Translations under genes and position numbers: made by a program
IMG/VR virus record: IMGVR_UViG_2718218098_000003
DNA from: a virus
Taxonomy: Duplodnaviria; Heunggongvirae; Uroviricota; Caudoviricetes
Direction: 5' to 3' (one strand)
DNA length: 51,596 nt
Part shown: piece after piece, positions 1-51,596 of the stretch
How positions within the stretch are numbered: the stretch's first letter is position 1
Layout: the number at the start of each line of letters is the position of its first letter
Notes under the pieces: generated by a model
What the model was told of the DNA's origin: nothing
The model's input: only the letters and a program-made list of their open reading frames with translations
Database searches by the model: none

Positions 1-342
1 ATGATGAAAAAAAGTATTCTGACGTTTCTGTTACTCACCAGTTCTGCAGCGGCGCTGGCTGCACCGCAGGTGATTACCGTCAGTCGTTTTGAAGTGGGTA
101 AAGACAAATGGGCGTTTAATCGCGAAGAGGTGATGCTGACTTGCAGACCGGGTAATGCTTTGTATGTCATTAACCCAAGTACCCTCGTGCAGTATCCTTT
201 AAACGATATCGCACAAAAGGAAGTTGCCAGTGGGAAGACTAAAGCCCAACCCATTTCGGTGATTCAGATTGATGATCCTAACAATCCCGGCGAAAAAATG
301 AGTCTGGCACCGTTTATAGAACGAGCTGAAAAACTCTGTTAA
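1..342 (+). CDS. yebY: Host periplasmic DUF2511-family protein (YebY-like)
   Basis: 113-aa ORF with N-terminal signal peptide ([22 protein letters not shown]); lies outside the att repeat; name recalled from the K-12 pphA-sdsR-yebY neighbourhood. Confidence 0.6.
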
Positions 343-373
343 TTACCTAAAATAGCCTTTTGATTTCCAATAA

Positions 374-414
374 AAAAACCGCCTCAGTTCTTTCACCAGA
401 ACGGGCGGTTTTTA
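374..414. terminator. Bidirectional intrinsic terminator (hairpin accgcc...gggcggt flanked by A-run and T-run)
   Basis: aaaaaaaccgcctcagttctttcaccagaacgggcggttttt; T-tract on both strands; closes yebY (plus) and a minus-strand antisense sRNA. Confidence 0.6.
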
Positions 415-603
415 ACATTTCAGCTGATGACCACCACGCTTTTTATTGACCATTTTGCACGCAAACTGGAAAACCTGGCGTCGTCATCTATTCTTAAAGG
501 GCAAGGCAACTAAGCCTGCATTAATGCCAACTTTTAGCGCACGGCTCTCTCCCAAGAGCCATTTCCCTGGACCGAATACAGGAATCGTATTCGGTCTTTT
601 TTT
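375..603 (-). ncRNA. ryeA: RyeA (SraC) antisense sRNA, 3' portion; 5' end probably displaced by the prophage
   Basis: Minus-strand terminator at 374-414 and full complementarity to sdsR; extent inferred from recalled K-12 locus, not seen directly. Confidence 0.3.
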
Positions 604-604
604 A
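501..604 (+). ncRNA. sdsR: Small RNA SdsR (RyeB)
   Basis: Sequence gcaaggcaactaagcctgcattaatgccaacttttagcgcacggctctctcccaagagcc...accgaatacaggaatcgtattcggtcttttttt matches recalled SdsR; ends in an intrinsic terminator that coincides with the att core. Confidence 0.7.
578..603. repeat. attL core (direct repeat with 50504-50530)
   Basis: acaggaatcgtattcggtcttttttt versus acaggaatcgtgttcggtctcttttta at right end; adjacent to int. Confidence 0.6.
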
Positions 605-734
605 ATTGTATTTAAAATCAATTAGTTGCAAACGTCTCCCCGAAATTACTCGAAATTTACTCGAATTTCTGTATTCCGGTCTTTTTTGATTATATCACAA
701 CCAAAACACATTTAACAATCCATTTACGTTAAAA

Positions 735-1811
735 TCAGAGCAGTAAGTACGTTTTTTCTCTCTCATCAAGATACATTTTTGTTGTCTTCTCCGATGTGTG
801 GCCAAGTAGACGTTGAGCAAATTCTTCCCCACATGTTTCTTTGTACAATCGTCCAGCCAGGCTTCTGATCTCGTGAAAAGTTGGTGGGTTTTCACTGAAC
901 TGGATACCTGTTAATTTTCTGGCTGCGACAAATTTCTTTGTCAGGCCGTCCGGGTGAATGCTGCCGTCAGGGCTGTTTTTTCTAATCCCGGCACTGATTA
1001 GATAATCCCCCCTACTTACCATGCGGCACTGTTCAACTACTGTACCAAGTCGTAAACCAGCGACAGGAAGGCTGAGTGACAGGGGGATAGCAATCATCAT
1101 TCCTGTCTTAATTTGCCTGATGTGGAGACGATCATCATAAATCTCACTGAACCGCATATTTGTTATGTCTTCGCGACGTTGTCCTGTTACAAGGGCTAAG
1201 TCCATAGCTAATGGGAACCATGTCGGAAGTTGATCTGCTGCCTCCCTGATGCAGTTGTATGTCTTTAGTTTCAGCCGTTCTCTTGTAACTACTATTTTCG
1301 GTGCTCTTGTTGGCGTTACTGGATTTTGAGATATACGTCCTTCAACAATGGCCTCGCGGAACATATCAGATAACACAGAACGCATTGATCCTGCCATCGT
1401 GTTTTTCCCTCCTTCAATCCACAAATCAAGAAACTCGGCAATATGGCGAGTGGTTATTTCTGTCAGTAAAACTCCTCCTAATTTTTCTTTTATTGTCTCC
1501 AGTTGATTTACCCGAATTTTATAAGTATTTCTGGACACTTTTCTCCTTATAAGAATCGTTTTGTAACGTTCAATCCAGTCTGCCATAGTAAATGAGTCGA
1601 ACCCTTTTAGTTTTTCAATTAAGGCAGCAGGAGAGTAGTTTTTGTATATATAATGATTTGCTTCAATTGCCTGCGCTACTGCATCTCTTCTTGAAATTTT
1701 ACCTAGTGTAAATTCTTCTTTCGTCAGAGGGTTGCGCCAGTAATATGCTTTGTCCCTCCTTCGATATGTTAAGTTTTTAGGCAAATTGGGATCGTATTTT
1801 TTCCGCTGCAT
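735..1811 (-). CDS. int: Tyrosine site-specific integrase (lambda Int family)
   Basis: 358 aa; C-terminal catalytic region with R...HxxR...Y (LLGHTSEKTTKMYL); adjacent to att core and overlapping xis. Confidence 0.9.
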   Translation of the reverse strand: MQRKKYDPNLPKNLTYRRRDKAYYWRNPLTKEEFTLGKISRRDAVAQAIEANHYIYKNYSPAALIEKLKGFDSFTMADWIERYKTILIRRKVSRNTYKIRVNQLETIKEKLGGVLLTEITTRHIAEFLDLWIEGGKNTMAGSMRSVLSDMFREAIVEGRISQNPVTPTRAPKIVVTRERLKLKTYNCIREAADQLPTWFPLAMDLALVTGQRREDITNMRFSEIYDDRLHIRQIKTGMMIAIPLSLSLPVAGLRLGTVVEQCRMVSRGDYLISAGIRKNSPDGSIHPDGLTKKFVAARKLTGIQFSENPPTFHEIRSLAGRLYKETCGEEFAQRLLGHTSEKTTKMYLDEREKTYLLL

Positions 1812-2064
1812 GTTTTAACTTCTCCAGTAACGGACTGTCTCTCCCTTGTCGCCCATTAGGCTGATGGTGTGTTATATCGGTATCAACCTTATTTGGGTTG
1901 ATATAGAAAGCTTCCGGAACCACCCTGTAACTCCTCCCGTGTAGTTCAGGTGCAGGATAAATGTTTCCATTCCTTGCCCATCGTCTCAGCGTTGATATTG
2001 ATGGTGGGTTATCCGGATATCTGAGTTTTCCCCACGTTTTGAGTGTCACAAGATTCATTGCCAT
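1777..2064 (-). CDS. xis: Excisionase (Xis-like); start may be the second ATG at 2058
   Basis: Small basic protein LVTLKTWGKLRYPDNPPSISTLRRWARNGNIYPAPELHGRSYRV, overlaps int start as in lambda. Confidence 0.7.
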   Translation of the reverse strand: MAMNLVTLKTWGKLRYPDNPPSISTLRRWARNGNIYPAPELHGRSYRVVPEAFYINPNKVDTDITHHQPNGRQGRDSPLLEKLKHAAEKIRSQFA

Positions 2065-2164
2065 ACCTCTTACGATATGACCGCCAGTAAATATACAGAA
2101 TACTGGCGGGTGTGGTTGATTTTTAATAATCAGCTATGAAGTTCTAATTTGTATATAATGCAAC

Positions 2165-2425
2165 TCACGAGGACAGAAGTTTCTCGCAATTAAAATTTAT
2201 CAGCTTTACTTTCTGCTCTCTGGACACGCCTGCTTCTTTTTTCCCTGAGAGCATTTTTTCGCATTCTGATTTCGTTAATTTAGATTTTGAATATCTTGTC
2301 CAGTTAGTAGGAGTGCCACCTTCTTTTTCAATAGTGGCAGTTATTTTATACATGAACACCTCCATTATTATTTCCAGTAGTTCGTTTATTCCATCTTTCG
2401 AGTGCTTCTTTTTCACTTCCACCAT
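2165..2425 (-). CDS. Hypothetical protein (early-left operon)
   Basis: 86-aa ORF between xis and lar-like gene; no recognisable motif; start uncertain. Confidence 0.4.
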   Translation of the reverse strand: MVEVKKKHSKDGINELLEIIMEVFMYKITATIEKEGGTPTNWTRYSKSKLTKSECEKMLSGKKEAGVSREQKVKLINFNCEKLLSS

Positions 2426-2552
2426 AGCCAGTTCGGGATTCGCATCCGTTGCATTTTGCCCGGTAATATCCTGAAATTGCTTTCACCGTAACAGATGGAC
2501 AACCACAAAACGGACATGGTTTAACATCGTCATATCTCATAATTTTTGTCAT
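2346..2552 (-). CDS. Lar-family restriction alleviation protein
   Basis: MTKIMRYDDVKPCPFCGCPSVTV...CNGCESR...ERWNKR; Cys-pair zinc-ribbon pattern typical of Lar; start taken at internal ATG 2552. Confidence 0.6.
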   Translation of the reverse strand: MTKIMRYDDVKPCPFCGCPSVTVKAISGYYRAKCNGCESRTGYGGSEKEALERWNKRTTGNNNGGVHV

Positions 2553-2596
2553 AAAAACTGTCTCACGTTGGCGGTGCATTACACCGCCAGGCTGAA

Positions 2597-3406
2597 TTAT
2601 TCTTCTGAATTATCGATTACACTGTATTCCCCGGTTAATACAGAGGAGTCTGCCGGATCGATTGTCAGTGGTTCCTTTTCATCCATTGATACTGCACGCT
2701 GGATTTCAATTGAGACAGGCAGGTATTTAAACAGGCGACGAATAGCCGTTTTTTTTGCCATTTCTTCCCAGTGAGTTACCCATGGCCCGTTATTACCAGC
2801 CTTACTCTGGCTGCGCACCAGTTCAATCTGTTTGCGCGTCATAACTTCAAACTGAGTCCCTCCGTCTTTCAGTCTTGCGACAGCATAGACGTGGGTCACT
2901 GGTGCATCTTCGTTTTCTCCCGGGCGGTGTATTAACTTTTCATCAAGGCCAAATTCAAAACTAAACTCGTCACCTTCACGGACAACACGGGCTGACAGGC
3001 TGGCGATTTGACCAGAACGGCGAGCCAGATCAATCATGCCGCGATAACCAATGATTAGCTGAACGTTCTTTTTACCGCTCTTTTCGTTTTTATTACCAAA
3101 AGGCAGTAAATATGCGTGGCCGAGGGCGCTACCTGGCTCAAGGCCGAGCTGTGAACACTGAACGATCGCACTGACAAAACTCATGGTGTCACAGTTTCCT
3201 AGCGCCGGAACCTTACGAATTTCTGTGGTGGCGATACGTATCATTCGTTCAGCCGTCATATGGCGTGGGAGAGCTGCTGCCAGTTGCTCTTTCATTGATG
3301 GCTGATTAATAAAGCTGATCACGTCGTTATTTTTTACTGCTGCTGGTGCACGGTTTCCCTGGGTTTTTTGCAGATCGGCTTTTGCGATAGGTGGTTGCTT
3401 AGTCAT
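2597..3406 (-). CDS. recT: Recombinase RecT (single-strand annealing protein)
   Basis: 269-aa product from [28 protein letters not shown]... matches recalled Rac RecT; SD aaggag upstream; overlaps recE end. Confidence 0.92.
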
Positions 3407-6032
3407 TTGCATACTCCTTAGCCCAGCGGGGCAGTGATAACGTTTTAATAGCTGGCCATTCATCGGTATTCAGGCAGTCAGCCAGGGTCCTCAGATTGCG
3501 GTGATATTCCTGCTGGCCTGCCAGTTTTGCTTCTTCGCCCATCATGAAAATCTCAACCGGGTAACGTCCGCATTCAACAGTTGTGCTGGCAACCAGAAAA
3601 ACGAAAGTTGGCAGCACGCCAAACTGTGCTTCATAACCGTCACTGTAGAATGCATCCTGAACGTGATAGCGGTAGTCGTAATAAGCCGTTTTGAATCGTT
3701 GAATATCCGCTGTGGTTTTCACGTCCATGATCCAGTGAAATTCAGGAATAATTTTGTCCGGACGGCACCGACACAAAATTCCTGTTTCCGGATCTTCCCA
3801 GTAAATTGATGATTCAGCGTGTCCGGCGCTTTCAACAAGCCATTGCCCCAGCGGCAAAGCCATAACGCTTTGATACATGAGTTCAATTTTCCGGCCTTCT
3901 TCCGCAGTGATAACCGTTTTTCCTGTGCTTGCGCATTCCATCAGAAACGCTTTCTCTTCTTCTTTTCCGGCGTTTGTACGGCGGTTAAATTCAGGTGCTA
4001 CGATAAAGCGGTTACTGAATTCTTCCGGTTCAAGTACCCGGCAGTGGAAAGCGGTTCCTAAATCGAGCGTTTTTGTCTTTGTGGTGTCCACGGGGGCATT
4101 TTTACGCCACAAATACAGTGCCGGAGTATCAGCAATGTCATCGAGCTGAGACTTACTGACACCGGGACCCGCGTGGTAATTCTCATTCGAAATTCCGTAA
4201 TAAATACCTGGCTCTATGTCTTCTACGATTACGGGATCTGCGACTTCGCCAGTTTCATCACTGCAATCGCGATGCGGATCGCTGCCAGCATTCTCATTGT
4301 GCGGATGTTCAGCGCCTTCCATTTCCTCCGGATCTTTTTCCTTAGCTTCAACCTGATTCTCTTCACCGAATGTTTCCTGGTATGTTGCGTCGCCCATCAC
4401 CGCACCACAGTCAGGGCAGTTATCCCCGCCAGTCTGACCGCAGGCATTGCAGACTATTTCCGGTTCCTGTTGCACTACTGGCTCAGGTTGTTTCGCATCC
4501 GGGCTGATTTTTTCCGTTTCTGGCTGGTTCTGGTACACAGAATCGCGAGTCTGGATCCCCTTAACCCATTTCGGATCGTTCGGGTCGCTAATCCCTTCAA
4601 CAAATTCTCCGCGAGAGGCAGCCAGTAATTTGTCTGCATCGACAGGATTTTTGGGCGGAATGTTTTTCCGGGCTTCATGGAGTTCTGCCCGCAGTTTCTG
4701 ATATTTCGCATCAACAGAATTTACCTGTGACTGAGCATCCAGCGACTGCGTGTCCTGATGATGTTCAGTTGCATCCGGTTCCACTGTTTCAGCCGTTGCC
4801 TGTTCATCTGCCATTGCGCAAGATGGTTGCAGTTTTTCTTCATCATCCTGTTTTTCTTCTTCTGTTACACGCTGCGGCATCGGGGCAGAGGAACGACCGC
4901 AGGCAATATCCACGATTTCTGGATCAGGGTTGGCATGATCAGTTTCAGTCAGTACTTTGTTCAGATATTCAGTGACGTGTGCGGGGATAACCTCGATCCC
5001 AATTGGTGCTTCTTTTACGGACGCAACCACGATGGCGCGGGAATAATCCAGCCCACCAGGCATGGTGATGAATTTGTCGCGGAAAACAGAAAAGGGTGGT
5101 TTATTTTCAGCGATAATTTCCTCGACACGTTTAGCGTGTGCCGGATGAAGGTTATAAATGTCCACGTCCATTGAACGAGCCAGTACGCCAGTGGCTACGT
5201 CGCGCGCCAGTGACGTCAGATCGTGAACGAAACCTTCGCCGCGATCGGTGAGGTTCCCGCCGCCAGCATTAGCGCCGGAAGCCGTGCGCGTGATGCGTGA
5301 AACACGATTTCCTTTCATCCACTCTTTTGTCAGCAGACCGCGATCGGTGTAGTCTGCGTCCAGGTATGCTTCGAAAAAAGCAGTCATCAGCCCCAGGCTT
5401 GAATTGCCTGGATTAGGGAAAACTCTGTCAGTATCACGCACCAGTTTGTGGAGATCGCGAATTTCCAGCGGGTCGAGCAGGCTGGTTTTGTGGGAAACAG
5501 CCAGGGCAGTAACAGCTGGTAGTTCTTCAGCTCGTGCAATGTGTAATGCCTGTAGTTCGTCGCGTGAAACGTGCGTTACCGGTTTTTCGCTGCCGTGTTG
5601 AGCAAGCCAGCGAATGGGCAGCTCCTGACCGGAAATCGGGAGTAGCATATTCTCCTCAATCTCCGTCATGTCTTCGCCATTAACATTGGTATTGTCAGTG
5701 CTGGCTGGTTTGTCCTGCGCAGAGGATGAGGGCGCGATAAATACCATTGTGATGCCATCTTCCCCGCCTTTTTCGTAACGGTTGCAGAATTCCGTATCAA
5801 ATACGCCTTCTGGTGGAAGGTCATCAACAACGGGCAAATTGACGCGAACAGGTTTTTTAAAGTCATCTTCATCGTAGCCAGCATCGTCAATCGCAACAGC
5901 ACCACGGGAGATGGCAATGGATAATTTTTTCGCTTCAGCCCAGTAGAAACCGCCTTTAATACCGAGACGTTTTCTTACTTTGTCATTTTTTGCTTCGTAA
6001 TACAGTGGGTAAACTTGTTTATCGGTGCTCAT
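3399..6032 (-). CDS. recE: Exodeoxyribonuclease VIII (RecE)
   Basis: 877-aa [39 protein letters not shown]... matches recalled RecE; immediately upstream of recT. Confidence 0.9.
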
Positions 6033-6130
6033 TGTTTTTTAACCTCAACTCAGATTAAAATTAATGCGAGTGATGAATAAATGTCCCAGGTTCTTCACTC
6101 AGGCCTGCACAGTGTGCAGGCTTTCTTTTT

Positions 6131-6406
6131 TCAGATTTCACCTTTTAATTTCATTGCAATCAGAGTTGCCAGAAATTCGGCTTTTTTTTCTGCGGGCAGA
6201 TTCTTTCCTATGTGCACCAGACACATTTTTTTAACACCATCGTTAAGTGTTTTAACGTTGCCTGATGGACCGTCGATATCAACCACAGTGAATGGGGTTT
6301 CTTTATTTTCTGTCTTAATCACGTAGCCAATACGCTTTCCTTCCAGGGTAACTTCGTGAACAATGTCATCAGTAGTAACAACAGTGGCTTCATAACTGGT
6401 AATCAT
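6131..6406 (-). CDS. racC: RacC protein
   Basis: MITSYEATVVTTDDIVHEVTLEGKRIGYVIKTENKETPF... 91 aa; SD aaggag; start at internal ATG of the 107-aa track ORF. Confidence 0.8.
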   Translation of the reverse strand: MITSYEATVVTTDDIVHEVTLEGKRIGYVIKTENKETPFTVVDIDGPSGNVKTLNDGVKKMCLVHIGKNLPAEKKAEFLATLIAMKLKGEI

Positions 6407-6480
6407 GTTTTTCTCCTTAATTAAGGTTGAGCGAATCCCTGCCATTGCTGGCATAAATTCAGTTTCGGATAGTCAGTTAA

Positions 6481-6651
6481 TTAAAGTTCGTGTGCCATCT
6501 GGTCTTTTTCGGCACAGATTTCACTACAATATTTTTTCATTTCCGTCGTTGGTATAACTCCACGCATGAAATGAAGTGGTCTTGTAATGATTTTGCTTTC
6601 TTCAATTTCTTTATTGCAAAGGTGATAAGCACATTTTATTTTCTTAGTCAT
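6481..6651 (-). CDS. Small Cys-rich protein (YdaE-like)
   Basis: 56-aa [59 protein letters not shown], below the 60-aa track cut-off; hand-translated; 1-nt overlap with kilR stop. Confidence 0.55.
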   Translation of the reverse strand: MTKKIKCAYHLCNKEIEESKIITRPLHFMRGVIPTTEMKKYCSEICAEKDQMAHEL

Positions 6652-6872
6652 TACCATGACTCCGCCTTTACAGGTAAACCATCACGACCGAGGAAGACTC
6701 TAATCATGCAGTCAGAAATGCATGTTTTTGTAGCCAGGCTACGAATATAAAGTTTTCGCTTTTTAATATTGTTTGCCGAGGCGATATATGTCCGACCTTT
6801 ATGAAGAACATAATCGCCAGGAGTCACGCACTGACGTGGTATTTCATCAGTTCCGAAGTGATGAGCAATCAT
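6651..6872 (-). CDS. kilR: Killing protein KilR (FtsZ inhibitor of Rac-type phages)
   Basis: [49 protein letters not shown]...; SD ggaga upstream of ATG 6872. Confidence 0.7.
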
Positions 6873-7401
6873 AATTATCTCCATTTTTACAAATGAATTT
6901 TGTCGATGCGGTGCCTGGTGCCTCCAGGTGACGTTAACCAGTTAACAATTAACGCCGGAATACAGGGACCCGCCTGCAAGTACCTACCCATAAGTATTGA
7001 TACGGAGAACAAATGGCCTTTTAACTGTTCCGCGTGCGCTTAGCCGCATTCACCGCATCACAAAATTCACTTTAAAAAGGGCGGACATCAGCCAGCAATG
7101 AAACTGATGCCGCCAAAAGGTAATCAACATGGGTTGTTGCAGCGGGGTTGTCACTTAAGCGTATGGTCAGCCTGACAACCCGGTGTTATCTCGAGGAAAG
7201 GATAGCCTCGCCATACTTACCGCCGCGCCATTTCGCGGATTGCCACAACCGGAAGCGCACGGTCGAAGAAATTTAACGACAAGCCTTCTAAGGGAAAAAC
7301 ACCTCCTCCGTGCGCTTTCGTGTTGTGCGCCTGTCTTTTTTTACCACTTCAGGCTCGGTGGTATACTGGAGTTCTCACACAACCAGTAATAAGGTATTCC
7401 G

Positions 7402-7596
7402 ATGGATAATAAAGACAAAGCCTGGCTACTTGCTTTAGCTTTCAGCATCAGATCGCAGCGAGAAACAACTCATCAAGAATTTTTCTCGGAAATCGAGAAT
7501 GCTGAGAATGAGTTTTTGTCACTACTCAATGAACGTGATGCTAAAAAAAGCGCCGATTCACTTAAGGCTTGGGCGAAACTAGGCTCTTCAAAATAA
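7402..7596 (+). CDS. Hypothetical protein (position of a superinfection-exclusion gene; possibly truncated)
   Basis: 64-aa ORF MDNKDKAWLLALAFSIRSQRETTHQEF...; no motif recognised. Confidence 0.3.
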   Translation: MDNKDKAWLLALAFSIRSQRETTHQEFFSEIENAENEFLSLLNERDAKKSADSLKAWAKLGSSK

Positions 7597-7780
7597 TTGC
7601 TTCTGTAGCGGCATGAACAACTGTTTTTGCCGCCTCTTCAACTTCCTTGTCTGGACGACCAGCCTTTACTTTTTCTGCAATGACCTCCAGCACAGTTGGA
7701 AGAACCTTGCTAATAAGCATGGCTGCCACATCTTTGCTGCACAATTGACCGTTAATAACAACCAGATCTTCACCAACCAT
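7562..7780 (-). CDS. Hypothetical small protein
   Basis: 72 aa from MVGEDLVVINGQLCSKDVAAMLISKVL...; SD aagggg upstream of ATG 7780. Confidence 0.45.
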   Translation of the reverse strand: MVGEDLVVINGQLCSKDVAAMLISKVLPTVLEVIAEKVKAGRPDKEVEEAAKTVVHAATEAIILKSLVSPKP

Positions 7781-8014
7781 CTTTTTTCCCCTTAACGCCG
7801 GGTGGCGGAACGTTTTATCTACTGCGCTTTGTATCAATCAACAACTGCCGTCATGTTCGTATGCCTCAGGCTGGCTACTTAGCCCTGTTCAGTGGCTGGA
7901 TAACTCGAGGTATTGTCCTGCCGTTCTCTGGTGGGGCGTTGTTTGGATATGCTTATTAAACACAATGCGTTTTCTTATGTCAACACGAAATGTGTTTTGT
8001 GGTGGATGTCATAT

Positions 8015-8041
8015 GATGATGGTACAAAAAAGCCCGCTGAT
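8015..8041 (-). terminator. Intrinsic terminator downstream of repressor gene
   Basis: Plus strand aaaaaagcccgctgatagcgggct; on minus strand hairpin followed by T-run. Confidence 0.6.
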
Positions 8042-8079
8042 AGCGGGCTGATTGGCATATTACTGTGATGGCAAGATCA

Positions 8080-8499
8080 TTACTCCGGTGGGGGATTATC
8101 TTTAAGCCTGCCTCTCAAATATTTTTCTACATACTCATCGATTTCTTTTAGCCGGACTTCAAATAGCTCAATCATTCGTTGTTGTTCTGAGCCCGGTAGC
8201 TGGTTAAACAACTCAAGAAGTTTTCGTTGGGATTCATTTAACCACAATTCAGAAGATTCCTGTTCTCCAAATAGGAGCTCAGGAGGAGATATGCCAAGTG
8301 CCTTTCCCAATACGACAGCGTCATGCACTCCAACATTTCTGCTGCCCGCCTCATAGTTACCTATACGCGATTGCGTCCATCCGCAGATTTCAGCAAGTTT
8401 TCCTTGAGATAAACCAAGCTTCTGCCTGCGCTCTTTAAGACGCATTGCAATTTTGTCATTGAGCCTACTAGCGGCAATTTTTTCGTTTTCTTTTTCCAT
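8080..8499 (-). CDS. Prophage repressor, HTH XRE family (RacR-like)
   Basis: 139 aa with HTH LGLSQGKLAEICGWTQSRIGNYEAG; divergent to cro-like gene across an 8500-8595 operator region. Confidence 0.75.
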   Translation of the reverse strand: MEKENEKIAASRLNDKIAMRLKERRQKLGLSQGKLAEICGWTQSRIGNYEAGSRNVGVHDAVVLGKALGISPPELLFGEQESSELWLNESQRKLLELFNQLPGSEQQRMIELFEVRLKEIDEYVEKYLRGRLKDNPPPE

Positions 8500-8595
8500 T
8501 GCATCCTTGTATCACGAATCGTGATTTACATAAAACACAAAACAGCTTGACCATATAACACAAGTTGTGTTTAAAATTGTCATCGGAGGTTTTCA

Positions 8596-8838
8596 ATGAA
8601 CAAAATTTCAACATATCGAAAACAGCTTGGGCTGTCTCAAAGACAACTTGCTGTTCAGTTAGGGTGGATACAAAGCCGACTGGCAAATTACGAAGCAAAT
8701 TTTCGTACCCCTGGACTAGAGGAGTGCAGAAAAATTGTTTCTACCCTTAATCGGCTTGGCGCTCATTGTGGACTTGACGATGTATTCCCCCCAGACGGTA
8801 AGCATAGCGAAAACAGCATAGGAGCGGTTGATTCATGA
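8596..8838 (+). CDS. Cro-like HTH regulator (YdaS-like)
   Basis: 80 aa, HTH LGLSQRQLAVQLGWIQSRLANYEAN; SD ggagg; divergent from repressor. Confidence 0.7.
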   Translation: MNKISTYRKQLGLSQRQLAVQLGWIQSRLANYEANFRTPGLEECRKIVSTLNRLGAHCGLDDVFPPDGKHSENSIGAVDS

Positions 8839-9257
8839 AAATCAGGCATGAGCACATCGAATCAGTGTTGTTAGCCCTGGCAGCCGAAAAAGGGCAGGCG
8901 TGGGTCGCTAACGCAATTACTGAAGAATATCTGCGCCAGGGGGGCGGCGAATTGCCCCTTGTACCAGGCAAGGACTGGAACAATCAGCAGAATATCTATC
9001 ACCGTTGGTTGAAAGGTGAAACGAAAGCGCAAAGGGAAAAAATTCAGAAACTGATCCCTGCGGTTCTGGCAATTCTTCCGCGCGAGCTGCGTCACCGACT
9101 CTGCATCTTCGATACCCTGGAACGCCGTGCATTACTGGCGGCGCAGGAAGCGTTGAGTACGGCAATTGATGCGCATGATGATGCAGTCCAGGCCGTTTAC
9201 CGGAAAGCACATTTCAGCGGTGGCGGGTCGCCCGGCGATTCTGTCGTAGTGCATTGA
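8835..9257 (+). CDS. YdaT-family protein
   Basis: 140-aa ORF translationally coupled to the cro-like gene; family name from recalled Rac gene order, not sequence-verified. Confidence 0.55.
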   Translation: MKIRHEHIESVLLALAAEKGQAWVANAITEEYLRQGGGELPLVPGKDWNNQQNIYHRWLKGETKAQREKIQKLIPAVLAILPRELRHRLCIFDTLERRALLAAQEALSTAIDAHDDAVQAVYRKAHFSGGGSPGDSVVVH

Positions 9258-9334
9258 TTGAAATTAATCGTGCCGGATTGTTTTGTTCGGTATCAGTTAA
9301 ATGTAACGCTGCGAGCGTTACAAGGTGAAAACAA

Positions 9335-10465
9335 ATGGCTTCAAACTGGATAAAGCTCGAGGTTATTACGCCGGATAAGCCGGAAATATTCAGGCTTGCT
9401 GAGATTCTGAATATTGATCCAGATGCCGCATTAGGGAAGGTTATTCGCTTCTGGGCATGGGCGGATCAACAAATGATAGACGGTAATGCAGATTGTAACG
9501 CTCGCGGCGTTACAAAAAGTGCAATAGATCGCATTACTTTTATGGCTGGTTTTGCTGATGCGTTAATTCAGGTTGGATGGCTGGTCGAAAATGACGGTGG
9601 GCTTTCTCTACCTAACTTTGAACGTCATAACGGGAAAAGCTCTAAAAAACGGGCGGTTACAAACGAGCGAGTTACAAAAATACGCGAACTGAAACGAAAA
9701 GGTAACGCTGCCAGCGTTACACAAAGGGATCAAAAAGCGTTACCAGAGGAAGAGGAAGAGGAAGATATAAATACTGATCTAACCCATCCCAAACCCTTCC
9801 CTTCCGGAAGGGAGTTCCGGGATTTTGTGGCGGGAGTGCTTGAGGGGAGATTATCTGGCGGTACTGCAGCGGAATTTTGTAATTCTGCGGTGGTTGCGTT
9901 GCAGGCTGCTGGCCTGGATGTCTGTCGTGAGTATCCGGTGCCAGAGCGTGGTGACGGTTGCGGAGGGCGGATTGATATCGTCGTGACTGACAGGAACGGT
10001 GTCCGGTGTGGGATCGAGCTTGACCGAAATTCTCCGCGACAGAAATCACTGCTCAAAATCGGTGCTGTTGAAACCGGGATATGTGTCTTGCGGCGCAGTG
10101 ATATCGCAAGGCACACCGAGCAGGGAATTCTGGTTATCGGTGGGGCTGTTCGCCAGAAAAAATTTGACCCGTTGTCAGTTGATCTGCCCGACTGGTTGCC
10201 AGAAACACTCTGGCATGAGTGGGTCCAGTTCAGGCAGGCATTGCGAAAACCGATTCGAACGGAGCAGGGCGCTAACGGGGCGATACGGGAGCTGGAAAAA
10301 TTCCGCCAGCAGGGTTTTACACCTGAGCAGGTGATTCGACACAGTATCGCCAATGAATACCAGGGCCTGTTCGCGCCGAAAGGTGTTCGGCCTGAGACGT
10401 TGCTCCGACAGGTTAACACCGTCTCGTTGCCGGACAGTGCGATCCCGCCAGGCTTCAGGGGGTAA
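9335..10465 (+). CDS. Phage replication initiator / replisome organiser with an extra central domain
   Basis: N-terminus WIKLEVITPDKPEIFRLAEILNIDPDAALGKVIRFWAWADQQ resembles replisome-organiser N-domain; followed by DnaC-like loader; central ~100 aa RIDIVVTD...GIELD looks nuclease-like. Confidence 0.6.
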   Translation: MASNWIKLEVITPDKPEIFRLAEILNIDPDAALGKVIRFWAWADQQMIDGNADCNARGVTKSAIDRITFMAGFADALIQVGWLVENDGGLSLPNFERHNGKSSKKRAVTNERVTKIRELKRKGNAASVTQRDQKALPEEEEEEDINTDLTHPKPFPSGREFRDFVAGVLEGRLSGGTAAEFCNSAVVALQAAGLDVCREYPVPERGDGCGGRIDIVVTDRNGVRCGIELDRNSPRQKSLLKIGAVETGICVLRRSDIARHTEQGILVIGGAVRQKKFDPLSVDLPDWLPETLWHEWVQFRQALRKPIRTEQGANGAIRELEKFRQQGFTPEQVIRHSIANEYQGLFAPKGVRPETLLRQVNTVSLPDSAIPPGFRG

Positions 10466-10471
10466 CAGACC

Positions 10472-11218
10472 ATGAAAAATATTGCGACAGGCGGCGTTCT
10501 GGAGCGTATCCGCAGACTGACCCCACCACATGTAACCGCCCCATTCAGAACGGTTGCGGAGTGGCGTGAGTGGCAACTTGCTGAAGGCCAGAAACGTTGC
10601 GAGGAGATCAACCGCCTGAATCGTCAGTTGCGGGTGGAAAAAATTCTGAATCGCTCTGGCATCCAGCCGTTGCACCGTAAATGCTCGTTTGCGAATTACC
10701 AGGTGCTGAACGACGGCCAGCGATACGCGTTAAGCCAGGCGAAATCCATTGCCGATGAACTGATGACCGGGTGTACAAATTTTGCGTTCAGCGGAAAACC
10801 TGGTACCGGGAAGAATCACTTAGCGGCAGCTATCGGGAATCGCCTGCTGAAAGACGGTCAGACAGTGATTGTGGTTACCGTGGCTGATGTTATGAGCGCC
10901 CTGCACGCCAGCTATGACGACGGGCAGTCAGGCGAAAAATTTTTGCGGGAGCTGTGCGAAGTGGATCTGCTGGTTCTTGATGAAATTGGCATTCAGCGCG
11001 AGACGAAAAACGAGCAGGTGGTGCTGCACCAGATTGTTGATCGCCGGACAGCGTCGATGCGCAGCGTGGGGATGCTGACAAACCTGAACTATGAGGCCAT
11101 GAAAACATTGCTCGGCGAGCGGATTATGGATCGCATGACCATGAACGGCGGGCGATGGGTGAATTTTAACTGGGAGAGCTGGCGTTCGAATGTTGGTCAG
11201 CCAGGAATTGAGAAGTAA
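10472..11218 (+). CDS. DnaC-like helicase loader (IstB-like AAA+ ATPase)
   Basis: Walker [16 protein letters not shown], Walker [10 protein letters not shown]. Confidence 0.85.
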
Positions 11219-11240
11219 TTTTTACCGGGAGGAAATTTTA

Positions 11241-12002
11241 ATGGAGACTGTTTTTGACGCACTGAAAGCAATGGGAAAAGCCACATCCATAGAACTTGCT
11301 GCGCGACTTGATATCAGTCGTGAAGAAGTGCTGAACGAACTATGGGAACTGAAAAAGGCTGGTTTTGTTGATAAAAGCGTATACACCTGGCGTGTGGCCG
11401 ATAACAACGTTCAGCAGGAACATCCAGTGCCGGAAGAACAGCCGGAAGAAATCGCCACGGCAACAGTAGCGAAAATCTCAGAGTGCGATTTAACCGCGAC
11501 GATTGAACAACGCGGACCACAAACGGCGGATGAACTGGCTACGCTGTTCGGTACCACATCCCGCAAAGTGGCTTCAACGCTGGCAATGGCAATCAGCAAA
11601 GGTCGTCTGATTCGTGTTAATCAGAACGGTAAATTTCGTTACTGCATGCCGGGCGGTAATTTACCAGCAGAGCCGAAAGCGGCATCGGTAGCGGAAACTG
11701 ATGGTAAAGCCTTTCCTCAGCCTGCATGTGTTGCGTTACCAGTACAGGACGCGGCAACACAGGAAGAAATTAAAACAGAAACTGTGACGGACATTGTGCA
11801 GTCGTTGCCATCGTTTACTGAAACGCGAGCGGATGACCTGGTTTTACCATCGCTGCATATGGCAAACCGCGAACTGCGTCGGGCGAAAAATCATGTCCAG
11901 AAGTGGGAGCGAGTCTGCGCCGCGCTGCGGGAGCTGAACAAGCACCGGGATATTGTTCGACAGATTTTCGATTCCTCCAGTCGTATTGTGTCGGAAAAGT
12001 GA
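11241..12002 (+). CDS. Hypothetical protein, probable winged-helix domains
   Basis: 254 aa from [43 protein letters not shown]; SD ggagg. Confidence 0.5.
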
Positions 12003-12017
12003 TTGCCGGAGGCACCT

Positions 12018-12440
12018 ATGGCAAAAGTATTTACACCAGAAGAGCGGGAAAAAATTAAAGGGCAGGTTGTTGAACTTGTACGTCTGAGCGGTCGCGAGAC
12101 GTTACGGGCTCTGGAGGCTAAAACCGGTGCATCAAGGTATTACATAAGCACTCTCGCCAGAGAACTGGTCGCCAGTGGTGATGTTTACAATTCAGGCTAC
12201 GGATTATTCCCGTCTGAGCAGGCGCGTAAAGACTGGCAAAACGCCCGCAAAAAACTATCAAGGGCAAAGGTGAAGAAACCGGTTGTGGTTGATCCTGACC
12301 TTATCTGGTCATTACCAGACGGAGAAATACGTCGTTACAACAGACGACAGAACATAATCTGTCGCGAGTGCCGGAATAGTGAAGTTATGCAGCGTGTACT
12401 GGCTTTCTATCAGGGGAATTTTCAGGAGGCGGCGCAGTGA
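12018..12440 (+). CDS. Hypothetical protein
   Basis: 140 aa from MAKVFTPEEREKIK...; SD ggagg before ATG 12018. Confidence 0.45.
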   Translation: MAKVFTPEEREKIKGQVVELVRLSGRETLRALEAKTGASRYYISTLARELVASGDVYNSGYGLFPSEQARKDWQNARKKLSRAKVKKPVVVDPDLIWSLPDGEIRRYNRRQNIICRECRNSEVMQRVLAFYQGNFQEAAQ

Positions 12441-12637
12441 GCAGGATTGACTACCAGGAATTGGCTGCTGCTAACGCTTTCCTGGCGGATGTGCGGGCGG
12501 GGGCGTTTAACGACCTTTGCGCGGCGTTTGTCAGGCACGCAAAAGTTGCAGGGCTGGATGATGGCGATACCGTAACGCTTAAGGAAGCGACAGATACGCT
12601 GCTGCATTGTGCGGAACAGCTTCGTATATCTGAATAA
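12437..12637 (+). CDS. Hypothetical small protein
   Basis: 66 aa, GTG start overlapping preceding stop (GTGA). Confidence 0.4.
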   Translation: MSRIDYQELAAANAFLADVRAGAFNDLCAAFVRHAKVAGLDDGDTVTLKEATDTLLHCAEQLRISE

Positions 12638-12801
12638 TTAAATTTAGCACTGTAAATAAAATTTAATCCTTAACCGGAGGAATTTCTGCACCCTCAGAAC
12701 AGCAGGAGACCACCCGAAAGGGTGGTAATAAAAATGGCAGAACTAACTAAAGAATGGTTGCAACAAACAATTACTGATATTCAGATCAATTGAGGTGAGA
12801 A

Positions 12802-12972
12802 ATGCGGATGGAAAATTGTTTATTGCCGTATCTGGTGCGGTTTGGGGCGTCGTCATTAACAGTTATTCCACATGTCATGATGGCTGACAATATTATCCCG
12901 GCACCAAAGCGCCATACCGGTATTGCAGCGGCGCGACGTGCAGCAAAGAAACGCAGGAGAGCAAAACGATGA
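12802..12972 (+). CDS. Hypothetical small basic protein
   Basis: 56-aa ORF hand-translated (MRMENCLLPYLVRFGASSLTV...AAKKRRRAKR), SD gaggtgag; stop overlaps next start (ATGA). Confidence 0.25.
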   Translation: MRMENCLLPYLVRFGASSLTVIPHVMMADNIIPAPKRHTGIAAARRAAKKRRRAKR

Positions 12973-13157
12973 AAAACCGTAAAGCAAAGATTCTGTTAGC
13001 TCGCAGAAACGGTGTTGGGGTCTGGCGATGGTTGAGGATTAGTAACAGACGAGTGAGGTTGACGGGGTGTTGCGGGGTGATGGGTCACAGCTGTTGCAAA
13101 AAGCCCAGCGCGGCGCAAAACCGCTGGAAAAACCACTTGCGCACTAAAGGAGAGTGA
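12969..13157 (+). CDS. Hypothetical small Cys-rich basic protein
   Basis: 62 aa; translationally coupled on both sides. Confidence 0.25.
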   Translation: MKNRKAKILLARRNGVGVWRWLRISNRRVRLTGCCGVMGHSCCKKPSAAQNRWKNHLRTKGE

Positions 13158-13158
13158 T

Positions 13159-13416
13159 GTGCCTACATTATTCAGAAAAGAATACCCGCGAAGAAGCAGG
13201 ACAATAGAAATCATGTTTCTCATTCTGTTTATCGTGTTGATGATACCGATATCCCCGCTAATTTTTATCTGGGCAATCGGGAAAATAATTGAGCCAGTTA
13301 TTGAATTGTATAACGACGTGGTATGGGCGTCGTTCAACACACTGCACAATAAAATTAATCCGTATAAGGAGAATGAGATGAACGCATCCCCCAACATTAA
13401 ATCCGGAGCACAGTGA
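13159..13416 (+). CDS. Hypothetical small membrane protein
   Basis: 85 aa with one hydrophobic helix IMFLILFIVLMIPISPLIFIWAIG; SD aaggagag; 3' part may belong to the IS left end. Confidence 0.3.
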   Translation: MPTLFRKEYPRRSRTIEIMFLILFIVLMIPISPLIFIWAIGKIIEPVIELYNDVVWASFNTLHNKINPYKENEMNASPNIKSGAQ

Positions 13417-13520
13417 TGAATAAAGGGGGAAATCAGAGAGGTGTGGAGCCTCGCAGATTTCCGGCATCATTGTGCCCAATACGGGATGCATAAAGTTCCC
13501 TCAGACTGGAGACTCCACAA

Positions 13521-14541
13521 ATGAAATATACACCGGTTGGCGTTGATATCGCAAAACATCTGATTCAGGTTCACTTCATTGATGAGAACACAGGTGAAGT
13601 GGTGGATAAGCAACTTCGTGGCAGAGATTTTCTTGAATATTTCAGCAACCGGGAACCCTGCCTGATTGGTATGGAGGCCTGTGGAGGCTCTCAGCACTGG
13701 GCACGGGAGCTGACAAAGCTGGGGCATAACGTCCGCTTGTTACAGGCCCGCTTCGTTAAGGCATTCGTCATGGGAAACAAGAACGACGTGATGGATGCCC
13801 GGGCTATCTGGATGGCGGTTCAGCAGCCCGGTAAAGAAATTGCCGTCAAAACAGAAGAACAGCAGTCGGTACTGGTTCTGCACCGTACCCGCATGCAACT
13901 GGTGAAGTTCCGGACCGCACAAATTAACGCCCTACACGGGACGTTACTGGAGTTTGGTGAAACCATCCACAAAGGTCGGGCAGCAATGGAGCGGGAGTTC
14001 CCTGAAGCACTGGAACGAATGAAAGAGAGACTGCCACCGTATCTCATCACGGTACTGGAAAACCAGTATAAGCGGGTTGAATGAGCTGGACTCCCTGATA
14101 GAAGACATCGAAAAACAGCTTGCCAGCGTGGCGAAACAGAATGAGACCTGTAAGCGGTTGCTGGATATTCCTGGTGTTGGGCCACTTATTGCGACGGCAG
14201 CGGTGGCCACCATGGGGGAAGCATCAGCGTTTAAATCAGGGCGAGAGTTCGCGGCTTATGTTGGTCTGGTGCCCAAACAGACTGGCTCAGGAGGGAAAAT
14301 TCGCCTGCTGGGGATAAGCAAACGTGGTGATACATATCTGCGAACCCTGTTTATTCATGGCGCAAGGGCGGCAGCATTACTGACTAAAGAACCTGGTCCG
14401 TGGATAACCGAACTGAAAAAACGTCGTCCAGCCAGTGTGGCTATCGTCGCCATGGCAAACAAGCTGGCACGAACAGTATGGGCGATAGCTGCCCATGACC
14501 GTAAGTATGACAGGAACCATGTCAGTATCAGACCATATTAA
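13521..14541 (+). pseudogene. IS110-family recombinase/transposase, interrupted by a +1 frameshift near 14075-14080
   Basis: ORFs 13521-14084 and 14077-14541 together read as one ~340-aa protein (...LENQYKRV / NELDSLIEDIEK...); single extra base in cgggttgaatgag. Confidence 0.65.
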
Positions 14542-14788
14542 TCGCTGATACCGATAAATAATGAACTCTTAACAAAAGGGTGAATGCTGAAAGGTTGCTC
14601 TGGCGGCCCGAGTGATGACAACGACAGGTAAGACCGTGACCTGATAAACCTGAATAACAGCCGGGATATAAAGTCCGTAAGGAGAATAAGGCTCAGGTCA
14701 GCGAATCTCATAGTGGCCCGCAGCTCTGGCTGCAATAAGGCCGGATACAGAGCTGCAACTAATCGTCGATGTCAGAACAACGGATGCC
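14542..14788 (+). ncRNA. Candidate IS-associated structured non-coding RNA (possible bridge-type guide RNA); may instead lie in 13300-13520
   Basis: 247 bp non-coding directly after the recombinase with an 8-bp stem gcagctctg...cagagctgc (14720-14756) and other complementarity; inference only. Confidence 0.25.
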
Positions 14789-15340
14789 TTGCAAACGGGG
14801 ATGCGTTCATACAGAACTGTTATGACCACTATTACCAGAGAAAACGCGGAGATTAAATCATTCATCACTGGTTTCCTGAGCGACCCGGCGCACGATATTC
14901 AATCTTCAGACAGCTTGCTTGCCAATGTGTTTCGTATCGCACTGGCGTCACTGGAAGCAGAGCCAGTGGCGTGGAAGGCAACCTTCACGCAAATTGACAA
15001 TGAATATAATACGTTCACTGCTCTGTATTCTGACAAAGCAGAAGTCGAACGGTGGGTGCGATTGCATGAAATAGGTGACTTTCGGGCAGAAATAACACCG
15101 CTTTACGCAGCGCCGTCAGCGCCGGTCGCTCCAGATGGTTGGATAAGCTGTAGTGAGCGAATGCCAAAAGATGGTCAGCACGTAATTATTTTATGTGATG
15201 GCGCATTCGTTCTTTATGCGCAATATCGGGACGGTGAGTTTTTTGATGTCGTCCGCAATGGTGAGGAATTCTTCGAAACGCAGAGCCGCAATGTAACCCA
15301 CTGGATGCTGCTACCGGAGCCGCCGCAGGAGGTGAACTGA
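14789..15340 (+). CDS. DUF551-type phage protein
   Basis: 183 aa; C-terminal WISCSERMPKDGQHVIIL...THWMLLPEPP pattern; start uncertain. Confidence 0.5.
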   Translation: MQTGMRSYRTVMTTITRENAEIKSFITGFLSDPAHDIQSSDSLLANVFRIALASLEAEPVAWKATFTQIDNEYNTFTALYSDKAEVERWVRLHEIGDFRAEITPLYAAPSAPVAPDGWISCSERMPKDGQHVIILCDGAFVLYAQYRDGEFFDVVRNGEEFFETQSRNVTHWMLLPEPPQEVN

Positions 15341-15732
15341 TGAATGAAGGCGACAATGTTATCACCCTGGTACAGCCAAAATCAGAGGAGGAAGGACTCC
15401 TCAACGTTGTGATAACCGACAGAAAAAGCGGCGAGCAAAAATGCTGTCAGCATATCCGTACAACAATTTCAGAAGTGAATCGTACGATTACCTGTAACCG
15501 ATGCGGATTGGCTTTAGATCCGTTCGAGCTTGTTCTCGACCGTGCGAGAAACGGTGAAAACATCGTGACTGAGATTAAATCACTCTATGCAAAGCGGGAT
15601 GCTCTTCGTGAAGCTGTGGCAAAACTTGAACGTGAAGAGAAAAATGCCAAAGCCCGGTTACGAGCAGCCAGGACAGCAATACTGTATGCGGAAAATGACC
15701 TTAAAAATATTGAGCAGGAGGTGAATCGATGA
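15340..15732 (+). CDS. Hypothetical protein with Cys cluster and C-terminal coiled coil
   Basis: 130 aa; CCQH...CNRCG followed by a coiled-coil-like C-terminus. Confidence 0.45.
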   Translation: MNEGDNVITLVQPKSEEEGLLNVVITDRKSGEQKCCQHIRTTISEVNRTITCNRCGLALDPFELVLDRARNGENIVTEIKSLYAKRDALREAVAKLEREEKNAKARLRAARTAILYAENDLKNIEQEVNR

Positions 15733-15812
15733 CCTGGCCTGAAGCATTCACAACGGTAGGAATTGCGATGGCGGTGGCGCTGGTGGTGTATTCGATTTGC
15801 CGTTGGAGATAA
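15729..15812 (+). CDS. Possible 27-aa membrane peptide
   Basis: MTWPEAFTTVGIAMAVALVVYSICRWR hand-translated; ATGA overlap with preceding stop. Confidence 0.25.
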   Translation: MTWPEAFTTVGIAMAVALVVYSICRWR

Positions 15813-15899
15813 AAACGGTTTGCGGGAAAAGGAGAGTTAAGTAGAATTGCTGCGGGTGCTTGAGGCTATCTGCCTCAGGCATGAACACCAACGGCAGAT

Positions 15900-15990
15900 A
15901 GAGAAAAGCCCCAGTTAACATTACGCGTCTTGCAGGACGCTTAACATTAATCTGAGGCCCAATCTATGTCTCACAAATGTAGGTTAGCCT
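15900..15990 (-). ncRNA. Candidate Sok-type antisense RNA region (not delimited)
   Basis: Placement inferred from hok/sok architecture; no promoter or terminator resolved. Confidence 0.2.
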
Positions 15991-16022
15991 CTTACGTGCC
16001 GAAAGGCAAGGAGAAGCAGGCT

Positions 16023-16178
16023 ATGAAGCAGCAAAAGGCGATGTTAATCGCCCTGATCGTCATCTGTTTAACCGTCATAGTGACGGCACTGGTAACGAGG
16101 AAAGACCTCTGCGAGGTACGAATCCGAACCGGCCAGACGGAGGTCGCTGTCTTCACAGCTTACGAACCTGAGGAGTAA
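16023..16178 (+). CDS. hok: Hok/Gef-family type I toxin (HokD/RelF-like)
   Basis: 51-aa MKQQKAMLIALIVICLTVIVTALVTRKDLCEVRIRTGQTEVAVFTAYEPEE; SD aaggag; in-frame upstream extension from 15966 (mok-like). Confidence 0.85.
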   Translation: MKQQKAMLIALIVICLTVIVTALVTRKDLCEVRIRTGQTEVAVFTAYEPEE

Positions 16179-16248
16179 GAGACCGGGCGGGAGAGTAATC
16201 TCCCGCCACCTCTGATATGTCAGGCATCCTCAACGCACCCGCACTTAA

Positions 16249-16268
16249 CCCGCTTCGGCGGGTTTTTT
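16249..16268 (+). terminator. Intrinsic terminator after hok (cccgcttcggcggg + T6)
   Basis: aacccgcttcggcgggtttttt; same 22-nt sequence recurs at 17087-17108. Confidence 0.7.
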
Positions 16269-16386
16269 CACGTACTGTGGTTGTGAATACGATTGGTATT
16301 AGGCTATGCTAACAACATTAGCCTGACTAATTTTGTATTGACTTAATTTTTGTTAAAGAACAGGACGGAGAAGTAAGGGTACACCA

Positions 16387-16566
16387 ATGAGCTACGCACT
16401 AAAAAAACACCCGCGATTGACTATTCCCCCTCGCGATAAAAGCGTTGTGGCAGCTCCGCGCCCGGCTATCGATGAAAATTGCACTCATCGTGAGCAGGTG
16501 AAAAATGCTTTCGATTTCGGTTTTTCTCGTTACGAGAAGGCAATGGAAGATCTTTCAAAAGTGTAA
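16387..16566 (+). CDS. Putative antitoxin partner of Doc-family toxin
   Basis: 59-aa ORF hand-translated (MSYALKKHPRLTIPPRDK...), 18 nt upstream of the doc-like gene; no family motif recognised. Confidence 0.35.
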   Translation: MSYALKKHPRLTIPPRDKSVVAAPRPAIDENCTHREQVKNAFDFGFSRYEKAMEDLSKV

Positions 16567-16584
16567 TGATGGGTATTGTGCTCT

Positions 16585-17070
16585 ATGGCTGAGATTGTTG
16601 AAGGAGTGCACTACCTTTCGGTTGATGATCTTACTGAAATTAATCGCCTTTTAATTGAGCTTCAAACACCAGATGAACCTGTTGGTGTGCTGAGTGTTGA
16701 TAATTTAAGTTCTTCTCAGTCTCGTCCCAGTATGGTTCGATGGTATGAGCAAACCAACGACATGTTTGTACTGGCATCGGTATTGATTGAAAGTCTGATT
16801 CAGAATCATCCATTTGCCAATGCAAACAAGCGCACAGCAATGATGGCTGGTGCGGTTTTTTTATTGTTAAATGGATACGAATTAACCGCACCAGGCGATG
16901 AAGTTGTGGAGATGGCTGAGGGGCTGGCCTGTAAAATTTATACACGAGAAGAGCTTGAAAATTGGTTGTGTTATTGGTCTCGTGCGTATGACAGTCGGGA
17001 ATTATGTAAAACAGGCGCAACTATTGTTTTGTATGAAACTATCAAGCTTAAAATAGAACAGCAAAACTAA
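16585..17070 (+). CDS. Doc/Fic-family toxin (Doc-like kinase)
   Basis: Motif HPFANANKRTA fits the Doc variant HxFx(D/N)(A/G)NKR of the Fic signature; 161 aa. Confidence 0.7.
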   Translation: MAEIVEGVHYLSVDDLTEINRLLIELQTPDEPVGVLSVDNLSSSQSRPSMVRWYEQTNDMFVLASVLIESLIQNHPFANANKRTAMMAGAVFLLLNGYELTAPGDEVVEMAEGLACKIYTREELENWLCYWSRAYDSRELCKTGATIVLYETIKLKIEQQN

Positions 17071-17088
17071 AGATGCTTCTAATGAAAA

Positions 17089-17108
17089 CCCGCTTCGGCG
17101 GGTTTTTT
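17089..17108 (+). terminator. Intrinsic terminator after doc-like gene
   Basis: cccgcttcggcgggtttttt. Confidence 0.7.
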
Positions 17109-17293
17109 GTTGCGTGCTGAATACGCAGTGTGAAAAATAACCATATATTTGATTATATACACAACAAAAAATAAAAGTCATTGCACCTGCACATTAAATA
17201 ATCAAATATACGACGTGAAATAAATATTTTTCAGATTAATATTTTTGTCTCTATGTGGATATAACCGTTTGTACTTATAAACCTGGAGGCATC

Positions 17294-17506
17294 GTGGAAA
17301 AAATAAAGAAACTATTTAGTAGCAAATATGCAGTCATACGTCGTGATGACCTGTCAGTTATAGTCGAAATGGATTACTTCCCTGAAACCAAAAAATCAAT
17401 GATGTATCGTAATGGTCGAAAGGCAATTTTTTTACCGATGAGGGTAAGTGACATTATGGGAAATGATAAACTGCTGGATGAATTGCGAGTCAGAGCATCC
17501 TGTTAG
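17294..17506 (+). CDS. Hypothetical small protein
   Basis: GTG start after SD ggagg; 70 aa; weak. Confidence 0.3.
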   Translation: MEKIKKLFSSKYAVIRRDDLSVIVEMDYFPETKKSMMYRNGRKAIFLPMRVSDIMGNDKLLDELRVRASC

Positions 17507-17577
17507 TATTGGCATTAATTCTGGTATACTACATAACGGGCTGAACACCCATTCTACTGCGCCAGCGGAGAACTACG

Positions 17578-18177
17578 ATGGCGCATATACAACTGGTCAA
17601 ACAAACCTCTTCCGGATTACTTCTCCCGGCGACGCCGGAGAGTTGCGATTTTTTGCATCAAATAAAAATAGGCGAGTGGATACACGCAGACTTTAAGCGT
17701 GTGCGTAACTACGCATTCCACAAGCGTTTTTTCAAACTCCTGCAACTGGGATTCGATTACTGGACTCCGGTCGGTGGGGCGATCACGCCTCGCGAACGAA
17801 AACTGGTGTCCGGTTTCGTTGATTACCTGTGCGAATCAGTTGGTCGGGAACACACGCCAGCCCTGAGTGATGCCGCAGAGCAATACCTTAACACCGTTGC
17901 GACTCGTAGAACCCGGGATACGGCGTTGCTAAAGTCGTTTGAGGCTTTCCGCGAGTGGGTAACCATTCAGGCCGGATTTTACACCGAGCATATTTATCCG
18001 GACGGTAGCCGTGGGCGTCGGGCAAAATCCATCGCTTTTGCGAATATGGACGAAGTCGAGTTTCAGCAGGTTTATAAATCTGTACTGAATGTGCTGTGGA
18101 ACTGGATTCTGTTCCGTAAATTCTCCTCTCAGGAGGAAGTTGAAAATGTGGCCGCACAACTACTGGAGTTTGCGTAA
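17578..18177 (+). CDS. Nin-region phage protein (YbcN/DUF1367-like, tentative)
   Basis: 199 aa, SD ggagaa; position upstream of the YbcO-like gene as in DLP12-type nin regions. Confidence 0.45.
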   Translation: MAHIQLVKQTSSGLLLPATPESCDFLHQIKIGEWIHADFKRVRNYAFHKRFFKLLQLGFDYWTPVGGAITPRERKLVSGFVDYLCESVGREHTPALSDAAEQYLNTVATRRTRDTALLKSFEAFREWVTIQAGFYTEHIYPDGSRGRRAKSIAFANMDEVEFQQVYKSVLNVLWNWILFRKFSSQEEVENVAAQLLEFA

Positions 18178-18467
18178 TGGTGAATTTACGTAAAGCGGCT
18201 AAAGGCCAGATGTGCCAGATCAGAATCCCTGGCTACTGCAATCACAATCCCGAAACCTCTGTGCTGGCGCATTACAGGCTGGCGGGGACGTGCGGAACAG
18301 CGACAAAACCACACGATATGCAGGCGGCGATAGCCTGTAGCTCATGCCACGATCTAATCGACGGGCGGGTAAAAACCAGCGATTACACCAAAGAAGAATT
18401 GCGCCTGATGCATGCTGAAGGGGTTTTTCGCACACAAGAAATCTGGAGAAAGGAAGGTCATTTATGA
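18177..18467 (+). CDS. YbcO-like putative nuclease (DUF1364), Cys-rich
   Basis: 96 aa, CQIRIPGYCNHNPETSVLAHY...CSSCHDLIDG. Confidence 0.55.
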   Translation: MVNLRKAAKGQMCQIRIPGYCNHNPETSVLAHYRLAGTCGTATKPHDMQAAIACSSCHDLIDGRVKTSDYTKEELRLMHAEGVFRTQEIWRKEGHL

Positions 18468-19006
18468 TTTACCCAACGAATACAGGAAAAAGCGGAGAAC
18501 ACCTTCGCCTCACCACGCTGGAAAGTGTCTGGATTCAGGGAAAACTACGTATGTGGGGGCGCTGGTCGTATATTGGCGGTGGCAGGTCAGGGAATATGTT
18601 CAATCAGTTGTTGGCATCCAAAAAACTGACGAAAACAGCCATTAATGAAGCCTTGCGCAGAATGAAAAAAGCGGGAATAGAGAAAGCTGAGCTGGAAGCG
18701 TTTTTGCGAGAGATGATCAACGGCAAGCAAAAGAGCTGGCTGGCGCATTGTACTGATGCAGAGGCGTTATGTATTGATCGAGTCATAAGTGAGGTGCTGG
18801 CAGAGCATCCAGGATTGATTTGCATTCTCCGGCAATGCTATGAAGGGCGGGGGATGACTAAGCGCAAAATGGCTGAATTGCTAAATGATGCACACCCAGA
18901 GTGGTGTTTTAGCACATGCGAAAAGCGAATTGCTAATTGGTTGGCCGTTGCTGAGTATGCGCTATACATTCCTATGCGAGAATCATTCGCTCAAAAAACG
19001 GCTTGA
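18464..19006 (+). CDS. Late-gene antiterminator Q (phage 82/933W-type family)
   Basis: 180 aa with RMWGRWSYIGGG near the N-terminus (WGxW motif recalled from Q proteins); located immediately upstream of the tRNA cluster and lysis genes. Confidence 0.55.
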   Translation: MIYPTNTGKSGEHLRLTTLESVWIQGKLRMWGRWSYIGGGRSGNMFNQLLASKKLTKTAINEALRRMKKAGIEKAELEAFLREMINGKQKSWLAHCTDAEALCIDRVISEVLAEHPGLICILRQCYEGRGMTKRKMAELLNDAHPEWCFSTCEKRIANWLAVAEYALYIPMRESFAQKTA

Positions 19007-19090
19007 TTTTTTACGCATAAACTGCTTCAATTCCGGTACGCTTCGCAAAGCTGTATCGCGAGGCGAACCAAGCGCATGAACTTTACCAGA

Positions 19091-19113
19091 ACCCGCCATT
19101 GAGCGGGTTTTTG
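19091..19113 (+). terminator. Intrinsic terminator downstream of Q (candidate tR')
   Basis: acccgccattgagcgggttttt. Confidence 0.45.
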
Positions 19114-19194
19114 CGCCACTTATCTCGGATAAACACGGTGAATGCGCTGGTGGAGGAGGTAAGGGTAATTTTTTACCAGTGGATTTTTGAACGC

Positions 19195-19223
19195 TTGCAA
19201 CATTGATTTCGTAACGTTATTAT
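19195..19223 (+). promoter_or_regulatory. Sigma-70-like promoter upstream of the tRNA cluster
   Basis: -35 ttgcaa, 17-bp spacer, -10 tattat, ~10 bp before first tRNA. Confidence 0.5.
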
Positions 19224-19232
19224 CCTGCGCTC

Positions 19233-19307
19233 GGCCCTTTAGCTCAGTGGTGAGAGCGAGCGACTCATAATCGCCAGGTCGCTGGTTCAAATCCAGCAAG
19301 GGCCACC
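19233..19307 (+). tRNA. tRNA-Ile (anticodon CAU, lysidine-type; ileX/ileZ-like)
   Basis: Cloverleaf read by hand; anticodon loop ctCATaa; close to recalled E. coli ileX. Confidence 0.8.
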
Positions 19308-19309
19308 TG

Positions 19310-19386
19310 TCGTCACTAGCTCACCTGGAAAGAGCATCAACCTTCTAAGTTGAGCGTACGAGGTTCGAGTCCTCGGTGGCGGTCCA
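19310..19386 (+). tRNA. tRNA-Arg (anticodon UCU)
   Basis: Anticodon loop ctTCTaa, T-loop ttcgagt, CCA encoded. Confidence 0.65.
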
Positions 19387-19388
19387 GT

Positions 19389-19464
<76 letters not shown>

Positions 19465-19467
19465 TAT

Positions 19468-19542
<75 letters not shown>

Positions 19543-20313
19543 GCATTTGAAACAAGCCTTATTGTATTGCGGCACTGGCGCATTTTTTTATTACGTGGGA
19601 GCAGGTTGTTTTGAAAAAGCATTCTGTTCTCTGGCTATGATTTGAGGCCGGGTGTAGCCTCAGTGCTGATTTTTTACGGCAGCAGAATGGTGCATTATCG
19701 GTGGAGATTTTGTATTTCCTGGCAGGGGCGGTGATGCATCATTTTGGTGTTGTAAAAGCACCGCAGAGGCGTTCCTCAGGGCGAGGGTGGTTTAAATAGT
19801 CGGTTTAGCGGGAAACCACAGTATCCATACAGCACGGAATACTTCGGGAGATACCCGACGCCTCGGTTTACTATAATAAAGACGAAGCATCCTTTGTATT
19901 GACAAACCGCCTGCTTAGACGGTTCTTTTTTGGCTGGTTTATTGTATGCCAAATCATTATTGAAAGGACTGTATTAATAACAAAATCCGAAATAATATGC
20001 CTGCATATTGTTAGTTTTCTTATGCTTTTTGTATATTGCTGCACCGCAGCCCCCCCTGCAACGAAAGTTGTATGATGAATAATTTTTATTTTTTCCTTTT
20101 CCAGTCATCTGAGGATGCTGGCTTCTTTTAGCTCCGGCCCGACAATACGGGGATATCACGTCAGGGGATGAAGGAATTAATTGCGTTGCCGGGGAAGCAT
20201 CGTCAGCTTTTTTAAGATAACTCCTGTGTGTTATGTGCATAAATGCTACAAACTCCACATTTTATGTGGTTGGGAGTTGCCGGGCGCGCAGTGAGTTTGC
20301 TAAGAAAACTCCT

Positions 20314-20415
20314 GCATGGTGAATCCCCCTGTGCGGTGGGGTGATACCATTAACTTTTTTGTCGCCGACAGGTATCACGAACGTTTTGTTCACCGGGAGG
20401 CACCCGGCACCATGC
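20314..20415 (+). other. Structured repeat element copy A (conserved 5' and 3' boxes, variable internal helix)
   Basis: gcatggtgaatccccctgtgcggtgggg...gtgatacc/ggtatcac...caccgggaggcacccggcaccatgc. Confidence 0.6.
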
Positions 20416-20580
20416 ACTTCAATAGATTCTCTCCACATTATTGATATTCTTTCAGAATATCCCACACAGACTTTGTGTAAATGTTAACGAATGTGCGTTT
20501 TATTTGATCTAATCCGCTGTTTGAGCGTTCAAAACAACGGTATATGTAATCCTTTACTATATGACATATTGTGAGGAAAA

Positions 20581-21009
20581 ATGGGTTTTCGTAGCGCATC
20601 AACTCTTACGTTGATTGCTGGTGGGATTATTGTCGGATGCACTGATGCTGTGTCGACAAATTATTACGACCGGGCATCATATTACTCCGATAAATCAACA
20701 GAGACACAGTATGTGAGTTCATCTGAACGTACTACTGATGTTAGTGAAGATATCCGTCAGTATGCCCATCAAATCAAGAACGCCATCGAAAAACAGTTCG
20801 GGGATGCGAGTAAGTATTCAGGAAAAGAGTGTACGCTTAGCATGCATATGGCCCCGAATGGCCTTCTACTGGAGGTTAAAAGAGAAAGTGGAGACCTCGA
20901 TTTATGTCGTGAAGCGATGAATGCGATAAAGAATGCTGATATACCAGCGCCGCCGTCTCCGGAAGTATATAAAGTATTTCACAATGGAGTGCTGGATTTT
21001 AAACCGTGA
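20581..21009 (+). CDS. Lipoprotein with TolA C-terminal (domain III)-like domain
   Basis: 142 aa; lipobox IIVGC after MGFRSASTLTLIAGG; C-terminus YAHQIKNAIEKQFGDASKYSGKECTL...EVYKVFHNGVLDFKP resembles recalled TolA C-terminus; SD gagga. Confidence 0.65.
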   Translation: MGFRSASTLTLIAGGIIVGCTDAVSTNYYDRASYYSDKSTETQYVSSSERTTDVSEDIRQYAHQIKNAIEKQFGDASKYSGKECTLSMHMAPNGLLLEVKRESGDLDLCREAMNAIKNADIPAPPSPEVYKVFHNGVLDFKP

Positions 21010-21207
21010 TTCTACATCTTTGCAGTAAACAATAATCATAATTGCATGTTTTTTCTGTGGTGGGGTATTTGGCTTCTGTTGCCTGCGATGTATTGTGGAG
21101 CTGGTATCAGCCTGCAGAAAATGCACACAGGTGTGAAGTGTTAAATTCCACACAACTCAGAACGCAGAATGTTGTCCTGCTTGCGGGGAGTTTGTTAAAA
21201 GAGTACT

Positions 21208-21329
21208 GCATGGTGAATCCTCATGAGCGGAGGGGCATAATGACAGATGTTTGGTCGCGTTATCGTATAGGCAAGTTGCGGATTCTGTCTGGTCATTGCA
21301 GAATTCACCGGGAGGCACCCGGCACCATG
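21208..21329 (+). other. Structured repeat element copy B
   Basis: gcatggtgaatcctcatgagcggagggg...aatgac/gtcatt...caccgggaggcacccggcaccatg. Confidence 0.6.
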
Positions 21330-21460
21330 TATTTTCAATATTTTATTGATTATTCTCTTTTTCGGAATACTCTGGTTATGTTTTCCTGTAACTGATAATT
21401 AAATCACATTTTGTGTAAATGTATATTGTCTGAACGGGATAAGTTCAGTATCTTCTGAAT

Positions 21461-21584
21461 GTATGGCGAATCCCCCTGTGCGGCGGGGCGTACTGATTTA
21501 AGTAGTCATCCAAGAATGCAGCTGAATGAAAACGCGCTCCATATTAATCAGTGGTGGAGCACCGGGAGGCACCCGGCGCCATAC
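21461..21584 (+). other. Structured repeat element copy C (compensatory changes in closing helix)
   Basis: gtatggcgaatccccctgtgcggcgggg...actgatt/aatcagt...caccgggaggcacccggcgccatac. Confidence 0.6.
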
Positions 21585-21610
21585 CGATGATGAAAATAAA
21601 TGCGTCCATC

Positions 21611-21636
21611 AGCCCCTCTCCGGAGGGGCTTTTTTA
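21611..21636 (+). terminator. Intrinsic terminator
   Basis: agcccctctccggaggggcttttt. Confidence 0.65.
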
Positions 21637-21641
21637 TGGGC

Positions 21642-21672
21642 AAAAAAAGCCCGCTACGAATGGTAACGGGCT
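21642..21672 (-). terminator. Minus-strand intrinsic terminator (back-to-back with 21611-21636)
   Basis: Plus strand aaaaaaagcccgctacgaatggtaacgggct. Confidence 0.45.
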
Positions 21673-21817
21673 GCACAAAATAACAAAATGTGAAGTATTC
21701 TAATCAGCCGCTGAATAATACCCGACAGTAATTAATCTGTGCAACGGCGCTTTTTCCCGCCTTGCAGGCACCGACTCTCTCATTTGATTTAACGCATTAT
21801 CCCGTCCGGGAGGGTTC

Positions 21818-22399
21818 ATGACATTTAAATATTATGATGTGGTTTCGGCCAGAACAACTGATGAATTAAAGCGGAAACTGAACGAAAAAATCCGTGAAGG
21901 ATGGCAGCCTTATGAAACAATATCTGTTTCATCTGTGAGTGGTACTGAAGACATATATCATCAGCCAGTTGCTGCTGAGGGGGAGGTGAGTACGCCGGTG
22001 ATACGTCCTGATGCAGGTGATGATTCATCTGTGGCTGTCTCCGGATCGCCTGATTATTACTACGTGGTGGTACTGGCGGGGCAGTCAAATGGCATGACCT
22101 ATGGTGAAGGGCTTCCGTTACCGGATTCATTTGACCGCCCGGACCCACGGATTAAGCAACTGGCACGCCGCAGCACGGTCACGCCAGGCGGTACGACGTG
22201 TAAATACAATGACATCATTCCGGCAGACCACTGCCTGCATGATGTGCAGGACATGAGCGGGATAAACCACCCGAAAGCTGACCTGAACAAGGGGCAGTAT
22301 GGTTGTGTGAGTCAGGGGCTGCATATTGCCAAAAAACTGCTGCCTTATATCCCGCAGAATGCCGGGATACTTCTGGTGCCCTGTTGCCGTGGCGGCTGA
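21818..22399 (+). pseudogene. Truncated nanS-p-type sialate O-acetylesterase (N-terminal part only)
   Basis: 193 aa; VVVLAGQSNGMTYGEGLPLP is the start of an SGNH/SASA esterase domain; full-length relatives recalled as >600 aa; SD ggagg. Confidence 0.55.
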
Positions 22400-22475
22400 A
22401 AAAATCAGTGCCGGTCAGTCAGCAGAGCCAAAGTCCACGTCCCTCCCGTAATCACATCTCACAGCGAGAAAAACC

Positions 22476-22781
22476 ATGACAGAAATGAAAAAACTGGTCA
22501 CTGCTGATGCAGTGAGATCTGCGCTGCGCACTGAAGAAGTCCGCGGGACGCTGAAAGCATCTATCCGTAAAACGTTTGAGGCTCAGATTGATGCTGATGT
22601 GGAAGCGATTCTGGATGAGCTTACCGGACCTGCTGAGGGGGCATCTGCGCCACAGGCAGGGGATGGTGAGAATACGGCAGATTCTCCGGTGGAAAACAGC
22701 AGCGAACAACCTGAGGCACAACCCGGTGGTGAGGAACAAGCAAATGATGTTCTGCAGCCGGAACCAGCAACCATGTTGTGA
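22476..22781 (+). CDS. Hypothetical acidic protein upstream of holin
   Basis: 101-aa ORF, acidic Pro/Glu-rich C-terminus. Confidence 0.4.
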   Translation: MTEMKKLVTADAVRSALRTEEVRGTLKASIRKTFEAQIDADVEAILDELTGPAEGASAPQAGDGENTADSPVENSSEQPEAQPGGEEQANDVLQPEPATML

Positions 22782-22858
22782 TACATGACGCACAGGCCAC
22801 CAGCATATCGCGGTGGTCTTTTGTTATCGTGCACTTCCGGTGAACGGGAGGCGGAGAT

Positions 22859-23074
22859 ATGTACCAGATGGAAAAAATCACAACAGGTGTGTCATACACC
22901 ACGTCTGCGGTGGGGACGGGATACTGGTTTCTGCAGTTGCTGGACAGGGTATCCCCGTCTCAGTGGGCGGCAATAGGCGTGCTGGGGAGTCTGCTGTTTG
23001 GTCTGCTGACATACCTGACGAACCTGTATTTCAAAATTAAAGAAGACCGACGCAAGGCGGCGCGGGGAGAGTAG
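22859..23074 (+). CDS. S: Pinholin (phage 21 S-type holin), dual start at 22859 and 22868
   Basis: [71 protein letters not shown] resembles recalled S21. Confidence 0.8.
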
Positions 23075-23077
23075 GTG

Positions 23078-23629
23078 ATGAAAAAACAATACGAACTGGT
23101 TGTTAAAGGGATAAATAATTACGGGGATAAGGTTACTGTTACTGTGAAGCCGGAAGGTGACGGGCAAGCGTCGCTGTTGTCGCAATATGTGGTGATTGAT
23201 CTTGATCGTGTTGAAGGTGCCCCGCTGGAGTGTTACGAAGCTGAGGCGAAAAAGCAGGCGAAGCAGTTTTTCATGGATGTAGCTGCCGGGTTATGTGGAG
23301 GGGATGAGCAGTCGCCGGAAAAGCGCCCCATAATTTTAGAGGCGCAGAATGTGTGGATAACCTACAGAGGAAAACTACCGGGAAGAATTACTGGTTCTCT
23401 GAAGACGCCACCGACGGCATTGCGGTCAGAAAAAGATGATATTGAATCGCTCATTGAAAAACTGGAGGGCAGCGTCGCTGATCTGAATAAAAAATTGTCG
23501 GTGCTGATTCCTTCTGAAGATGAAAAAAAACGCCGCGATGAGCAGTTTGCGGCGTTTTACGATTATTGCATTGAAGTTACTCGCAGGAATTTTGTGAAGA
23601 TCTTTGAGGAGGGTAAATCTCTTCAGTAA
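23078..23629 (+). CDS. Hypothetical protein inserted between holin and endolysin
   Basis: 184 aa; start abuts holin stop; no motif recognised. Confidence 0.45.
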   Translation: MKKQYELVVKGINNYGDKVTVTVKPEGDGQASLLSQYVVIDLDRVEGAPLECYEAEAKKQAKQFFMDVAAGLCGGDEQSPEKRPIILEAQNVWITYRGKLPGRITGSLKTPPTALRSEKDDIESLIEKLEGSVADLNKKLSVLIPSEDEKKRRDEQFAAFYDYCIEVTRRNFVKIFEEGKSLQ

Positions 23630-23837
23630 GCTTAATGGCGGACGCTGCAATTAATTCAGGAAGGTCCGCAAGGCCATCTGTCAGTGGATATGATGAAAAA
23701 TCGGCGGCAGTTCTGTTAAGAAGCGCTTTAACTAATTCCTTTTCCTTTTCCGGCAACAAGTTGATTAGAGCTACGACTGCTTGCCTGAGTGCGATTAAAT
23801 CAGCAAAAGTTTGTTTTGGTAGATTTGTGTAATCCAT
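23577..23837 (-). CDS. Hypothetical small protein, convergent with and overlapping 23078-23629
   Basis: 86 aa from MDYTNLPKQTFADLIALRQ...; SD agaggtg upstream of ATG 23837. Confidence 0.4.
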   Translation of the reverse strand: MDYTNLPKQTFADLIALRQAVVALINLLPEKEKELVKALLNRTAADFSSYPLTDGLADLPELIAASAIKLTEEIYPPQRSSQNSCE

Positions 23838-23951
23838 AGTCACCTCTGTGTTTATCAGATTGACATCCTCCTCCCGCCAGTGCCCATCACTGGCGAGGTA
23901 AGATTTAACATATCCGGGGGATTTGAAGCCGATAAATCCTGATAAATATCC

Positions 23952-24485
23952 ATGAACGTAAAAATCAGATACAGCCTGTCAGCTGCCGTTCTGGCGCTGA
24001 TTGCCGCCAGTGCTCCTGCCCCCGACATTCTCGATCAGTTTCTGGATGAAAAAGAGGGGAATCACACCACTGCATACCGCGATGGCTCCGGCATATGGAC
24101 CATCTGTCGGGGAGCAACGATGGTGGACGGTAAACCTGTTATTCCGGGAATGAAACTGTCGAAGGAAAAATGCGCCCAGGTTAACGCCATTGAGCGTGAT
24201 AAGGCGCTGGCATGGGTGGAGCGCAATATTAAAGTGCCACTGACCGAACCACAGAAAGCGGGTATAGCGTCATTTTGTCCCTATAACATTGGCCCCGGTA
24301 AGTGTCTCCCGTCGACGTTTTATAAGCGGCTTAATGCCGGTGATCGTAAGGGGGCATGCGAGGCGATTCGCTGGTGGATAAAAGATGGTGGGCGCGATTG
24401 CCGCATACGTTCAAATAACTGCTATGGACAGGTTATTCGTCGTGACCAGGAAAGCGCATTAGCCTGTTGGGGGATAGATCAGTGA
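23952..24485 (+). CDS. R: SAR endolysin (T4-lysozyme-type, signal-anchor-release)
   Basis: 177 aa; N-terminal SAR helix [18 protein letters not shown]; lysozyme core resembles recalled R21. Confidence 0.8.
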
Positions 24486-24949
24486 GCAGAGTCGCCGCGA
24501 TTATTTATGCTCTGGTTATCTGCATCATCGTCTGTCTGTTATGGGTGGTTAATCATTACCGTGATAACGCCATCGCCTACAAAGAACAGCGTGATAAAAA
24601 AGTCAGTGAGCTGAAGCAGGCGACCGCCACCATTACTGACATGCAGCAACGCCAGCGTGCTGCTGATGTACTCGATGCTAAATACACGAAGGAGTTGGCT
24701 GATGCGAAAGCTGAAAATGATGCTCTTCGGCGCAAGCTTGATAATGGTGGTCGGGTGCTCGTCAAAGGAAAATGCTCTGTGCCATCCTCAGCCGAAACCT
24801 CCAGCGCCTCCGGCATGGGCAATGATGCCACCGTCGAACTCTCTCCAGTTGCTGGACGAAACGTTCTCGGTATCCGGGACGGAATCATCAGAGACCAGAC
24901 AGCACTGAGAACGCTTCAGGAATATATCAGGACGCAATGCCTTCGATGA
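24482..24949 (+). CDS. Rz: i-spanin Rz
   Basis: GTG start overlapping endolysin stop; N-terminal [21 protein letters not shown] then coiled coil. Confidence 0.75.
24702..24908 (+). CDS. Rz1: o-spanin Rz1 (lipoprotein, embedded in Rz in +1 frame)
   Basis: [22 protein letters not shown] lipobox; Pro-rich [11 protein letters not shown]; SD ggag. Confidence 0.75.
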
Positions 24950-25130
24950 TAGCGATAATTTTACTCATCATCCTTCACATCTGGCTCTGTAGACAGGGTG
25001 TTGATCACTTCTGGAGTGAATCCAGATTAAACATCTCATTGCTGATGCTTGAAGTTGAGCATCTGGCGCGCGGTAAGGGGCTGCGTTGAGATAAGAGCCA
25101 GTCATTACAAATACCAGGATTTAGCCTCGT

Positions 25131-25156
25131 ATTCGCGGGGCTTTTTATTGCCATTA
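25131..25156 (+). terminator. Candidate terminator after lysis cassette
   Basis: agccactccctacagagtggcttt; weak T-tract. Confidence 0.3.
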
Positions 25157-26320
25157 CAAAAGCCACTCCCTACAGAGTGGCTTTGATAATGGCTTATACC
25201 CTACACGGGATAACTTAACTGATATCCCTTTTAACGGATAAAGGTATTCAAGCCTGACACATCATGCGCTGTATCGTCGTCGTATTCCCGTATTAACAGA
25301 GACCGTAGCCCGACGGGGAACTCCTTCTGCGCGAGTGTGCGGTAATAATCAAAAACGATGCGCACCGGGTTTTAGTGTGCTGACGGACGCAGGTTTACCC
25401 TCATAGTCGCTTTTCCGGTGCGATGGTGGAAGAAACCGGAATAATGAATTGTGAATGCAAAATGTGGTTTCTTACTGAGTAATACTGGCAGTGTTTTCTG
25501 TTTACATCCAGAACATATTTAAAGATGCCTGCACGGGAAAGAGTAAAGTGGCTCCGGAAGAAGGGTATGTTTCCGGATAAATGTTTTTTTATAACCAGTT
25601 TTGTCCAGATATTATTTGACCTGTGGTTTATATAAGCAGATCTTTTTTGGGGCTGTACCGTGATCATACTTTGATTATGTGTGGTAAACCTTATATTCCC
25701 TGTTGACAGAAAGTAAAAACAATGCGAGATGCCATTTTTATTAAGGTAATCAGTAACGGAAATAATATCATTATCGTGTGATGAAATAAGCAACGATATA
25801 ACAGAGGTTAGCCGACTATTCTCTGTGGAAACACAATCTGGTGGTGATAAATCTGAATGAGTTATGTAAAAATTGAACATGTAAAAAGATGGTGTTTAAC
25901 TGAAGGTATAGTACTGCTGGAAAATAATAAACTGAAAAGTGAATGTCTATTAGTTATTTCCGCATGGTAAATCAGAGGTATTGTTTTCTTGCTAATTTAT
26001 TAAAGTGATAAGTCTTATCTTGATTTTAGATATAAACTTTTATCAGGCCTTATCAACTTACATCTTCAGTATTGGAGGCAGTGCCAGTTACGTAAGGACG
26101 CAATGCCTGGTATTTAAGCGAAGTGATCTACTGAATAAATAATATTCCTCGCGCTTCTTAATGTTGCCGTGTTCCTGTGCCAAAAAAGCCAGATGTGCAC
26201 TATGCCTCAATATTGAGCGTGTACGTCGTAATGCACGGGATGGCCGCTATAAGCTGATTGGTTGATGAATTTAGGCCCGCTCTGGCTGGCGGGTCCTTTC
26301 CGGCGATCCGGCAGGTTACG

Positions 26321-26332
26321 GGGCGGCGACCT
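26321..26332. other. cosN cohesive-end site (lambda-type)
   Basis: gggcggcgacctcgcgcgttttcgctatttatgaaaattttccgg matches recalled lambda left-end sequence. Confidence 0.8.
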
Positions 26333-26508
26333 CGCGCGTTTTCGCTATTTATGAAAATTTTCCGGGGAAAATCATGTCGGTACTTCTCGAACATAACTAT
26401 TTGTTTTTTCTAATATCGAATCCGTAAAAGGTCCGACATGAAAACGCCTGAAAAAGTCATTTTCGGGCACTCTCATGTCGGCCCCTGTATTTGCTATGAG
26501 ACTATTTC

Positions 26509-27057
26509 ATGAAGGTTAATAAAAAGAAGCTTGCCGAAATTTTCAACGTGGATCCGCGGACGATTGAACGCTGGCAGTCTCAGGGGCTTACTTGTGTCTC
26601 CGGAGGTGGTAAGGGCGTTGAATCTGTATTTGATACCGCCATGGCAATTCAGTGGTATGCGCAGAGGGAAGCTGATATCGAAAATGAAAAGCTCCGGAAA
26701 GAACTGGAAGATTTGCGGGCGGCTGCAGAATCAGACTTACAACCGGGCACCATTGACTATGAGCGCTACCGGCTCACAAAAGCGCAGGCAGATGCGCAGG
26801 AACTGAAAAATGCCCGTGAAGACGGAGTAGTGCTGGAAACTGAATTGTTTACCTTCATTCTGCAACGTGTGGCACAGGAAATTTCGGGGATACTTGTGCG
26901 TGTGCCGTTGACGTTACAGCGTAAATATCCGGACATTTCACCATCACACCTTGATGTGGTGAAAACTGAAATCGCGAAAGCCTCCAATGTTGCAGCTAAA
27001 GCCGGTAAAAACGTGGGCGGGTGGATCGATGATTTCAGACGCGCAGAAGGCAGCTAA
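26509..27057 (+). CDS. nu1: Terminase small subunit Nu1
   Basis: [26 protein letters not shown]... HTH; directly after cos. Confidence 0.9.
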
Positions 27058-28957
27058 TGCAGCCGGTGCGATAGCTACAGGGCTTTTATCTCTCAATATT
27101 CCGGTTCCACTGACAACAGTTCAGTGGGCTGATCAACATTATTATCTGCCGAAAGAATCTTCATATACACCCGGGAAATGGGAAACACTGCCGTTTCAGG
27201 TTGCCATTATGAACAGCATGGGAAATGACCGGATTCGCACCATTAATCTGATTAAATCGGCGCGCGTAGGTTATACCAAAATGCTGTTAGGGGTGGAGGC
27301 CTATTTTATTGAGCATAAATCCCGTAACAGTCTGCTTTTTCAGCCAACAGATTCTGCCGCAGAGGATTTCATGAAATCTCATGTCGAGCCAACGATAAGG
27401 GATGTTCCTGCATTGCTGGAGCTGGCTCCATGGTTCGGAAGAAAACACCGCGATAATACGCTCACCCTGAAGCGTTTTTCCTCCGGCGTGGGTTTCTGGT
27501 GTCTGGGTGGCGCGGCAGCAAAAAATTACCGTGAAAAATCCGTGGATGTGGTCTGTTATGACGAACTCTCCTCGTTTGAACCGGATGTGGAAAAAGAAGG
27601 TTCGCCAACACTGCTTGGCGATAAACGTATTGAAGGTTCGGTATGGCCTAAATCCATACGCGGCTCAACGCCAAAAATTAAAGGCTCCTGTCAGATTGAA
27701 AAAGCCGCGAATGAATCAGCGCATTTCATGCGGTTTTATGTTCCTTGTCCTCATTGTGGGGAGATCCAGTATCTGAAGTTTGGTGATGATGCGACGCCGT
27801 TTGGCCTGAAATGGGAGAAGGGTAAACCAGAAACGGTGTATTACCTGTGTGAGCATAATGGCTGTGTGATCCGTCAGTCGGAACTTTACCAGACTGACGG
27901 GCGCTGGATTTGTGACAATACAGGAATGTGGACACGTGACGGCCTGATATTTTACAGCGCGGGTGATGAGGAGATGCCGCCACCGCGCTCCATCACTTTC
28001 CACATCTGGACGGCCTATAGCCCGTTCACCACCTGGATGCAGATTGTCTACGACTGGCTGGATGCGCTGAAAGATCCCAACGGCCTGAAAACCTTTGTGA
28101 ACACCACGCTGGGCGAGACCTGGGAAGAGGCTGTGGGCGAAAAACTCGATCACCAGGTGCTGATGGATAAGGTTGTGCGTTACACGGCGGCGGTGCCTGC
28201 CCGGGTGGTTTATCTGACGGCGGGCATTGACTCGCAGCGAAACCGTTTTGAGATGTATGTCTGGGGATGGGCTTCGGGAGAAGAAGCCTTTCTGGTGGAT
28301 AAAATCATCATTATGGGGCGTCCGGATGAGGAAGAGACGCTGTTACGTGTGGATGCGGCGATCAACAAAAAATATCGCCATGATGACGGTACCGAAATGA
28401 CTATTTCCCGTGTCTGCTGGGACACCGGGGGGATCGATGGCGAAATCGTCTACCAGAGGTCAAAAAAACACGGTGTTTTCCGGGTGCTGCCGGTAAAAGG
28501 CGCATCTGTCTATGGCAAGCCGGTGATCACCATGCCAAAAACCCGCAATCAGCGGGGCGTGTATCTGTGTGAAGTGGGGACGGACACCGCAAAAGAAATT
28601 CTCTATGCCCGTATGAAAGCCGATCCCACGCCTGCGGATGAAGCCACGTCGTATGCCATCCGTTTTCCTGATGATCCGGAGATTTTTTCGCAGACAGAGG
28701 CGCAGCAACTGGTCGCGGAAGAGCTTGTGGAGAAGTGGGAAAAAGGAAAGATGCGCCTGCTGTGGGATAACAAAAAGCGGCGTAACGAAGCACTGGACTG
28801 CCTGGTTTATGCCTACGCAGCATTACGTGTGTCCGTGCAACGCTGGCAGCTTGATCTGGCTGTACTGGCAAAATCCCGGGAAGAAGAGACGACCCGGCCA
28901 ACCCTTGAAGAACTGGCAGCGAAGCTGTCCGGAGGAGTGAATGGTAACAGTCGCTGA
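27029..28957 (+). CDS. A: Terminase large subunit A
   Basis: 642 aa; lambda gpA-like throughout; start chosen at ATG 27029 overlapping nu1. Confidence 0.9.
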
Positions 28958-29144
28958 ACTGCAGGCGCTGCGTCAGGCGCGCCTTGATTTATTAACCGGT
29001 AAACGGGTGGTGTCGGTCCAGAAAGATGGTCGCAGAATTGAATATACGGCAGCCTCTCTGGATGCGCTTAATCGTGCTATCAATGATGCGGAGTCGGTAC
29101 TGGGGATAACCCGCCGCCGTCGTCCGCTGGGAGTGAGGTTATGA
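28941..29144 (+). CDS. W: Head-tail joining protein W
   Basis: 67 aa, KRVVSVQKDGRRIEYTAASLDAL. Confidence 0.8.
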   Translation: MVTVAELQALRQARLDLLTGKRVVSVQKDGRRIEYTAASLDALNRAINDAESVLGITRRRRPLGVRL

Positions 29145-30733
29145 AACGAACGCCAGTCCTGATTGATGTAAACGGCGTTCCGCTTCGTGAGAGTCTCAGC
29201 TACAACGGGGGCGGCGCAGGATTTGGCGGGCAAATGGCGGAGTGGTTGCCACCGGCGCAGGGTGCCGATGCGGCTCTGTTGCCTGCGTTGCGTCTGGGGA
29301 ATGCCCGCGCAGATGATCTGGTGCGCAATAACGGAATAGCGGCTAATGCGGTGGCCCTGCATAAGGATCACATTGTCGGGCATATGTTTCTGATCAGCTA
29401 CCGTCCGAACTGGCGCTGGCTGGGGATGCGGGAGACCGCAGCAAAAAGCTTTGTCGATGAGGTGGAGGCGGCCTGGTCGGAATACGCAGAAGGGATGTTT
29501 GGCGAGATCGATGTGGAAGGGAAACGCACATTTACGGAATTTATCCGTGAAGGTGTGGGCGTTCATGCGTTTAACGGTGAAATCTTTGTGCAGCCGGTCT
29601 GGGATACGGATACCACGCAGTTATTCCGTACACGTTTTAAAGCCGTGAGTCCTAAACGGGTGGACACGCCTGGACACGGTATGGGGAACCGTTTCCTGCG
29701 GGCCGGGGTGGAAGTCGATCGGCATGGACGGGCTGTTGCGTACCATATCTGTGAGGATGATTTTCCGTTCTATGGAAGTGGACGCTGGGAGCGGATCCCG
29801 CGTGAACTTCCCACCGGGCGTCCGGCCATGCTGCATATTTTCGAGCCGGTGGAGGACGGGCAGACCCGTGGAGCTAATCAGTTTTACAGCGTCATGGAAC
29901 GGCTGAAAATGCTCGATTCCCTGCAGACCACGCAGCTTCAGTCGGCCATAGTGAAGGCGATGTATGCAGCGACGATTGAAAGTGAACTCGATACCGAAAA
30001 GGCCTTTGAATATATCGCGGGTGCACCGCAGGGTCAGCAGGATAATCCGCTCATTAATATTCTGGAGAAGTTCACCCGCTGGTATGACACGAATAACGTG
30101 ACGCTGGGCGGTGTCAAAATTCCGCACCTTTTTCCCGGGGATGATCTGAAACTGCAGACTGCGCAGGATTCAGACAATGGATTTTCTGCGCTTGAACAGG
30201 CGCTGCTGCGGTATATCGCCGCCGGTCTTGGCGTTTCCTACGAACAGTTGTCCCGTGATTACTCGAAGGTCAGTTACTCAAGTGCCCGTGCTTCAGCCAA
30301 TGAGTCGTGGCGCTATTTTATGGGGCGACGAAAATTTATTGCGTCCCGGCTGGCCACGCAGATGTTTTCCTGCTGGCTGGAAGAGGCGCTTCTTCGGGGG
30401 ATTATTCGTCCGCCACGGGCGCGTTTTGATTTTTATCAGGCGCGTTCAGCCTGGTCACGGGCAGAGTGGATTGGCTCCGGAAGAATGGCCATTGACGGAC
30501 TCAAGGAGGTTCAGGAATCGGTGATGCGCATTGAGGCCGGACTGAGCACGTATGAGAAAGAGCTGGCACTGATGGGCGAGGATTATCAGGACATTTTCCG
30601 CCAGCAGGTCAGGGAATCTGCAGAGCGGCAAAAAGCCGGACTCTCACGCCCGGTGTGGATAGCGCAGGCGTATCAGCAGCAGATAGCGGAGAGTCGCAGA
30701 CCGGAAGAGGAGACAACACCACGTGAGACGTAA
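29141..30733 (+). CDS. B: Portal protein B
   Basis: 530 aa, lambda gpB-like; gene order. Confidence 0.85.
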   Translation: MKRTPVLIDVNGVPLRESLSYNGGGAGFGGQMAEWLPPAQGADAALLPALRLGNARADDLVRNNGIAANAVALHKDHIVGHMFLISYRPNWRWLGMRETAAKSFVDEVEAAWSEYAEGMFGEIDVEGKRTFTEFIREGVGVHAFNGEIFVQPVWDTDTTQLFRTRFKAVSPKRVDTPGHGMGNRFLRAGVEVDRHGRAVAYHICEDDFPFYGSGRWERIPRELPTGRPAMLHIFEPVEDGQTRGANQFYSVMERLKMLDSLQTTQLQSAIVKAMYAATIESELDTEKAFEYIAGAPQGQQDNPLINILEKFTRWYDTNNVTLGGVKIPHLFPGDDLKLQTAQDSDNGFSALEQALLRYIAAGLGVSYEQLSRDYSKVSYSSARASANESWRYFMGRRKFIASRLATQMFSCWLEEALLRGIIRPPRARFDFYQARSAWSRAEWIGSGRMAIDGLKEVQESVMRIEAGLSTYEKELALMGEDYQDIFRQQVRESAERQKAGLSRPVWIAQAYQQQIAESRRPEEETTPRET

Positions 30734-32228
30734 TCTTTCACACATTATTGCCGCAGCATTCAATGAACCGCTGCTTCTGGAGCCCGCCTATGCGCGGGTT
30801 TTCTTTTGCGCGCTCGGGCGCGAGATGGGGGCCGCAAGTCTTTCGGTACCGCAACAGCAGGTACAGCTTGATGCTCCCGGAATGCTGGCTGAAACGGACG
30901 AGTACATGGCCGGAGGTAAACGACCGGCCCGTGTTTACAGGGTGGTGAATGGTATTGCTGTACTGCCGGTGACAGGCACGCTGGTGCACCGGCTGGGGGG
31001 GATGCGGCCATTTTCCGGAATGACAGGTTATGACGGCATTGTCGCCTGTCTTCAGCAGGCAATGTCGGATACCCAGGTGCGGGGTGTACTGCTGGATATT
31101 GACAGTCCTGGTGGGCAGGCCGCCGGTGCGTTTGACTGCGCTGACATGATTTACCGCCTCCGGCAGCAGAAGCCTGTCTGGGCGCTGTGCAATGACACGG
31201 CCTGTTCTGCGGCAATGCTGCTGGCATCGGCCTGTTCCCGTCGGCTGATTACCCAGACATCCCGTATTGGCTCCATTGGCGTGATGATGAGCCATGTCAG
31301 CTATGCCGGTCATCTGGCGCAGGCCGGTGTGGATATCACGCTGATTTACTCAGGGGGGCACAAGGTGGATGGCAATCAGTTTGAATCCCTGCCGTCAGAG
31401 GTTCGTCAGGACATGCAGCAGCGCATTGATGCGGCGCGCCGGATGTTTGCTGAAAAAGTGGCGATGTATACCGGTTTATCTGTGGATACGGTTATGGGGA
31501 CAGAGGCCGCTGTTTTTGAAGGTCAGTCAGGTATTGAGGCCGGGCTGGCGGATGAATTAATCAATGCGTCGGATGCCATCAGCGTGATGGCCGCGACGCT
31601 GAACACACATGATACAGGAGGCACTATGCCGCAATTAACTGCAACGGAAGCCGTCGCGCAGGAGAACCAGCGAGTGATGGGGATCCTGACATGCCAGGAA
31701 GCGAAAGGACGTGAACAGCTTGCCTCGATGCTGGCAGGACAACAGGGCATGAGCGTTGAACAGGCCCGGGCGATTCTGGCCGCGGCGGCACCGCAGCAGC
31801 CGGTGGCATCCACGCAGAGTGAAGCCGATCGCATTATGGCGTGTGAAGAAGCGAACGGTCGTGAACAACTGGCGGCAACGCTGGCGACGATGCCGGAGAT
31901 GACGGTGGAAAAAGCCCGCCTGATCCTGGCTGCTTCACCGCAGGCGGATGCCGGACTATCACTCCGTGATCAAATCATGGCCCTGGATGAGGCGAAAGGG
32001 GCTGAGGCGCAGGCTGAAAAACTGGCGGCCTGCCCGGGGATGACCGTGGAGAATGCCCGGGCTGTACTGGCTGCTGCATCAGGTAAAGCTGAACCAGTCT
32101 CTGCCTCCACGATATCCATGTTTGAACGTTTCATGGCGAACCATTCACCGGCAGCGGTGCAGGGCGGCATGTCACAGACGTCAGCAGACGGTGATGCGGA
32201 CGTAAAAATGCTCATGGCCATGCCATAA
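30723..32228 (+). CDS. C: Head maturation protease C (S49 family) with nested scaffold (Nu3-like) C-terminal region
   Basis: 501 aa; S49 peptidase core; three ~45-aa repeats in C-terminal part. Confidence 0.8.
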   Translation: MRRNLSHIIAAAFNEPLLLEPAYARVFFCALGREMGAASLSVPQQQVQLDAPGMLAETDEYMAGGKRPARVYRVVNGIAVLPVTGTLVHRLGGMRPFSGMTGYDGIVACLQQAMSDTQVRGVLLDIDSPGGQAAGAFDCADMIYRLRQQKPVWALCNDTACSAAMLLASACSRRLITQTSRIGSIGVMMSHVSYAGHLAQAGVDITLIYSGGHKVDGNQFESLPSEVRQDMQQRIDAARRMFAEKVAMYTGLSVDTVMGTEAAVFEGQSGIEAGLADELINASDAISVMAATLNTHDTGGTMPQLTATEAVAQENQRVMGILTCQEAKGREQLASMLAGQQGMSVEQARAILAAAAPQQPVASTQSEADRIMACEEANGREQLAATLATMPEMTVEKARLILAASPQADAGLSLRDQIMALDEAKGAEAQAEKLAACPGMTVENARAVLAAASGKAEPVSASTISMFERFMANHSPAAVQGGMSQTSADGDADVKMLMAMP

Positions 32229-32264
32229 AGCCACTGCTGATCATCAATATGAGGTTTTAATAAT

Positions 32265-32612
32265 ATGGTAACGAAAACCATCACTGAACAGCGTGCGGAA
32301 GTACGTATTTTTGCCGGTAATGATCCGGCTCATACCGCCACAGGCAGCAGCGGGATTTCCTCGGCAACACAGGCACTGACCCCCCTGATGCTGGATGAGG
32401 CCACCGGGAAACTGGTGGTCTGGGACGGACAGAAAGCCGGTAGTGCGGTTGGCATACTGGTACTGCCGCTTGAAGGCACAGAGACGGCGCTGACGTATTA
32501 CAAGTCGGGGACCTTTGCGACGGAGGCAATTCACTGGCCTGAGAGTGTGGATGAACACAAAAAGGCCAACGCCTTTGCCGGCAGTGCCCTGAGTCACGCG
32601 GCGCTGCCGTAA
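32265..32612 (+). CDS. D: Head decoration protein D
   Basis: 115 aa, lambda gpD-like (GNDPAHTATG...TPLMLDEATGKLVVWDG). Confidence 0.85.
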   Translation: MVTKTITEQRAEVRIFAGNDPAHTATGSSGISSATQALTPLMLDEATGKLVVWDGQKAGSAVGILVLPLEGTETALTYYKSGTFATEAIHWPESVDEHKKANAFAGSALSHAALP

Positions 32613-32669
32613 CACGTTATCAGGCCACCGCGGTGGCCTGACTGATTTCTGAATGAAAGGAACTGATTT

Positions 32670-33698
32670 ATGGGATTGTTTACGACCCGCCAGTTACTCG
32701 GTTATACCGAACAAAAAGTTAAATTTCGTGCGCTGTTTCTGGAGCTGTTTTTCCGCCGTACGGTGAATTTCCATACCGAAGAGGTGATGCTGGACAAAAT
32801 TACCGGAAAAACGCCGGTGGCGGCCTATGTCTCCCCGGTTGTTGAAGGAAAAGTGCTGCGTCATCGTGGTGGTGAAACCCGCGTGTTACGTCCGGGCTAC
32901 GTCAAGCCGAAACACGAATTTAATTACCAGCAGGCGGTTGAACGTCTTCCCGGTGAAGATCCGGCTCAGTTGAACGACCCGGCCTACCGTCGTCTGCGTA
33001 TCATCACTGATAACCTCAAACAGGAAGAGCATGCCATTGTCCAGGTGGAAGAAATGCAGGCGGTAAATGCTGTGTTGTATGGCAAATACACCATGGAAGG
33101 AGACCAGTTCGAGAAAATTGAGGTCGATTTTGGCAGGTCGACGAAGAATAACATCACACAGGGTAGCGGTAAGGAATGGTCAAAACAGGATCGTGACACG
33201 TTCGATCCTACACATGATATTGACCTCTACTGCGACCAGGCCAGCGGCCTTGTGAATATTGCCATCATGGACGGTACCGTCTGGCGTCTGCTGAATGGTT
33301 TTAAGCTGTTTCGCGAAAAACTGGATACCCGTCGCGGTTCAAATTCACAACTCGAAACGGCAGTTAAAGATCTGGGCACAGTGGTGTCCTTCAAGGGGTA
33401 TTACGGCGATCTGGCCATTGTGGTGGCGAAAACCTCTTATGTGGCAGAGGACGGTACCGAAAAACGTTATCTGCCGGAGGGCACGCTGGTGCTGGGGAAT
33501 ACTGCTGCAGATGGGATCCGTTGTTACGGTGCCATTCAGGATGCGCAGGCGTTGTCGGAAGGTGTGGTGGCTTCTTCCCGTTACCCGAAACACTGGATGA
33601 CAGTGGGTGATCCCGCTCGTGAATTCACCATGACGCAGTCCGCGCCGCTGATGGTACTCCCTGATCCAGATGAGTTCGTGGTGGTACAGGTGAAATAA
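32670..33698 (+). CDS. E: Major capsid protein E
   Basis: 342 aa, lambda gpE-like. Confidence 0.9.
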   Translation: MGLFTTRQLLGYTEQKVKFRALFLELFFRRTVNFHTEEVMLDKITGKTPVAAYVSPVVEGKVLRHRGGETRVLRPGYVKPKHEFNYQQAVERLPGEDPAQLNDPAYRRLRIITDNLKQEEHAIVQVEEMQAVNAVLYGKYTMEGDQFEKIEVDFGRSTKNNITQGSGKEWSKQDRDTFDPTHDIDLYCDQASGLVNIAIMDGTVWRLLNGFKLFREKLDTRRGSNSQLETAVKDLGTVVSFKGYYGDLAIVVAKTSYVAEDGTEKRYLPEGTLVLGNTAADGIRCYGAIQDAQALSEGVVASSRYPKHWMTVGDPAREFTMTQSAPLMVLPDPDEFVVVQVK

Positions 33699-33750
33699 CA
33701 TATAACCGGGGGGGCGATATACCCCCTTTTTTATTCAACCGGAAACAGAT

Positions 33751-34131
33751 ATGGCAAAGAAAGACGAGAATCTGAAACGCCTGAAAGAACTATCAGAGTT
33801 GCTGGGACGTGAACCTGATATGTCAGGAAGTGCGGCAGATATTGCACAGCGTGTGGCAGAGCTGGAAGAGGAGCTTGGTGATGTGGATGGTACTGACAGC
33901 CAGGCAAGTGCGCTTACCGGGCAGGAAAATAACGAGGTGTCAGCGCAGCCGGATACCGTGACTGATACGGCTGATCTGGTCACGGTTGTGGCACTGGTGA
34001 CGCTGCATACTGATGCACTTCACGCCACGCGGGATGAGGCTGTGGCATTTGTGCTGCCGGGAACGGCGTTCCGTGTCTCTGCCGGTGTGGCAGCTGAAAT
34101 GACAGAGCGCGGCCTGGCCAGAATGCAATAA
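33751..34131 (+). CDS. FI: DNA packaging protein FI
   Basis: 126 aa, position and acidic character. Confidence 0.65.
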   Translation: MAKKDENLKRLKELSELLGREPDMSGSAADIAQRVAELEEELGDVDGTDSQASALTGQENNEVSAQPDTVTDTADLVTVVALVTLHTDALHATRDEAVAFVLPGTAFRVSAGVAAEMTERGLARMQ

Positions 34132-34142
34132 CGGGAGGCGCT

Positions 34143-34496
34143 GTGGCTGATTTCGATAACCTGTTCGATGCTGCCATTGCCCGCGCCGATGAAACGATAC
34201 GCGGGTACATGGGAACGTCAGCCACCATGACATCCGGTGAGCAGTCCGGCGCAGTAATACGTGGTGTTTTTGATGACCCTGAAAATATCAGCTATGCCGG
34301 ACAGGGCGTGCGCGTTGAAGGCTCCAGCCCGTCCCTGTTTGTCCGGACTGATGATGTGCGGCAACTGCGGCGTGGAGACACGCTGACCGTCGGCGAGGAA
34401 AATTTCTGGGTGGACCGGATTTCGCCTGATGACGGGGGCAGTTGTTATCTCTGGCTCAACCGGGGGCAACCACCTGCCGTTAACCGTCGCCGCTGA
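34143..34496 (+). CDS. FII: Head-tail joining protein FII
   Basis: 117 aa, MADFDNLFDAAIARADETIRGYMG lambda FII-like. Confidence 0.85.
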   Translation: MADFDNLFDAAIARADETIRGYMGTSATMTSGEQSGAVIRGVFDDPENISYAGQGVRVEGSSPSLFVRTDDVRQLRRGDTLTVGEENFWVDRISPDDGGSCYLWLNRGQPPAVNRRR

Positions 34497-34507
34497 CAGG
34501 GGGATGT

Positions 34508-35083
34508 ATGACCATAAAAGGCCTTGAGCAGGCCGCTGAAAACCTCAGTCGTATCAGTAAAACGGCGGTGCCAGCTGCTTCAGCAATGGCCATTAACCGC
34601 GTGGCCACAACGGCGATTAATCAGTCTTCGTCTCAGGTCGCCCGTGAAACCAGGGTGCCGAGAAAACTGGTTAAAGAGAGATCCAGACTGAAACGGGCGA
34701 CGGTCAGAAATCCGAATGCCAAAATTATCGTTAACCGCGGTGATTTGCCTGTTATTAAGCTGGGGATCAGGATGCTTGGTCATCGCCCGAACAGCATACT
34801 CAAAGCCGGTCAGCATCGTTATCAGCGGGCATTCATCCAGCGACTGAATAATGGGCGCTGGCATGTTATGCAACGTCTGCCAGAAGCCAGGTATGCGAAG
34901 GGCAATGACGATAAGGGAAGGAAAAAGCGTAATCGTCTTCCCATTCAGGTGGTGAAAATTCCGATGGCGGCTCCACTGAAACAGGCTTTTGATGAGAACG
35001 TTAACCGTATCCGACGCGAACGTCTGCCAAAAGAACTGAGCTATGCGCTGAAACAACAACTGAGGATTGTGATAAAGCGATGA
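34508..35083 (+). CDS. Z: Tail completion protein Z
   Basis: 191 aa, lambda gpZ-like. Confidence 0.8.
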   Translation: MTIKGLEQAAENLSRISKTAVPAASAMAINRVATTAINQSSSQVARETRVPRKLVKERSRLKRATVRNPNAKIIVNRGDLPVIKLGIRMLGHRPNSILKAGQHRYQRAFIQRLNNGRWHVMQRLPEARYAKGNDDKGRKKRNRLPIQVVKIPMAAPLKQAFDENVNRIRRERLPKELSYALKQQLRIVIKR

Positions 35084-35475
35084 AACATACTGATATCCGT
35101 GCTGCAGTGCTGGATGCACTCGAGCAGCATGAACACGGGGCGACGCTGTTTGATGGTCGCCCCGTTGTTTTTGACGAAGAGGATTTTCCTGCGATCGCGG
35201 TTTATCTGACGGATGCAGAGTATACCGGTGAAGAGCTGGATGCAGATACCTGGCGGGCCACACTGCATATTGAGGTGTTTTTACCGGCACAGGTACCGGA
35301 TTCAGAGCTGGATTCGTGGATGGAAAGCCGGATTTATCCGGTGATGAGCGATATCCCGGCACTGTCAGATTTGATCACCAGTATGGTGGCCAGCGGCTAT
35401 GACTACCGGCGCGACGATGATGCGGGCCTGTGGAGTTCAGCCGATCTGACTTATGTCATTACCTATGAAATGTGA
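35080..35475 (+). CDS. U: Tail terminator protein U
   Basis: 131 aa, lambda gpU-like. Confidence 0.85.
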
Positions 35476-35482
35476 GGACGCT

Positions 35483-36223
35483 ATGCCTGTACCAAATCCT
35501 GTAATGCCGGTGAAAGGTGCCGGGACCACCCTGTGGGTTTATAAGGGGAGCGGTGACCCTTATGCGAATCCGCTTTCAGACGTTGACTGGTCGCGTCTGG
35601 CAAAAGTTAAAGACCTGGCGCCCGGCGAACTGACCGCTGAGTCCTATGACGACAGTTATCTCGATGATGAAGATGCGGACTGGACCGCGACCGGGCAGGG
35701 GCAGAAATCCGCCGGAGATACCAGCTTCACGCTGGCGTGGATGCCCGGAGAGCAGGGTCAGCAGGCGCTGCTGGCATGGTTTAATGAAGGTGATACCCGT
35801 GCCTATAAAATCCGCTTCCCGAACGGCACGGTCGATGTGTTCCGTGGCTGGGTCAGCAGTATCGGTAAGGCGGTGACGGCGAAGGAAGTGATCACCCGCA
35901 CAGTGAAGGTCACCAATGTGGGCCGTCCGTCGATGGCTGAAGATCGCAGCACGGTAACAGCGGCAACCGGCATGACCGTGACGCCTGCCAGCACCTCGGT
36001 GGTGAAAGGGAAGAGCATCACGCTGACCGTGGCATTCCAGCCGGAGGGCGCAACCGACAAGAGCTTCCGTGCGGTGTCAGCGGATAAAACAAAAGCCACC
36101 GTGTCGGTCAGTGGTATGACCATTACCGTGAACGGCGTTGCTGCAGGTAAGGTCAACATTCCGGTCGTATCCGGTAATGGTGAACTTGCTGCGGTTGCAG
36201 AAATCACCGTCACCGACAGTTAA
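35483..36223 (+). CDS. V: Major tail protein V
   Basis: 246 aa from [22 protein letters not shown]; C-terminal Ig-like domain. Confidence 0.9.
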
Positions 36224-36238
36224 TCCGGAGAGTCAGCG

Positions 36239-36661
36239 ATGTTCCTGAAAACTGAATCATTTGAATATAACGGCGTAAGCGTCACGCTTTCTGAACTGTC
36301 AGCCCTGCAGCGTATTGAGCATCTCGCCCTGCTGAAACGACAGGCAGAACGGGCGGGAGGTGGCGATAACCTGCTGGTGAGCGTGGAAGATCTCGTCAGA
36401 ACCGGCGCTTTTCTGGTAGCGATGTCCCTGTGGCATAACCATCCGCAGAAGACAAAGATGCCGTCCATGGATGAAGCCGTTAAACAGATTGAGCAGGAAG
36501 TGCTTACCACCTGGCCCACAGAGGCAATTGCTCAGGCTGAAAATGTGGTAATGCGTCTGTCCGGTATGTCTGAGTTTGTTGTGAATAATGCTCCTGAGCA
36601 GACAGAAGACGCCGGGCCTGCAGAGCCTGTTTCTGCGGGAAAGTGTTCGACGGTGAGCTGA
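36239..36661 (+). CDS. G: Tail assembly chaperone G
   Basis: 140 aa, lambda gpG-like. Confidence 0.85.
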   Translation: MFLKTESFEYNGVSVTLSELSALQRIEHLALLKRQAERAGGGDNLLVSVEDLVRTGAFLVAMSLWHNHPQKTKMPSMDEAVKQIEQEVLTTWPTEAIAQAENVVMRLSGMSEFVVNNAPEQTEDAGPAEPVSAGKCSTVS

Positions 36662-37077
36662 GTTTTGCCCTGAAACTGGCGCGCGAGATGGGGCGACCCG
36701 ACTGGCGCGCCATGCTTGCCGGGATGTCATCCACGGAGTATGCCGACTGGCACCGCTTTTACAGCACCCATTATTTTCATGATGTTCTGCTGGATATGCA
36801 CTTTTCCGGGCTGACGTACACCGTGCTCAGCCTGTTTTTCAGCGATCCGGATCTGCATCCGCTGGATTTCAGTCTGCTGAACCGGCGTGAGGTTGATGAA
36901 GCGTCTGAAGATGATGTGCTGATGCAGAAAGCGGCAGGGCTTGCCGGAGGCGTCCGCTTTGATCCGGACGGGAATGAAATTATCCCCGCGACCCCGGATG
37001 TGGCGGATATGACGGAGGATGACGTAATGCTGATGACAGTATCAGAAGGGATCGCAGGAGGAGTCCGGTATGGCTGA
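36239..37077 (+). CDS. Tail assembly chaperone G-T fusion made by -1 programmed frameshift
   Basis: Slippery heptamer gggaaag at 36637-36643 near the end of G; T frame continues to 37077. Confidence 0.7.
36637..36643 (+). promoter_or_regulatory. -1 ribosomal frameshift slippery site (G GGA AAG)
   Basis: Heptamer seen in sequence at the G/T junction. Confidence 0.7.
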
Positions 37078-39649
37078 ACCGGTAGGCGATCTGGTCGTTG
37101 ATTTAAGTCTGGATGCGGCCAGATTTGACGAGCAGATGGCCAGAGTCAGGCGTCATTTTTCCGGTACGGAAAGTGATGCGAAAAAAACAGCGGCAGTCGT
37201 TGAACAGTCGATGAACCGACAGGCACTGGCTGCACAGAAAGCGGGGATTTCCGTCGGGCAGTATAAAGCCGCCATGCGTATGCTGCCTGCGCAGTTCACC
37301 GACGTGGCCACGCAGCTTGCAGGCGGGCAGAGTCCGTGGCTGATCCTGCTGCAACAGGGTGGTCAGGTGAAGGACTCCTTCGGCGGGATGATCCCCATGT
37401 TCCGGGGGCTTGCCGGTGCGATCACCCTGCCGATGGTCGGGGCCACCTCGCTGGCGGTGGCGACCGGTGCGCTGGCGTATGCCTGGTATCAGGGCAACTC
37501 AACCCTGTCCAGTTTCAATAAAACGCTGGTCCTTTCCGGTAATCAGGCAGGACTGACGGCAGAGCGTATGCTGGTCCTGTCAAGAGCCGGGCAGGCGGCA
37601 GGGCTGACGTTTAACCAGACCAGCGAGTCACTGACGGCGCTGGTTAATGCCGGTGTGCGTGGTGGTGAGCAGTTTGAGGCAATCAGCCAGAGTGTGGCGC
37701 GTTTCTCCTCTGCATCCGGCGTGGAAGTGGACAAGGTCGCTGAAGCCTTCGGGAAGCTGACCACAGACCCGACGTCAGGGCTGACAGCGATGGCACGTCA
37801 GTTCCATAACGTGACGGCGGAGCAGATTGCGTATGTTGCTCAGTTGCAGCGTTCCGGCGATGAAGCCGGGGCATTGCAGGCGGCGAACGAGGCCGCAACG
37901 AAAGGGTTTGATGACCAGACCCGCCGCCTGAAAGAGAACATGGGCACGCTGGAGACCTGGGCAGACAGGACAGCGCGGGCATTCAAATCCATGTGGGATT
38001 CGGTGCTGGATATTGGTCGTCCGGACACAGCCCAGGAAATGCTGGAGAAAGCAGAAAAGGCTTTTGATGAGGCGGACAAAAAATGGCAGTGGTATCAGAG
38101 CCGGAGCCACCGGCGCGGTAAAACCTCAGCATTTCTTGCCAATCTCCGGGGAGCATGGGAGGACAGAGCGAATGCGCAACTTGGGCTTTCAGCTGCCACG
38201 TTGCAGGCCGATCTTGAAAAGGCCAGAGAGATGGCAGCAAAGGACTGGGCCGACTCTGAGGCTTCACGGCTGAAATATACCGAAGAGGCGCAGAAGGCTT
38301 ACGAACGTCTGCAGACGCCGCTGGAGAAATATACCGCCCGTCAGGAAGAACTGAATAAGGCACTGAAAGACGGGAAAATCCTGCAGGCAGATTACAACAC
38401 GCTGATGGCGGCGGCGAAAAAGGACTATGAAGCGACGCTGAAAAAGCCGAAACAGTCCGGCGTGAAGGTGTCTGCGGGCGATCGTCAGGAAGACAGTGCT
38501 CATGCCGCCCTGCTGACGCTTCAGGCTGAACTCCGGACGCTGGAGAAGCATGCCGGAGCGAATGAGAAAATCAGCCAGCAGCGCCGGGATTTGTGGAAGG
38601 CGGAAAGTCAGTATGCGGTCCTGAAGGAGGCTGCACAACGTCGCCAGCTGTCTGCACAGGAGAAATCCCTGCTGGCGCATAAAGATGAGACGCTGGAGTA
38701 CAAACGCCAGCTGGCTGCACTTGGCGACAAGGTTACGTATCAGGAGCGCCTGAACGCGCTGGCGCAGCAGGCGGATAAATTTGCACAGCAGCAACGGGCA
38801 AAACGGGCCGCCATTGATGCGAAAAGCCGGGGGCTGACTGACCGGCAGGCAGAACGGGAAGCCACGGAACAGCGCCTGAAGGAACAGTATGGCGATAATC
38901 CGCTGGCGCTGAATAACGTCATGTCAGAGCAGAAAAAGACCTGGGCGGCTGAAGACCAGCTTCGCGGGAGCTGGATGGCAGGCCTGAAGTCCGGCTGGAG
39001 TGAGTGGGAAGAGAGCGCCACGGACAGTATGTCGCAGGTAAAAAGTGCAGCCACGCAGACCTTTGATGGTATTGCACAGAATATGGCGGCGATGCTGACC
39101 GGCAGTGAGCAGAACTGGCGCAGCTTCACCCGTTCCGTGCTGTCCATGATGACAGAAATTCTGCTTAAGCAGGCAATGGTGGGGATTGTCGGGAGTATCG
39201 GCAGCGCCATTGGCGGGGCTGTTGGTGGCGGCGCATCCGCGTCAGGCGGTACAGCCATTCAGGCCGCTGCGGCGAAATTCCATTTTGCAACCGGAGGATT
39301 TACGGGAACCGGCGGCAAATATGAGCCAGCGGGGATTGTTCACCGTGGTGAGTTTGTCTTCACGAAGGAGGCAACCAGCCGGATTGGTGTCGGCAACCTG
39401 TACCGCCTGATGCGGGGCTATGCGGAAGGTGGTTATGTGGGCGGTGCCGGAAGTCCGGCGCAGATGCGGCGGGCTGAAGGCATTAATTTTAATCAGAACA
39501 ATCACGTGGTGATTCAGAACGACGGTACGAATGGTCTGCCAGGTCCACAGATGATGAAGGCAGTGTATGACATGGCCCGCAAGGGTGCCCGTGATGAAAT
39601 CCAGGCACAGATGCGCGATGGTGGCCTGTTCTCCGGAGGTGGACGATGA
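37070..39649 (+). CDS. H: Tail tape measure protein H
   Basis: 859 aa, lambda gpH-like. Confidence 0.9.
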   Translation: MAEPVGDLVVDLSLDAARFDEQMARVRRHFSGTESDAKKTAAVVEQSMNRQALAAQKAGISVGQYKAAMRMLPAQFTDVATQLAGGQSPWLILLQQGGQVKDSFGGMIPMFRGLAGAITLPMVGATSLAVATGALAYAWYQGNSTLSSFNKTLVLSGNQAGLTAERMLVLSRAGQAAGLTFNQTSESLTALVNAGVRGGEQFEAISQSVARFSSASGVEVDKVAEAFGKLTTDPTSGLTAMARQFHNVTAEQIAYVAQLQRSGDEAGALQAANEAATKGFDDQTRRLKENMGTLETWADRTARAFKSMWDSVLDIGRPDTAQEMLEKAEKAFDEADKKWQWYQSRSHRRGKTSAFLANLRGAWEDRANAQLGLSAATLQADLEKAREMAAKDWADSEASRLKYTEEAQKAYERLQTPLEKYTARQEELNKALKDGKILQADYNTLMAAAKKDYEATLKKPKQSGVKVSAGDRQEDSAHAALLTLQAELRTLEKHAGANEKISQQRRDLWKAESQYAVLKEAAQRRQLSAQEKSLLAHKDETLEYKRQLAALGDKVTYQERLNALAQQADKFAQQQRAKRAAIDAKSRGLTDRQAEREATEQRLKEQYGDNPLALNNVMSEQKKTWAAEDQLRGSWMAGLKSGWSEWEESATDSMSQVKSAATQTFDGIAQNMAAMLTGSEQNWRSFTRSVLSMMTEILLKQAMVGIVGSIGSAIGGAVGGGASASGGTAIQAAAAKFHFATGGFTGTGGKYEPAGIVHRGEFVFTKEATSRIGVGNLYRLMRGYAEGGYVGGAGSPAQMRRAEGINFNQNNHVVIQNDGTNGLPGPQMMKAVYDMARKGARDEIQAQMRDGGLFSGGGR

Positions 39650-39975
39650 AAACCTTCCGCTGGAAAGTGAAACCCGGGATGGATGTGACATCGGCTCCTT
39701 CCGTCAGGGAGGTGCGCTTTGGTGATGGCTATTCCCAGCGAGCGCCTGCCGGGCTGAATGCCAACCTGAAAACGTACAGCGTGACGCTGTCTGTCTCCCG
39801 TGAGGAGGCCACGGCGCTGGAGTCGTTTCTGGCTGAGCACGGGGGCTGGAAGGCCTTTCTGTGGACGCCGCCTTATGGTTACAGGCAGATAAAGGTGACC
39901 TGCGCAAAATGGTCGTCGCGGGTCAGTATGCTGCGTGTTGAGTTCAGCGCAGAGTTTGAACAGGTGGTGAACTGA
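39646..39975 (+). CDS. M: Tail tip protein M
   Basis: 109 aa, lambda gpM-like. Confidence 0.85.
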   Translation: MKTFRWKVKPGMDVTSAPSVREVRFGDGYSQRAPAGLNANLKTYSVTLSVSREEATALESFLAEHGGWKAFLWTPPYGYRQIKVTCAKWSSRVSMLRVEFSAEFEQVVN

Positions 39976-40673
39976 TGCAGGATATCCGGCAGGAAACATT
40001 GAATGAATGCACCCGTGCGGAGCAGTCGGCCAGCGTGGTGCTCTGGGAAATCGACCTGACCGAGGTAGGCGGGGAACGCTACTTTTTCTGTAATGAGCAG
40101 AACGAAAAAGGTGAGCCGGTCACCTGGCAGGGGCGACAGTATCAGCCGTATCCCATTCAGGGGAGTGGTTTTGAACTGAATGGCAAAGGCACCAGTACGC
40201 GCCCCACACTGACGGTTTCTAACCTGTACGGTATGGTCACCGGGATGGCGGAAGATCTGCAGAGTCTGGTCGGCGGAACGGTGGTCCGGCGTAAGGTTTA
40301 CGCCCGTTTTCTGGATGCGGTGAACTTCGTCAACGGAAACAGTGACGCCGATCCGGAGCAGGAGGTGATCAGCCGCTGGCGCATCGAGCAGTGCAGCGAA
40401 CTGAGCGCGGTCAGTGCCTCCTTTGTGTTGTCCACGCCGACGGAAACGGATGGTGCTGTTTTTCCGGGGCGCATCATGCTGGCCAACACCTGCACCTGGA
40501 CCTATCGCGGTGATGAGTGCGGTTATAGCGGTCCGGCGGTCGCGGATGAATATGACCAGCCGACGTCCGATATCACGAAGGATAAATGCAGCAAATGCCT
40601 GAGCGGTTGTAAGTTCCGCAATAACGTCGGCAACTTTGGCGGCTTCCTTTCCATTAACAAACTTTCGCAGTAA
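39975..40673 (+). CDS. L: Tail tip protein L
   Basis: 232 aa, lambda gpL-like. Confidence 0.85.
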   Translation: MQDIRQETLNECTRAEQSASVVLWEIDLTEVGGERYFFCNEQNEKGEPVTWQGRQYQPYPIQGSGFELNGKGTSTRPTLTVSNLYGMVTGMAEDLQSLVGGTVVRRKVYARFLDAVNFVNGNSDADPEQEVISRWRIEQCSELSAVSASFVLSTPTETDGAVFPGRIMLANTCTWTYRGDECGYSGPAVADEYDQPTSDITKDKCSKCLSGCKFRNNVGNFGGFLSINKLSQ

Positions 40674-40678
40674 ATCCC

Positions 40679-41422
40679 ATGACACAGACAGAATCAGCGA
40701 TTCTGGCGCACGCCCGGCGATGTGCGCCAGCGGAGTCGTGCGGCTTCGTGGTAAGCACGCCGGAGGGGGAAAGATATTTCCCCTGCGTGAATATCTCCGG
40801 TGAGCCGGAGGCGTATTTCCGTATGTCGCCGGAAGACTGGCTGCAGGCAGAAATGCAGGGTGAGATTGTGGCGCTGGTCCACAGCCACCCCGGTGGTCTG
40901 CCCTGGCTGAGTGAGGCCGACCGGCGGCTGCAGGTACAGAGTGATTTGCCGTGGTGGCTGGTCTGCCGGGGGGCGATTCATAAATTCCGCTGTGTGCCGC
41001 ATCTCACCGGGCGGCGCTTTGAGCACGGGGTGACGGACTGTTACACGCTGTTCCGGGACGCTTACCATCTGGCGGGAATTGAGATGCCGGATTTTCATCG
41101 CGGGGATGACTGGTGGCGTCACGGCCAGAATCTCTATCTGGATAATCTGGAGGCCACAGGGCTGTATCAGGTGCCGTTGTCATCAGCACAACCGGGCGAT
41201 GTGCTGCTGTGCTGTTTTGGTTCATCGGTGCCGAATCATGCCGCCATTTACTGTGGTGACGGCGGGCTGCTGCACCATATTCCTGAACAACTGAGCAAAC
41301 GAGAGAGGTATACCGACAAATGGCAGCGACGCACACACTCCCTCTGGCGTCACCGGGCATGGCGCGCATCTGCCTTTACGGGGATTTACAACGATTTGGC
41401 CGCCGCATCGACCTTCGTGTGA
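40679..41422 (+). CDS. K: Tail tip assembly protein K (MPN/JAB + NlpC/P60-like)
   Basis: 247 aa; HSHPGG JAB-type motif; lambda gpK-like. Confidence 0.85.
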   Translation: MTQTESAILAHARRCAPAESCGFVVSTPEGERYFPCVNISGEPEAYFRMSPEDWLQAEMQGEIVALVHSHPGGLPWLSEADRRLQVQSDLPWWLVCRGAIHKFRCVPHLTGRRFEHGVTDCYTLFRDAYHLAGIEMPDFHRGDDWWRHGQNLYLDNLEATGLYQVPLSSAQPGDVLLCCFGSSVPNHAAIYCGDGGLLHHIPEQLSKRERYTDKWQRRTHSLWRHRAWRASAFTGIYNDLAAASTFV

Positions 41423-41992
41423 AAACGGGGGCTGAAGCTATCCGCGCACTGGCCACACAGCTCCCGGCGTTTCGTCAGAAACTGAGCAACGGCTGGTATC
41501 AGGTACGGATTGCCGGGCGGGACGTCAGCACGTCCGGGTTAACGGCGCAGTTACATGAGACTCTGCCTGATGGCGCTGTGATTCATATTGTTCCCAGAGT
41601 CGCCGGGGCCAAGTCAGGTGGCGTATTCCAGATTGTCCTGGGGGCTGCCGCCATTGCCGGATCATTCTTTACCGCCGGAGCCACCCTTGCAGCATGGGGG
41701 GGCAGCCATTGGGGCCGGTGGTATGACCGGCATCCTGTTTTCTCTCGGTGCCAGTATGGTGCTCGGTGGTGTGGCGCAGATGCTGGCACCGAAAGCCAGA
41801 ACTCCCCGTACACAGACAACGGATAACGGTAAGCAGAACACCTATTTCTCCTCACTGGATAACATGGTTGCCCAGGGCAATGTTCTGCCTGTTCTGTACG
41901 GGGAAATGCGCGTGGGGTCACGCGTGGTTTCTCAGGAGATCAGCACGGCAGACGAAGGGGACGGTGGTCAGGTTGTGGTGATTGGTCGCTGA
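41320..41992 (+). pseudogene. I: Tail assembly protein I, disrupted by +1 frameshift in a G7 tract (41696-41702)
   Basis: ORFs 41320-41826 and 41588-41992 join into one gpI-like protein if one G is removed. Confidence 0.6.
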
Positions 41993-42012
41993 TGCAAAAT
42001 GTTTTATGTGAA

Positions 42013-42035
42013 ACCGCCTGCGGGCGGTTTTGTCA
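42013..42035 (+). terminator. Weak hairpin between I and J
   Basis: aaaccgcctgcgggcggttttgtcattt. Confidence 0.3.
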
Positions 42036-42052
42036 TTTATGGAGCGTGAGGA

Positions 42053-45000
42053 ATGGGTAAAGGAAGCAGTAAGGGGCATACCCCGCGCGAAGCGAAGGAC
42101 AACCTGAAGTCCACGCAGTTGCTGAGTGTGATCGATGCCATCAGCGAAGGGCCGGTTGAAGGTCCGGTGGATGGATTAAAAAGCGTGCTGCTGAACAGTA
42201 CGCCGGTGCTGGACACTGAGGGGAATACCAACATCTCCGGTGTCACGGTGGTGTTCCGTGCCGGTGAGCAGGAGCAGACACCGCCGGAGGGGTTTGAATC
42301 CTCCGGCTCCGAGACGGTGCTGGGTACGGAAGTGAAATATGACACGCCGATCACCCGCACCATCACGTCGGCAAACATCGACCGACTGCGCCTGACCTTT
42401 GGTGTGCAGGCACTGGTGGAAACCACCTCAAAGGGGGACCGGAATCCGTCGGAAGTCCGCCTGCTGGTTCAGATACAACGTAACGGTGGCTGGGTGACGG
42501 AAAAAGACATCACCATTAAGGGCAAAACCACCTCACAGTATCTGGCCTCGGTGGTGGTGGGTAACCTGCCGCCGCGCCCGTTTAATATCCGGATGCGCAG
42601 GCTGACGCCGGACAGCACCACAGACCAGCTGCAGAACAAAACGCTCTGGTCGTCATACACCGAAATCATCGATGTGAAACAGTGCCACCCGAACACGGCA
42701 CTGGTCGGCGTACAGGTGGATTCGGAGCAGTTCGGCAGCCAGCAGGTGAGCCGCACTTACCATTTCCGTGGGCGTATTCTGCAGGTGCCGTCGAACTATA
42801 ACCCGCAGACACGGCAATACAGCGGTATCTGGGACGGCACCCTCAAACCGGCATACAGCGACAACCCGGCCTGGTGTCTGTGGGATATGCTGACCCACCC
42901 GCGCTACGGCATGGGGAAACGTCTTGGTGCGGCAGATGTGGATAAATGGGCGCTGTATGTCATCGGCCAGTATAGTGACCAGTCAGTGCCGGACGGCTTT
43001 GGTGGCACGGAGCCGCGCATCACCTGTAATGCGTGGCTGACCACACAGCGCAAGGCGTGGGATGTTCTCAGTGATTTCTGCTCGGCGATGCGCTGTATGC
43101 CGGTATGGAACGGGCAGACGCTGACGTTCGTGCAGGACCGGCCGTCGGATAAGGTGTGGACCTATAACCGCAGTAATGTGGTGATGCCGGAGGATGGCGC
43201 GCCGTTCCGCTACAGCTTCAGCGCCCTGAAGGACCGCCATAATGCCGTTGAGGTGAACTGGATTGACCCGGATAACGGCTGGCAGACGGCGACAGAGCTT
43301 GTGGAGGACACGCAGGCCATTGCCCGTTACGGTCGTAACGTCACGAAGATGGATGCCTTTGGCTGTACCAGCCGGGGGCAGGCGCACCGCGCCGGGCTGT
43401 GGCTGATTAAAACGGAGCTGCTGGAAACGCAGACCGTGGACTTCAGCGTGGGTGCCGAAGGGCTTCGCCATGTACCGGGCGATGTCATTGAAATCTGCGA
43501 TGATGACTATGCCGGTATCAGCACCGGTGGTCGCGTGCTGGCGGTGAACAGCCAGACCCGGACGCTGACGCTCGACCGTGAAATCACGCTGCCATCCTCC
43601 GGCACCACGCTGATAAGCCTGGTTGACGGAAATGGCAATCCGGTCAGCGTGGAGGTTCAGTCCGTCACCGACGGCGTGAAGGTGAAAGTGAGCCGGGTTC
43701 CTGACGGCGTTGCTGAATACAGCGTGTGGGGGCTGAAGCTGCCGACGCTGCGCCAGCGCCTGTTCCGCTGCGTGAGTATCCGTGAGAACGACGACGGCAC
43801 GTATGCCATCACCGCCGTGCAGCATGTACCGGAAAAAGAGGCCATCGTGGATAACGGGGCGCACTTTGACGGCGACCAGAGCGGCACGGTGAATGGTGTC
43901 ACGCCGCCAGCGGTGCAGCACCTGACTGCCGAAGTCACCGCAGACAGCGGGGAATATCAGGTGCTGGCCCGCTGGGACACGCCGAAGGTGGTGAAGGGCG
44001 TGAGCTTCCTGCTTCGCCTGACCGTGGCAGCGGATGACGGCAGTGAGCGGCTGGTCAGCACGGCCCGGACGACGGAAACCACATACCGCTTCAGGCAGCT
44101 GGCGCTGGGGCGTTACATGCTGACGGTCCGGGCGGTAAATGCGTGGGGGCTGCAGGGCGATCCGGCATCGGTATCGTTCCGGATTGCCGCACCGGCAGTG
44201 CCGTCGCGGATTGAGCTGACGCCGGGCTATTTTCAGATAACCGCCACGCCGCATCTTGCCGTTTATGACCCGACGGTACAGTTTGAGTTCTGGTTCTCGG
44301 AAACGCGGATTACCGATATCAGGCAGGTAGAAACCACAGCCCGCTATCTTGGTACGGCGCTATACTGGATAGCCGCCAGTATCAATATCAAACCGGGCCA
44401 TGATTATTACTTTTATATCCGCAGTGTGAACACCGTTGGCAAATCGGCATTCGTGGAGGCCGTCGGTCGGGCGAGCGATGATGCGGAAGGTTACCTGGAT
44501 TTTTTCAAAGGCAAGATAACCGAATCCCATCTCGCCAAGGAGCTGCTGGAAAAAGTTGATCTGACGGAGGATAACGCCAGCAGACTGGAGCAGTTTTCGA
44601 AAGCGTGGAAGGACGCTAACGATAAATGGAATGCGATGTGGGGCGTCAAAATTGAGCAGACCAAAGACGGCAAACATTATGTCGCGGGTATTGGCCTCAG
44701 CATGGAGGACACGGAGGAAGGCAAGCTGAGCCAGTTTCTGGTTGCCGCTAACCGTATCGCGTTTATTGACCCGGCAAACGGGAATGAAACGCCGATGTTT
44801 GTGGCGCAGGGCAACCAGATATTCATGAACGACGTGTTCCTGAAGCGCCTGACAGCCCCCGCCATTACCAGCGGTGGCAGTCCTCCGGTATTTTCCCTGA
44901 CATCAGACGGAAAGCTGACCGCTAAAAATGCGGATATCAGTGGTAGTGTGAATGCGAACTCAGGAACGCTCAACAATGTCACGATTAACCAGAACTGTAC

Positions 45001-45466
45001 GATTAAGGGCATGCTGGAGGCGACCCAGGTCAGAGGGGATTTCGTTAAAGCTGTATCAAAAGCCTTCCCGAAAAAAGTCGGTACGTGGGGTAACACGGAA
45101 ACACCAGACGGTACGGTTACAGTCACCATCAGCGATGATCATAACTTTGACCGCCAGATTATTATTCCGCCCATTATTTTTAACGGTATAGCGTATGACG
45201 ATCCGGGGAGCGGAAATAACCCGGGAGGCACGCGATACACGGGTTATGGTTTTGAAGTTCGCAAAAACGGCGTATTAATCGCATCCAGAGAAACTAAAGG
45301 GGCCATTCCCGGTAGTTACAGTGCAGTTATTGATATGCCTAGTGGTGGTGGTAGCGTCACTCTGGAGTTTAAGATTTTCCAGAAAGGCAATCAGGGGGCA
45401 GGCAATATCACCGACTGTACGGTGATTGTGACCAAAAAAGCGGCTTCCGGCATCAGTATTCGTTGA
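42053..45466 (+). CDS. J: Host specificity / central tail fibre protein J
   Basis: 1137 aa, lambda gpJ-like over full length. Confidence 0.9.
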
Positions 45467-45488
45467 AATATTTATAACCCCAATAAAT

Positions 45489-45512
45489 GGCGTCAGGAAT
45501 GACGCCTTTTTT
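45489..45512 (+). terminator. Intrinsic terminator after J
   Basis: ggcgtcaggaatgacgcc + tttttt. Confidence 0.6.
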
Positions 45513-45536
45513 ATTGCAGAAAAGCGAGAGGTAATT

Positions 45537-46136
45537 ATGCGTAAAGTTTGTGCCGCCATTTTGTCCGCAGCCATTTGTCTGGCCGTATCCGGTGCGCCTG
45601 CATGGGCGTCTGAACATCAGTCCACGCTGAGCGCGGGGTATCTTCATGCCCGGACCAACGTTCCCGGCAGTGATGATCTGAACGGGATTAACGTGAAATA
45701 CCGTTATGAGTTTACGGATACGCTGGGGCTGGTGACGTCATTCAGCTATGCAGGAGACAAGAATCGCCAGCTGACCCATTACAGCGATACCCGCTGGCAT
45801 GAAGATTCCGTTCGTAACCGCTGGTTCAGCGTAATGGCGGGGCCGTCTGTGCGCGTGAATGAATGGTTCAGCGCGTATGCGATGGCGGGTGTGGCTTACA
45901 GCCGTGTGTCGACTTTCTCCGGGGATTATCTCCGCGTAACTGACAACAAGGGGAAAACGCACGACGTGCTGACCGGAAGTGATGACGGTCGCCACAGCAA
46001 CACGTCTCTGGCGTGGGGAGCTGGCGTGCAGTTTAACCCGACCGAATCCGTGGCCATTGATATTGCTTATGAAGGCTCCGGCAGTGGCGACTGGCGCACT
46101 GACGGTTTCATCGTGGGTGTCGGTTATAAGTTCTGA
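45537..46136 (+). CDS. lom: Outer-membrane protein Lom (Ail/Lom family)
   Basis: 199 aa, signal peptide, C-terminal AYEGSGSGDWRTDGFIVGVGYKF. Confidence 0.85.
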   Translation: MRKVCAAILSAAICLAVSGAPAWASEHQSTLSAGYLHARTNVPGSDDLNGINVKYRYEFTDTLGLVTSFSYAGDKNRQLTHYSDTRWHEDSVRNRWFSVMAGPSVRVNEWFSAYAMAGVAYSRVSTFSGDYLRVTDNKGKTHDVLTGSDDGRHSNTSLAWGAGVQFNPTESVAIDIAYEGSGSGDWRTDGFIVGVGYKF

Positions 46137-46162
46137 TTAGCCAGGTAACACAGTGTTATGAC

Positions 46163-46189
46163 AGCCCGCCGGTTCAGGCGGGCTTTTTT
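46163..46189 (+). terminator. Intrinsic terminator after lom
   Basis: agcccgccggttcaggcgggctttttt. Confidence 0.65.
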
Positions 46190-46200
46190 GTGGGGTGAAT

Positions 46201-47370
46201 ATGGCAGTAAAGATTTCAGGTGTACTGAAAGACGGTACAGGAAAAGCGGTGCCGGGATGTGTCATCCGGCTGAAGGCAAAACGGACCAGTGCCACAGTGA
46301 TAGTGCATACCGTGGCCTCCTGTGAACCCGGTGATGCCGGTCGCTACAGTATGTCAGTGGAGCCGGGGAATTACAGCGTCATTCTGCAGACAGAAGGGTA
46401 TCCGCCGGTGTATGCCGGAGAGATAACCGTCAGTGAAAAATCCCGTGCAGGGACGCTGAATGAGTTTTTGCTGAATGAAGAAACGGCGGCGGAATATCCC
46501 AGAGCACTGGCAGAGCTGGAGGCCGTTGCTGCAGAAATCCTTGAACGGGCACGCGGGAGTGAATCCCGTGCGGAAGAAGCAGCCCGACGGGCAGAAAATG
46601 CACGGGGGCCGAAGGGGGACAAAGGGAATACGGGACCGCAGGGGCAGCCAGGACCGAAAGGTGACCGGGGTGAGACCGGCCCCAGAGGGGAGCGGGGCAT
46701 GACAGGTGCACAGGGTGTACCGGGACCCAGGGGTGAGCGGGGCGAAAAAGGGGAAAAAGGTGACCCCGGCGGCCCGCAGGGTCCCCGGGGGGACACCGGT
46801 CCGGCGGGGCCACAGGGACCCAGAGGTGATACCGGAGAGCGGGGAGTACCAGGACCTCAGGGGCCGAAAGGCGACGCAGGGCCAAAGGGTGAGCCTGGTC
46901 CGAAAGGCGACACAGGTCCGAAGGGTGAACGGGGACCAAAAGGCGACACAGGTCCGAAGGGTGAACAGGGGCTGAAAGGCGACACCGGTCCGGCAGGGCC
47001 ACGTGGTCCCAGAGGTGATACGGGACCCGCGGGTCCACGTGGGCCAGCTGGCAGTGATAATGCTTACAGCAGGGCAGAGTCGGATGCCCGCTACCGTAAT
47101 ACCGGCGAGGGAGGGATTAATGGCTGGGAGCGGGATACGGCTACAGGGATTATGAGACAGTGGGGTGTGTTTGCCGTTGCAGGTCGTTACGGTAACCAGT
47201 GTCGTTTTCCTGTTCCGTTTCCTCAGGGACCGTGGAATATCCAGCTGACAGTAAAGGACGATTTATCAGCAACCGTGCCGTGCGTGATGAGTATGACAGA
47301 CAGCGGGTTTACCGTTGGCACCATAAATGAATGGTTTGGTGAGGTTTACTGGTATGCAACAGGATGTTAA
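46201..47370 (+). CDS. stf: Side tail fibre protein with collagen-like Gly-X-Y repeats
   Basis: N-terminus [20 protein letters not shown] (stf-type); ~160 aa of GxY triplets ([26 protein letters not shown]...). Confidence 0.8.
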
Positions 47371-47380
47371 AGGAGAGAAC

Positions 47381-47920
47381 ATGGGTAAATATATTTACTC
47401 ACCATCACGTAACCTGTTTTATCCGGTTGCACTGAAGGCGGTTTATGAACACGCCGGTCGCTGGCCGGAGGATGGCAGGGTGGTGGCTGATGAGGTGTAC
47501 CGTGAACAGACGGATGTGGTGACAGGAGAAAATGAAACAGCGGAGATTGCCCGTGAACGCAAGCTGGCAGAAATCAGCCGCTGGCGTGATGAACAGGAGA
47601 ATGCGGGGGTGATATTTGAGTGGCATGGGCACCGCTGGGATGGTGGTAAGGCTGCCCGCAGCCGTCTGTCTCCGGTTACAGCCGTGGCACAGTCGGGAGC
47701 ACTTCCTGAAGGTTTTTTCTGGACGGATGTGGATAACCGGGATGTGAGACTGACGGCGGAAGAACTGGTACAACTGGATGGCGCAATGCTGCAGGCAATG
47801 GTGATGCGGGGTTTTAAAATTCATGAGCGTCAGCGGCAGATGAAAGAGGCTGTTGAGCGTCTGACGGTGACAGAGGAAATTAACCGGTTTGTTGTCGGAT
47901 GGGAGGGAGATGATGAGTAA
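47381..47920 (+). CDS. tfa: Tail fibre assembly protein
   Basis: 179 aa, SD aggag; position after stf. Confidence 0.65.
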   Translation: MGKYIYSPSRNLFYPVALKAVYEHAGRWPEDGRVVADEVYREQTDVVTGENETAEIARERKLAEISRWRDEQENAGVIFEWHGHRWDGGKAARSRLSPVTAVAQSGALPEGFFWTDVDNRDVRLTAEELVQLDGAMLQAMVMRGFKIHERQRQMKEAVERLTVTEEINRFVVGWEGDDE

Positions 47921-48296
47921 ATTTACCACGCCCGCAGTACTGGAGATGCTCGGTGATTACCGCTGGCGGCTGGTTGAACCTTTTGAGTTCTGGCAGACAG
48001 AGCGTCCGGATGATGTGATATATGTACCGGAGGGGTACGTGACAGACCTTGCGAGCGTACCACGTATTCTGTGGTCCGTATTTCCGCCACACGGGCGTTA
48101 TGCCAAAGCGGCGATAATACATGACTGGCTGTACGACAATGCGCTCCGGACAAAGCGCGAAGCGGACAAGATATTTCTCGACGCGATGTGTGTTCTGGGT
48201 GTTCCCCGCTGGCGCAGGGTGCTGATGTATGCTGCCGTCAGGCTGTTTGGTCGGGGTAATTACGGAGAGGTACGGTATAAGCCACTGGAGAAATGA
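47910..48296 (+). CDS. DUF1353-type phage protein
   Basis: 128 aa; family name from memory of similar tail-fibre-adjacent proteins, not verified. Confidence 0.45.
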   Translation: MMSKFTTPAVLEMLGDYRWRLVEPFEFWQTERPDDVIYVPEGYVTDLASVPRILWSVFPPHGRYAKAAIIHDWLYDNALRTKREADKIFLDAMCVLGVPRWRRVLMYAAVRLFGRGNYGEVRYKPLEK

Positions 48297-48298
48297 AT

Positions 48299-48327
48299 AA
48301 AAAAAGCCCCCGCACGATGAACGGGGG
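48299..48327 (-). terminator. Minus-strand intrinsic terminator H1
   Basis: Plus strand aaaaaaagcccccgcacgatgaacggggg. Confidence 0.5.
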
Positions 48328-48417
48328 ATCGCAAAAACACGCCTTTAGGTGATTTATGAGTATACACTCCGGAAAGGGATACTACTGATTCCAAATAAAT
48401 AAAGCAATTAACGGAAT

Positions 48418-48544
48418 GTGAATTATTTAACTGAAACCGAGAAAAGGTTTTTATTTTAAATGTATATTATGATGAGCTAAAAATTAGCATGGTAATTAAA
48501 AGTTTGTAATATTTATAAATGCAATGAAAAGGAGTTGGTTTCGG
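48418..48544. repeat. AT-rich ~130-bp repeat, copy 1
   Basis: gtgaattatttaactgaaaccgagaaaagg...agcatggtaatta...aaaaggagttggtttcgg; ~80% identical to copy 3. Confidence 0.6.
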
Positions 48545-48578
48545 GGAACATCCGCCACGCTGGTATTATACCAGGGCA

Positions 48579-48764
48579 GCGATAATACATGACTGGCTGT
48601 ATGACAATGCGCTGAGGACAAAAGCGGAGGCAGACCGGATATTTCGAGACGCAATGAAGGTCCCGGGTATTCCCCGCTGGCGCAGGATATTGATGTATGC
48701 TGCCATCAGGCTGTTCGGTCGGGGTAATTATGGAGAGGTACGGTATAAGCCACTGGTGAATTGA
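48579..48764 (+). pseudogene. 3' fragment of a second DUF1353-type gene (no start codon)
   Basis: Translates AIIHDWLYDNALRTKAEADRIFRDAMKVPGIPRWRRILMYAAIRLFGRGNYGEVRYKPLVN, about 85% identical to the C-terminus of 47910-48296. Confidence 0.6.
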
Positions 48765-48765
48765 A

Positions 48766-48798
48766 TAAAAAAAGCCCCTGCACGGTGGTGAACAGGGG
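48766..48798 (-). terminator. Minus-strand intrinsic terminator H2
   Basis: Plus strand aaaaaaagcccctgcacggtggtgaacagggg. Confidence 0.5.
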
Positions 48799-48886
48799 TG
48801 CTAATAAAATTACTCTGTAATAACTGCATCTTATAAGGTAAACATCGTTATAGTATAAGGTATGTATAAAAAAAGCAATCGGCATA

Positions 48887-49015
48887 GTGTGAGTTATTTA
48901 AATGAAAATGAGAGATGACTTTAATTTGAATTGAATAATATAGCCGACTAAGAATTAGTCTTTCAATTAAAATGTTGCAATGTTTTTTAATGCAAAAAAG
49001 AACTGGTTTCGGTAA
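48887..49015. repeat. AT-rich ~130-bp repeat, copy 2 (more diverged)
   Basis: gtgtgagttatttaaatgaaaatgag...aactggtttcgg. Confidence 0.5.
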
Positions 49016-49033
49016 GCATCAGGAGAAAAAGGT

Positions 49034-49066
49034 AAAAAAAAGCCCCGCACAGAAAAAAAGAGGGGC
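49034..49066 (-). terminator. Minus-strand intrinsic terminator H3
   Basis: Plus strand aaaaaaaagccccgcacagaaaaaaagaggggc. Confidence 0.45.
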
Positions 49067-49146
49067 TGAGTCAAAATTATTCTGAAATTAATAAGGATAG
49101 TTCGCAAATTATATTACTGAATCTGAGTGAGCAGAGCAATTGTATG

Positions 49147-49277
49147 AGTGTGAATTATTTAACTGGAATCGAGAAAGGATTTTAATTTTAATTACATATT
49201 ATGACGAGCTACCAATTAGCATGGTAATTAATGATGCATGGCATTTTTAAATGCAATAAAAAGGAGTTGGCTCTATG
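49147..49277. repeat. AT-rich ~130-bp repeat, copy 3
   Basis: gtgtgaattatttaactggaatcgagaaagg...agcatggtaatta...aaaaggagttggctctatgg. Confidence 0.6.
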
Positions 49278-49294
49278 GAATGTCAGGAGAAAAA

Positions 49295-49326
49295 TAAAAA
49301 AAGCCCCGTGCAGACTGCACGGGGGG
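49295..49326 (-). terminator. Minus-strand intrinsic terminator H4
   Basis: Plus strand aaaaaaagccccgtgcagactgcacgggggg. Confidence 0.5.
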
Positions 49327-49706
49327 TCAAAAGAAGGCTTGCCCTATGCTATAGGAAGATTGTTGTAGTTTGTCCATGAAGATACAGGGGCAATATTACT
49401 AAAGGTCATGTTAAGAGGCAATCCAAAGAATGAAATTTTATGCCAGGTATGCTCCATGATAATTTAAGTTAAATTAATAAGGTAATTAATATGTTGATAA
49501 TCAATTTAAGACAAAAAAACCATGCAGCAAACGTACTGCATGGGATATCAAATGTAAGAGAGTAGTAATGTAGCGAAAAGATAATACAGGTATTTACAGA
49601 AAAATAAAACAAAGTGAATGCAACGTAGATTAATTAAATGATTTTTTCATCTTTTAACAATAAGAAGGGTGGCGACAGGCTACTGTGAAGTTGAGTGTGT
49701 CCGGAT

Positions 49707-49735
49707 AAAAAAATCCCCGTCAGCCTGCACGGGGA
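49707..49735 (-). terminator. Minus-strand intrinsic terminator H5
   Basis: Plus strand aaaaaaatccccgtcagcctgcacgggga. Confidence 0.45.
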
Positions 49736-49936
49736 TGAAAGTATCAGAAGTTACACCATTTTTTATTATTTATGGAGGTTACCACAAAGCATGTTACTTA
49801 ATGTTTTTTGAGAAGGCAATCACCTGTTCGAAAAAAATAACCTGAGCGCAGGAAATACATGCGAGAGTTATAAATGTCTGACTTCTTTATTTTAATTGAA
49901 ATAATTTGAAGTGAATTTATTAGGTAAATGTCAGCT

Positions 49937-49975
49937 AAAAAAAAAGCCCCATACAGATATGCTCAGTGTATGGGG
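49937..49975 (-). terminator. Minus-strand intrinsic terminator H6
   Basis: Plus strand aaaaaaaaagccccatacagatatgctcagtgtatgggg. Confidence 0.45.
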
Positions 49976-50503
49976 AAATCGGATTATAGAATCAAAAAAG
50001 AGGTTGTGATTTTGACGTATGAATAATACTGAAATTTTTTCACGGAAGAAAGCAAAATCTTCGTAGCGTGGAATGCAAGAAATATTATAAGTGCACAGCA
50101 GTATTCAGGATTAATAAGAATCTCTCGCGTTGGGGCACTTGCCATGCCTGAATTCAGATTGCTAATAATTCACCAGTACTGCCATAAATCGTAAAAAGAA
50201 CCGCAGACACGTCGCATACAGGAACGTGCCACGGCTGGCTGATGGACGTTCGATAGCGCGAGTTTGAATGAAAATCAGCCGGAGGTGATTTTACATAATT
50301 GTTGCGGAATCATTCAATATAGGGATTGCTTATTTCTGCCTGGATTGGTCTGAAATAGTCCCGAAATTTTCTCTAAAAAACTCGAAAAAAATGGTAACTA
50401 ATTGAATGCATTAATATGCAATGGTACGTGTTTGGGATTAAAAGATGAGCGTAATTTTGCTTAACACATTAATTTAAAAAGGGTTTCTTGTTTGTTGACG
50501 AAA

Positions 50504-50530
50504 ACAGGAATCGTGTTCGGTCTCTTTTTA
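50504..50530. repeat. attR core (direct repeat with 578-603)
   Basis: acaggaatcgtgttcggtctcttttta. Confidence 0.6.
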
Positions 50531-50663
50531 TCTGTTAAAAGCCAGAAGCATTTCCTTCGCTGACTTTATAGTCAACCATAACACACACTCTACTGTCTGA
50601 GTCCAGCGTTTTTTAACATTCTTGTTAAGATTATGTGATCTTTAGCGCGGGAGGAAAATATTG

Positions 50664-51320
50664 ATGAAACAGCCTGCGCCCGTTTATCAGAGAATTGCGG
50701 GTCATCAATGGCGACATATCTGGCTTTCTGGCGATATACACGGTTGTCTTGAGCAGTTGCGCCGCAAATTATGGCATTGTCGTTTTGATCCGTGGCGAGA
50801 TTTACTTATCTCAGTAGGAGACGTTATCGATCGTGGGCCGCAAAGTTTACGTTGTCTGCAGTTACTGGAACAACATTGGGTTTGTGCGGTAAGAGGCAAT
50901 CATGAACAGATGGCGATGGATGCGCTGGCATCCCAGCAGATGTCTTTGTGGTTGATGAATGGCGGCGACTGGTTTATTGCGCTGGCAGATAATCAACAGA
51001 AACAAGCGAAAACGGCGCTGGAAAAATGTCAGCATTTGCCCTTTATTCTTGAAGTACACAGTCGTACCGGCAAACATGTTATTGCTCATGCCGATTATCC
51101 AGATGATGTTTATGAATGGCAAAAGGACGTTGATTTGCATCAGGTCTTGTGGAGCCGCTCGCGATTAGGTGAACGCCAAAAAGGGCAGGGAATTACAGGT
51201 GCTGATCATTTCTGGTTTGGTCATACACCGTTGCGACATCGCGTGGATATTGGCAACCTGCATTATATTGATACCGGTGCTGTCTTTGGGGGCGAACTGA
51301 CTCTTGTGCAATTGCAATAA
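50664..51320 (+). CDS. pphA: Serine/threonine protein phosphatase 1 (host)
   Basis: Metallophosphatase motifs GDIHG, GDVIDRG, GNHE; 218 aa; matches recalled PphA; SD gggagg. Confidence 0.8.
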   Translation: MKQPAPVYQRIAGHQWRHIWLSGDIHGCLEQLRRKLWHCRFDPWRDLLISVGDVIDRGPQSLRCLQLLEQHWVCAVRGNHEQMAMDALASQQMSLWLMNGGDWFIALADNQQKQAKTALEKCQHLPFILEVHSRTGKHVIAHADYPDDVYEWQKDVDLHQVLWSRSRLGERQKGQGITGADHFWFGHTPLRHRVDIGNLHYIDTGAVFGGELTLVQLQ

Positions 51321-51596
51321 TTAAAAATCACCATACTCCTGTGCTGGTCGCCAGAAACCATCTATAAAATCCTCAATCGGAAAACAACCGCCATGGCGGA
51401 TCCGTTGATCGCTCATAGAATAAAGACACTGCTGTTCCGTGTTGTAGACATCCACAACAATATCTTCACAACCGCCATCCAGGTAGCAAACAAAAAGTAC
51501 CAGCGCGAACATTTCATCCCCGAAGTGTGGTGCCGTACCGTTAAGTTTAGGAGAGATTTTACAACGGGGGAATAACCAGGACAAATAACCCGCCAT
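51321..51596 (-). CDS. Host hypothetical protein, convergent with pphA; start at or beyond window edge
   Basis: 91-aa ORF running to the last base of the window. Confidence 0.4.
   Translation of the reverse strand: MAGYLSWLFPRCKISPKLNGTAPHFGDEMFALVLFVCYLDGGCEDIVVDVYNTEQQCLYSMSDQRIRHGGCFPIEDFIDGFWRPAQEYGDF

What the first reader, a model, noticed from the sequence alone, without database searches (positions are those of the whole stretch)
501..604. Prophage integrated into the 3' end of sdsR in the bidirectional sdsR/ryeA sRNA locus
sdsR is intact up to its terminator, which is the left copy of a ~26-bp att core (578-603); the right copy is at 50504-50530, just before pphA. int sits next to attL. 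Short repeats resembling arm-type sites (ctcgaaatt) are near both junctions (620-660 and 50350-50400). The crossover lies within the sdsR terminator, so the phage supplies the 3' end of SdsR. The antisense sRNA RyeA, which in the uninterrupted locus starts beyond the sdsR 3' end, is likely separated from its promoter. This locus has been reported as an insertion hot spot in enterobacteria.
Basis: partly seen in the sequence, partly recalled or inferred. Interest (0 to 1): 0.55.

Follow-up and report, generated by a model that had tools for sequence, protein, structure and literature searches.

The report
Prophage inserted in sdsR sRNA terminator
A 50-kb lambda-like prophage sits inside the terminator hairpin of the E. 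coli small RNA gene sdsR, rebuilding that gene's 3' end with its own copy while cutting the antisense RNA RyeA and the downstream gene pphA off from their normal promoters; this is a clean E. coli example of an insertion hot spot already described in Salmonella.

Summary
The finding holds. Rfam finds sdsR (504-603, +) and ryeA (607-463, -). A 49.9-kb Rac/lambda-mosaic prophage (about 604-50503) lies between sdsR and pphA, with int/xis next to attL. Joining the two junctions gives a sequence 100% identical over 600 nt to prophage-free E. coli. The inferred attP exists as one contiguous stretch in a phage genome and in a viral contig. The "26-bp core" is imperfect (24/26). The mismatch pattern confines strand exchange to 578-588 (ACAGGAATCGT), which is the 7-nt terminator loop plus 2 nt on each side. 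The phage therefore supplies the 3' stem arm and U-tail of SdsR, with two base changes. Int is a lambda-Int homologue with an arm-binding domain. The arm repeats and IHF-like boxes are conserved in relatives. The mapped K-12 ryeA promoter and TSS (50575-50580, about 50567) lie right of attR, so RyeA loses its promoter. pphA loses its main promoter, which is sdsR read-through. The phage P' arm carries a conserved antisense promoter-like element that may replace the ryeA promoter. The module occurs in 228 of 5,426 complete E. coli genomes. This is a known kind of event (Salmonella PhiW104, 2008). One extra result: E. coli's "native" ryeA promoter overlies a fossil int 3' end.

The parts
1..342 (+). 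yebY CDS, the conserved left flank
   Evidence: PGAP annotation of the identical region in strain M19. Present in all 5,426 genomes.
489..494 (+). sdsR sigma-S promoter -10 (TATTCT), intact
   Evidence: This is the hexamer replaced in primers PM_SdsRF/R of Choi 2019, located in the sequence.
501..603 (+). sdsR (ryeB) sRNA gene. Positions 501-588 are host-derived and 589-603 are phage-derived.
   Evidence: Rfam RF00111 at 504-603, 118 bits. The +1 is set from the primer coordinates +104 and +142. Three-way alignment.
569..597 (+). SdsR terminator hairpin: 5' arm 569-579, 7-nt loop AGGAATC 580-586, 3' arm 587-597, followed by a U-tract
   Evidence: RNAfold and the terminator scan.
578..603 (.). 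attL copy of the 26-bp repeat. The 11-bp block 578-588 (ACAGGAATCGT) is the only stretch identical in attL, attR, attB and attP, so strand exchange must occur there.
372..603 (-). ryeA (sraC) body left at attL without its native promoter and first ~55-64 nt
   Evidence: Rfam RF00101 at 607-463, 179 bits. RyeA 3' ends lie at +261 to +270 from a +1 equivalent to 50567.
616..628 (+). IHF consensus (AATCAATTAGTTG) between the core and the P' repeats, in the position of lambda H'
   Evidence: One of only 4 matches to WATCAANNNNTTR in the whole window. A similar box is present in relatives.
638..670 (+). three tandem arm-type repeats (P'1-P'3-like), 11-bp period
   Evidence: Sequence and motif statistics. 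Nearly invariant in a 77%-identical Salmonella element. Analogous triplets occur in 21 of 110 sdsR sites of other species.
668..686 (+). conserved block CTGTATTCCGGTCTTTTTT, a near copy of the core's right half; function unexplained
   Evidence: recurs across genera.
689..718 (-). sigma-70-like promoter in the phage P' arm pointing into sdsR antisense (TTGTTA-18-TGaTATAAT). Predicted TSS is about 682. Candidate replacement ryeA promoter.
   Evidence: Promoter scan, 10 of 12 matches with an extended -10. TGTGRTATAA is conserved in family-A P' arms and in remnants.
735..1811 (-). int, a lambda-family tyrosine integrase with an N-terminal arm-binding domain
   Evidence: Pfam PF09003 + PF22022 + PF00589. 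E = 1.4e-71 to lambda Int with all six catalytic residues conserved.
1777..2058 (-). xis (excisionase)
   Evidence: Pfam PF07825, E = 6.5e-14. PGAP annotation.
604..50503 (.). prophage, about 49.9 kb. Rac-like early region (ralR/RalA, recET, kil, ydaSTUV), four tRNAs, lambda-like late genes; several pseudogenes and an IS110.
   Evidence: Boundaries.
50349..50389 (+). P-arm arm-type repeats (TCTGAAAT, CCCGAAATT, CTCGAAAAA)
   Evidence: The layout is conserved at -155 to -118 in 14 attR/attP-type sequences.
50395..50407 (.). IHF-like box TAACTAATTGAAT next to the P-arm repeats (one mismatch to the consensus)
   Evidence: Conserved TAACnnnTTGAT box in relatives.
50504..50529 (.). attR copy of the repeat. 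The identical block is 50504-50514. From 50515 onward the sequence is the host's original sdsR 3' end (G and C alleles), now orphaned.
50515..50567 (-). orphaned 5' segment of native RyeA
   Evidence: RyeA +1 mapped from primer BHIA+10R.
50575..50605 (-). native sigma-70 ryeA promoter (-10 TATGGT at 50580->50575; -35 region about 50598-50605). It now fires into the prophage's right end.
   Evidence: The -10 is the hexamer replaced in primers PM_RyeAF and RyeA-p2/p3.
50573..50643 (-). fossil 3' end (about 23 codons) of an older integrase gene, lying under the native ryeA promoter
   Evidence: nhmmer profile of family-B int 3' ends: E = 3.8e-4, the only hit besides the prophage's own int. Local alignment score 31 versus shuffles 14.8 +/- 2.4.
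50664..51320 (+). pphA, a lambda-phosphatase homologue, separated by 50 kb from the sdsR promoter that normally drives it
   Evidence: E = 3e-62 to PDB 1g5b. Read-through dependence from Choi 2019.

Best explanation
A lambdoid prophage of about 49.9 kb integrated by lambda-type site-specific recombination into the Rho-independent terminator of sdsR. Its Int is a tyrosine recombinase with an arm-binding domain, accompanied by Xis. The attP has lambda-like architecture: P-arm repeats and an IHF-like box, then the core, then an IHF box and three P' repeats, then int. The two arms of the terminator hairpin act as the inverted core-type Int sites. The 7-nt loop AGGAATC (580-586) is the probable overlap region where the strands are exchanged. 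This is the same logic as phages that use the anticodon stem-loop of a tRNA gene. Because attP carries a mimic of the last ~26 nt of sdsR, the lysogen makes a full-length SdsR. Its 3' stem arm and U-tail are phage-encoded and differ from the host allele at two positions: G589A turns a U.G pair into U-A, and C598U lengthens the U-run from 5 to 7. The insertion moves the native sigma-70 ryeA promoter, the first ~55-64 nt of RyeA, and the whole of pphA 50 kb away. RyeA in the lysogen must therefore start from phage DNA, most likely at a conserved extended -10 promoter in the P' arm with a predicted TSS near 682. That would give an RNA about 40 nt longer that still covers all of SdsR. pphA loses the sdsR-promoter read-through that normally transcribes it. 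Shown here: the insertion, the boundaries, the 11-bp exchange window, the phage origin of the SdsR 3' end, displacement of the mapped promoter and of pphA, and the Int/Xis family and site layout. Inferred: the 7-bp overlap equals the loop, the repeats bind Int, the P' promoter is active, and the expression changes follow.
For: Rfam hits for sdsR and ryeA. The repeat. The three-way alignment of attB, attL and attR with its diagnostic mismatches. Flank homology ends at 604 and starts at 50499. 5,191 of 5,426 genomes have an uninterrupted interval. The reconstituted attB is 100% identical over 600 nt to empty-site genomes. The reconstructed attP is contiguous in phage PP818812.1 at 94% and in an IMG/VR contig, both carrying A and T at the two diagnostic positions. 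Int has the Pfam arm-binding, central and catalytic domains and Xis matches PF07825. Int aligns to lambda Int at E = 1e-71 with R, K, H, R, H and Y conserved. The hairpin geometry places the loop at 580-586, inside the 11-bp identical block. Arm repeats are conserved on both arms in relatives. An IHF consensus lies at 616-628. The ryeA -10 and +1 and the sdsR coordinates come from published primers. pphA dependence on the sdsR promoter is. A review of Balbontin 2008 states that PhiW104 lysogeny changes the ryeA 5' part, lowers ryeA and raises ryeB. The same attL and attR modules occur in 228 genomes each.
Against: No expression data are available for this lysogen. The P'-arm promoter is only a consensus match, and the scan found fewer promoter-like sites in that region than in shuffles (2 versus 3.7). 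Most relatives have TATAAC rather than TATAAT at its -10. The arm-repeat and -10 motifs were defined after looking at the sequences. The exact cleavage positions are not determined; the data fix only an 11-bp window. The prophage has several pseudogenes and an IS110, so it may no longer be able to grow lytically, although int, xis and both att sites look intact. Predicted hairpin stability is the same for the native and hybrid terminators (-15.8 kcal/mol), so any functional effect of the two base changes is unproven.
Confidence: 0.88

Rival explanations
1. RyeA is simply lost in the lysogen. The ryeA body at attL has no active promoter, so SdsR is freed from its antisense antagonist and from convergent-promoter interference.
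For: The native promoter and +1 are displaced. The P'-arm promoter is only a consensus match. The PhiW104 precedent reports decreased ryeA and increased ryeB.
Against: An extended -10 motif is conserved at the same place in P' arms of diverged elements and is retained in remnants. int is transcribed in the same direction, with no predicted minus-strand terminator between int and sdsR. The review speaks of a modified 5' portion and decreased, not abolished, ryeA transcription.
Confidence: 0.3
2. The element is a fixed, defective prophage remnant that can no longer excise. The att repeats are then only a historical scar.
For: Pseudogenes (a split ydaU-like gene, truncated esterase and YdfR genes, a frameshifted tail assembly gene) and an IS110 insertion.
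Against: int and xis are full length with catalytic residues intact. Both cores keep the 11-bp identity. Close relatives exist as a sequenced phage and as a circular-type attP contig. The site is occupied in only 4% of genomes, with identical junction modules, which fits ongoing gain and loss.
Confidence: 0.3
3. The similarity between E. coli's native ryeA promoter region and integrase 3' ends reflects capture of host sequence by phages, or chance, rather than a fossil integrase in E. coli.
For: The hit is short (about 70 nt, 14.4 bits, E = 3.8e-4). The protein-level match is not significant on its own.
Against: The matched phage sequence encodes the conserved Box II to C-terminus region of the integrase (LGH...Y...VMV), which is constrained by protein function and shared with lambda Int. 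The hit is the only one outside the prophage's own int, and it lies at the position and in the orientation expected beside the att core. Graded remnants, from Int fragments down to about 50-nt relics, occur at the same place in 47 of 110 other species.
Confidence: 0.15
4. The insertion arose by a mechanism other than Int-mediated recombination (transposition or homologous recombination), and the 26-bp repeat is a coincidental similarity of terminators.
For: None found.
Against: Exact reconstitution of the empty site. A contiguous attP in independent phage sequences. int and xis lie directly at the junction. The same core is flanked by Int homologues in many genera.
Confidence: 0.02

Closest known systems
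Phage PhiW104 and the ryeA/ryeB insertion hot spot of Salmonella enterica (Balbontin, Figueroa-Bossi, Casadesus & Bossi 2008, J Bacteriol 190:4075; known here only through citing papers PMC7380047, PMC3333887, PMC3603311)
   Same: The attachment site lies within the last ~23 bp of ryeB/sdsR, which is internal to ryeA. Lysogeny replaces the 5' part of ryeA. The site has been used repeatedly by foreign DNA. Here the exchange block 578-588 and the 26-bp repeat lie in the last 26 nt of sdsR. A Salmonella element (OK490361.1) has a 73%-identical Int and the same P' repeats.
   Different: The host is E. coli, and the prophage body is a Rac-like/lambda-like mosaic. The original paper could not be read, so I cannot say which of my refinements (loop as overlap, P' promoter, fossil int, pphA uncoupling) it already contains.
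Bacteriophage lambda and HK022 Int/Xis/IHF site-specific recombination
   Same: Int has the same three-domain architecture, including the arm-binding domain, with all catalytic residues conserved. Xis is of the lambda type. attP has two or three P-arm repeats, an inverted-repeat core around a 7-nt spacer, an IHF consensus and three tandem P' repeats at about +60 to +90, followed by int reading toward the core.
   Different: Identity to lambda or HK022 Int is only about 41%. The arm-site consensus differs (CYCGAAAWT-like). attB lies inside an sRNA terminator rather than an intergenic site. The P' arm has an outward antisense promoter-like element and an extra core-like block that lambda lacks.
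Phages and islands that integrate into the 3' ends of tRNA/tmRNA genes and regenerate the gene end (e.g. P22 at thrW, P4 at leuX, CP4-57 at ssrA; Williams 2002 NAR 30:866, from memory; discussed in PMC3603311)
   Same: The target is a conserved RNA-gene hairpin with a 7-nt loop. The element carries a copy of the displaced 3' end, so the RNA stays intact.
   Different: The target is an Hfq-dependent sRNA terminator in a bidirectional locus. One strand's gene is therefore repaired while the antisense gene and a read-through-dependent downstream gene are uncoupled from their promoters.
Rac prophage of E. coli K-12
   Same: The early region is Rac-like: ralR/RalA (219 bits), recET, kil and ydaS/T/U/V homologues.
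   Different: Rac sits at ttcA (from memory). This element has a different int/att module and an intact lambda-like late region.

Membership tests
SdsR_RyeB sRNA (Rfam RF00111) | Covariance-model score above the gathering threshold over the full model | tested here: met
   118.1 bits against 38, model positions 1-100 of 100, at 504-603.
SdsR_RyeB sRNA (Rfam RF00111) | Position downstream of yebY with a sigma-S promoter and a Rho-independent terminator | tested here: met
   yebY at 1-342. The -10 TATTCT at 489-494 is identical to K-12. The hairpin at 569-597 is followed by a U-tract. Promoter activity was not measured.
SraC_RyeA sRNA (Rfam RF00101 / K-12 RyeA of about 270 nt) | Covariance-model match to the conserved 145-nt part | tested here: met
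   179.1 bits against 37 at 607-463.
SraC_RyeA sRNA (Rfam RF00101 / K-12 RyeA of about 270 nt) | Contiguity with the mapped K-12 promoter and +1 (about 38 nt beyond the sdsR 3' end) | tested here: not met
   The -10 (50575-50580) and +1 (about 50567) lie on the far side of the 49.9-kb insertion. The Rfam model does not cover this 5' part.
Lambda-type (arm-binding) tyrosine integrase recombination module | Tyrosine recombinase catalytic domain with the R-K-H-R-H-Y residues | tested here: met
   PF00589, E = 3.4e-16. The alignment to lambda Int 5j0n shows all six residues conserved.
Lambda-type (arm-binding) tyrosine integrase recombination module | N-terminal arm-type DNA-binding domain | tested here: met
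   PF09003, 28.1 bits against a cut-off of 22, residues 3-61. Matches PDB 1kjk at E = 4e-4.
Lambda-type (arm-binding) tyrosine integrase recombination module | Arm-type repeats on both sides of the core, distinct from the core sequence | tested here: met
   Repeats at 638-670 and 50349-50389, conserved in relatives. Int binding was not tested.
Lambda-type (arm-binding) tyrosine integrase recombination module | Core made of inverted core-type sites around a 6-8-bp overlap that is identical in attP and attB | tested here: inconclusive
   The hairpin arms form the inverted repeat around the 7-nt loop, and the 11-bp identical block 578-588 contains it. Cleavage sites were not mapped.
Lambda-type (arm-binding) tyrosine integrase recombination module | Adjacent excisionase and host-factor (IHF) sites | tested here: met
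   Xis PF07825. An IHF consensus lies at 616-628 and an IHF-like box at 50395-50407. IHF dependence was not tested.
ryeA/ryeB (sdsR) hot-spot elements (Balbontin 2008) | Attachment site within the last ~23 bp of ryeB/sdsR | tested here: met
   The repeat at 578-603 and the exchange block at 578-588 lie within the last 26 nt of sdsR.
ryeA/ryeB (sdsR) hot-spot elements (Balbontin 2008) | Lysogeny replaces the ryeA 5' portion and changes RyeA/RyeB levels | tested here: inconclusive
   The sequence replacement is shown. Expression changes cannot be tested with these tools.
ryeA/ryeB (sdsR) hot-spot elements (Balbontin 2008) | Integrase related to that of PhiW104 | not testable with these tools
   The PhiW104 sequence is not in the collections searched. 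A Salmonella element with a 73%-identical Int and the same att was found.

The most novel reading that the evidence does not exclude
RyeA/SraC may be, in evolutionary terms, a product of the mobile elements that use the sdsR terminator as attB. Under this reading, each element's P' arm carries an outward promoter about 100-115 nt from the core that re-creates an antisense RNA over SdsR after integration. The 'native' ryeA promoters of enterobacteria, including the experimentally mapped K-12 one, are left-overs of earlier insertions. In E. coli the -10 TATGGT is the V-M-V codons of a fossil integrase C-terminus. pphA, a lambda-phosphatase homologue, may be fossil cargo. This would explain why sdsR is conserved while sraC and the 3' neighbour vary. 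It would also mean that sigma-S-driven sdsR read-through now runs antisense into int/xis, coupling stationary phase to prophage excision control.
Probability: 0.45. Interest if true: 0.6.

Novelty: new member of a known kind. Interest (0 to 1): 0.4.

Why it matters
SdsR is a conserved RpoS-dependent, Hfq-binding sRNA that regulates porins, tolC and mutS. RyeA is its antisense antagonist, described as an antitoxin. pphA is transcribed by read-through from the sdsR promoter (PMC3333887, PMC6610125). About 4% of complete E. coli genomes carry this insertion. In those strains the circuit is rewired in three ways: SdsR gets a phage-encoded 3' end, RyeA gets a different 5' end and promoter, and pphA is orphaned. 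Such strains should not be assumed to behave like K-12 in SdsR/RyeA/pphA studies. The locus is also a clear natural case of a phage repairing one gene of an overlapping sense/antisense pair while disrupting the other. The survey suggests that more than half of the sampled enterobacterial species carry an integrase or its remains at this exact spot.

Tried and rejected
1. I could not obtain Balbontin et al. 2008 (PMC2395037 or DOI). Its content is taken from citing papers only.
2. Fröhlich 2012 Supplementary Fig. S1 (the sraC promoter alignment) is not held. The match between the Salmonella sraC -10 and the P'-arm motif therefore rests on the text statement "about 35 nt further upstream" against my 40 nt.
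3. I tested whether the phage-supplied 3' arm changes terminator stability. The predicted energy is identical (-15.8 kcal/mol), so I make no stability claim. Only the U-run length differs.
4. The second promoter-like site in the P' arm (632->605, 9/12) is not conserved in L125 or the Salmonella element, so I do not favour it.
5. I looked for prophage-free E. coli carrying the full phage-type SdsR allele, as a sign of allele conversion by past lysogeny, and found none. 42 genomes have A589 alone, which is ordinary polymorphism.
6. A protein-level test of the fossil int (tblastn with the C-terminal 80 aa) was not significant on its own (E = 0.76). The claim rests on the DNA profile, position and orientation.
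7. A low-threshold Rfam search of the prophage's right end found nothing convincing.
8. Literature searches for E. coli prophages at sdsR/ryeB or yebY-pphA found no specific description. Only Salmonella reports and a "RyeB" target label for a Citrobacter prophage turned up.
The species survey is therefore a sample, not a census.
Full report
**1. What is at the coordinates**

Rfam at gathering thresholds finds SdsR_RyeB at 504-603 (+, 118 bits) and SraC_RyeA at 607-463 (-, 179 bits). Upstream is yebY (1-342). To the right lie an intact integrase ORF (735-1811, -) and an excisionase (1777-2058, -). At the far end of the window, pphA starts at 50664. The first 1,300 bases are 100% identical to E. 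coli strain M19.

The published primer coordinates of Choi et al. 2019 (PMC6610125) place three features:
- SdsR +1 is at 500/501.
- The sdsR -10 (TATTCT) is at 489-494.
- The 3' end is at 600-603.

**2. The repeat and the insertion**

The repeat finder pairs 573-609 with 50499-50535 (86% of 37 nt).

Homology of the left flank to all 5,426 complete E. coli genomes stops at 604 in those lacking the integrase. Homology of the right flank starts at 50499. Counts across the 5,426 genomes are:
- 5,191 have an uninterrupted yebY-sdsR-pphA interval.
- 228 have this int next to sdsR.
- 228 have this P arm next to pphA.

Joining 289-588 to 50515-50814 gives a 600-nt sequence that is 100% identical to several prophage-free genomes.

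**3. Where the strands were exchanged**

The three junction sequences, with the diagnostic bases in capitals, are:
- K-12 attB: …GGACCGAATACAGGAATCGTGTTCGGTCTCTTTTTATCTGTT…
- attL: …CGAATACAGGAATCGT**A**TTCGGTCT**T**TTTTTAATTGT…
- attR: …TTGACGAA**A**ACAGGAATCGTGTTCGGTCTCTTTTTATCTG…

At 589 and 598, attL differs from attB while attR agrees with it. At 577 the reverse holds. Exchange must therefore lie within 578-588 (ACAGGAATCGT).

The attP reconstructed from the two junctions is present as one contiguous sequence in two independent records. One is phage record PP818812.1 (94% identity over 719 nt). The other is IMG/VR contig L125. Both carry A and T at the two diagnostic positions.

The terminator hairpin has its 5' arm at 569-579, a 7-nt loop AGGAATC at 580-586, and its 3' arm at 587-597. 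The identical block is the loop plus 2 nt on each side. By analogy with lambda (7-bp overlap) and with tRNA-anticodon-loop att sites, I infer that the loop is the overlap and the hairpin arms are the core-type Int sites. This step is not demonstrated.

**4. Consequence for SdsR**

Nucleotides 589-603 of the lysogen's SdsR are phage-encoded: the whole descending arm and the U-tail. There are two changes from the host allele:
- G589A turns a U.G pair into U-A.
- C598U changes UCUCUUUUU to UCUUUUUUU.

The predicted fold and energy are unchanged. Both variants are common among enterobacterial sdsR genes: A at the 589-equivalent in 84 of 110 sampled species, and T at the 598-equivalent in 52 of 110. 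SdsR is thus very probably functional. An effect of the longer U-run on Hfq binding or termination is possible but untested. No prophage-free E. coli has the full phage allele, and 42 have A589 alone.

**5. The recombination machinery**

Int has the Pfam arm-binding, central and catalytic domains. It aligns over its whole length to lambda Int (E = 1.4e-71) with R212, K235, H308, R311, H333 and Y342 conserved. Identity to the characterised HK022 and lambda integrases is about 41%. Xis matches the lambda excisionase family.

- Three 11-bp-spaced copies lie at 638-670.
- Copies lie at 50349-50389.
- The motif CYCGAAAWT occurs 6 times in the window, 3 of them at the junctions. The motif was defined post hoc.
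- The three P' copies are nearly invariant in a Salmonella element whose flanks are only 77% identical.
- Analogous triplets follow sdsR in 21 of 110 sampled species.
- P-arm copies followed by a TAACnnnTTGAT box recur at -155 to -100 in 14 attR/attP-type sequences.
- An exact IHF consensus sits at 616-628, between the core and the P' repeats. It is one of four matches in the window.

The layout matches lambda attP.

**6. Consequence for RyeA**

The K-12 ryeA -10 is the hexamer replaced in primers PM_RyeAF and RyeA-p2/p3 (TATGGT on the minus strand). It maps to 50580->50575, and RyeA +1 maps to about 50567. RyeA ends 261-270 nt downstream, at the bidirectional yebY terminator near 372.

In this strain the promoter and the first ~55-64 nt are at attR, while the remaining ~215-230 nt are at attL. 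The strong Rfam hit does not contradict it, because the model covers only the 145-nt conserved part.

The phage P' arm carries a minus-strand sigma-70-like site at 718->689 (TTGTTA-18-TGaTATAAT, 10 of 12 matches, extended -10). The predicted start is near 682. This site would yield an antisense RNA about 40 nt longer than K-12 RyeA that still covers all of SdsR. Three observations fit this:
- The TGTGRTATAA element is conserved in P' arms of diverged relatives and in int-less remnants such as those in Klebsiella.
- Fröhlich et al. report that Salmonella and Shigella SraC is about 35 nt longer, with a -10 about 35 bp further upstream.
- A review of Balbontin 2008 says PhiW104 lysogeny modifies the ryeA 5' part, lowers ryeA and raises ryeB.

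I therefore favour replacement over loss (about 0.55 versus 0.3). This remains an inference.

**7.

Choi et al. show that pphA is transcribed mainly from the sdsR promoter by read-through of the sdsR terminator. They also show that ryeA transcription interferes with it. The prophage puts 50 kb between the sdsR promoter and pphA. No plus-strand promoter-like site is predicted in the last 600 nt of the prophage. pphA expression is therefore predicted to fall.

Two further inferences follow. sdsR read-through now runs antisense into int and xis. The displaced native ryeA promoter now fires into the prophage's right end.

**8. How general the site is**

It returned 121 hits in many Enterobacterales genera. 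The hits break down as follows:
- 110 have sdsR upstream.
- 11 are attR/attP-type.
- 11 of the sdsR-type sites have a full-length Int homologue (51-73% identity) within 2.5 kb.
- 7 have Int C-terminal fragments.

I built DNA profiles from the distal P' arm plus int 3' end of two sub-families. They hit 43 and 33 loci directly beside the core, in the expected orientation. For family A there were no hits elsewhere in the 8-kb loci. Taking the union, 11 intact elements plus 47 remnants make 58 of 110 sites. This generalises the "insertion hot spot" described for Salmonella.

**9. An unexpected by-product**

The family-B profile excludes the core and arm repeats. In the whole window it finds only two things: the prophage's own int (E = 6e-20) and E. 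coli's native spacer at 50573-50643 (E = 3.8e-4). The second hit has the orientation and position of an int 3' end beside an att core. A pairwise score of 31 against shuffles of 14.8 +/- 2.4 agrees with this.

The mapped K-12 ryeA -10 (TATGGT) coincides with the V-M-V codons that end these integrases. E. coli's "empty" attB therefore looks like the attL of a much older, almost fully deleted element, and the canonical ryeA promoter looks exapted from it. pphA is a close homologue of the lambda phosphatase (E = 3e-62 to 1g5b) and might be old cargo, but I did not test that. The fossil hit is short, and I rate this reading at roughly 0.6-0.7.

**10. Comparison with what is known, and verdict**

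The phenomenon is published for Salmonella (Balbontin et al. 2008): phage attachment in the last ~23 bp of ryeB, with alteration of ryeA. "RyeB" is already used as a target label for a Citrobacter prophage. I found no description of the E. coli case in the held literature.

Mechanistically this is a lambda-type Int system that targets an RNA-gene hairpin and regenerates the gene end, as tRNA-targeting phages do. I file it as a new member of a known kind.

I add four refinements:
- The exchange window is 11 bp and coincides with the terminator loop.
- The phage-encoded SdsR tail carries two substitutions.
- RyeA is probably re-promoted from the P' arm.
- pphA is uncoupled from its main promoter.

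Interest is moderate (0.4). A specialist would not be surprised by the insertion itself. The fossil-integrase origin of the ryeA promoter and the built-in antisense promoter are worth a bench test.

Noticed in passing
window 48300-50000: The right end of the prophage has no ORF of 60 aa or more. It does have 4-6 minus-strand intrinsic terminators and three to four paralogous repeat units (48379-48499, 48850-48970, 49111-49231; 48083-48319 / 48551-48787) that contain minus-strand promoter-like sites. It looks like an array of transcription units of about 120-160 nt, possibly prophage sRNAs. Nothing in Rfam matched at E <= 0.02 apart from the att core.
   Followed up: partly
window 50573-50643 (and K-12 L001 about 2147-2217): E. 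coli's native sdsR-pphA spacer matches the 3' end of integrase genes of Enterobacter/Lelliottia/Kluyvera elements. The experimentally mapped ryeA -10 (TATGGT) corresponds to their last V-M-V codons.
   Followed up: yes
window 668-686: CTGTATTCCGGTCTTTTTT in the P' arm is a near copy of the core's right half (GTATTCGGTCTTTTTTT). It is conserved at the same distance in P' arms of many genera. Its function is unknown; it could be an extra Int site or the 5' end of the phage-driven RyeA.
   Followed up: partly
L003 (PP818812.1, 'Actinobacillus phage vB_Apl-pPE4'): This record is labelled as an Actinobacillus pleuropneumoniae phage. Yet its Int is 98% identical and its attP 94% identical to this E. 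coli prophage, and it carries the sdsR 3'-end mimic. The host label looks doubtful.
   Followed up: no
window 50664-51320: pphA is a close homologue of the bacteriophage lambda Ser/Thr phosphatase (E = 3e-62 to 1g5b). It lies just beyond the fossil int, so it may be cargo of an ancient insertion.
   Followed up: no
L126 (NZ_CP025849.1) and 41 other E. coli genomes: These are prophage-free sites with A instead of G at the 589-equivalent position of the SdsR terminator, while keeping the native C598. With this allele the attB/attP identity would extend to 20 bp.
   Followed up: yes
window 2169-2540, 15854-16177, 16584-17069: Three toxin-antitoxin-type modules lie inside the prophage: RalR/RalA (Rfam 219 bits), hokD/sok (116 bits) and a Doc-family toxin.
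   Followed up: no
window 19233-19541 and 20284-21641: A four-tRNA cluster (Ile, Arg, Thr, Gly) and three copies of the STnc100 sRNA family lie downstream of the Q-like gene. No stx genes are present.
   Followed up: no
window 9335-10465, 13521-14540, 21817-22395, 23077-23418, 41418-41991: There are signs of decay: a split ydaU-like gene, an IS110-family transposase insertion, truncated esterase and YdfR genes, and a frameshifted tail-assembly gene in the PGAP annotation of strain M19.
   Followed up: no
H61/H173 (NZ_CM128592.1, strain 200088): An IS1A sits inside the yebY-sdsR-pphA interval of an otherwise empty site, so this locus is also hit by IS elements.
   Followed up: no
window versus NZ_CP010221.1: The window is 100% identical to strain M19 at both ends, but the coordinate offsets differ by 1 base. 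There is therefore a 1-bp indel somewhere inside the prophage relative to that assembly.
   Followed up: no

Follow-up and report, generated by a model that had tools for sequence, protein, structure and literature searches.

We found that the replication initiator gene of a phage carries in its middle an in-frame insert with a predicted nuclease fold, which most alleles of the same gene do not have. The gene lies in a window of 51,596 nucleotides (the whole stretch of DNA that was analysed, IMG/VR record IMGVR_UViG_2718218098_000003). The reading that we prefer, and to which we give about an even chance, is that the product is a three-module initiator where residues 158–269 make an autonomous, accessory, origin-tethered, Mg2+-dependent endonuclease.

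The modules of the gene, together with the gene that follows it, are located in the window as follows.

9335–10465, plus strand: intact long-allele YdaU-type replication initiator gene (ORF listing, identical alleles, PHROG 2509).
9335–9781, plus strand: N-terminal module, residues 1–149, presumed origin-binding domain, followed by a basic segment and by the Glu-run linker (PHROG 2509/9474).
9782–10156, plus strand: in-frame insert, residues 150–274, missing from ~95% of the alleles of this gene (short-allele alignments).
9806–10141, plus strand: PD-(D/E)xK nuclease-like folded domain, residues 158–269 (AF2, Foldseek, conservation, OkrAI alignment).
9929–9931, 9974–9976, 10016–10018 and 10022–10024: codons of the acidic tetrad E199, D214, E228 and D230, respectively.
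10184–10462, plus strand: DnaT-like C-terminal domain, residues 284–376, terminating in PDSAIPPGFRG (phmmer against PDB, PHROG).
10472–11218, plus strand: YdaV-like DnaC/IstB-type AAA+ helicase loader (Pfam IstB_IS21, E 5.9e-19; Bac_DnaA, E 2e-8).

The ORF at 9335–10465 runs uninterrupted from ATG to TAA (376 aa) and was found with 100% identity in E. coli M19, M6, M9, M11 and M15. It had been called a replication initiator in the initial annotation, and this call held: PHROG 2509 ‘replication initiation protein’ matched the ORF with E 3.8e-85, the RefSeq names on matching alleles were ‘YdaU family protein’ and ‘phage replication initiator YdaU family protein’, and the gene has its place in the early-right operon directly before the DnaC/IstB-like ATPase gene, which is annotated ydaV. 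On the 5' side we observed a cI-like gene (8080–8499, minus strand), cro (8596–8838) and ydaT (8835–9257); recE and recT are carried by the same prophage. These matches and neighbours identify the ORF as the YdaU-type initiator of a Rac-like lambdoid E. coli prophage. The Pfam scan of the 376-aa protein returned zero families at E<=1, DUF1376 (PF07120) included, and the scan for promoters and terminators in 8400–10600 gave none that exceeded shuffles.

Comparison with the Rac YdaU/DUF1376 initiators showed the same gene order (repressor, cro, ydaT, ydaU, ydaV, DUF1627), and the parts coding for the N-terminal 149 and the C-terminal ~100 residues were 94–97% identical at the DNA level to YdaU-family alleles. 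The 125-residue nuclease-fold insert, on the other hand, is absent both from the common 262-aa allele and from the 285-aa YdaU of K-12; the latter also has a different N-domain, and only its last ~258 nt match. The N-terminal module, of a type found in 685–786 E. coli genomes, probably binds DNA; residues 1–152 are covered by PHROG 2509/9474 ‘replication initiation protein’. At the other end, where a loader-interaction region had been suggested earlier, the protein proved to be homologous to the C-terminal domain of DnaT: phmmer matched it in PDB to 2ru8 ‘Primosomal protein 1’ (E 1.7e-4) and to 9zbt DnaT (E 6.6e-4), and it also matched PHROG 6451 ‘primosomal protein’ and PHROG 678 ‘replication initiation O-like’. 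This domain is likely to contact the loader, and the YdaV-like protein would be the functional partner of the initiator.

The alignment with shorter alleles bore out the earlier suggestion of an inserted central domain. In the 262-aa allele L002, which has 94% protein identity to the 376-aa protein outside the insert, an 11-residue linker stands in place of residues ~150–274. The DNA junctions are sharp, at about 9777 and 10157, and most E. coli alleles align to the gene as two pieces (789 nt versus 1131 nt here), so that the extra DNA of the long allele amounts to 342 bases. The first residues of the insert are T150-H-P and the last are R-Q274, after which the protein continues with K-K-F. 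Carriers of the insert numbered 40 among 5426 E. coli genomes. Since ~95% of the alleles of the same initiator do without the domain, it is not required for initiation as such.

Structure prediction and Foldseek on the central region, the check that had been proposed for it, gave a PD-(D/E)xK fold. The AF2 model built from a 52-sequence alignment had pLDDT 91.9 and pTM 0.85; from the single sequence of the entire protein, AF2 gave no informative model (pLDDT 45). The order of the secondary structure elements was H-H-E-E-E-H-E-E-E; the core elements (model numbering) H29–42, E46–53, E62–69, E75–81, H87–93 and E98–103 reproduce in the model the alpha-beta-beta-beta-alpha-beta topology of the PD-(D/E)xK superfamily. 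Foldseek matches in PDB were mostly PD-(D/E)xK nucleases (Bax1, AF1548, Exo5, McrC, NucS/EndoMS, Cas4, Card1), of modest strength with the best E 2.4e-3 and TM 0.34–0.42; those in BFVD included ‘PD-(D/E)XK nuclease’ and restriction endonucleases. In the two databases the probabilities for superfamily nucleases reached 0.98–1.00. All Pfam matches of the 52 domain members were below the gathering scores and all fell into families of the nuclease clan, most frequently MTES_1575, BamHI, Mrr_cat, Hjc, NERD and NucS_C. Together, these results support a modelled PD-(D/E)xK fold for the domain, rather than a disordered linker or a standard part of the initiator family.

The motif on which the initial annotation had based a PD-(D/E)xK-type middle is present (GRIDIVVTD, residues 211–219; GIELD, residues 226–230; K237). 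The assignment to the fold stood, but the lysine as third motif position did not: this position is D230, and the site is a BamHI-like E-x-D; the AF2 model places D214 and E228 on strands 2 and 3, respectively. In a profile–PDB alignment (OkrAI E 0.54), E199, D214, E228 and D230 aligned with E71, D86, E99 and E101 of OkrAI, the catalytic residues of that enzyme, and E-x-E or E-x-D is an active configuration in BamHI and OkrAI (PMC3025578). Conservation of the four residues was 87%, 96%, 98% and 98%, respectively, in 154 aligned domain sequences and at least 90% within 81 fused proteins, while the ~150 homologous clusters aligned over the tetrad share only ~30–45% identity. Also conserved were the loop R205-G-D207-G and the helix P234-R235-x-K237-S238-x-x-K241; the conserved K237 and K241 on this next helix could stand in for the canonical Lys.

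BamHI and OkrAI share the core fold class with the window domain, and they too carry an acidic residue where most PD-(D/E)xK members carry Lys. The window domain differs from them in being far smaller (~112 aa), in having no methyltransferase partner, in being embedded in an initiator and in having Asp for the last Glu of the E-D-E-x-E tetrad. Statistically the relationship is weak: besides the E 0.54 of OkrAI, the Pfam BamHI model (PF02923) did not match the window domain and matched only four of the 52 homologues (best E 7.4e-4). The most frequent Pfam neighbour was REase_MTES_1575 (PF18741), with 22 of the 52 members at E<=1 and a best E of 2.9e-5; the window domain itself scored 11.9 bits (E 0.24) against a gathering score of 38.2 bits. 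Compared with PF18741, the invariant R-G-D-G loop and the P-R-x-K-S-x-x-K helix are specific to the insert-domain family. A signature D ... E-x-D on consecutive strands is known from the Vsr/DUF559 group.

Homologs of the insert were numerous. An exhaustive HMMER search in 1.84 billion representatives detected 296 clusters (50% identity) at E<=0.001, whereas a word-indexed search that used just the domain gave only five near-identical fragments. An N-terminal part is present in 83 proteins and precedes the domain in every one of them; 68 of these also have a C-terminal part. The host proteins were diverse, with 23 N-domain and 31 C-domain clusters; the Pfam-named N-domains were DUF1376 (matched by 8 of 81 fused relatives, best E 1.8e-29), Phage_rep_O and HTH families of winged-helix type, and the Pfam-named C-domains were DnaT and Phg_2220_C. 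Downstream of the domain-bearing initiators lie genes of a DnaC-like loader or of DnaB helicases. Many phage initiators that are unrelated to one another thus contain the domain. We found no significant Pfam, NCBIfam or PADLOC name for it: neither the full-length protein nor the domain alone matched a PADLOC defence model at E<=1, PHROG 1347 lists it as ‘unknown function’, and no description of the domain was found in the literature on YdaU, DUF1376 or PDDEXK with initiators.

The domain also exists as a free-standing protein, with copies that head the helicase–primase modules of Eru1 Stx phages, Fels-1 and KPP5665-2. In the Eru papers a name is given to the helicase and to the primase, and none to the small gene upstream. 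On three metagenomic phage contigs looked up, no obvious replication module was found around the free-standing homologues, which contradicts a uniform replication context for all of them. Where such homologues stand directly upstream of an SF2 helicase gene, the arrangement resembles that of Bax1 with XPB, and Bax1 was the best fold match in PDB (6p4w_B, probability 0.98) at a low TM of 0.39. The best match of the adjacent helicase, however, is RadD (E 1.3e-16), and that to XPB is weak (E ~1e-5) and confined to the C-terminal motor domain. Since this helicase is RadD-like and not clearly XPB-like, we keep the Bax1–XPB analogy as a lead.

Iteron-like repeats for an origin had not been resolved in the initial annotation; a pattern search located three 19-bp palindromes with half-sites (no strand is assigned to these features).

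9303–9321: perfect 19-bp palindrome GTAACGC-N5-GCGTTAC, 14 nt 5' of the start codon (pattern search).
9495–9513: second perfect 19-bp palindrome, within the N-domain coding region (pattern search, allele comparison).
9654–9745: candidate iteron block, with the third perfect palindrome (9702–9720) and GTTAC half-sites at 9656, 9671 and 9739.
9746–9781: tract GAGGAAGAGGAAGAGGAAGATATAAATACTGATCTA, purine-rich (78%) and AT-rich (64%), coding for the Glu-run linker (composition).

The window has three perfect 19-bp palindromes where 0.11 were expected, and the nine GTTAC/GTAAC sites in 9250–9750 make this the densest 500 nt of the 51.6 kb. The palindrome at 9303–9321 has the same position in short and long alleles and is a candidate initiator site or autoregulatory operator. 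By pattern and by analogy, the palindromes may function as an origin; the tract at 9746–9781, at whose 3' edge the insert begins, is a candidate unwinding element by analogy with the lambda ori.

Lambda O with ori-lambda is likewise a two-domain initiator with an origin-encoded linker, and in the window, too, the sites (here 19-bp palindromes) are followed by an AT/purine-rich tract. Unlike lambda O, the 376-aa window protein has no Pfam match to Phage_rep_O, and its perfect palindromes, rather than standing in tandem, are spaced by 192 and 207 nt. The nuclease module is absent in the O proteins of lambda, HK97 and Stx phages. A link to the lambda type is given by Providencia phage PSTCR7lys, whose O-type relative (Phage_rep_O, E 1.2e-37) bears the same nuclease insert, with four iterons and an A-rich tract immediately 5' of it. 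In two unrelated initiators, that of the window and that of PSTCR7lys, the insert appears to adjoin a candidate origin.

What we observed is the insert with its modelled fold, how its residues are conserved, the selection on it, where it occurs and how the repeats are arranged; for the catalytic activity, its substrate, the origin role of the repeats and the loader contact we propose the following mechanism. Residues 1–149 would recognise the palindromes inside and just 5' of their own gene, and the DnaT-like residues 284–376 would hand over host DnaB via the adjacent DnaC-like YdaV. The PD-(D/E)xK domain would be grafted into the flexible linker between them, whose coding DNA may be the AT-rich edge of the origin. 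Its all-carboxylate site of BamHI/OkrAI type (E199, D214, E228-x-D230) leads us to predict two-metal, Mg2+-dependent phosphodiester cleavage, and the covalent tether to the origin-bound N-domain would keep the nuclease beside origin DNA. There it would most likely break a strand, or cut a branched or unwound intermediate; the cut could supply an entry site or a 3' end, or turn circle-to-circle into rolling-circle replication. The module would be accessory and swapped by recombination; ~95% of alleles lack it, and it turns up again in initiator families that are unrelated to each other.

A homing-like role, with the module acting selfishly, has to be weighed seriously against the accessory endonuclease, although we consider it rather unlikely. 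The origin-binding domain of the initiator would then guide the nuclease to the insert-less origins of co-resident or co-infecting phages, with a cut beside the iterons. RecET/Red-type repair would then copy the module into the cut linker, or the nuclease would simply disable the competitor; its own allele would be safe, since there the insert stands in place of the target. The recE and recT genes of the prophage, the conserved catalytic residues and the dispensability of the domain for initiation suit such a role. So does the sporadic occurrence of the insert among near-identical alleles (40 genomes, compared to 685–786 with the same N-domain), a pattern looked for in homing endonucleases. 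For example, in the N flank a short and a long allele differed at 2 of 442 nt while two long alleles differed at 24 of 442; presence of the insert is incongruent with similarity of the flanks. The pattern is repeated in an unrelated HK97-type O protein, with the insert in one of 399 phage records and the nearest relative (86% identity) insert-less, and the insert always adjoins the AT-rich edge of the candidate origin.

A comparison with homing endonucleases and inteins is suggested by the sporadic, in-frame nuclease insert in a phage gene that is essential and whose close relatives lack the insert. An intein, however, was rejected: the junctions (T150-H-P, and R-Q274 before K-K-F) do not have the Cys/Ser/Thr and His-Asn set, and neither the protein nor the domain had a Pfam intein/HINT match. 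With a PD-(D/E)xK and not a HINT fold, the domain remains in the mature protein. Against selfishness stands the constant order of N-terminal DNA-binding part, nuclease and C-domain over the 23 N-clusters and 31 C-clusters, which is more readily explained by a selected function than by site-specific homing. The E. coli inserts have diverged by 2.4–3.7%, about as much as the flanks, and so give no sign of a recent sweep; neither target-site duplications nor flanking repeats were seen at the insert junctions. In its more specific form, an intein-less, in-frame selfish module that cuts the insert-less origins of related lambdoid phages by their iterons (an ‘origin-tethered homing nuclease’), we judge the reading unlikely.

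It is quite unlikely that the domain is catalytically silent, a restriction-enzyme fold that serves just to bind DNA or to dimerise or oligomerise the initiator on the origin. Restriction-enzyme folds are by nature dimeric, sequence-specific DNA binders, and other inactivated PD-(D/E)xK domains offer a precedent. The absence of the canonical Lys, the optional and tolerated nature of the insert, and an Asn at the E199 position in the free-standing Fels-1-type homologue would agree with it. Inactivated nuclease folds, however, normally lose the catalytic carboxylates, whereas the four of the window domain stand at the exact BamHI/OkrAI catalytic positions, 87–98% conserved across ~150 clusters. 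Moreover, the E-x-D configuration is itself an active one in the BamHI/OkrAI enzymes (PMC3025578).

A disruption of ydaU by 342 bases of junk or foreign DNA, as the PGAP/RefSeq annotation of two ‘incomplete’ pseudogene CDS pieces with the insert unannotated (M19, M9, cq9, E9, UMNF18) might suggest, is extremely improbable and is ruled out by the intact frame and by purifying selection. One unbroken frame of 376–378 aa was present in every long allele examined, and the same protein is on record full-length as a cluster representative (P0006). Between E. coli long alleles, the insert had 14 nt differences with one aa change in one comparison and 11 nt differences with none in another, a strongly synonymous bias indicating that the insert is translated and under purifying selection. 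The confident AF2 fold, the 296 homologous clusters and this bias also mean that the motif in the insert is not due to chance.

In the current view, lambda O, YdaU and other theta-type phage initiators only bind and melt the origin and recruit the helicase. A conserved and probably active endonuclease inside hundreds of them is outside this picture, and it has been invisible to annotation, with no Pfam or NCBIfam model, an ‘unknown function’ PHROG and pseudogene calls in RefSeq. If the domain is selfish, it would represent a new route for the spread of a nuclease within an essential gene without protein splicing and, as an origin-tethered homing nuclease, both a mobile element and a weapon in the competition among phages with a common origin type. 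The Eru1 replication module, for which no origin-recognition protein has been named so far, is headed by a free-standing homologue in the highly virulent Stx2a phages of the O104:H4 and O103:H25 outbreak types. If the accessory endonuclease cuts at the origin, it is a candidate for the enzyme that, in some temperate phages, makes the strand break used in rolling-circle replication or for the entry of the helicase.

The window is a Rac-like lambdoid prophage, the first 25 kb of which were 100% identical to the mouse E. coli strains M6 (25000 of 25000 nt matched), M9, M11 and M15 (24999 nt each); the initiator gene of strain M19 was identical to the window copy. This gene is one uninterrupted frame of 376 codons for amino acids, with the following neighbors.

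8080-8499, minus strand: cI-like repressor, upstream of the initiator gene
8596-8838: cro, upstream of the initiator gene
8835-9257: YdaT-family gene, directly before the initiator gene
9335-10465, plus strand: initiator gene, 376 aa
10472-11218: DnaC/IstB-like AAA+ protein (Pfam IstB_IS21, E 5.9e-19), after the initiator gene
downstream, beyond the DnaC/IstB-like gene: DUF1627 gene

Elsewhere in the window, an IS110-family transposase, a single 339-aa gene in the M19 locus (L001 14187-15206), appeared as two overlapping ORFs (13521-14084 and 14077-14541), a split that suggests a 1-nt indel or frameshift within 13521-14541. Four phage-borne tRNA genes were clustered at 19233-19542 (CAT anticodon, Arg-TCT, Thr-TGT and Gly-TCC); the CAT-anticodon tRNA was assigned to Met by ARAGORN and to Ile by RefSeq. 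The GC content was 0.385 at 48001-50000 compared to 0.53-0.60 over the 20 kb before, and this end of the prophage may carry foreign cargo or a moron region.

PHROG 2509 ("replication initiation protein") matched the 376-aa protein with an E-value of 3.8e-85 via two separate stretches, the best of which aligned residues 1-152 with positions 1-149 of the 277 in the profile; Pfam DUF1376 gave no score on this protein. Residues 157-270 matched another family, PHROG 1347, of unknown function, and residues 284-376 were homologous to the C-terminal domain of primosomal protein DnaT (PDB 2ru8, E 1.7e-4), the terminal PDSxIPPGFRG tail included. By the homology of both flanks we assign the protein to the YdaU-type initiators. 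Its last residues, 366-376 (10430-10462), read PDSAIPPGFRG, and E. coli DnaT terminates in the near-identical PDSQIPPGFRG; the common ending suggests that both share a short motif for docking to a replication protein of the host.

The initial annotation had described the central domain as inserted, and alignment with a shorter, 262-aa allele bore this out. Protein identity was 94% outside residues ~150-274, which stand in place of an 11-residue linker, with DNA junctions at ~9777 and ~10157. Megablast matched the gene in 1513 E. coli genomes, in just 38 of them over 80% or more of its length; the usual match was split in two and extended over 789 nt rather than 1131 nt. The insert DNA was present in 40 of 5426 complete E. 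coli genomes, and the N-terminal type of the window initiator in 685-786 E. coli genomes.

In RefSeq/PGAP the long allele is given as two "incomplete" pseudogene fragments (window 9335-9781 and 10178-10465; L001 10001-10447 and 10844-11131) with the insert unannotated. Each of the five long-allele records inspected (M19, M9, cq9, E9 and UMNF18) showed fragment annotation; in UMNF18 the C-terminal piece alone was annotated. The frame was intact in all long alleles checked. Between alleles, 14 nucleotide differences in the insert produced one amino acid change, and 11 differences in another pair produced none. The pseudogene call is therefore wrong and the insert is under purifying selection; its recurrence in all five records suggests systematic mis-annotation.

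A single-sequence AlphaFold2 (AF2) model of the protein was uninformative (pLDDT 45). An exhaustive HMMER search among 1.84 billion representatives detected 296 homologous clusters at E<=0.001, and AF2 on a 52-sequence alignment of the domain produced a confident model (pLDDT 91.9, pTM 0.85). The predicted topology (helix, helix, three strands, helix, three strands) holds the alpha-beta-beta-beta-alpha-beta core of the PD-(D/E)xK superfamily. Foldseek matches in the PDB were chiefly nucleases of this superfamily (Bax1, AF1548, Exo5, McrC, R2 endonuclease, NucS/EndoMS, Cas4, Card1/Can2, SfiI, EcoO109I), with a modest best E-value of 2.4e-3. Among predicted viral structures, the top match was a free-standing homologue from Stx phage phi191 (E 3.5e-9), followed by a haloarchaeal-virus protein named "PD-(D/E)XK nuclease" and, lower, by DUF2726, Mrr-type and other restriction-endonuclease proteins. 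No Pfam family was significant for the 52 domain members, the commonest sub-threshold matches being nuclease families (MTES_1575 in 22 of 52, then BamHI, Mrr_cat, Hjc, NERD and NucS_C).

In a profile search of PDB sequences, E199, D214, E228 and D230 aligned with OkrAI E71, D86, E99 and E101, the catalytic residues equivalent to BamHI E77/D94/E111/E113 (PMC3025578). Among 154 aligned domain sequences these positions were conserved at 87%, 96%, 98% and 98%. A loop (R-G-D-G) and a helix (P-R-x-K-S-x-x-K) were conserved too, and conservation persisted when the fused proteins were taken alone. Similarity to individual nucleases was weak by structure and by profile, and by each family's own threshold the domain is not a member of the BamHI, MTES_1575, Mrr or Hjc families. 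Its predicted fold places the insert in the PD-(D/E)xK superfamily. The earlier motif-based guess at this fold is therefore sustained by the carboxylate conservation (87-98%) and the agreeing fold lines; the E-x-K triad it implied gives way to a BamHI-like E-x-D.

Among the best 150 of the 296 clusters, about half were free-standing proteins of 100-140 aa, and in the remainder the domain followed an N-terminal part. Flanks were present on both sides in 68 clusters, on the N-terminal side only in 15 and on the C-terminal side only in 11, several of the last being truncated sequences. The N-terminal parts of the 83 fused proteins fell into 23 unrelated clusters (Pfam-named: DUF1376, HTH_36, Phage_rep_O, DUF6291, MarR-like) and the C-terminal parts into 31, DnaT-like and Phg_2220_C among them; unrelated N-domains preceded nuclease domains with 69-91% mutual identity. 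Providencia phage PSTCR7lys carried the domain inside an HK97-type O protein, with a DnaB helicase downstream. It was the only one of 399 phage records with the insert, and its nearest relative (86% identity) had none.

As a separate small gene, the domain heads an SF2-helicase and primase module in Eru1-type Stx2a phages, Fels-1 and Klebsiella phage KPP5665-2. Free-standing homologues of ~125 aa were located as follows.

L004 2426-2803: phage PhiR12_3
L005 2402-2770: Fels-1
L006 2273-2770: KPP5665-2

About 100 Stx-phage records also had a free-standing homologue. The Eru1-type modules with it as first gene include the O104:H4 and O103:H25 outbreak types; their SF2 helicase is RadD-like and their primase Toprim. 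The small gene is not named in the Eru-defining papers, and we know of no origin-binding protein for the Eru1 module. In a metagenomic phage contig (L015 4381-7514), the nuclease and DnaT-like C-domain formed their own 223-aa ORF ahead of DnaC-like and DnaB genes; the 169-aa ORF preceding it is possibly the split-off origin-binding part. Three other free-standing copies had non-replication neighborhoods.

Repeats that the initial annotation had not resolved were found just upstream of the gene and within its 5' part. Perfect 19-bp palindromes GTAACGC-N5-GCGTTAC occur at 9303, 9495 and 9702, the only three in 51.6 kb (0.11 expected), and all three positions are kept in short and long alleles. 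There are additional GTTAC half-sites at 9656, 9671 and 9739, and half-site density in the window peaks in 9250-9750. After the 9654-9745 cluster comes a tract of 36 nt (78% purine, 64% AT) that codes for the Glu-run linker, and the insert begins at its 3' edge. The length of this linker (GAG/GAA repeats, a candidate unwinding tract) differs between EEEEEE in the window (9746-9766) and EEEEEEEE in the UMNF18 long allele (L010 2048-3184). At L003 2332-2460, the PSTCR7lys O gene has four ~23-nt iterons (TTAGCYAAGTYAGCTAA-like) spaced 20-24 nt apart and then an A-rich tract, as in textbook origins of the lambda type that lie within the O gene; its nuclease-coding insert starts ~40-50 nt downstream. 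From these patterns and the analogy with the lambda ori, we infer that the palindromes, half-sites, iterons and A/purine-rich tracts are origin elements.

The three-module protein is thus intact, with a middle module of confidently predicted nuclease-type fold and a conserved BamHI-like carboxylate tetrad, and the domain recurs with replication initiators and adjoins the candidate origin. We give about even chances to a nuclease that is active, tethered at the origin and in the service of replication. The main rival, a selfish or competitive function, appears unlikely: domain order is fixed over dozens of backbones and the insert diverges on par with its flanks, against which stand an insert allele frequency of 5-6%, alleles without the insert being the norm, the incongruence of insert presence with flank similarity, and the sporadic pattern repeated in the unrelated O protein of PSTCR7lys. 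A catalytically dead scaffold is less probable still, the residues at catalytic positions being conserved.

No model naming the nuclease domain was found in Pfam, NCBIfam or PADLOC, and no paper describing it in the literature; PHROG 1347 was matched by 52 of 52 aligned domain members. Both the initiator type and the nuclease fold are known, and their recurrent combination is undescribed. In the likeliest mechanism, the N-domain would bind the palindromes, and the DnaT-like C-domain would load DnaB together with YdaV, the DnaC-like protein. The tethered nuclease would cleave, in a metal-dependent manner, DNA that lies near the origin or is unwound or branched; such a break might, for example, offer an entry site or the 3' end used in rolling-circle replication.

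What the first reader, a model, noticed from the sequence alone, without database searches (positions are those of the whole stretch)
13420..14790. IS110-family element with frameshifted recombinase and a structured flanking non-coding region (possible bridge-type RNA)
Two overlapping ORFs (13521-14084, 14077-14541) together encode a DEDD/RuvC-like plus Tnp-domain recombinase of the IS110 family, split by one extra base at about 14075-14080. IS110-family elements are known to encode a structured guide (bridge) RNA in their non-coding end. Here there are ~100 bp upstream and 247 bp downstream of non-coding sequence, the latter with strong stems (for example 14720-14756). The element lies inside a run of small prophage ORFs, so its exact ends and target site are unresolved. 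Whether the frameshift is real matters for whether the element is active.
Basis: partly seen in the sequence, partly recalled or inferred. Interest (0 to 1): 0.65.

Follow-up and report, generated by a model that had tools for sequence, protein, structure and literature searches.

The report
ISEc11-like insertion sequence with guide RNA
This is an ordinary but complete RNA-guided insertion sequence, a close cousin of the well-studied ISEc11, sitting between the ribosome-binding site and start codon of a prophage gene; its guide RNA is intact and its recombinase gene carries a one-base frameshift.

Summary
Window 13372-14814 (+) is a 1,443-bp IS1111-group (IS110-family) insertion sequence in the E. 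coli M6 chromosome. Its repaired transposase is 94% identical to TnpEc11, the seekRNA model enzyme.

- **Ends:** set from the empty K-12 allW-allB site. The element has 14-bp perfect subterminal inverted repeats and makes no target duplication.
- **Frameshift:** one extra G (GG to GGG, 14074-14076). Four sister strains have an intact gene at the same locus, and M6 has an otherwise identical intact copy at allW|allB. Real mutation or assembly error cannot be decided.
- **Guide RNA:** the 3' non-coding region holds a bridge/seekRNA at about 14627-14764.
  - Two loop strands match this copy's own flanks (UAAGGAGAAU; AAUAACAG, the complement of CTGTTAT).
  - Two further strands match the element's ends.
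  - Guides and stems covary across relatives.
- **Target:** the Shine-Dalgarno sequence and start codon of a gene. This holds for nearly the whole clade, 29 of 31 sites, and I found no paper describing it.

Verdict: a new member of a known kind.

The parts
13366..13371 (+). Left half of the target: the Shine-Dalgarno sequence AAGGAG of the interrupted DUF551 gene. This is host DNA, not part of the IS.
   Evidence: The K-12 empty site keeps AAGGAG directly before TTTGTTATG. All copies of this IS have AAGGAG at the left junction with unrelated DNA upstream of it.
13372..14814 (+). The insertion sequence: 1,443 bp including the extra G, 1,442 bp in intact copies. AA follows the junction on both sides in this copy (13372-13373 and 14815-14816). 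The ends are therefore ambiguous by up to 2 nt if AA is a shared core.
   Evidence: Occupied versus empty allW-allB site. An identical copy elsewhere in M6. Coordinates.
13378..13391 (+). Left subterminal inverted repeat, ATGAACGCATCCCC.
   Evidence: Perfect 14-bp reverse complement of 14797-14810.
13521..14541 (+). Transposase gene tnp, 339 aa when intact. Here it is split into 13521-14084 and 14077-14541.
   Evidence: Pfam; NCBIfam NF033542, 332 bits; 94% aa identity to TnpEc11.
14074..14076 (+). GGG run holding the one extra G that shifts the frame. Intact copies have GG.
   Evidence: This is the only difference from M15 over 1.6 kb. It is the only indel against M9 over 49,950 bp. It is the only difference from the allB copy of M6.
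14627..14764 (+). Bridge RNA / long seekRNA region (extent of the covariance-model match).
   Evidence: Homologous to the ISEc11 non-coding region that yields the 82-nt and 154-nt seekRNAs (PMC11187229). The model scores 152 bits here and finds full-length hits 3' of tnp in 25 held-out loci.
14638..14699 (+). Target-binding loop: stem GACCUGA/UCAGGUC, stem CCU/AGG, an internal loop carrying both target guides, capped by hairpin GGAU/GUCC.
   Evidence: Compensatory changes in 4 of 7 pairs of the outer stem and 2 of 5 pairs of the cap. All 7 outer pairs covary once distant relatives are added.
14653..14660 (+). 5' target guide AAUAACAG, complementary to the right flank CTGTTAT (14817-14823), which runs into the ATG.
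   Evidence: Across the family this guide tracks the spacer before the ATG: 4.8 of 8 matches for a locus's own flank against 2.8 of 8 for other loci's flanks; 0 of 20,000 permutations reach that.
14678..14687 (+). 3' target guide UAAGGAGAAU, identical to the left junction 13365-13374.
   Evidence: Exact 10-nt repeat found only at these two places in 13300-14900. It covaries with the left flank in relatives.
14704..14711 (+). 5' donor guide AAUCUCAU, complementary to the left-end sequence ATGAGAT (13373-13379).
   Evidence: Covaries across relatives: AUUACAU with ATGTAAT, AUGACAU with ATGTCAT, AUUUCAU with ATGAAAT.
14745..14750 (+). 3' donor guide AUACAG, identical to the last 6 nt of the right end (14809-14814).
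   Evidence: Covaries across relatives: ATATAA or ATATAG in the RNA where the right end is ATATAA or ATATAG.
14715..14742 (+). Hairpin between the two donor guides: GGCC/GGCC closing GCAGC-loop-GCUGC.
   Evidence: 98-100% of cells paired, with compensatory changes.
14789..14794 (+). TTGCAA, the likely -35 box of the promoter formed when the ends join in the circular form. The -10 would be CAG|AAT across the junction.
   Evidence: Conserved in nearly all relatives. A junction promoter is reported for ISEc11 (PMC11187229). For this element it is inferred; it scores only 8 of 12 against the consensus.
14797..14810 (+). Right subterminal inverted repeat, GGGGATGCGTTCAT.
14815..14824 (+). Right half of the target, AACTGTTATG, ending in the start codon (14822-14824) of the DUF551 gene.
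   Evidence: RefSeq places the CDS start there. The related uninterrupted prophage reads AAGGAAAGCTGATATG.

Best explanation
This is a copy of an IS1111-group insertion sequence that is a near relative of ISEc11 but aimed at a different target.

**Mechanism, by homology with ISEc11.** The element leaves its site as a circle whose joined ends create a promoter. That promoter transcribes tnp together with the 3' non-coding region. The non-coding region is processed into a seekRNA/bridge RNA that binds the DEDD/Ser transposase.

**How the RNA guides insertion.** One internal loop pairs with the two strands of the target. Here the target is AAGGAG(AA)CTGTTAT, the Shine-Dalgarno sequence, spacer and first bases of the start codon of a gene. 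A second loop pairs with the joined ends of the element (ATACAG|AATGAGAT). Recombination then places the element, always in the gene's orientation, between SD and ATG without duplication.

**This copy.** It sits in front of a prophage DUF551 gene of E. coli M6. Its ends and its RNA are intact. Its tnp as deposited is broken by one extra G, so it yields a 187-aa protein without the C-terminal Ser domain. It could still be moved by the identical transposase made from the intact copy at allW|allB in the same genome.

**Shown:** family membership, exact ends, target, guide-flank and guide-end matches, covariation, and the intact sister copies.
**Inferred:** RNA expression and processing, circle formation, the junction promoter, and complementation in trans.
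For: - Pfam and NCBIfam hits above their cut-offs.
- 94% aa identity to TnpEc11 and 88.6% nt identity to ISEc11 copies.
- 14-bp perfect subterminal repeats, and no duplication on comparing the occupied and empty allB site.
- Six independent target genes, each hit between SD and ATG in the sense orientation: DUF551, allB, fdrA, mtnK, a plasmid DNA methylase gene, and traH for ISEc66.
- Differences from ISEc11 in the non-coding region cluster in the guide segments. ISEc11 has CAGUAUUUU and GUGAAAAU, which fit its published target GTGAAAATACTG. This element has AAUAACAG and UAAGGAGAAU, which fit its own flanks (PMC11187229).
- Guide-flank covariation: 0 of 20,000 permutations reach the observed match.
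- Donor guides covary with the ends.
- The proposed structure is 96% paired against 22-37% when the partners are slid, with 7 compensatory pairs. With 25 held-out loci found by the model at E <= 1e-9, 16 of 27 pairs are compensatory.
- Intact tnp at the same locus in M9, M11, M15 and M19, and at allB in M6.
- No + strand promoter-like site inside the integrated element, in line with PMC11187229.
Against: - There are no expression data, so the RNA and its ends are not observed.
- Rfam has no matching family.
- Folding energy is not better than shuffles.
- One helix I proposed at the base of the donor loop is not supported (52% paired).
- The GCAGC arm could pair with either of two GCUGC segments.
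- The predicted junction promoter is weak by consensus (8 of 12).
- The exact strand-exchange positions (the core) cannot be fixed. Right-junction bases after ACAG vary among sites (AA, TT, AT, CT).
Confidence: 0.9

Rival explanations
1. The frameshift is an assembly error in the M6 record, and this copy is in fact intact and autonomous, like the copies in the sister strains.
For: - Four clonal sister assemblies have GG at the same locus.
- The change is a one-base extension of a homopolymer, the typical residual error of long-read-only assemblies (my own knowledge).
- The rest of the element is identical to the intact allB copy.
Against: - It is the only indel against M9 in 49,950 bp and there is none in 4.5 kb at allB, so the assembly is not riddled with such errors.
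- GG is a very short run.
- RefSeq keeps the gene as a pseudogene.
- No reads are available to me.
Confidence: 0.4
2. The split gene is expressed through programmed +1 frameshifting, or as two polypeptides that reassemble. The frameshift would then be regulatory rather than a defect.
For: The ORFs overlap by 8 nt, and ORF2 has a TTG at 14077.
Against: - Every other copy examined, at 98-100% identity, has a single 339-aa ORF.
- There is no slippery or shift-prone motif and no SD before 14077 (sequence).
- The change is private to one isolate.
Confidence: 0.03
3. The 3' non-coding region is only a transposase-binding end or terminator, and the target is chosen by the protein. The matches between the RNA region and the flanks are chance.
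For: Folding energy is unremarkable and Rfam gives no hit.
Against: - A 10-nt exact match to the left junction and a 7-nt complement to the right flank.
- The guides change in step with flanks and ends in relatives.
- Compensatory pairs in the stems.
- The homologous ISEc11 region is experimentally required in cis or in trans and can be reprogrammed (PMC11187229).
Confidence: 0.03
4. AAGGAG belongs to the element as its own ribosome-binding site for the short ORF at the left repeat, so the element does not target SD sequences.
For: AAGGAG lies 6 nt before an ATG inside the left repeat and is present at every copy.
Against: - The empty K-12 site already has AAGGAG before TTTGTTATG.
- The related empty prophage site has AAGGAAAG.
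- In relatives the SD-like bases vary from site to site: CAGGAG, AAGGAG, GAGGAG, GGGGAG.
Confidence: 0.02

Closest known systems
ISEc11 (= ISSso1), IS1111 group; seekRNA model of Siddiquee et al. 2024 (PMC11187229)
   Same: - Length: 1,442/1,443 bp.
- Layout: about 150 nt, tnp, about 270 nt.
- Transposase 94% identical.
- The same subterminal repeat core, ATGAACGCATCC.
- The same RNA scaffold, and the conserved TTGCAA near the right end.
   Different: - 88.6% nt identity overall.
- Both target guides and one donor guide are replaced.
- The target is AAGGAG-NN-(C)TGTTATG rather than GTGAAAATACTG.
- The outer stem of the target loop carries compensatory changes (GACCUGA/UCAGGUC against GACUCAC/GUGAGUC).
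- PGAP gives it only the generic family name.
ISEc66 and ISXne4 (ISfinder relatives of ISEc11)
   Same: They belong to the same clade. ISXne4 is the published example of natural re-direction by guide replacement. The ISEc66 copy examined also sits between AGGA and the ATG of traH.
   Different: ISEc66 is 89% nt identical with other guides (AAUAAUUC; CAGGAAAU).
IS621 bridge RNA system (Durrant et al. 2024, PMC11208160; structures 8wt6 and others)
   Same: - A DEDD plus Ser recombinase; the C-terminal domain aligns at E 8e-8.
- One RNA with a target loop and a donor loop, each pairing with both strands.
   Different: - IS621 is in the IS110 group, with the RNA in the left end and only 2-3 bp subterminal repeats.
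- Sequence similarity is confined to the C-terminal domain.
- Here the order of the top- and bottom-strand guides is as described for IS1111 elements.

Membership tests
IS110 family (DEDD transposases) | N-terminal RuvC-like DEDD domain (PF01548). | tested here: met
   ORF1 scores E 3e-12, 47 bits against a cut-off of 29.
IS110 family (DEDD transposases) | C-terminal Transposase_20 domain (PF02371) with the conserved Ser-Gly motif. | tested here: met
   ORF2 scores E 1e-22, 80 bits. GSGGK aligns with the SG motif of IS621 and ISCro4. That this Ser is the catalytic one is from my own knowledge.
IS110 family (DEDD transposases) | The whole protein passes NCBIfam NF033542, 'IS110 family RNA-guided transposase'. 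| tested here: met
   332.5 bits against a cut-off of 140, using the intact allele from M15.
IS1111 group | Subterminal inverted repeats of 7-17 bp with short extensions outside them. | tested here: met
   A 14-bp perfect repeat, with 6 nt outside it on the left and 4 nt on the right.
IS1111 group | The longer non-coding region lies downstream of tnp. | tested here: met
   273 nt on the right against 149 nt on the left.
IS1111 group | Sequence-specific, oriented insertion without target duplication. | tested here: met
   Empty versus occupied allB site. Every site examined lies between an SD and an ATG, in the sense orientation.
seekRNA / bridge RNA systems | [quoted passage not shown] | tested here: met
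   UAAGGAGAAU equals the left junction, and AAUAACAG is the complement of CTGTTAT. Family-wide covariation supports this.
seekRNA / bridge RNA systems | The RNA carries segments matching the donor, that is the element's own ends. | tested here: met
   AAUCUCAU against ATGAGAT, and AUACAG against the right end, with covariation in relatives.
seekRNA / bridge RNA systems | A conserved secondary structure that presents the guides in internal loops. | tested here: met
   96% of cells paired with 7 compensatory pairs. 16 of 27 pairs are compensatory once distant hits are added. One proposed helix failed.
seekRNA / bridge RNA systems | The RNA is expressed, binds the transposase, and is required for circle formation and insertion. 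| not testable with these tools
   Shown only for ISEc11 (PMC11187229).
ISEc11 as the same IS (an isoform) | Near-identity to the reference. The ISfinder convention, as I recall it, is at least 95% aa or 90% nt. | tested here: not met
   94% aa and 88.6% nt.
ISEc11 as the same IS (an isoform) | The same target, GTGAAAATACTG. | tested here: not met
   The flanks are AAGGAG | (AA)CTGTTATG.
Any Rfam family | A covariance-model match. | tested here: not met
   No hit at E <= 1 in 12500-15800.

The most novel reading that the evidence does not exclude
The clade around this element is specialised for translation initiation regions. The clade spans Gamma- and Betaproteobacteria, with transposases down to about 55% identity. 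Its bridge RNA carries an SD look-alike (NAGGAGAAU) as one target guide. The other guide reads the spacer plus the AU of the start codon. The element therefore lands between SD and ATG of genes, in the sense orientation.

Such a position would have three consequences:
- It guarantees read-through transcription of a promoter-less element.
- It hands the host SD to an ATG in the left repeat.
- It strips the downstream gene of its SD.

I found no description of this target class in the searchable literature. ISEc11, the member studied experimentally, is the exception in the clade.
Probability: 0.7. Interest if true: 0.55.

Novelty: new member of a known kind. Interest (0 to 1): 0.38.

Why it matters
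For the genome at hand it matters little. It is one insertion sequence in a prophage, already annotated as a frameshifted IS110-family transposase.

Its wider value lies in three points:
- It is a natural re-targeting of the best-studied IS1111 element, with only 6% change in the protein. That makes it a ready-made second guide and target pair for TnpEc11-type enzymes.
- The guide, flank and end matches allow all four guide segments of an IS1111-type bridge RNA to be read from sequence, the donor-binding ones included.
- Relatives show a consistent preference for the SD-to-ATG interval. This suggests a lifestyle in which the element borrows host transcription and silences the gene behind it. 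That idea can be tested with simple reporter assays.

Tried and rejected
- **Rfam scan of the region:** no hits.
- **Thermodynamic folding of the 3' flank:** not distinguishable from shuffles.
only its 5-bp core is conserved.
- **My proposed base helix of the donor loop (74-76 with 132-134 in alignment A2):** fails in distant relatives.
- **Longest-exact-match scoring of guides against flanks:** too crude for the 5' target guide. I replaced it with ATG-anchored position-wise matching.
- **Metagenome scan with the exact guide region:** only 2 contigs, so no target logo could be built.
- **Phage collection:** no copy of the element.
- **Prosseda et al. 2006 on the ISEc11 junction promoter:** not held in the library.
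- **ISfinder sequences of ISXne4 and ISEc66:** could not be retrieved from the supplement.
- **Programmed frameshifting:** considered and rejected, because all other copies have one ORF.
- **The other two of the four matching places in M6:** not located.
Full report
**Where the window comes from.** Window 13300-14900 is 100% identical to the chromosome of E. coli strain M6, isolated from a mouse (NZ_CP010186.1). RefSeq annotates the gene there as 'IS110 family transposase, frameshifted'. It lies between a DUF4014 gene and a DUF551 gene in the early region of a lambdoid/Rac-like prophage.

**Check of the observation.** The two ORFs exist. ORF1 (13521-14084) matches Pfam DEDD_Tnp_IS110, and ORF2 (14077-14541) matches Transposase_20; both score well above the curated cut-offs. 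The intact allele from a sister strain scores 332 bits on NCBIfam NF033542, 'IS110 family RNA-guided transposase'. It is 94% identical (320 of 339 residues) to the ISfinder transposase of ISEc11. Its C-terminal domain aligns with the solved IS621 and ISCro4 recombinases, including the Ser-Gly motif.

**The frameshift.**
- It is a single extra G in the run at 14074-14076: AAGCGGGTTG here, AAGCGGTTG elsewhere.
- The clonal sister strains M9, M11, M15 and M19 carry the element at the same prophage position with an uninterrupted 339-aa gene.
- Over 49,950 aligned bases, M6 and M9 differ by this one indel and 29 substitutions. Twenty-six of the substitutions form one cluster in the tail gene region at 43273-43909.
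- M6 holds a second copy between allW and allB. Its sequence is identical to the prophage copy except for the extra G, and its transposase gene is intact.
- The frameshift is therefore private to one deposited sequence. I cannot tell whether it is a recent mutation or a residual assembly error, and I put the error at about 0.4.
- The truncated product of 187 aa keeps the DEDD domain and lacks the Ser domain. All other copies have one ORF, and nothing in the sequence suggests programmed frameshifting.

**Ends and target.**
- Copies at 98-100% identity occur in unrelated contexts. They lie upstream of allB, fdrA, mtnK, a plasmid DNA methylase gene and the prophage DUF551 gene.
- The junctions line up. 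The uninterrupted K-12 allW-allB spacer reads ...TTTTACAAGGAG|TTTGTTATGTCT.
- Together these fix the element as AATGAG-ATGAACGCATCCCC ... GGGGATGCGTTCAT-ACAG, with no duplication. In the window this is 13372-14814.
- The inverted repeats are subterminal, 14 bp long and perfect, as expected for the IS1111 group.
- In this copy AA follows both junctions (13372-13373 and 14815-14816). If AA is a shared core, as CT is for IS621, the ends shift by up to 2 nt.
- A related prophage without the element reads AAGGAAAGCTGATATG at the same place.
- In every case the left flank is the Shine-Dalgarno sequence of the downstream gene. The start codon follows 5-7 nt after the right end, and the element has the orientation of that gene.

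**The RNA.** ISEc11 is the element with which Siddiquee et al. showed four things: the 3' non-coding region is essential in cis or in trans, it yields 154-nt and 82-nt RNAs bound to the transposase, it contains one segment complementary to each strand of the target GTGAAAATACTG, and it can be reprogrammed (PMC11187229). Durrant et al. likewise place the predicted bridge RNA of IS1111 elements in the right end (PMC11208160).

I aligned the non-coding region of the window element with ISEc11 and ISEc66. The scaffold is conserved and the differences sit in short blocks.
- ISEc11 has CAGUAUUUU (the complement of AAAATACTG) where the window has AAUAACAG (the complement of CTGTTATT).
- ISEc11 has GUGAAAAU where the window has UAAGGAGAAU.
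- The 10-mer TAAGGAGAAT occurs exactly twice in 13300-14900: at the left junction (13365-13374) and in the RNA (14678-14687).
- CTGTTAT is the right flank, running into the ATG.

Two further segments match the element's own ends. AAUCUCAU (14704-14711) is complementary to ATGAGAT at the left end. AUACAG (14745-14750) equals the last six bases of the right end.

**Evidence from relatives.** I fetched 80 related loci from species-representative genomes and aligned their non-coding regions. All four segments change together with their partners.
- The left-end guide reads AUUACAU where the left end is ATGTAAT, AUGACAU where it is ATGTCAT, and AUUUCAU where it is ATGAAAT.
- The right-end guide reads AUAUAA or AUAUAG where the right end does.
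- The SD-like guide follows the left flank.
- The 8 variable bases of the 5' target guide match the 8 bases before the ATG at 4.8 positions on average for a locus's own flank. For other loci's flanks the figure is 2.8. None of 20,000 permutations reaches the observed mean.

**Secondary structure.** I wrote down a structure of two stems enclosing an internal loop with both target guides, capped by a small hairpin, followed by a second hairpin flanked by the two donor guides.
- On 17 non-identical sequences it is 96% paired, against 22-37% when the partners are slid. Seven pairs show compensatory change.
- A covariance model built from these sequences finds one site in the window (14627-14764, 152 bits).
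- The model also finds full-length hits on the coding strand 3' of tnp in 25 loci not used to build it, at E <= 1e-9. These include betaproteobacterial elements whose transposase is only about 55% identical.
- With those hits added, 16 of 27 pairs show compensatory change.
- One short helix that I proposed at the base of the donor loop is not supported.
- Free-energy z-scores are unremarkable and Rfam has no matching family.

**How it most likely works.** By homology with ISEc11, the element excises as a circle. The joined ends bring the conserved TTGCAA (14789-14794) to 17 nt from CAG|AAT, giving a weak promoter by consensus. I found no + strand promoter-like site inside the integrated element. 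Transposase and RNA are made from one transcript, and the RNA-protein complex pairs one loop with the circle junction ATACAG|AATGAGAT. The other loop pairs with AAGGAG(AA)CTGTTAT and recombines the two. The prophage site and the mtnK site fit both target guides over 16-17 nt. The allB, fdrA and plasmid sites fit less well in the two bases after AAGGAG and in one spacer base, so some mismatch is tolerated. Everything after 'by homology' is inference for this element.

**Consequences here.**
- The DUF551 gene has lost its SD.
- The DUF4014 reading frame now runs 45 nt into the element.
- The host SD sits 6 nt before the ATG of the left repeat and opens a 12-codon ORF. In relatives this ORF is conserved only in its first four codons.
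- The prophage copy cannot make a full-length transposase from the deposited sequence. It keeps both ends and the RNA, so the allB copy could in principle mobilise it.

**A wider pattern.** Thirty-one junction pairs with different flanks were examined, from Escherichia, Symbiopectobacterium, Xenorhabdus, Brenneria, Erwinia, Sodalis, Caballeronia and a betaproteobacterium. Of these, 29 have an ATG 5-7 nt after the right end, where chance would give about 1.5. Twenty-six also have an SD-like left flank. Further betaproteobacterial right ends show the same ATG. ISEc11 itself is the exception.

None of the papers on IS110/IS1111, bridge RNA or seekRNA in the searchable library mentions a Shine-Dalgarno or start-codon target. 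That is an absence in a limited library, not proof of novelty. Target logos in PMC11187229 may already show it.

**Distribution.** Copies at 95% identity or more are rare. They occur in about 32 of 20,395 complete E. coli replicons and 23 PLSDB plasmids, mostly in front of the same plasmid methylase gene. Two metagenome contigs carry the element and no deposited phage does. A swarm of relatives at 80-90% identity, among them ISEc11, ISEc66 and unnamed elements, is much more common.

**Verdict.** The element is a new member, by ISfinder-type thresholds, of a known and mechanistically understood kind. It is of modest interest in itself. Two things raise the interest somewhat: it is a naturally re-targeted twin of the experimental model, and its clade prefers translation start sites.

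Noticed in passing
L013-L092 and the E. coli loci; window 13366-13371 and 14815-14824: Almost all relatives of this element, down to about 55% transposase identity in Betaproteobacteria, sit between an SD-like AGGAG and an ATG 5-7 nt past the right end (29 of 31 sites). ISEc11 is the exception.
   Followed up: partly
L096 and L097 position 3690 (M6 and M9, allW-IS-allB): Over 4.5 kb the two clonal strains differ by one base, and it is the first base after the right end of the IS: ACAG|ATTG in M6, ACAG|TTTG in M9 and K-12. The M6 base equals the first base of the left end and of the prophage copy's right flank. This hints at recombination at or across the junction.
   Followed up: partly
L005 (E. 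coli STEC299): The element is flanked on the left by the allW end and on the right by the fdrA start codon. The interval from allB to fdrA is therefore missing, with the IS at the joint. This looks like a deletion between two copies, or an IS-mediated deletion.
   Followed up: no
window 43273-43909: Twenty-six substitutions cluster in about 640 bp of the tail gene J region between M6 and its clonal sister M9. The remaining 49 kb shows 3 substitutions and 1 indel. This may be a recombination patch with another prophage or an assembly collapse.
   Followed up: no
window 13378-13416: The ATG of the left inverted repeat lies 6 nt after the captured host SD and opens a 12-codon ORF, MNASPNIKSGAQ. 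Relatives always have a short ORF here, but it is conserved only over MNAS. The DUF4014 ORF (13159-13416) ends inside the IS.
   Followed up: partly
L096 739-2194 (M6) and L097 (M9): allW, directly upstream of the second IS copy, is annotated as frameshifted in both strains.
   Followed up: no
window 19233-19542: A prophage-borne cluster of four tRNA genes: Met-CAT (RefSeq calls it Ile in M9), Arg-TCT, Thr-TGT and Gly-TCC.
   Followed up: no
L095 (metagenome contig ERZ1034678.22515): A copy with the same guide sequence has the right flank CAGCAGCATG, which does not match the TGTTAT guide but still has an ATG at +7. It may be an off-target or half-match insertion.
   Followed up: no

Follow-up and report, generated by a model that had tools for sequence, protein, structure and literature searches.

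Gene content of the locus

Two toxin modules, hok and doc, stand in tandem in the window (the whole 51.6-kb stretch of DNA analysed here), which has 100% identity to E. coli M19 (NZ_CP010221.1). The host element is probably a defective lambdoid prophage of E. coli, with the modules in its early-right region (Table 1). Upstream of both modules lie replication-type genes (ydaU/ydaV-like, DUF977, DUF551), and downstream of both lie DUF1367, DUF1364 and DUF1133 genes followed by lysis genes. This order matches a preliminary description of the same DNA, which had placed the modules after the replication genes and before the nin/Q region. It had also named a Hok/Gef-family toxin gene with an in-frame upstream extension and a Doc-family toxin gene encoding the motif HPFANANKRTA, and both genes were confirmed at the coordinates in Table 1. 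The NCBI annotation of NZ_CP010221.1 calls hok, a 59-aa ORF and doc at positions matching the ORFs of the window. An IS110 copy 1.7 kb upstream of the modules is the sole mobile-element gene nearby and is unrelated to them.

Table 1. Positions of the genes, RNAs, promoters and terminators of the two modules in the window
Feature	Position	Strand	Details
Candidate hok promoter	15820..15847	+	-35 TTGCGG (15820-15825), 16-nt spacer, -10 TAGAAT (15842-15847)
Full-length hok mRNA (predicted)	15854..16268	+	3' end is terminator T1
Sok antisense RNA (predicted, 71 nt)	15904..15974	-	Runs 15974 to 15904; from alignment to annotated sokW of 933W
mok-type leader ORF (70 aa)	15966..16178	+	ATG 15966; in frame with hok and contains it
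sok promoter (predicted)	15981..16009	-	-35 TTGCCT (16009-16004), 17-nt spacer, -10 TAACCT (15986-15981)
hok toxin gene (51 aa)	16023..16178	+	ATG 16023, TAA 16178; NCBI name hokD
Terminator T1	16247..16268	+	AACCCGC-TTCG-GCGGGTT plus T run; 3' end of hok mRNA and left border of the slot
doc cassette, 840 bp (leader, 59-aa gene, doc, T2)	16269..17108	+	Absent as a block from related prophages
Candidate doc-operon promoter	16281..16310	+	TTGTGA, 18 nt, TATGCT; overlaps ATTAGGCTAT
59-aa putative antitoxin gene (PHROG 2208 family)	16387..16566	+	N-terminal IPxRDK motif, C-terminal helix QVKNAFDFGFSRYEKAMEDLSKV
doc toxin gene (161 aa)	16585..17070	+	Motif HPFANANKRTA encoded at 16807-16839
Terminator T2	17087..17108	+	Identical to T1; end of doc operon and right border of the cassette

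The hok module

Hok matches the full profile (positions 1–42) of the Pfam family HOK_GEF (PF01848) at 3e-23, with 81.6 bits against a cut-off of 22, and PHROG 251 at 7.7e-33; it is identical to HokW at 47 of 51 residues. The in-frame extension is of the Mok type, agreeing in length and frame with the annotated mokW of phage 933W and sharing 16 of its 19 leader residues, and translation of mok and hok may be coupled as in mokW.

At 15854–16028 the Rfam sok/hok-leader model RF01794 gives 116.4 bits against a gathering score of 59. The candidate hok promoter ends 7 nt upstream of the start of this match and its -10 box is invariant across four aligned hok loci; since it falls below the threshold of the promoter scan, we put it forward as a candidate. 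The full-length mRNA has a predicted fold of -173 kcal/mol (z = -8.2 against shuffles), in which the 5' tac element GGGUGCUUGAGG (15854–15865) pairs with the 3' fbi element CCUCAACGCACCC (16228–16240), with 12 of 13 nt complementary. This end pairing is present in the minimum-free-energy and centroid structures alike.

The preliminary description had expected a Sok-type antisense RNA at this locus, and a sok gene with its predicted promoter was recognised on the minus strand by the Rfam match and by alignment to sokW. The predicted Sok is identical to sokW at 62 of 71 positions and has the same predicted fold: a single-stranded 5' tail of 14 nt lies over the start codon of mok and is followed by a long hairpin that leads into a terminal UUUU. 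Six of the nine differences from sokW fall within this target-recognition tail, and the promoter is base-for-base identical to the sokW promoter region of 933W. The hokW-sokW pair is a working type I system, in which expression of HokW is toxic and mutation of the sokW promoter abolishes protection (PMC8621323). By analogy with this close homologue, the Hok encoded here would be toxic and Sok would protect against it (PMC8621323).

With the mok overlap, a Sok RNA with a predicted promoter and tac/fbi pairing, the module has the predicted anatomy of a hok/sok type I system. The 5' end of the mRNA would pair with the 3' end and so keep the molecule closed, and Hok translation would depend on the in-frame Mok leader ORF, so that a constitutive Sok covering the mok start would keep the toxin off; on prophage loss or induction Sok would fall and Hok would damage the inner membrane. 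The closest described relative, hokW-mokW-sokW of Stx phage 933W and of Sakai prophage Sp5, is 94.6% identical in DNA across the regulatory and coding part, but the 933W copy occupies another place in its phage and has no copy of the terminator found here, homology stopping at window position 16250. K-12 hokD (relF of Qin) is missing the upstream regulatory half, its matches beginning at window position 16009, and hokC/gef-mokC of E. coli K-12 is a further close relative.

Doc and its small upstream partner

Doc matches TIGR01550 (3.8e-35, 120.7 bits, cut-off 38.65), Pfam Fic (1.6e-11), PHROG 577 'Doc-like toxin' (1.1e-48) and the solved Doc structures 9vzc and 3k33. The sequence HPFANANKR fits the Doc-type motif HxFx(D/N)(A/G)NKR, intact as HxFxNANKR, and residues H75, F77, N79, N81, K82 and R83 show no variation among 33 homologues. 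An AlphaFold2 model built with the 33 close homologues reached a pLDDT of only 49.7. The gene is under purifying selection (pN/pS 0.07–0.10), and members of its Doc subfamily occur widely in Enterobacterales as well as in Pseudomonas phages. The protein belongs to one family with, and shares the catalytic motif of, the toxin of the Phd-Doc systems of phage P1 and Salmonella Typhimurium, although it has 161 aa with a conserved C-terminal extension (W127–C141) compared to 126 aa in P1 Doc. By analogy with the P1 and Salmonella proteins (PMC10440598, PMC9207808) we infer that it is a Fic-fold kinase that would phosphorylate EF-Tu and so halt translation, and that the 59-aa product of the gene immediately before doc would keep it inactive.

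That 59-aa ORF, which the preliminary description had put forward as a candidate antitoxin, is a real gene. It is under purifying selection (pN/pS 0.08–0.23), its product matches PHROG 2208 at 5.4e-42, and a member of this family lies directly upstream of doc, 3–18 nt apart, in all loci examined (6–8 genera), whether the search began from the small protein or from Doc. The copies in E. coli, Salmonella, Ewingella, Providencia, Serratia, Pantoea, Xenorhabdus and Pseudomonas are all free of stops and frameshifts. An HMM of the close homologues recovers the remaining ones at 7e-14 to 7e-37, and the family comprises only 38 clusters at 50% identity among 1.84 billion proteins, with lengths of 38–95 aa. 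No match was found in Pfam, NCBIfam or PADLOC, and the family profile gave nothing below E = 0.26 against the PDB. As PADLOC gives the partner no match and Doc marginal matches only, the pair is uncatalogued as a defence system.

The small upstream gene and the conservation of the pair are the generic layout of a type II toxin-antitoxin (TA) system, and in Phd-Doc the antitoxin gene likewise precedes the toxin gene. The AlphaFold2 model of the 59-aa protein consists of coil at residues 1–33 and a helix at 34–57 (pLDDT 94–96), with neither a folded N-terminal domain nor a DNA-binding domain. Its conserved residues F42, F46, Y49, M53 and L56 have the same spacing as the Phd hot spots F56, M60, H63, L67 and L70, and in both proteins three residues remain to the C-terminus (PMC9207808); this match in helix register is a resemblance in sequence and no test of binding. 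Phd itself has a YefM/Phd DNA-binding domain, whereas the 59-aa protein has no such domain and no detectable homology to Phd. The candidate assignment as a Phd homologue was rejected (hhalign probability of 1.3% against P1 Phd), and the protein falls outside the Phd/YefM family, for which homology and an N-terminal DNA-binding domain are both needed. The identity of the Doc partner had been left open in the preliminary description: it is a conserved and selected PHROG 2208 protein, and is not Phd.

A further parallel may be found in the Phd-C-type elements, in which a short linear helix is by itself enough to neutralise Doc and need not be part of a protein with a globular or DNA-binding domain (Ernits et al. 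2023, PMC10440598). The elements described there are fused to Panacea or SUMO, whereas the 59-aa protein, a putative neutraliser, is free-standing and has its own conserved N-terminal motif. We infer that it is a minimal antitoxin which, with no recognisable DNA-binding domain, would bind Doc through its C-terminal amphipathic helix in a Phd-like manner and hold the toxin inactive.

The leader of the doc operon offers fewer landmarks. A consensus scan reported no plus-strand promoter, and the promoters proposed here are weaker matches whose only support is conservation. The conserved 10-mer ATTAGGCTAT at 16298–16307 lies within the candidate doc promoter, and this motif and the promoter layout are the only features common to otherwise unalignable doc leaders, which weakly suggests a promoter at this position. 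No inverted repeats of 8 nt or more were found in the doc leader, and two mini-palindromes considered as operators (TTAG-N6-CTAA and AATAC-N5-GTATT) were rejected as too weak.

A terminator shared by both modules

Both modules end in the same 22-mer, AACCCGCTTCGGCGGGTTTTTT, here called T (copies T1 and T2), as the preliminary description had noted. Exactly two copies are present in the window even when up to three mismatches are allowed, compared to none expected from 100 shuffles, and the repeat is exactly 22 nt since the bases on both sides differ between the copies. ViennaRNA folds both as hairpins. A simple consensus terminator scan of the window reported neither, we think because extension of the stem consumes part of the T run. 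Rfam candidates at the terminators (rsmX, istR, isrK) were rejected, being below their gathering scores and driven only by the hairpin.

Beyond its role as the 3' end of hok, T1 marks where homology stops in the majority of the 4720 E. coli genomes that match hok. Boxes resembling GGTTGACA, GGTTGTGA or GGTTTACA, of the -35 type, occur 12–20 nt past T in most leaders and in one of the right flanks (flank I), outside the exact repeat.

A cargo slot behind hok

Comparison of the cassette boundaries across prophages, which the preliminary description had suggested, identified the doc block as an 840-bp insertion/deletion bounded by T. At one empty site (L001) the flanks, 97.8% and 98.2% identical to those of the window, join at a single T, and other empty sites are alike. 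The doc cassette retains T2 at a locus that carries no hok (L006) and ahead of six different right flanks, three of which are also found straight after a lone hok T. The cassette in L006 has no T on its left side; a possible hok 3' remnant upstream of it (an 81% match over 31 nt, with E = 0.007 in a very small search space) was suggestive only and was not used.

Other cargos in the same position are bounded in the same way. Among the 117 hok-T loci listed from IMG/VR, classified by flank clustering and gene content, a second T follows directly after the cargo in all 14 cargo loci but in only one of 103 empty ones (Fisher p = 3e-17 among the matches listed); these loci are not independent events, because many IMG/VR contigs are near-duplicates. 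The cargos of the 14 loci listed comprise six Doc, six RosmerTA and two HTH plus M78 peptidase, the second type being identified as RmrT/RmrA (PADLOC 6e-105). The RmrA cargos are only 32–43% identical to one another, while T is nearly unchanged among them. No transposase, integrase or terminal inverted repeats were found in any of these cargos.

Of the 125 E. coli genomes that carry the doc cassette, about 120 have hok and doc side by side, and the two are also adjacent, in reversed orientation, in Salmonella. Thousands of genomes have hok with T but without doc. Conversely, doc with T occurs without hok in L006, and it is also present in other genera. The notion that both modules are cassettes is supported for doc and fails for hok, which is the resident anchor of the slot while its cargo varies. 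We consider it likely that hok and doc are two complete and independent TA modules in tandem, with the doc module as cargo in a variable slot after the hok terminator.

Alternative explanations

The 20-mer of the terminator occurs in at least 120 viral contigs, and the unrelated upstream contexts that it closes number at least 83, their G+C content ranging over 30–67%. The identity of T1 and T2 alone is therefore no proof of common descent, contrary to the preliminary description, and part of it could be due to convergence on such a generic and widely found sequence. A hairpin of equivalent design but another stem sequence is just as frequent, and a permutation control with a broken stem gave none. 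In Ewingella, a doc cassette that has no hok anywhere near it finishes with CCCGCTCCGGCGGG, which is nearly identical to T. These observations would suit an explanation by convergence only, on an optimal cUUCGg-tetraloop terminator that had no part in placing doc behind hok. We regard this as rather unlikely, as three unrelated cargos in one slot end with T (all 14 of those listed) and empty sites keep one copy, the flank junctions lie exactly at T, and T stays almost constant between RmrA cargos that have diverged widely. Alternatively, hok and doc may be sister cassettes with a 3' end common by descent, through a duplicated end or one source of acquisition, as the 22 identical nucleotides, the adjacency of the modules and its recurrence in nearly all E. 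coli carriers of the cassette, and in Salmonella in the opposite orientation, might suggest. The modules have nothing in common beyond the terminator, on either side of it, leaving their proposed duplication unsupported; together with the many genomes that have hok-T and no doc, the occurrence of doc-T without hok and in other genera, and a fixed hok beside a variable cargo, this makes a sister relationship very unlikely. Direct repeats around every cargo, formed by a hairpin, could also point to a dedicated insertion, with T duplicated as the target site of a transposase or recognised by a recombinase in the manner of an integron attC. This is extremely unlikely: the cargos carry none of the enzymes or terminal inverted repeats that such insertion calls for, the unrelated IS110 copy is the only mobile-element gene in the vicinity, and 22 nt is much longer than the usual target duplications and much shorter than attC.

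The cargo itself also allows another reading, in which the 59-aa protein is no antitoxin (but a regulator, chaperone or specificity factor), or Doc, instead of poisoning its own cell, is an effector on incoming phage or host targets, making the pair a defence or host-modifying moron and not an addiction module. No known antitoxin is homologous to the 59-aa protein, whose conserved N-terminal IPxRDK motif has no explanation, the slot elsewhere holds the anti-phage system RosmerTA, and the PHROG class of Doc-like toxins is 'moron/host takeover'. We nevertheless think this reading improbable, given that the 59-aa protein fits the classic type II pattern, being small, disordered at its N-terminus and helical at its end, encoded strictly next to doc on the upstream side and co-evolving with Doc across six genera, and that the kinase motif of Doc is intact. 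A defence role and a TA mechanism are in any case mutually compatible.

Possible mechanism of cassette exchange

If doc is cargo in a variable slot, T may have two functions. It would stop transcription of each unit and, being present on both sides of the cargo, would offer a short homology for the exchange, loss and gain of cassettes between prophages. A cassette would be lost by recombination between the two copies of T and gained by the reverse, probably through Rad52-type recombinases of phages. Homology-driven mosaicism by Rad52-like recombinases is documented in lambdoid phages (PMC3945230); 22 nt is however short for efficient homologous recombination, which counts against exchange mediated by T.

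The nearest precedent is provided by the PeSL cassettes of T4-type phages, in which repeated terminator stem-loops flank non-essential genes of a hyperplastic region and the junctions of insertions, deletions and replacements lie in the repeats (Arbiol et al. 2010, PMC2839356). The slot resembles this arrangement, with a stem-loop on either side of the cargo and the flanks of empty sites joined at a single T. The differences are that PeSLs include a strong early promoter, occur in dozens per genome and have had their mini-circles shown physically (PMC2839356), whereas the repeat in the window consists of the 22-nt terminator and nothing more, is known from sequence at a single slot of temperate phages, and is followed by promoter-like sequence with no more than a loose similarity. 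We suggest tentatively, as a possibility that is itself somewhat doubtful, that the hok T and the promoter-like sequence after it form the joint of a dedicated cassette slot, a temperate-phage counterpart of PeSL, where TA and anti-phage cassettes move as terminator-bounded units, possibly as excised circles, and where the hok/sok anchor penalises loss of the region.

Other systems share part of this organisation. Integron gene cassettes depend on attC sites of 57–141 nt and on IntI, whereas T has 22 nt and no integrase lies in the cargos or beside the slot, which places the slot outside this class. The morons of lambdoid phages are reportedly self-contained promoter-gene-terminator units lying between conserved phage genes, a view attributed to Juhala, Hendrix and colleagues in 2000. 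The defence hotspots of P2 and P4 have a fixed position and alternative TA or defence cargos, as has the hok slot (Rousset et al. 2022, PMC9122126). The hok slot differs from both morons and P2/P4 hotspots in that its two borders are one sequence and its anchor is itself a TA module (hok/sok).

Conclusions

As annotation, the two toxin modules are routine, and the component parts of the locus were already known. What is new, to a modest degree, is the partner family and the slot bracketed by terminators. A literature search found no description of hok-doc adjacency or of the 59-aa partner family. The partner of a widespread Doc subfamily is labelled 'hypothetical' in every database; if it does neutralise Doc as a free-standing protein of Phd-C-like type that lacks a DNA-binding domain, it would represent a compact natural design for a minimal antitoxin, and would raise the question of how the operon is regulated.

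The position behind hok is a cargo hotspot in lambdoid prophages of E. coli, with cargos bracketed by T among the matches listed. This provides a sequence rule for finding new defence and toxin cassettes, namely to search between two copies of T after hok, and the slot offers a testable model of how short regulatory hairpins may drive mosaicism in temperate phages.

Prophage setting

Sequence, ORF list and NCBI annotation bear out all coordinates of the preliminary description. Over the stretch compared, the window and the E. coli M19 chromosome (NZ_CP010221.1) are 100% identical, and the modules lie in a Rac/Qin-like lambdoid prophage, which is probably defective. Preceding the modules are kil, cI/cro-like HTH genes, ydaT, a split ydaU-like gene, ydaV, DUF1627, DUF977, an IS110 transposase and DUF551; the modules themselves comprise hok, a 59-aa gene and doc, and beyond them lie DUF1367, DUF1364, DUF1133, four tRNA genes and lysis genes.

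Features of the hok-doc region and of comparison loci
Feature	Location	Strand	Remarks
Split ydaU-like replication gene	window about 9336-9782 and 10179-10466		annotated as two pseudogene fragments
IS110-family transposase	window 13522-14541		inserted among early genes
27-aa hydrophobic ORF, MTWPEAFTTVGIAMAVALVVYSICRWR	window 15729-15812		overlaps stop of preceding gene; no NCBI annotation; also kept directly before the slot in L006 (doc cassette without hok)
Rfam sok match	window 15854-16028		116 bits, gathering score 59
hok mRNA, folded	window 15854-16268		z-score -8.2
Sok antisense RNA	window 15974->15904	minus	alignment to annotated sokW
Sok 14-nt tail	window 15961-15974		
sok promoter	window 16009-15981	minus	TTGCCT-17-TAACCT, identical to 933W
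CCUCAACGCACCC	window 16228-16240		fbi-type element
T1, AACCCGCTTCGGCGGGTTTTTT	window 16247-16268		at hok 3' end
ATTAG[A/G]CTA[T/A]	window 16298-16307		in doc-operon leader
59-aa gene and doc	window 16387-17070		compared with L003 1620-2303 (E. coli TOE17)
T2, AACCCGCTTCGGCGGGTTTTTT	window 17087-17108		at doc 3' end
RelE/ParE + HTH pair	L003 2354-3002 (E. coli TOE17)	other strand	beyond doc terminator
hok, 59-aa gene + doc, parDE, vapBC	L012 2496-5009 (Salmonella enterica)	hok opposite	adjoining modules
Broken 59-aa gene and doc	L011 about 1300-1950 (Salmonella phage SW-37, CP051275.1)		frameshifts in both
RosmerTA (RmrT/RmrA) behind hok	L267 3046-4780 (E. coli prophage)		also in E. coli prophages L026, L278, L320
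59-aa gene and doc	L259 1818-2489 (Providencia, CP028384.1)		between topA and sodC; no phage genes nearby

The hok/mok/sok module

As judged from its sequence, the hok module has all its parts and represents a known type (type I toxin-antitoxin). Pfam HOK_GEF recognises the 51-aa product (3e-23), in keeping with the hok-type gene of the preliminary description, and the in-frame extension noted there is the Mok leader ORF (70 aa, in length and frame as annotated mokW). The locus is 94.6% identical in DNA to hokW/mokW/sokW of phage 933W and Sakai prophage Sp5, a working system in which HokW causes growth arrest and sokW, transcribed from its own promoter, protects, and which aids phage release after induction (PMC8621323). 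The Sok RNA, previously left open, is recognizable from the Rfam score and a minus-strand promoter matching that of 933W; it is predicted to have an unpaired 5' tail of 14 nt that covers the mok start codon, then a long hairpin ending in UUUU. In the predicted mRNA fold the 5' end (GGGUGCUUGAGG) pairs with CCUCAACGCACCC, corresponding to the tac/fbi closure that characterises hok mRNAs. T1 (the hok copy of the 22-nt terminator, T) starts only 6 nt beyond this element and so belongs to the hok transcript itself.

Of nine differences from SokW of 933W, six lie in the single-stranded tail of this Sok, the part that starts target recognition, and the tail/mok start stretch differs in a third locus (N61) too. 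Copies of hok/sok occupy up to 10 places per genome, and tail divergence may keep those within one genome from cross-reacting.

Doc and its 59-aa partner

The Doc-family assignment was right: the 161-aa product matches TIGR01550 'death-on-curing family toxin' (3.8e-35), Pfam Fic, PHROG 577 'Doc-like toxin' and the solved Doc chains 9vzc and 3k33, and its HPFANANKR motif, invariant in 33 homologues, fits the consensus HxFx(D/N)(A/G)NKR. By homology it would be a kinase inactivating EF-Tu (PMC10440598, PMC9207808).

The identity of the Doc partner had been left open. The 59-aa ORF, labelled 'hypothetical' by NCBI, has no match in Pfam, NCBIfam, PADLOC or PDB and corresponds to PHROG 2208 ('unknown function', 5.4e-42). 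Its conservation and the selection acting on it mark it as a real gene: comparison with diverged copies from E. coli, Salmonella and Ewingella gives a pN/pS of 0.08-0.23, compared to 0.07-0.10 for doc, and in every context opened a homologue, confirmed by HMM search, precedes the Doc gene by 3-18 nt. The contexts comprise lambdoid prophages of E. coli (three different leaders among them), a Salmonella prophage, two Pseudomonas phages (beside integrase), Ewingella and Pantoea myovirus-type prophages (amid tail genes), Serratia and Xenorhabdus prophages, a contig where the pair adjoins dinI/umuDC, and the Providencia chromosome, where the surroundings indicate that the pair is not confined to prophages. 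The family is small, an exhaustive profile search of 1.84 billion proteins returning only 38 clusters at 50% identity (38-95 aa), with conserved motifs IPxRDK and QVxNAFxxxFxRYEKAxxxLSKV.

The protein is not Phd (hhalign probability against P1 Phd 1.3%). Its AlphaFold2 model has a coil (1-33) and one confident helix (34-57, pLDDT 94-96), in which conserved F42, F46, Y49, M53 and L56 match the Phd hot spots F56, M60, H63, L67 and L70 in spacing and likewise end three residues from the C-terminus (PMC9207808). A Doc-binding helix element alone suffices for neutralisation (PMC10440598). Because of the conserved upstream pairing, selection, C-terminal helix and Phd-like spacing, we read the protein as a putative minimal antitoxin, little more than a Doc-binding helix.

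Between the window and TOE17, pS is 0 in the 59-aa gene and 0.29 in doc, which places a recombination breakpoint inside the two-gene operon. The only element common to four otherwise unalignable E. coli/Salmonella leaders is ATTAG[A/G]CTA[T/A], which overlaps a possible -10 box and lies about 90 nt before the 59-aa gene in three of the comparison loci (L006, L007, L012); leaders of other genera instead carry TTACC-N5-GGTAA-like palindromes between -35 and -10. Toxin-antitoxin modules cluster around the doc cassette in L012 and L003. The frameshifts in L011 represent either decay or sequencing error.

A terminator-bracketed slot behind hok

The two copies of T are identical, and the window holds no further copy at up to three mismatches, shuffled sequences also giving 0. 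Shared descent is not justified by this identity alone, since the 20-mer AACCCGCTTCGGCGGGTTTT, which occurs in at least 120 viral contigs, has at least 83 unrelated upstream contexts (G+C 30 to 67%). Among the matches listed, an equivalent hairpin whose stem differs is equally frequent, and a broken-stem permutation gave zero matches in the same type of scan; T is a generic cUUCGg-tetraloop terminator which arises or spreads very readily. The sequences beside T1 and T2 show no similarity.

Compared across prophages, the pattern of T around the cargo (the genes between the two copies) is not random. In L001, a closely related prophage, hok and a single T run straight into the sequence found beyond T2 in the window, with flanks 97.8% and 98.2% identical; this makes the doc module an 840-bp insertion or deletion bounded by the repeat. 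(L001, PP818812.1, was deposited as 'Actinobacillus phage vB_Apl-pPE4'; it is about 98% identical to the present E. coli prophage region, so the stated host is doubtful.) The doc cassette, present in 125 of 5426 complete E. coli genomes, keeps T2 before six different right-hand flanks, also where hok is absent. Other prophages carry behind hok a RosmerTA defence pair (PADLOC RmrT 4.6e-25, RmrA 6e-105) or an HTH + M78/ImmA-type peptidase pair, each followed by a T copy and a flank also found directly after the lone T of empty prophages. In three RosmerTA variants RmrA is only 32-43% identical, yet all three close with nearly the same T.

Among 117 listed IMG/VR hok-T loci, a second T 823-1848 nt downstream closes the cargo in 14 of 14 cargo loci (6 Doc, 6 RosmerTA, 2 HTH+M78), without exception, compared to another T within 8 kb in 1 of 103 empty loci (Fisher p = 3e-17, which overstates the case as the loci are not independent). 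The earlier suggestion of acquired or duplicated cassettes holds for doc, as an 840-bp indel between T copies, and fails as duplication, as only T is common to the modules.

We infer T-mediated cassette recombination as the most likely mechanism, although 22 nt is short for such a step. T would end each transcription unit, closing the hok mRNA and insulating the cargo, and, since it flanks the cargo left and right, would supply homology for cassette loss or gain: recombination between T1 and T2 would leave the empty site, and gain would be the reverse reaction or a double exchange with another prophage. Lambdoid phages undergo homology-driven, fairly permissive exchange by phage Rad52-type recombinases (PMC3945230), and among described systems the nearest analogue is the terminator-promoter 'PeSL' cassette, which shuffles T4-type phage genes (PMC2839356). 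The hok/sok and Doc modules are of known kinds; the 59-aa partner family and the terminator-bracketed slot behind hok, which appear to have no description in the literature searched, are of moderate interest.

Follow-up and report, generated by a model that had tools for sequence, protein, structure and literature searches.

Few small RNAs are annotated in bacterial genomes as often as STnc100, whose members lie in lambdoid prophages, with several copies per genome. One member is EcOnc27/sRNA103 of EHEC O157:H7 (Tree et al., 2014; Gruber and Sperandio, 2015), which overlaps an STnc100 annotation. EcOnc27 was recovered by Hfq-CRAC, was confirmed by Northern blot and lies downstream of stx2B (PMC4104026, PMC7873438, PMC12711010), and sequence variants at this site, directly behind the stx2 genes, have been linked to clinical outcome (PMC12711010). 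Also related to the family are PasD1/2 of EPEC E2348/69, whose EHEC homologue is EcOnc13. PasD1/2 are abundant and Northern-confirmed (PMC8550237; Pearl Mizrahi et al., 2021); PasD accumulates as an RNA of 172-173 nt with many RIL-seq partners, and the RIL-seq chimeras map to its 3' tail, the site of the seed UGUGAG (PMC8550237). A common ancestry of PasD and STnc100 has been proposed in a preprint (Zhu, Shabalina and Storz, 2026). At Salmonella STnc100 promoter regions, ChIP-exo binding patterns of RpoD and RpoN have been described (PMC10794520).

Three STnc100 paralogues in a moron region

We analysed a window of 51,596 nucleotides, the whole stretch of viral DNA at hand. The prophage is Rac-like and lambdoid, and the locus of interest is its moron region, which has the late antiterminator gene Q with its tRNAs on one side and the lysis genes, with the holin, on the other. 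An earlier reading of this DNA from its letters only (the sequence-only reading) had noticed three copies of an element with shared 5' and 3' boxes, here called A, B and C, with a TolA-like gene between copies and a truncated nanS-p gene next. Both observations hold: the copies are co-oriented on the plus strand, and domains and gene order identify a TolA C-terminal domain in the open reading frame (ORF) between copies, followed by a truncated DUF1737/nanS-p gene. A search of the whole window for the 3' box CACCGGGAGGCACCCGG gives exactly three perfect matches and, when up to three mismatches are allowed, five matches against 0.16 expected from shuffles.

The same reading could match the element to no RNA family, which proved wrong. 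In a cmscan search, each copy aligned over the full Rfam model RF02076 (STnc100; positions 1-206) and scored above its curated gathering score of 47 bits, with 80.5 bits for copy A (20284-20457), 104.2 bits for copy B (21179-21383) and 102.6 bits for copy C (21434-21641). A, B and C are three paralogous members of the already catalogued prophage RNA family STnc100. They have P1, P2, P4, P5 and the two conserved boxes in common with it, and all consensus helices of the family (the outer helix, the central hairpins and the CCGGG-AGGCA-CCCGG hairpin) are present in the copies according to cmscan, folding and covariation. They differ from the family in two respects. First, the terminator, which makes up the 3' part of the Rfam model, aligns with high posterior probability in copy C alone, and it is degenerate or absent after A and B. 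Second, copy A, unlike other members, has a nested helix at the position of the pseudoknot described below.

Positions of the cores, their helices and the flanking elements are collected in the table. The repeated unit extends further than the sequence-only reading had drawn it, with a promoter-like site 5' of all three copies and a terminator after copy C only. The outer helix P1 reads TGCATGGTG/CACCATGCA in copy A, TGCATGGTG/CACCATGTA with one G-U pair in copy B, and TGTATGGCG/CGCCATACC in copy C; the compensatory changes claimed for this helix are real, copy C carrying two double substitutions that retain pairing. The central regions are only 44-58% identical pairwise, so that the copies are not a recent tandem duplication. 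Short ORFs of 42-43 aa begin at an ATG in the P1 strands of A and C; we rejected these as genes because other subfamilies, with P1 sequences such as GATGCGGTG and GTTGTGGTG, do not keep the ATG.

Table. Coordinates of the STnc100 copies and associated features in the window (core bounds from covariance model R1; promoter-like sites given as upstream hexamer, spacer, downstream hexamer and matches out of 12)
Feature	Position	Strand	Remarks
Copy A promoter-like site	20277-20306	+	TTGCCG, 18 nt, TAAGAA; ends 6 nt 5' of P1; 7/12
Copy A core	20313-20416	+	104 nt
Copy A P1	20313-20321 with 20408-20416	+	
Copy A P2	20325-20341	+	
Copy A nested helix	20341-20348 with 20371-20378	+	
Copy A P4	20379-20391	+	small hairpin
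Copy A P5	20393-20407	+	
Copy B promoter-like site	21172-21201	+	TTGTCC, 18 nt, TAAAAG; ends 5 nt 5' of P1; 8/12
Copy B core	21207-21331	+	125 nt
Copy B P1	21207-21215 with 21323-21331	+	
Copy B P2	21219-21235	+	
Copy B pseudoknot	21238-21244 with 21292-21298	+	
Copy B P4	21280-21287 with 21299-21306	+	
Copy B P5	21308-21322	+	
Copy C promoter-like site	21426-21454	+	TTGTCT, 17 nt, TATCTT; ends 5 nt 5' of P1; 8/12
Copy C core	21460-21585	+	126 nt
Copy C P1	21460-21468 with 21577-21585	+	
Copy C P2	21472-21488	+	
Copy C pseudoknot	21491-21498 with 21546-21553	+	
Copy C P4	21536-21542 with 21554-21560	+	
Copy C P5	21562-21576	+	
Copy C 3' tail	21586-21637	+	25-nt A/U-rich linker, then intrinsic terminator
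Copy C terminator	21611-21637	+	stem-loop 21611-21630 and U tract (terminator scan)
Fourth, diverged "type 2" copy	6905-7059	-	3' box with 2 compensating mismatches

A covarying, pseudoknotted core

Folding of single sequences, a check that the sequence-only reading had proposed, recovered P1, P2, P4 and P5 in all three copies (minimum free energy -44.6 kcal/mol, z -3.15, for copy A and -47.8 kcal/mol, z -2.83, for copy C). In the common layout, P1 is the closing helix of a multi-helix junction and an invariant AAU leads from it into P2; then come the variable P3 region, P4 and P5, with hairpin P5 stacking directly on the 3' strand of P1. The internal complementary pairs noticed earlier do exist in every copy (gtgatacc/ggtatcac in A, (t)aatgac/gtcatt(g) in B and (t)actgatt/aatcagt(g) in C), but they form a simple, nested helix only in copy A, which has neither the pseudoknot topology nor a terminator. 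In copies B and C the internal helix is a pseudoknot, since its 3' strand sits in the hairpin loop of P4: the linker after P2 pairs with that loop.

To assess whether this fold is under selection, as had been suggested from the three copies, we gathered 132 homologues, taken from genomes of Enterobacterales and from contigs of phages, and used the 111 distinct ones for covariation. Searching representative genomes for a 16-base pattern gave 120 loci, 26 of them real elements and the remainder mostly chance matches in G+C-rich genomes. As neither gapless nor MAFFT alignments held the pseudoknot and P4 in one register, we built a covariance model (R1) from 20 seeds picked for a common pseudoknot register, with the variable P3 cut out; copies A, B and C score 72.1, 72.6 and 67.7 bits with it.

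Pairing over all helices of the 111 homologues amounts to 94.6% of cells, a value that the fit of the R1 alignment to its structure inflates somewhat, and to 72.5% in shuffles; cells with a double change number 644 against 215, and none of 500 shuffles reaches the observed values. Covariation in every helix is well above both shuffled and slid controls, and the pseudoknot itself is 89.7% paired with at least four Watson-Crick pair types at each position. Tests with swapped partners, which are independent of the alignment, agree. More specifically, when contiguous helices are scored with 1 for a Watson-Crick pair and 0.5 for G-U, 84% of cognate pseudoknot strand pairs reach a score of at least 6 compared with 34% of swapped pairs, and for P4 a helix is found in 59% of cognate versus 3% of swapped pairs. 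A test of duplex energy for the pseudoknot, run with long flanking sequence, was significant (Wilcoxon p = 7e-5, 26 clusters) but noisy and is superseded by the contiguous-helix test. The helices of the homologues covary rather than decay by mismatch, and the idea of a selected RNA fold is borne out. An intrinsic terminator or REP-type repeat was considered and rejected, the cores being five-helix folds with a pseudoknot and the sole terminator lying outside the core of copy C.

The presence of G-U pairs and the uniform orientation of the copies speak for RNA and against duplex DNA. This bears on a second suggestion made from the three copies, that they are recombination sites bracketing gene cassettes. 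Such DNA-level sites would act as folded single strands or as duplex in cassette exchange between prophages. The conserved ends and variable paired centre of the elements resemble integron attC sites, and copy number and presence do differ between related prophages. We nevertheless regard this as highly improbable. The TolA-like gene occurs with copy A only in one related prophage (L245) and with copies B and C only in another (L246), so that copies come and go independently of it, and homology to related prophages breaks off at the TolA-like stop codon or within that gene rather than at the elements. Moreover, G-U pairs, common in the helices, would be mismatches on the complementary DNA strand, and the relatives of the elements are abundant transcripts.

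Transcription of the copies

The promoter-like sites of A, B and C are weak, with 7-8 of 12 matches and poor -10 hexamers. Across the family, a promoter-like site with at least 8 of 12 matches ends 4-9 nt 5' of P1 in 46% of 102 distinct upstream contexts, compared with 5% at random positions. RNA-seq places the 5' end of PasD1 at position 1060260 of NC_011601.1, on the G of GCATGGTG. This G is the first base of P1, and it is preceded by TTGACT, 18 nt and TAAAAA, the same geometry as before copy A. A sigma-54 promoter in the GGCACC repeat was rejected by eye for its unfit spacing.

Downstream, only copy C has the linker and predicted terminator of a complete sRNA gene. PasD shows the same layout as copy C: after a promoter the RNA starts with the first base of P1, and its folded core is followed by a tail, single-stranded up to the terminator, that corresponds in position to the 3' tail of copy C. 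The PasD core keeps P1, P2, P4 and the pseudoknot (AAUGAUC/GAUCAUU). PasD differs from the copies in having lost P5 and shortened P2, its scores are low (37.7-41.4 bits with the Rfam model, below threshold, and 32 bits with R1), and its tail of about 60 nt with the seed UGUGAG is unrelated in sequence to the 25-nt tail of copy C. Given the loss of P5 and the sub-threshold score, we transfer properties of PasD to A-C by inference. EcOnc27 resembles copy C by annotation overlap and position: on the late-operon strand it closely follows the moron gene stx2B and precedes the nanS-p and lysis genes, the position that copy C occupies, and it faces a convergent small RNA where copy C faces a convergent terminator on the opposite strand. 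In the window the moron is the TolA-like gene instead of stx, and the element occurs three times. An AgvB/AsxR identity for the convergent unit on the minus strand past copy C was rejected, as this unit gave no Rfam match even at an E-value of 1.

From these comparisons we consider it fairly probable that the STnc100 paralogues A-C have their own promoters, C being a complete sRNA gene and A and B 5' domains of longer transcripts. Each copy would be transcribed from its own weak promoter of sigma-70 type, with the RNA starting at or near the first base of P1. Copy C would comprise core, 25-nt linker and terminator and, by analogy with PasD and EcOnc27, its RNA may act by Hfq-associated base pairing through the single-stranded 3' tail, the folded 5' domain serving as a conserved scaffold that probably shields the 5' end. 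Since A and B have no terminators, copy A is most likely the 5' domain of a transcript running into the TolA-like gene, and copy B that of a transcript continuing into C.

The put RNA of HK022, still nascent just downstream of an early promoter, lets RNA polymerase read through terminators. Compared by description, an antiterminator of this type seems a poor fit, as PasD and units of the copy C type have their terminator 25-60 nt past the core, and PasD itself accumulates at 172-173 nt. A different role in cis would be that the elements act within the Q-antiterminated late transcript (within the early-left transcript for a fourth copy, see below) by blocking exonucleases or by endonucleolytic processing, so that neighbouring moron genes gain a stability of their own. 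In favour of this, every copy is intergenic and co-oriented with its host operon, and the fourth copy, which has no promoter, has a DicF-like RNA on one side and the ribosome-binding site of kilR on the other. We find this rather unlikely, however: simple hairpins suffice for stabilising, and a pseudoknotted five-helix fold with invariant loops exceeds that need. In addition, the promoter-like site is fixed at P1 in about half of the contexts and PasD starts at P1, which transcription units fit better than internal punctuation.

A diverged copy in dicF spacers and the role of the core

The fourth copy in the window scores 33.1 bits with RF02076, under the threshold of 47, and 88.7 bits with R1. 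Its P1 reads GATGCGGTG/CACCGCATC, its P5, CCTGG/CCAGG, differs from that of the other copies by compensated changes, and its pseudoknot is CAGTTAA/TTAACTG. It begins 14 nt past the U tract of the DicF-like RNA and ends about 30 nt 5' of the start codon of kilR (identified by NCBIfam NF008465, 156.6 bits), before the ribosome-binding site; no promoter was found upstream of it. A type-2 copy also fills the dicF-dicB spacer of the Qin prophage in E. coli K-12 (NC_000913.3, 1,649,454-1,649,581; R1 85 bits, Rfam RF02076 34.4 bits and thus sub-threshold). The order of features is the same as at the fourth copy, with the DicF terminator, 14 nt, the element and the ribosome-binding site of a cell-division inhibitor gene, and here too no promoter of its own was found. 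Compared with A-C, the K-12 element has a different P2 sequence, P5 as CCUGG/CCAGG and a P1 lengthened to about 28 bp. The K-12 RefSeq record annotates no RNA feature in this spacer, and a limited search of the dicBF literature found no mention of one.

Family-wide, a terminator lies within 40 nt of the core in about 30 of 103 distinct contexts; in members without one, the next feature is a tRNA gene, a DicF-like RNA, an ORF or another copy. With a terminator in only about a third, what the family conserves as a unit is the core and not a small RNA of Hfq type. Base-pairing sRNAs are typically most conserved in their seed. In STnc100 the conserved parts are structural loops and junctions, namely AAU, the GCG of the P2 loop and the AGGCA loop of P5, which suggests a specific partner beyond the Hfq model.

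One possible, though not our preferred, reading is accordingly that the core is a functional RNA per se with a specific conserved partner, protein or RNA, to which the Hfq-binding tail is an add-on. It could be matured in several ways, by its own promoter and terminator, by RNase P at a tRNA 6 nt downstream, or by RNase III at an extended P1, and could serve as a decoy, a processing substrate or a cofactor. The invariant loops and junctions and the covarying pseudoknot are kept across subfamilies with unrelated centres, and the terminator is absent in most contexts; tRNA genes are interspersed in arrays of 3-5 copies, some of which lie only 6 nt 5' of a tRNA, and the P1 of type 2, at about 28 bp, has a length suited to RNase III. 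The layout is also loosely tRNA-like, P5 on P1 recalling the T arm on the acceptor stem and P2 the D arm. On the other hand, this likeness is limited to the stacking of P5 on P1: ARAGORN calls none of the copies and only four true tRNAs (19233-19542), the P5 loop is the 5-nt AGGCA and not a 7-nt T loop, and there is no CCA end, so that a tRNA, tmRNA or tRNA-like gene was rejected. PasD is moreover abundant, Hfq-associated and rich in RIL-seq partners despite its lost P5, and the published RNase III site near dicF is upstream of DicF, outside the element; two surveys of RNase III targets contain nothing on the dicF-dicB spacer. We put forward only tentatively that the STnc100 core represents a separate class of compact pseudoknotted RNA with a specific partner, which enterobacterial lambdoid phages would carry in several diverged copies with varied maturation, including the unannotated K-12 dicF-dicB copy.

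For the annotation of the window, these results amount to three STnc100 genes and one distant relative in a family that was itself already known. For the family, the conserved unit of STnc100 is shown to be a covarying pseudoknotted fold, and its RNAs appear to start exactly at P1. Together with the diverged subtype in the dicF-dicB and dicF-kilR spacers, K-12 included, these points suggest structure-guided mutants for a tractable strain. If the core does function by itself, its role could be that of a decoy, a processing cofactor or a function new for phage RNAs.

Three copies of a catalogued RNA family in a prophage late region

Positions 19000-25000 of the window are the late region of a lambdoid prophage, and they hold three co-oriented copies of a structured RNA element, A, B and C (see table). 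Analysis of ORFs and domains agrees with the gene context of the sequence-only reading, with a TolA-like gene lying between copies and a truncated nanS-p type ORF next. The conserved 3' box CACCGGGAGGCACCCGG has three exact matches in the window and five when up to three mismatches are allowed, against 0.16 expected by chance. The outer helix (P1) and its two compensatory double changes in copy C were checked on the sequence and are as previously described. The copy centres share only 44-58% identity pairwise; the three copies are therefore not a recent duplication.

A scan with Rfam 15 assigned A, B and C to RF02076 (STnc100) with 80.5, 104.2 and 102.6 bits, each over the whole model and above the gathering score of 47 bits. 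The sequence-only reading was thus wrong in stating that no RNA family matches; its selected fold stands, and the match to a known family, which it had named as speaking against that fold, exists in that sense. The three repeats are correctly observed members of an already catalogued family, and their novelty is low. STnc100 is among the most abundantly annotated bacterial small RNAs, with no function listed (PMC9029176). Salmonella LT2 has multiple copies, with RpoD and RpoN ChIP-exo binding patterns shown at their promoter regions (PMC10794520). A copy located 75 nt downstream of stx2B (PMC12370729) overlaps the Hfq-bound small RNA EcOnc27/sRNA103 (PMC12711010; PMC7873438).

Features of the RNA elements and their surroundings (window positions unless a locus is named)
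Feature	Position	Strand	Remark
DicF-like small RNA	7079-7129	minus	34.1 bits; Rfam DicF threshold 48
Q-type gene (DUF1133/Phage_antitermQ)	18464-19006
Four tRNA genes	19233-19542
Copy A	20313-20416	plus	co-oriented with B and C
ORF with TolA C-terminal domain	20581-21009
Copy B	21207-21331	plus	co-oriented with A and C
Copy C	21460-21585	plus	co-oriented with A and B
Truncated DUF1737 (nanS-p type) ORF	21818-22399		followed by holin, lysozyme and Rz genes
Promoter-like site before A			TTGCCG-18-TAAGAA; geometry as for PasD1; weak
Promoter-like site before B			TTGTCC-18-TAAAAG; geometry as for PasD1; weak
Promoter-like site before C			TTGTCT-17-TATCTT; geometry as for PasD1; weak
PasD1 and PasD2, E. 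coli E2348/69	L122 2761-2860 and L123 2657-2757		5' end at the first base of P1

The window also contains other known RNAs: SraC/RyeA and SdsR/RyeB, which lie on opposite strands, the antitoxin RNA RalA and a sok antitoxin RNA (463-607, 2169-2347, 15854-16028). Together with kilR, and with trkG beside a related prophage (L245, which has copy A only), they are consistent with a Rac-like prophage. E. coli M8 (NZ_CP019953.1, L124 1496-1623) contains a 100% identical match in an upstream context unlike that of the window: IS200 tnpA and iraM stand where the window has its tRNA genes, and an extra STnc100 copy lies upstream. The A-TolA-B-C block therefore occurs in more than one prophage arrangement.

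A conserved fold with a pseudoknot

Scanning IMG/VR for the 3' box as an exact pattern, with compensated positions allowed, returned at least 120 loci; among the matches listed were at least 128 elements with at least 89 distinct cores of 84-155 nt. When one genome per species was scanned, true copies were found only in Enterobacterales, including Citrobacter, Escherichia albertii, Enterobacter, Superficieibacter, Pantoea, Lelliottia and Siccibacter. The other matches of that scan were 16-mers arising by chance in G+C-rich genomes. Many compensated versions of P1 exist (e.g., GATGCGGTG/CACCGCATC, GTTGTGGTG/CACCACAAC, GCATGGTG/CACCATGC), and RNAalifold on 24 representatives recovered P1 and the hairpins P2 and P5; 9 of the 19 pairs show double changes.

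The variable self-complementary internal helix of the sequence-only reading exists and sits at a constant location: the 5' strand begins 4-6 nt downstream of P2, the 3' strand stops 8-9 nt short of the 3' box, and more than 25 unrelated sequence pairs fill this location. Because strands of a covarying hairpin (P4) flank its 3' strand on both sides, the helix forms a pseudoknot in the family. Copy A is a variant with a nested helix at the equivalent place and a tiny P4 hairpin. We scored helices between cognate and swapped strands without alignment (Watson-Crick pair 1, G-U 0.5). At a threshold of at least 6, the pseudoknot helix was present in 84% of cognate versus 34% of swapped pairs; for P4 (77 distinct helices) the values were 59% and 3%.

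A covariance model comprising P1, P2, the pseudoknot and P5 was built from 20 seeds and retrieved 132 full-length matches from 98 sources, giving 111 distinct rows. Paired cells amounted to 94.6%, versus 72.5% in shuffles and 35-47% with partners slid, and double-change cells numbered 644 versus 215 in shuffles (0 of 500 shuffles reached the observed values); this alignment is fitted to the model and so favours pairing, a weakness from which the swapped-partner tests are free. The pseudoknot was 89.7% paired, with at least four Watson-Crick pair types at each position. The fold, pseudoknot included, is shown by these counts and swapped-partner tests, and membership in the family by the Rfam scores. 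Invariant or nearly so across subfamilies are AAU after P1, GCG in the P2 loop, the AGGCA loop of P5 and the four junction-side P1 pairs; such loops and junctions suggest a specific partner for the core.

Start, end and flanks of the RNA

According to a 2026 preprint from the Storz laboratory, EPEC PasD1/2 and STnc100 share an ancestor. PasD1 is located at NC_011601.1 1060260-1060432 (Pearl Mizrahi et al., supplementary table), and this published 5' end corresponds in the genome sequence to the G of GCATGGTGAATCC, which is P1's first base; upstream of it stand TTGACT, 18 nt and TAAAAA. Of the STnc100 fold, PasD retains P1, P2 in shortened form, P4 and the pseudoknot (AAUGAUC/GAUCAUU) but no longer has hairpin P5, and for this reason its Rfam score is below threshold. 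Both the seed UGUGAG of PasD and its RIL-seq chimeras map outside the core, to the 3' tail immediately preceding the terminator (Pearl Mizrahi et al.).

Among 102 distinct upstream contexts, 46% have a sigma-70 type site (at least 8/12) ending 4-9 nt before P1, versus 5% of random positions, and some subfamilies have near-consensus sites (e.g., TTGACA, 16 nt, CATAAA). Downstream of the core, 103 distinct contexts divide into a terminator within 40 nt (30), a ribosome-binding site with ATG within 70 nt (9), another copy within 250 nt (7), a tRNA gene within 20 nt (4) and something else (53). Of the copies A, B and C, C alone continues into a linker and a strong terminator (21611-21637). Both the promoter-like site enrichment at P1 and the copy C layout are shown. 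Relatives are reported in the literature as discrete RNAs, associated with Hfq and with a seed in the 3' tail. Each window copy would then be a transcription unit starting at P1, copy C probably a complete PasD/EcOnc27-type small RNA, and copies A and B the 5' domain of longer transcripts.

The sequence-only reading also offered a recombination site. In strain ECCWS199, the related prophage has copy A and TolA-like genes with the holin gene directly next, without B and C; in that of strain M3, B, C and a full-length esterase-type gene come after a TolA-like gene that has no copy A. Homology to the window stops at the TolA-like gene's stop codon in ECCWS199 and begins inside that gene in M3, so the junctions do not coincide with the elements. 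These junctions, frequent G-U pairs, the single orientation and the abundant transcripts of relatives argue against a DNA-level site.

A terminator on the minus strand (21672-21648) faces that of copy C; about 40 nt upstream of the stem of this minus-strand terminator lies a promoter-like site (TGCACA-17-TATTAT, 21743-21715, minus strand). This convergent unit (21641-21743) is without match to the AsxR/AgvB Rfam families; its position, that of the EHEC AsxR/AgvB anti-sRNAs, suggests a putative antisense-strand RNA of about 60 nt. Tree et al. (PMC4104026) described convergent small-RNA pairs, EcOnc27 included, in eight Sakai prophages, where they separate moron genes from the following phage ORF. 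The TolA-like gene has in its 3' untranslated region a CA-rich stretch, ccacacaactca (within 21148-21195), similar to CACAACA, which Tree et al. quote as the GcvB target consensus; directly after it, a weak hairpin and U-rich run (21175-21188) overlap the promoter-like site of copy B.

A fourth copy, the type-2 form and the role of the core

The 3' box search also gave a compensated match on the minus strand, which led to a full fourth element (6905-7059) with compensated changes in P1 and P5. It scores 33.1 bits with Rfam, below threshold, and 88.7 bits with our covariance model. It starts 14 nt after the U tract of the DicF-like RNA, and about 30 nt beyond its end comes the start codon of a KilR homologue (NCBIfam NF008465, 156.6 bits). 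This DicF-like RNA lies upstream of kilR, not dicB, and differs from K-12 DicF in its 5' part, the seed region in DicF.

The fourth copy represents a diverged subtype, type 2, in which P2 is different and P5 is often CCUGG/CCAGG; the subtype lacks its own promoter. In E. coli K-12 MG1655, the dicF-dicB spacer is filled by a copy of this form (1,649,454-1,649,581, NC_000913.3; L121 17455-17582), where RefSeq annotates no feature, with 34.4 bits for Rfam and 85 bits for our model. Its P1 is extended to about 28 bp, an RNase III-sized duplex at which cleavage is predicted.

Arrays of 3-5 STnc100 copies are interleaved with tRNA genes on five IMG/VR contigs (L046, L047, L049, L091 and L012). For some cores just 6 nt remain before the tRNA that follows, and RNase P would then set the 3' side of these cores. 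Other copies have a DicF-like RNA after them. Cores beside tRNAs, behind DicF and with an RNase III-length P1 make it a possible, if tentative, alternative that several routes produce the core as a discrete RNA particle; a role limited to cis-acting punctuation is unlikely. Neither is mutually exclusive with the main reading, that of a small RNA. We came across no mention of the pseudoknot, the RNA start at P1 or the type-2 subtype, including the K-12 dicF-dicB spacer, in the STnc100, PasD and EcOnc27 literature, as consulted outside a dedicated search. These three features are what the analysis adds to the catalogued family.
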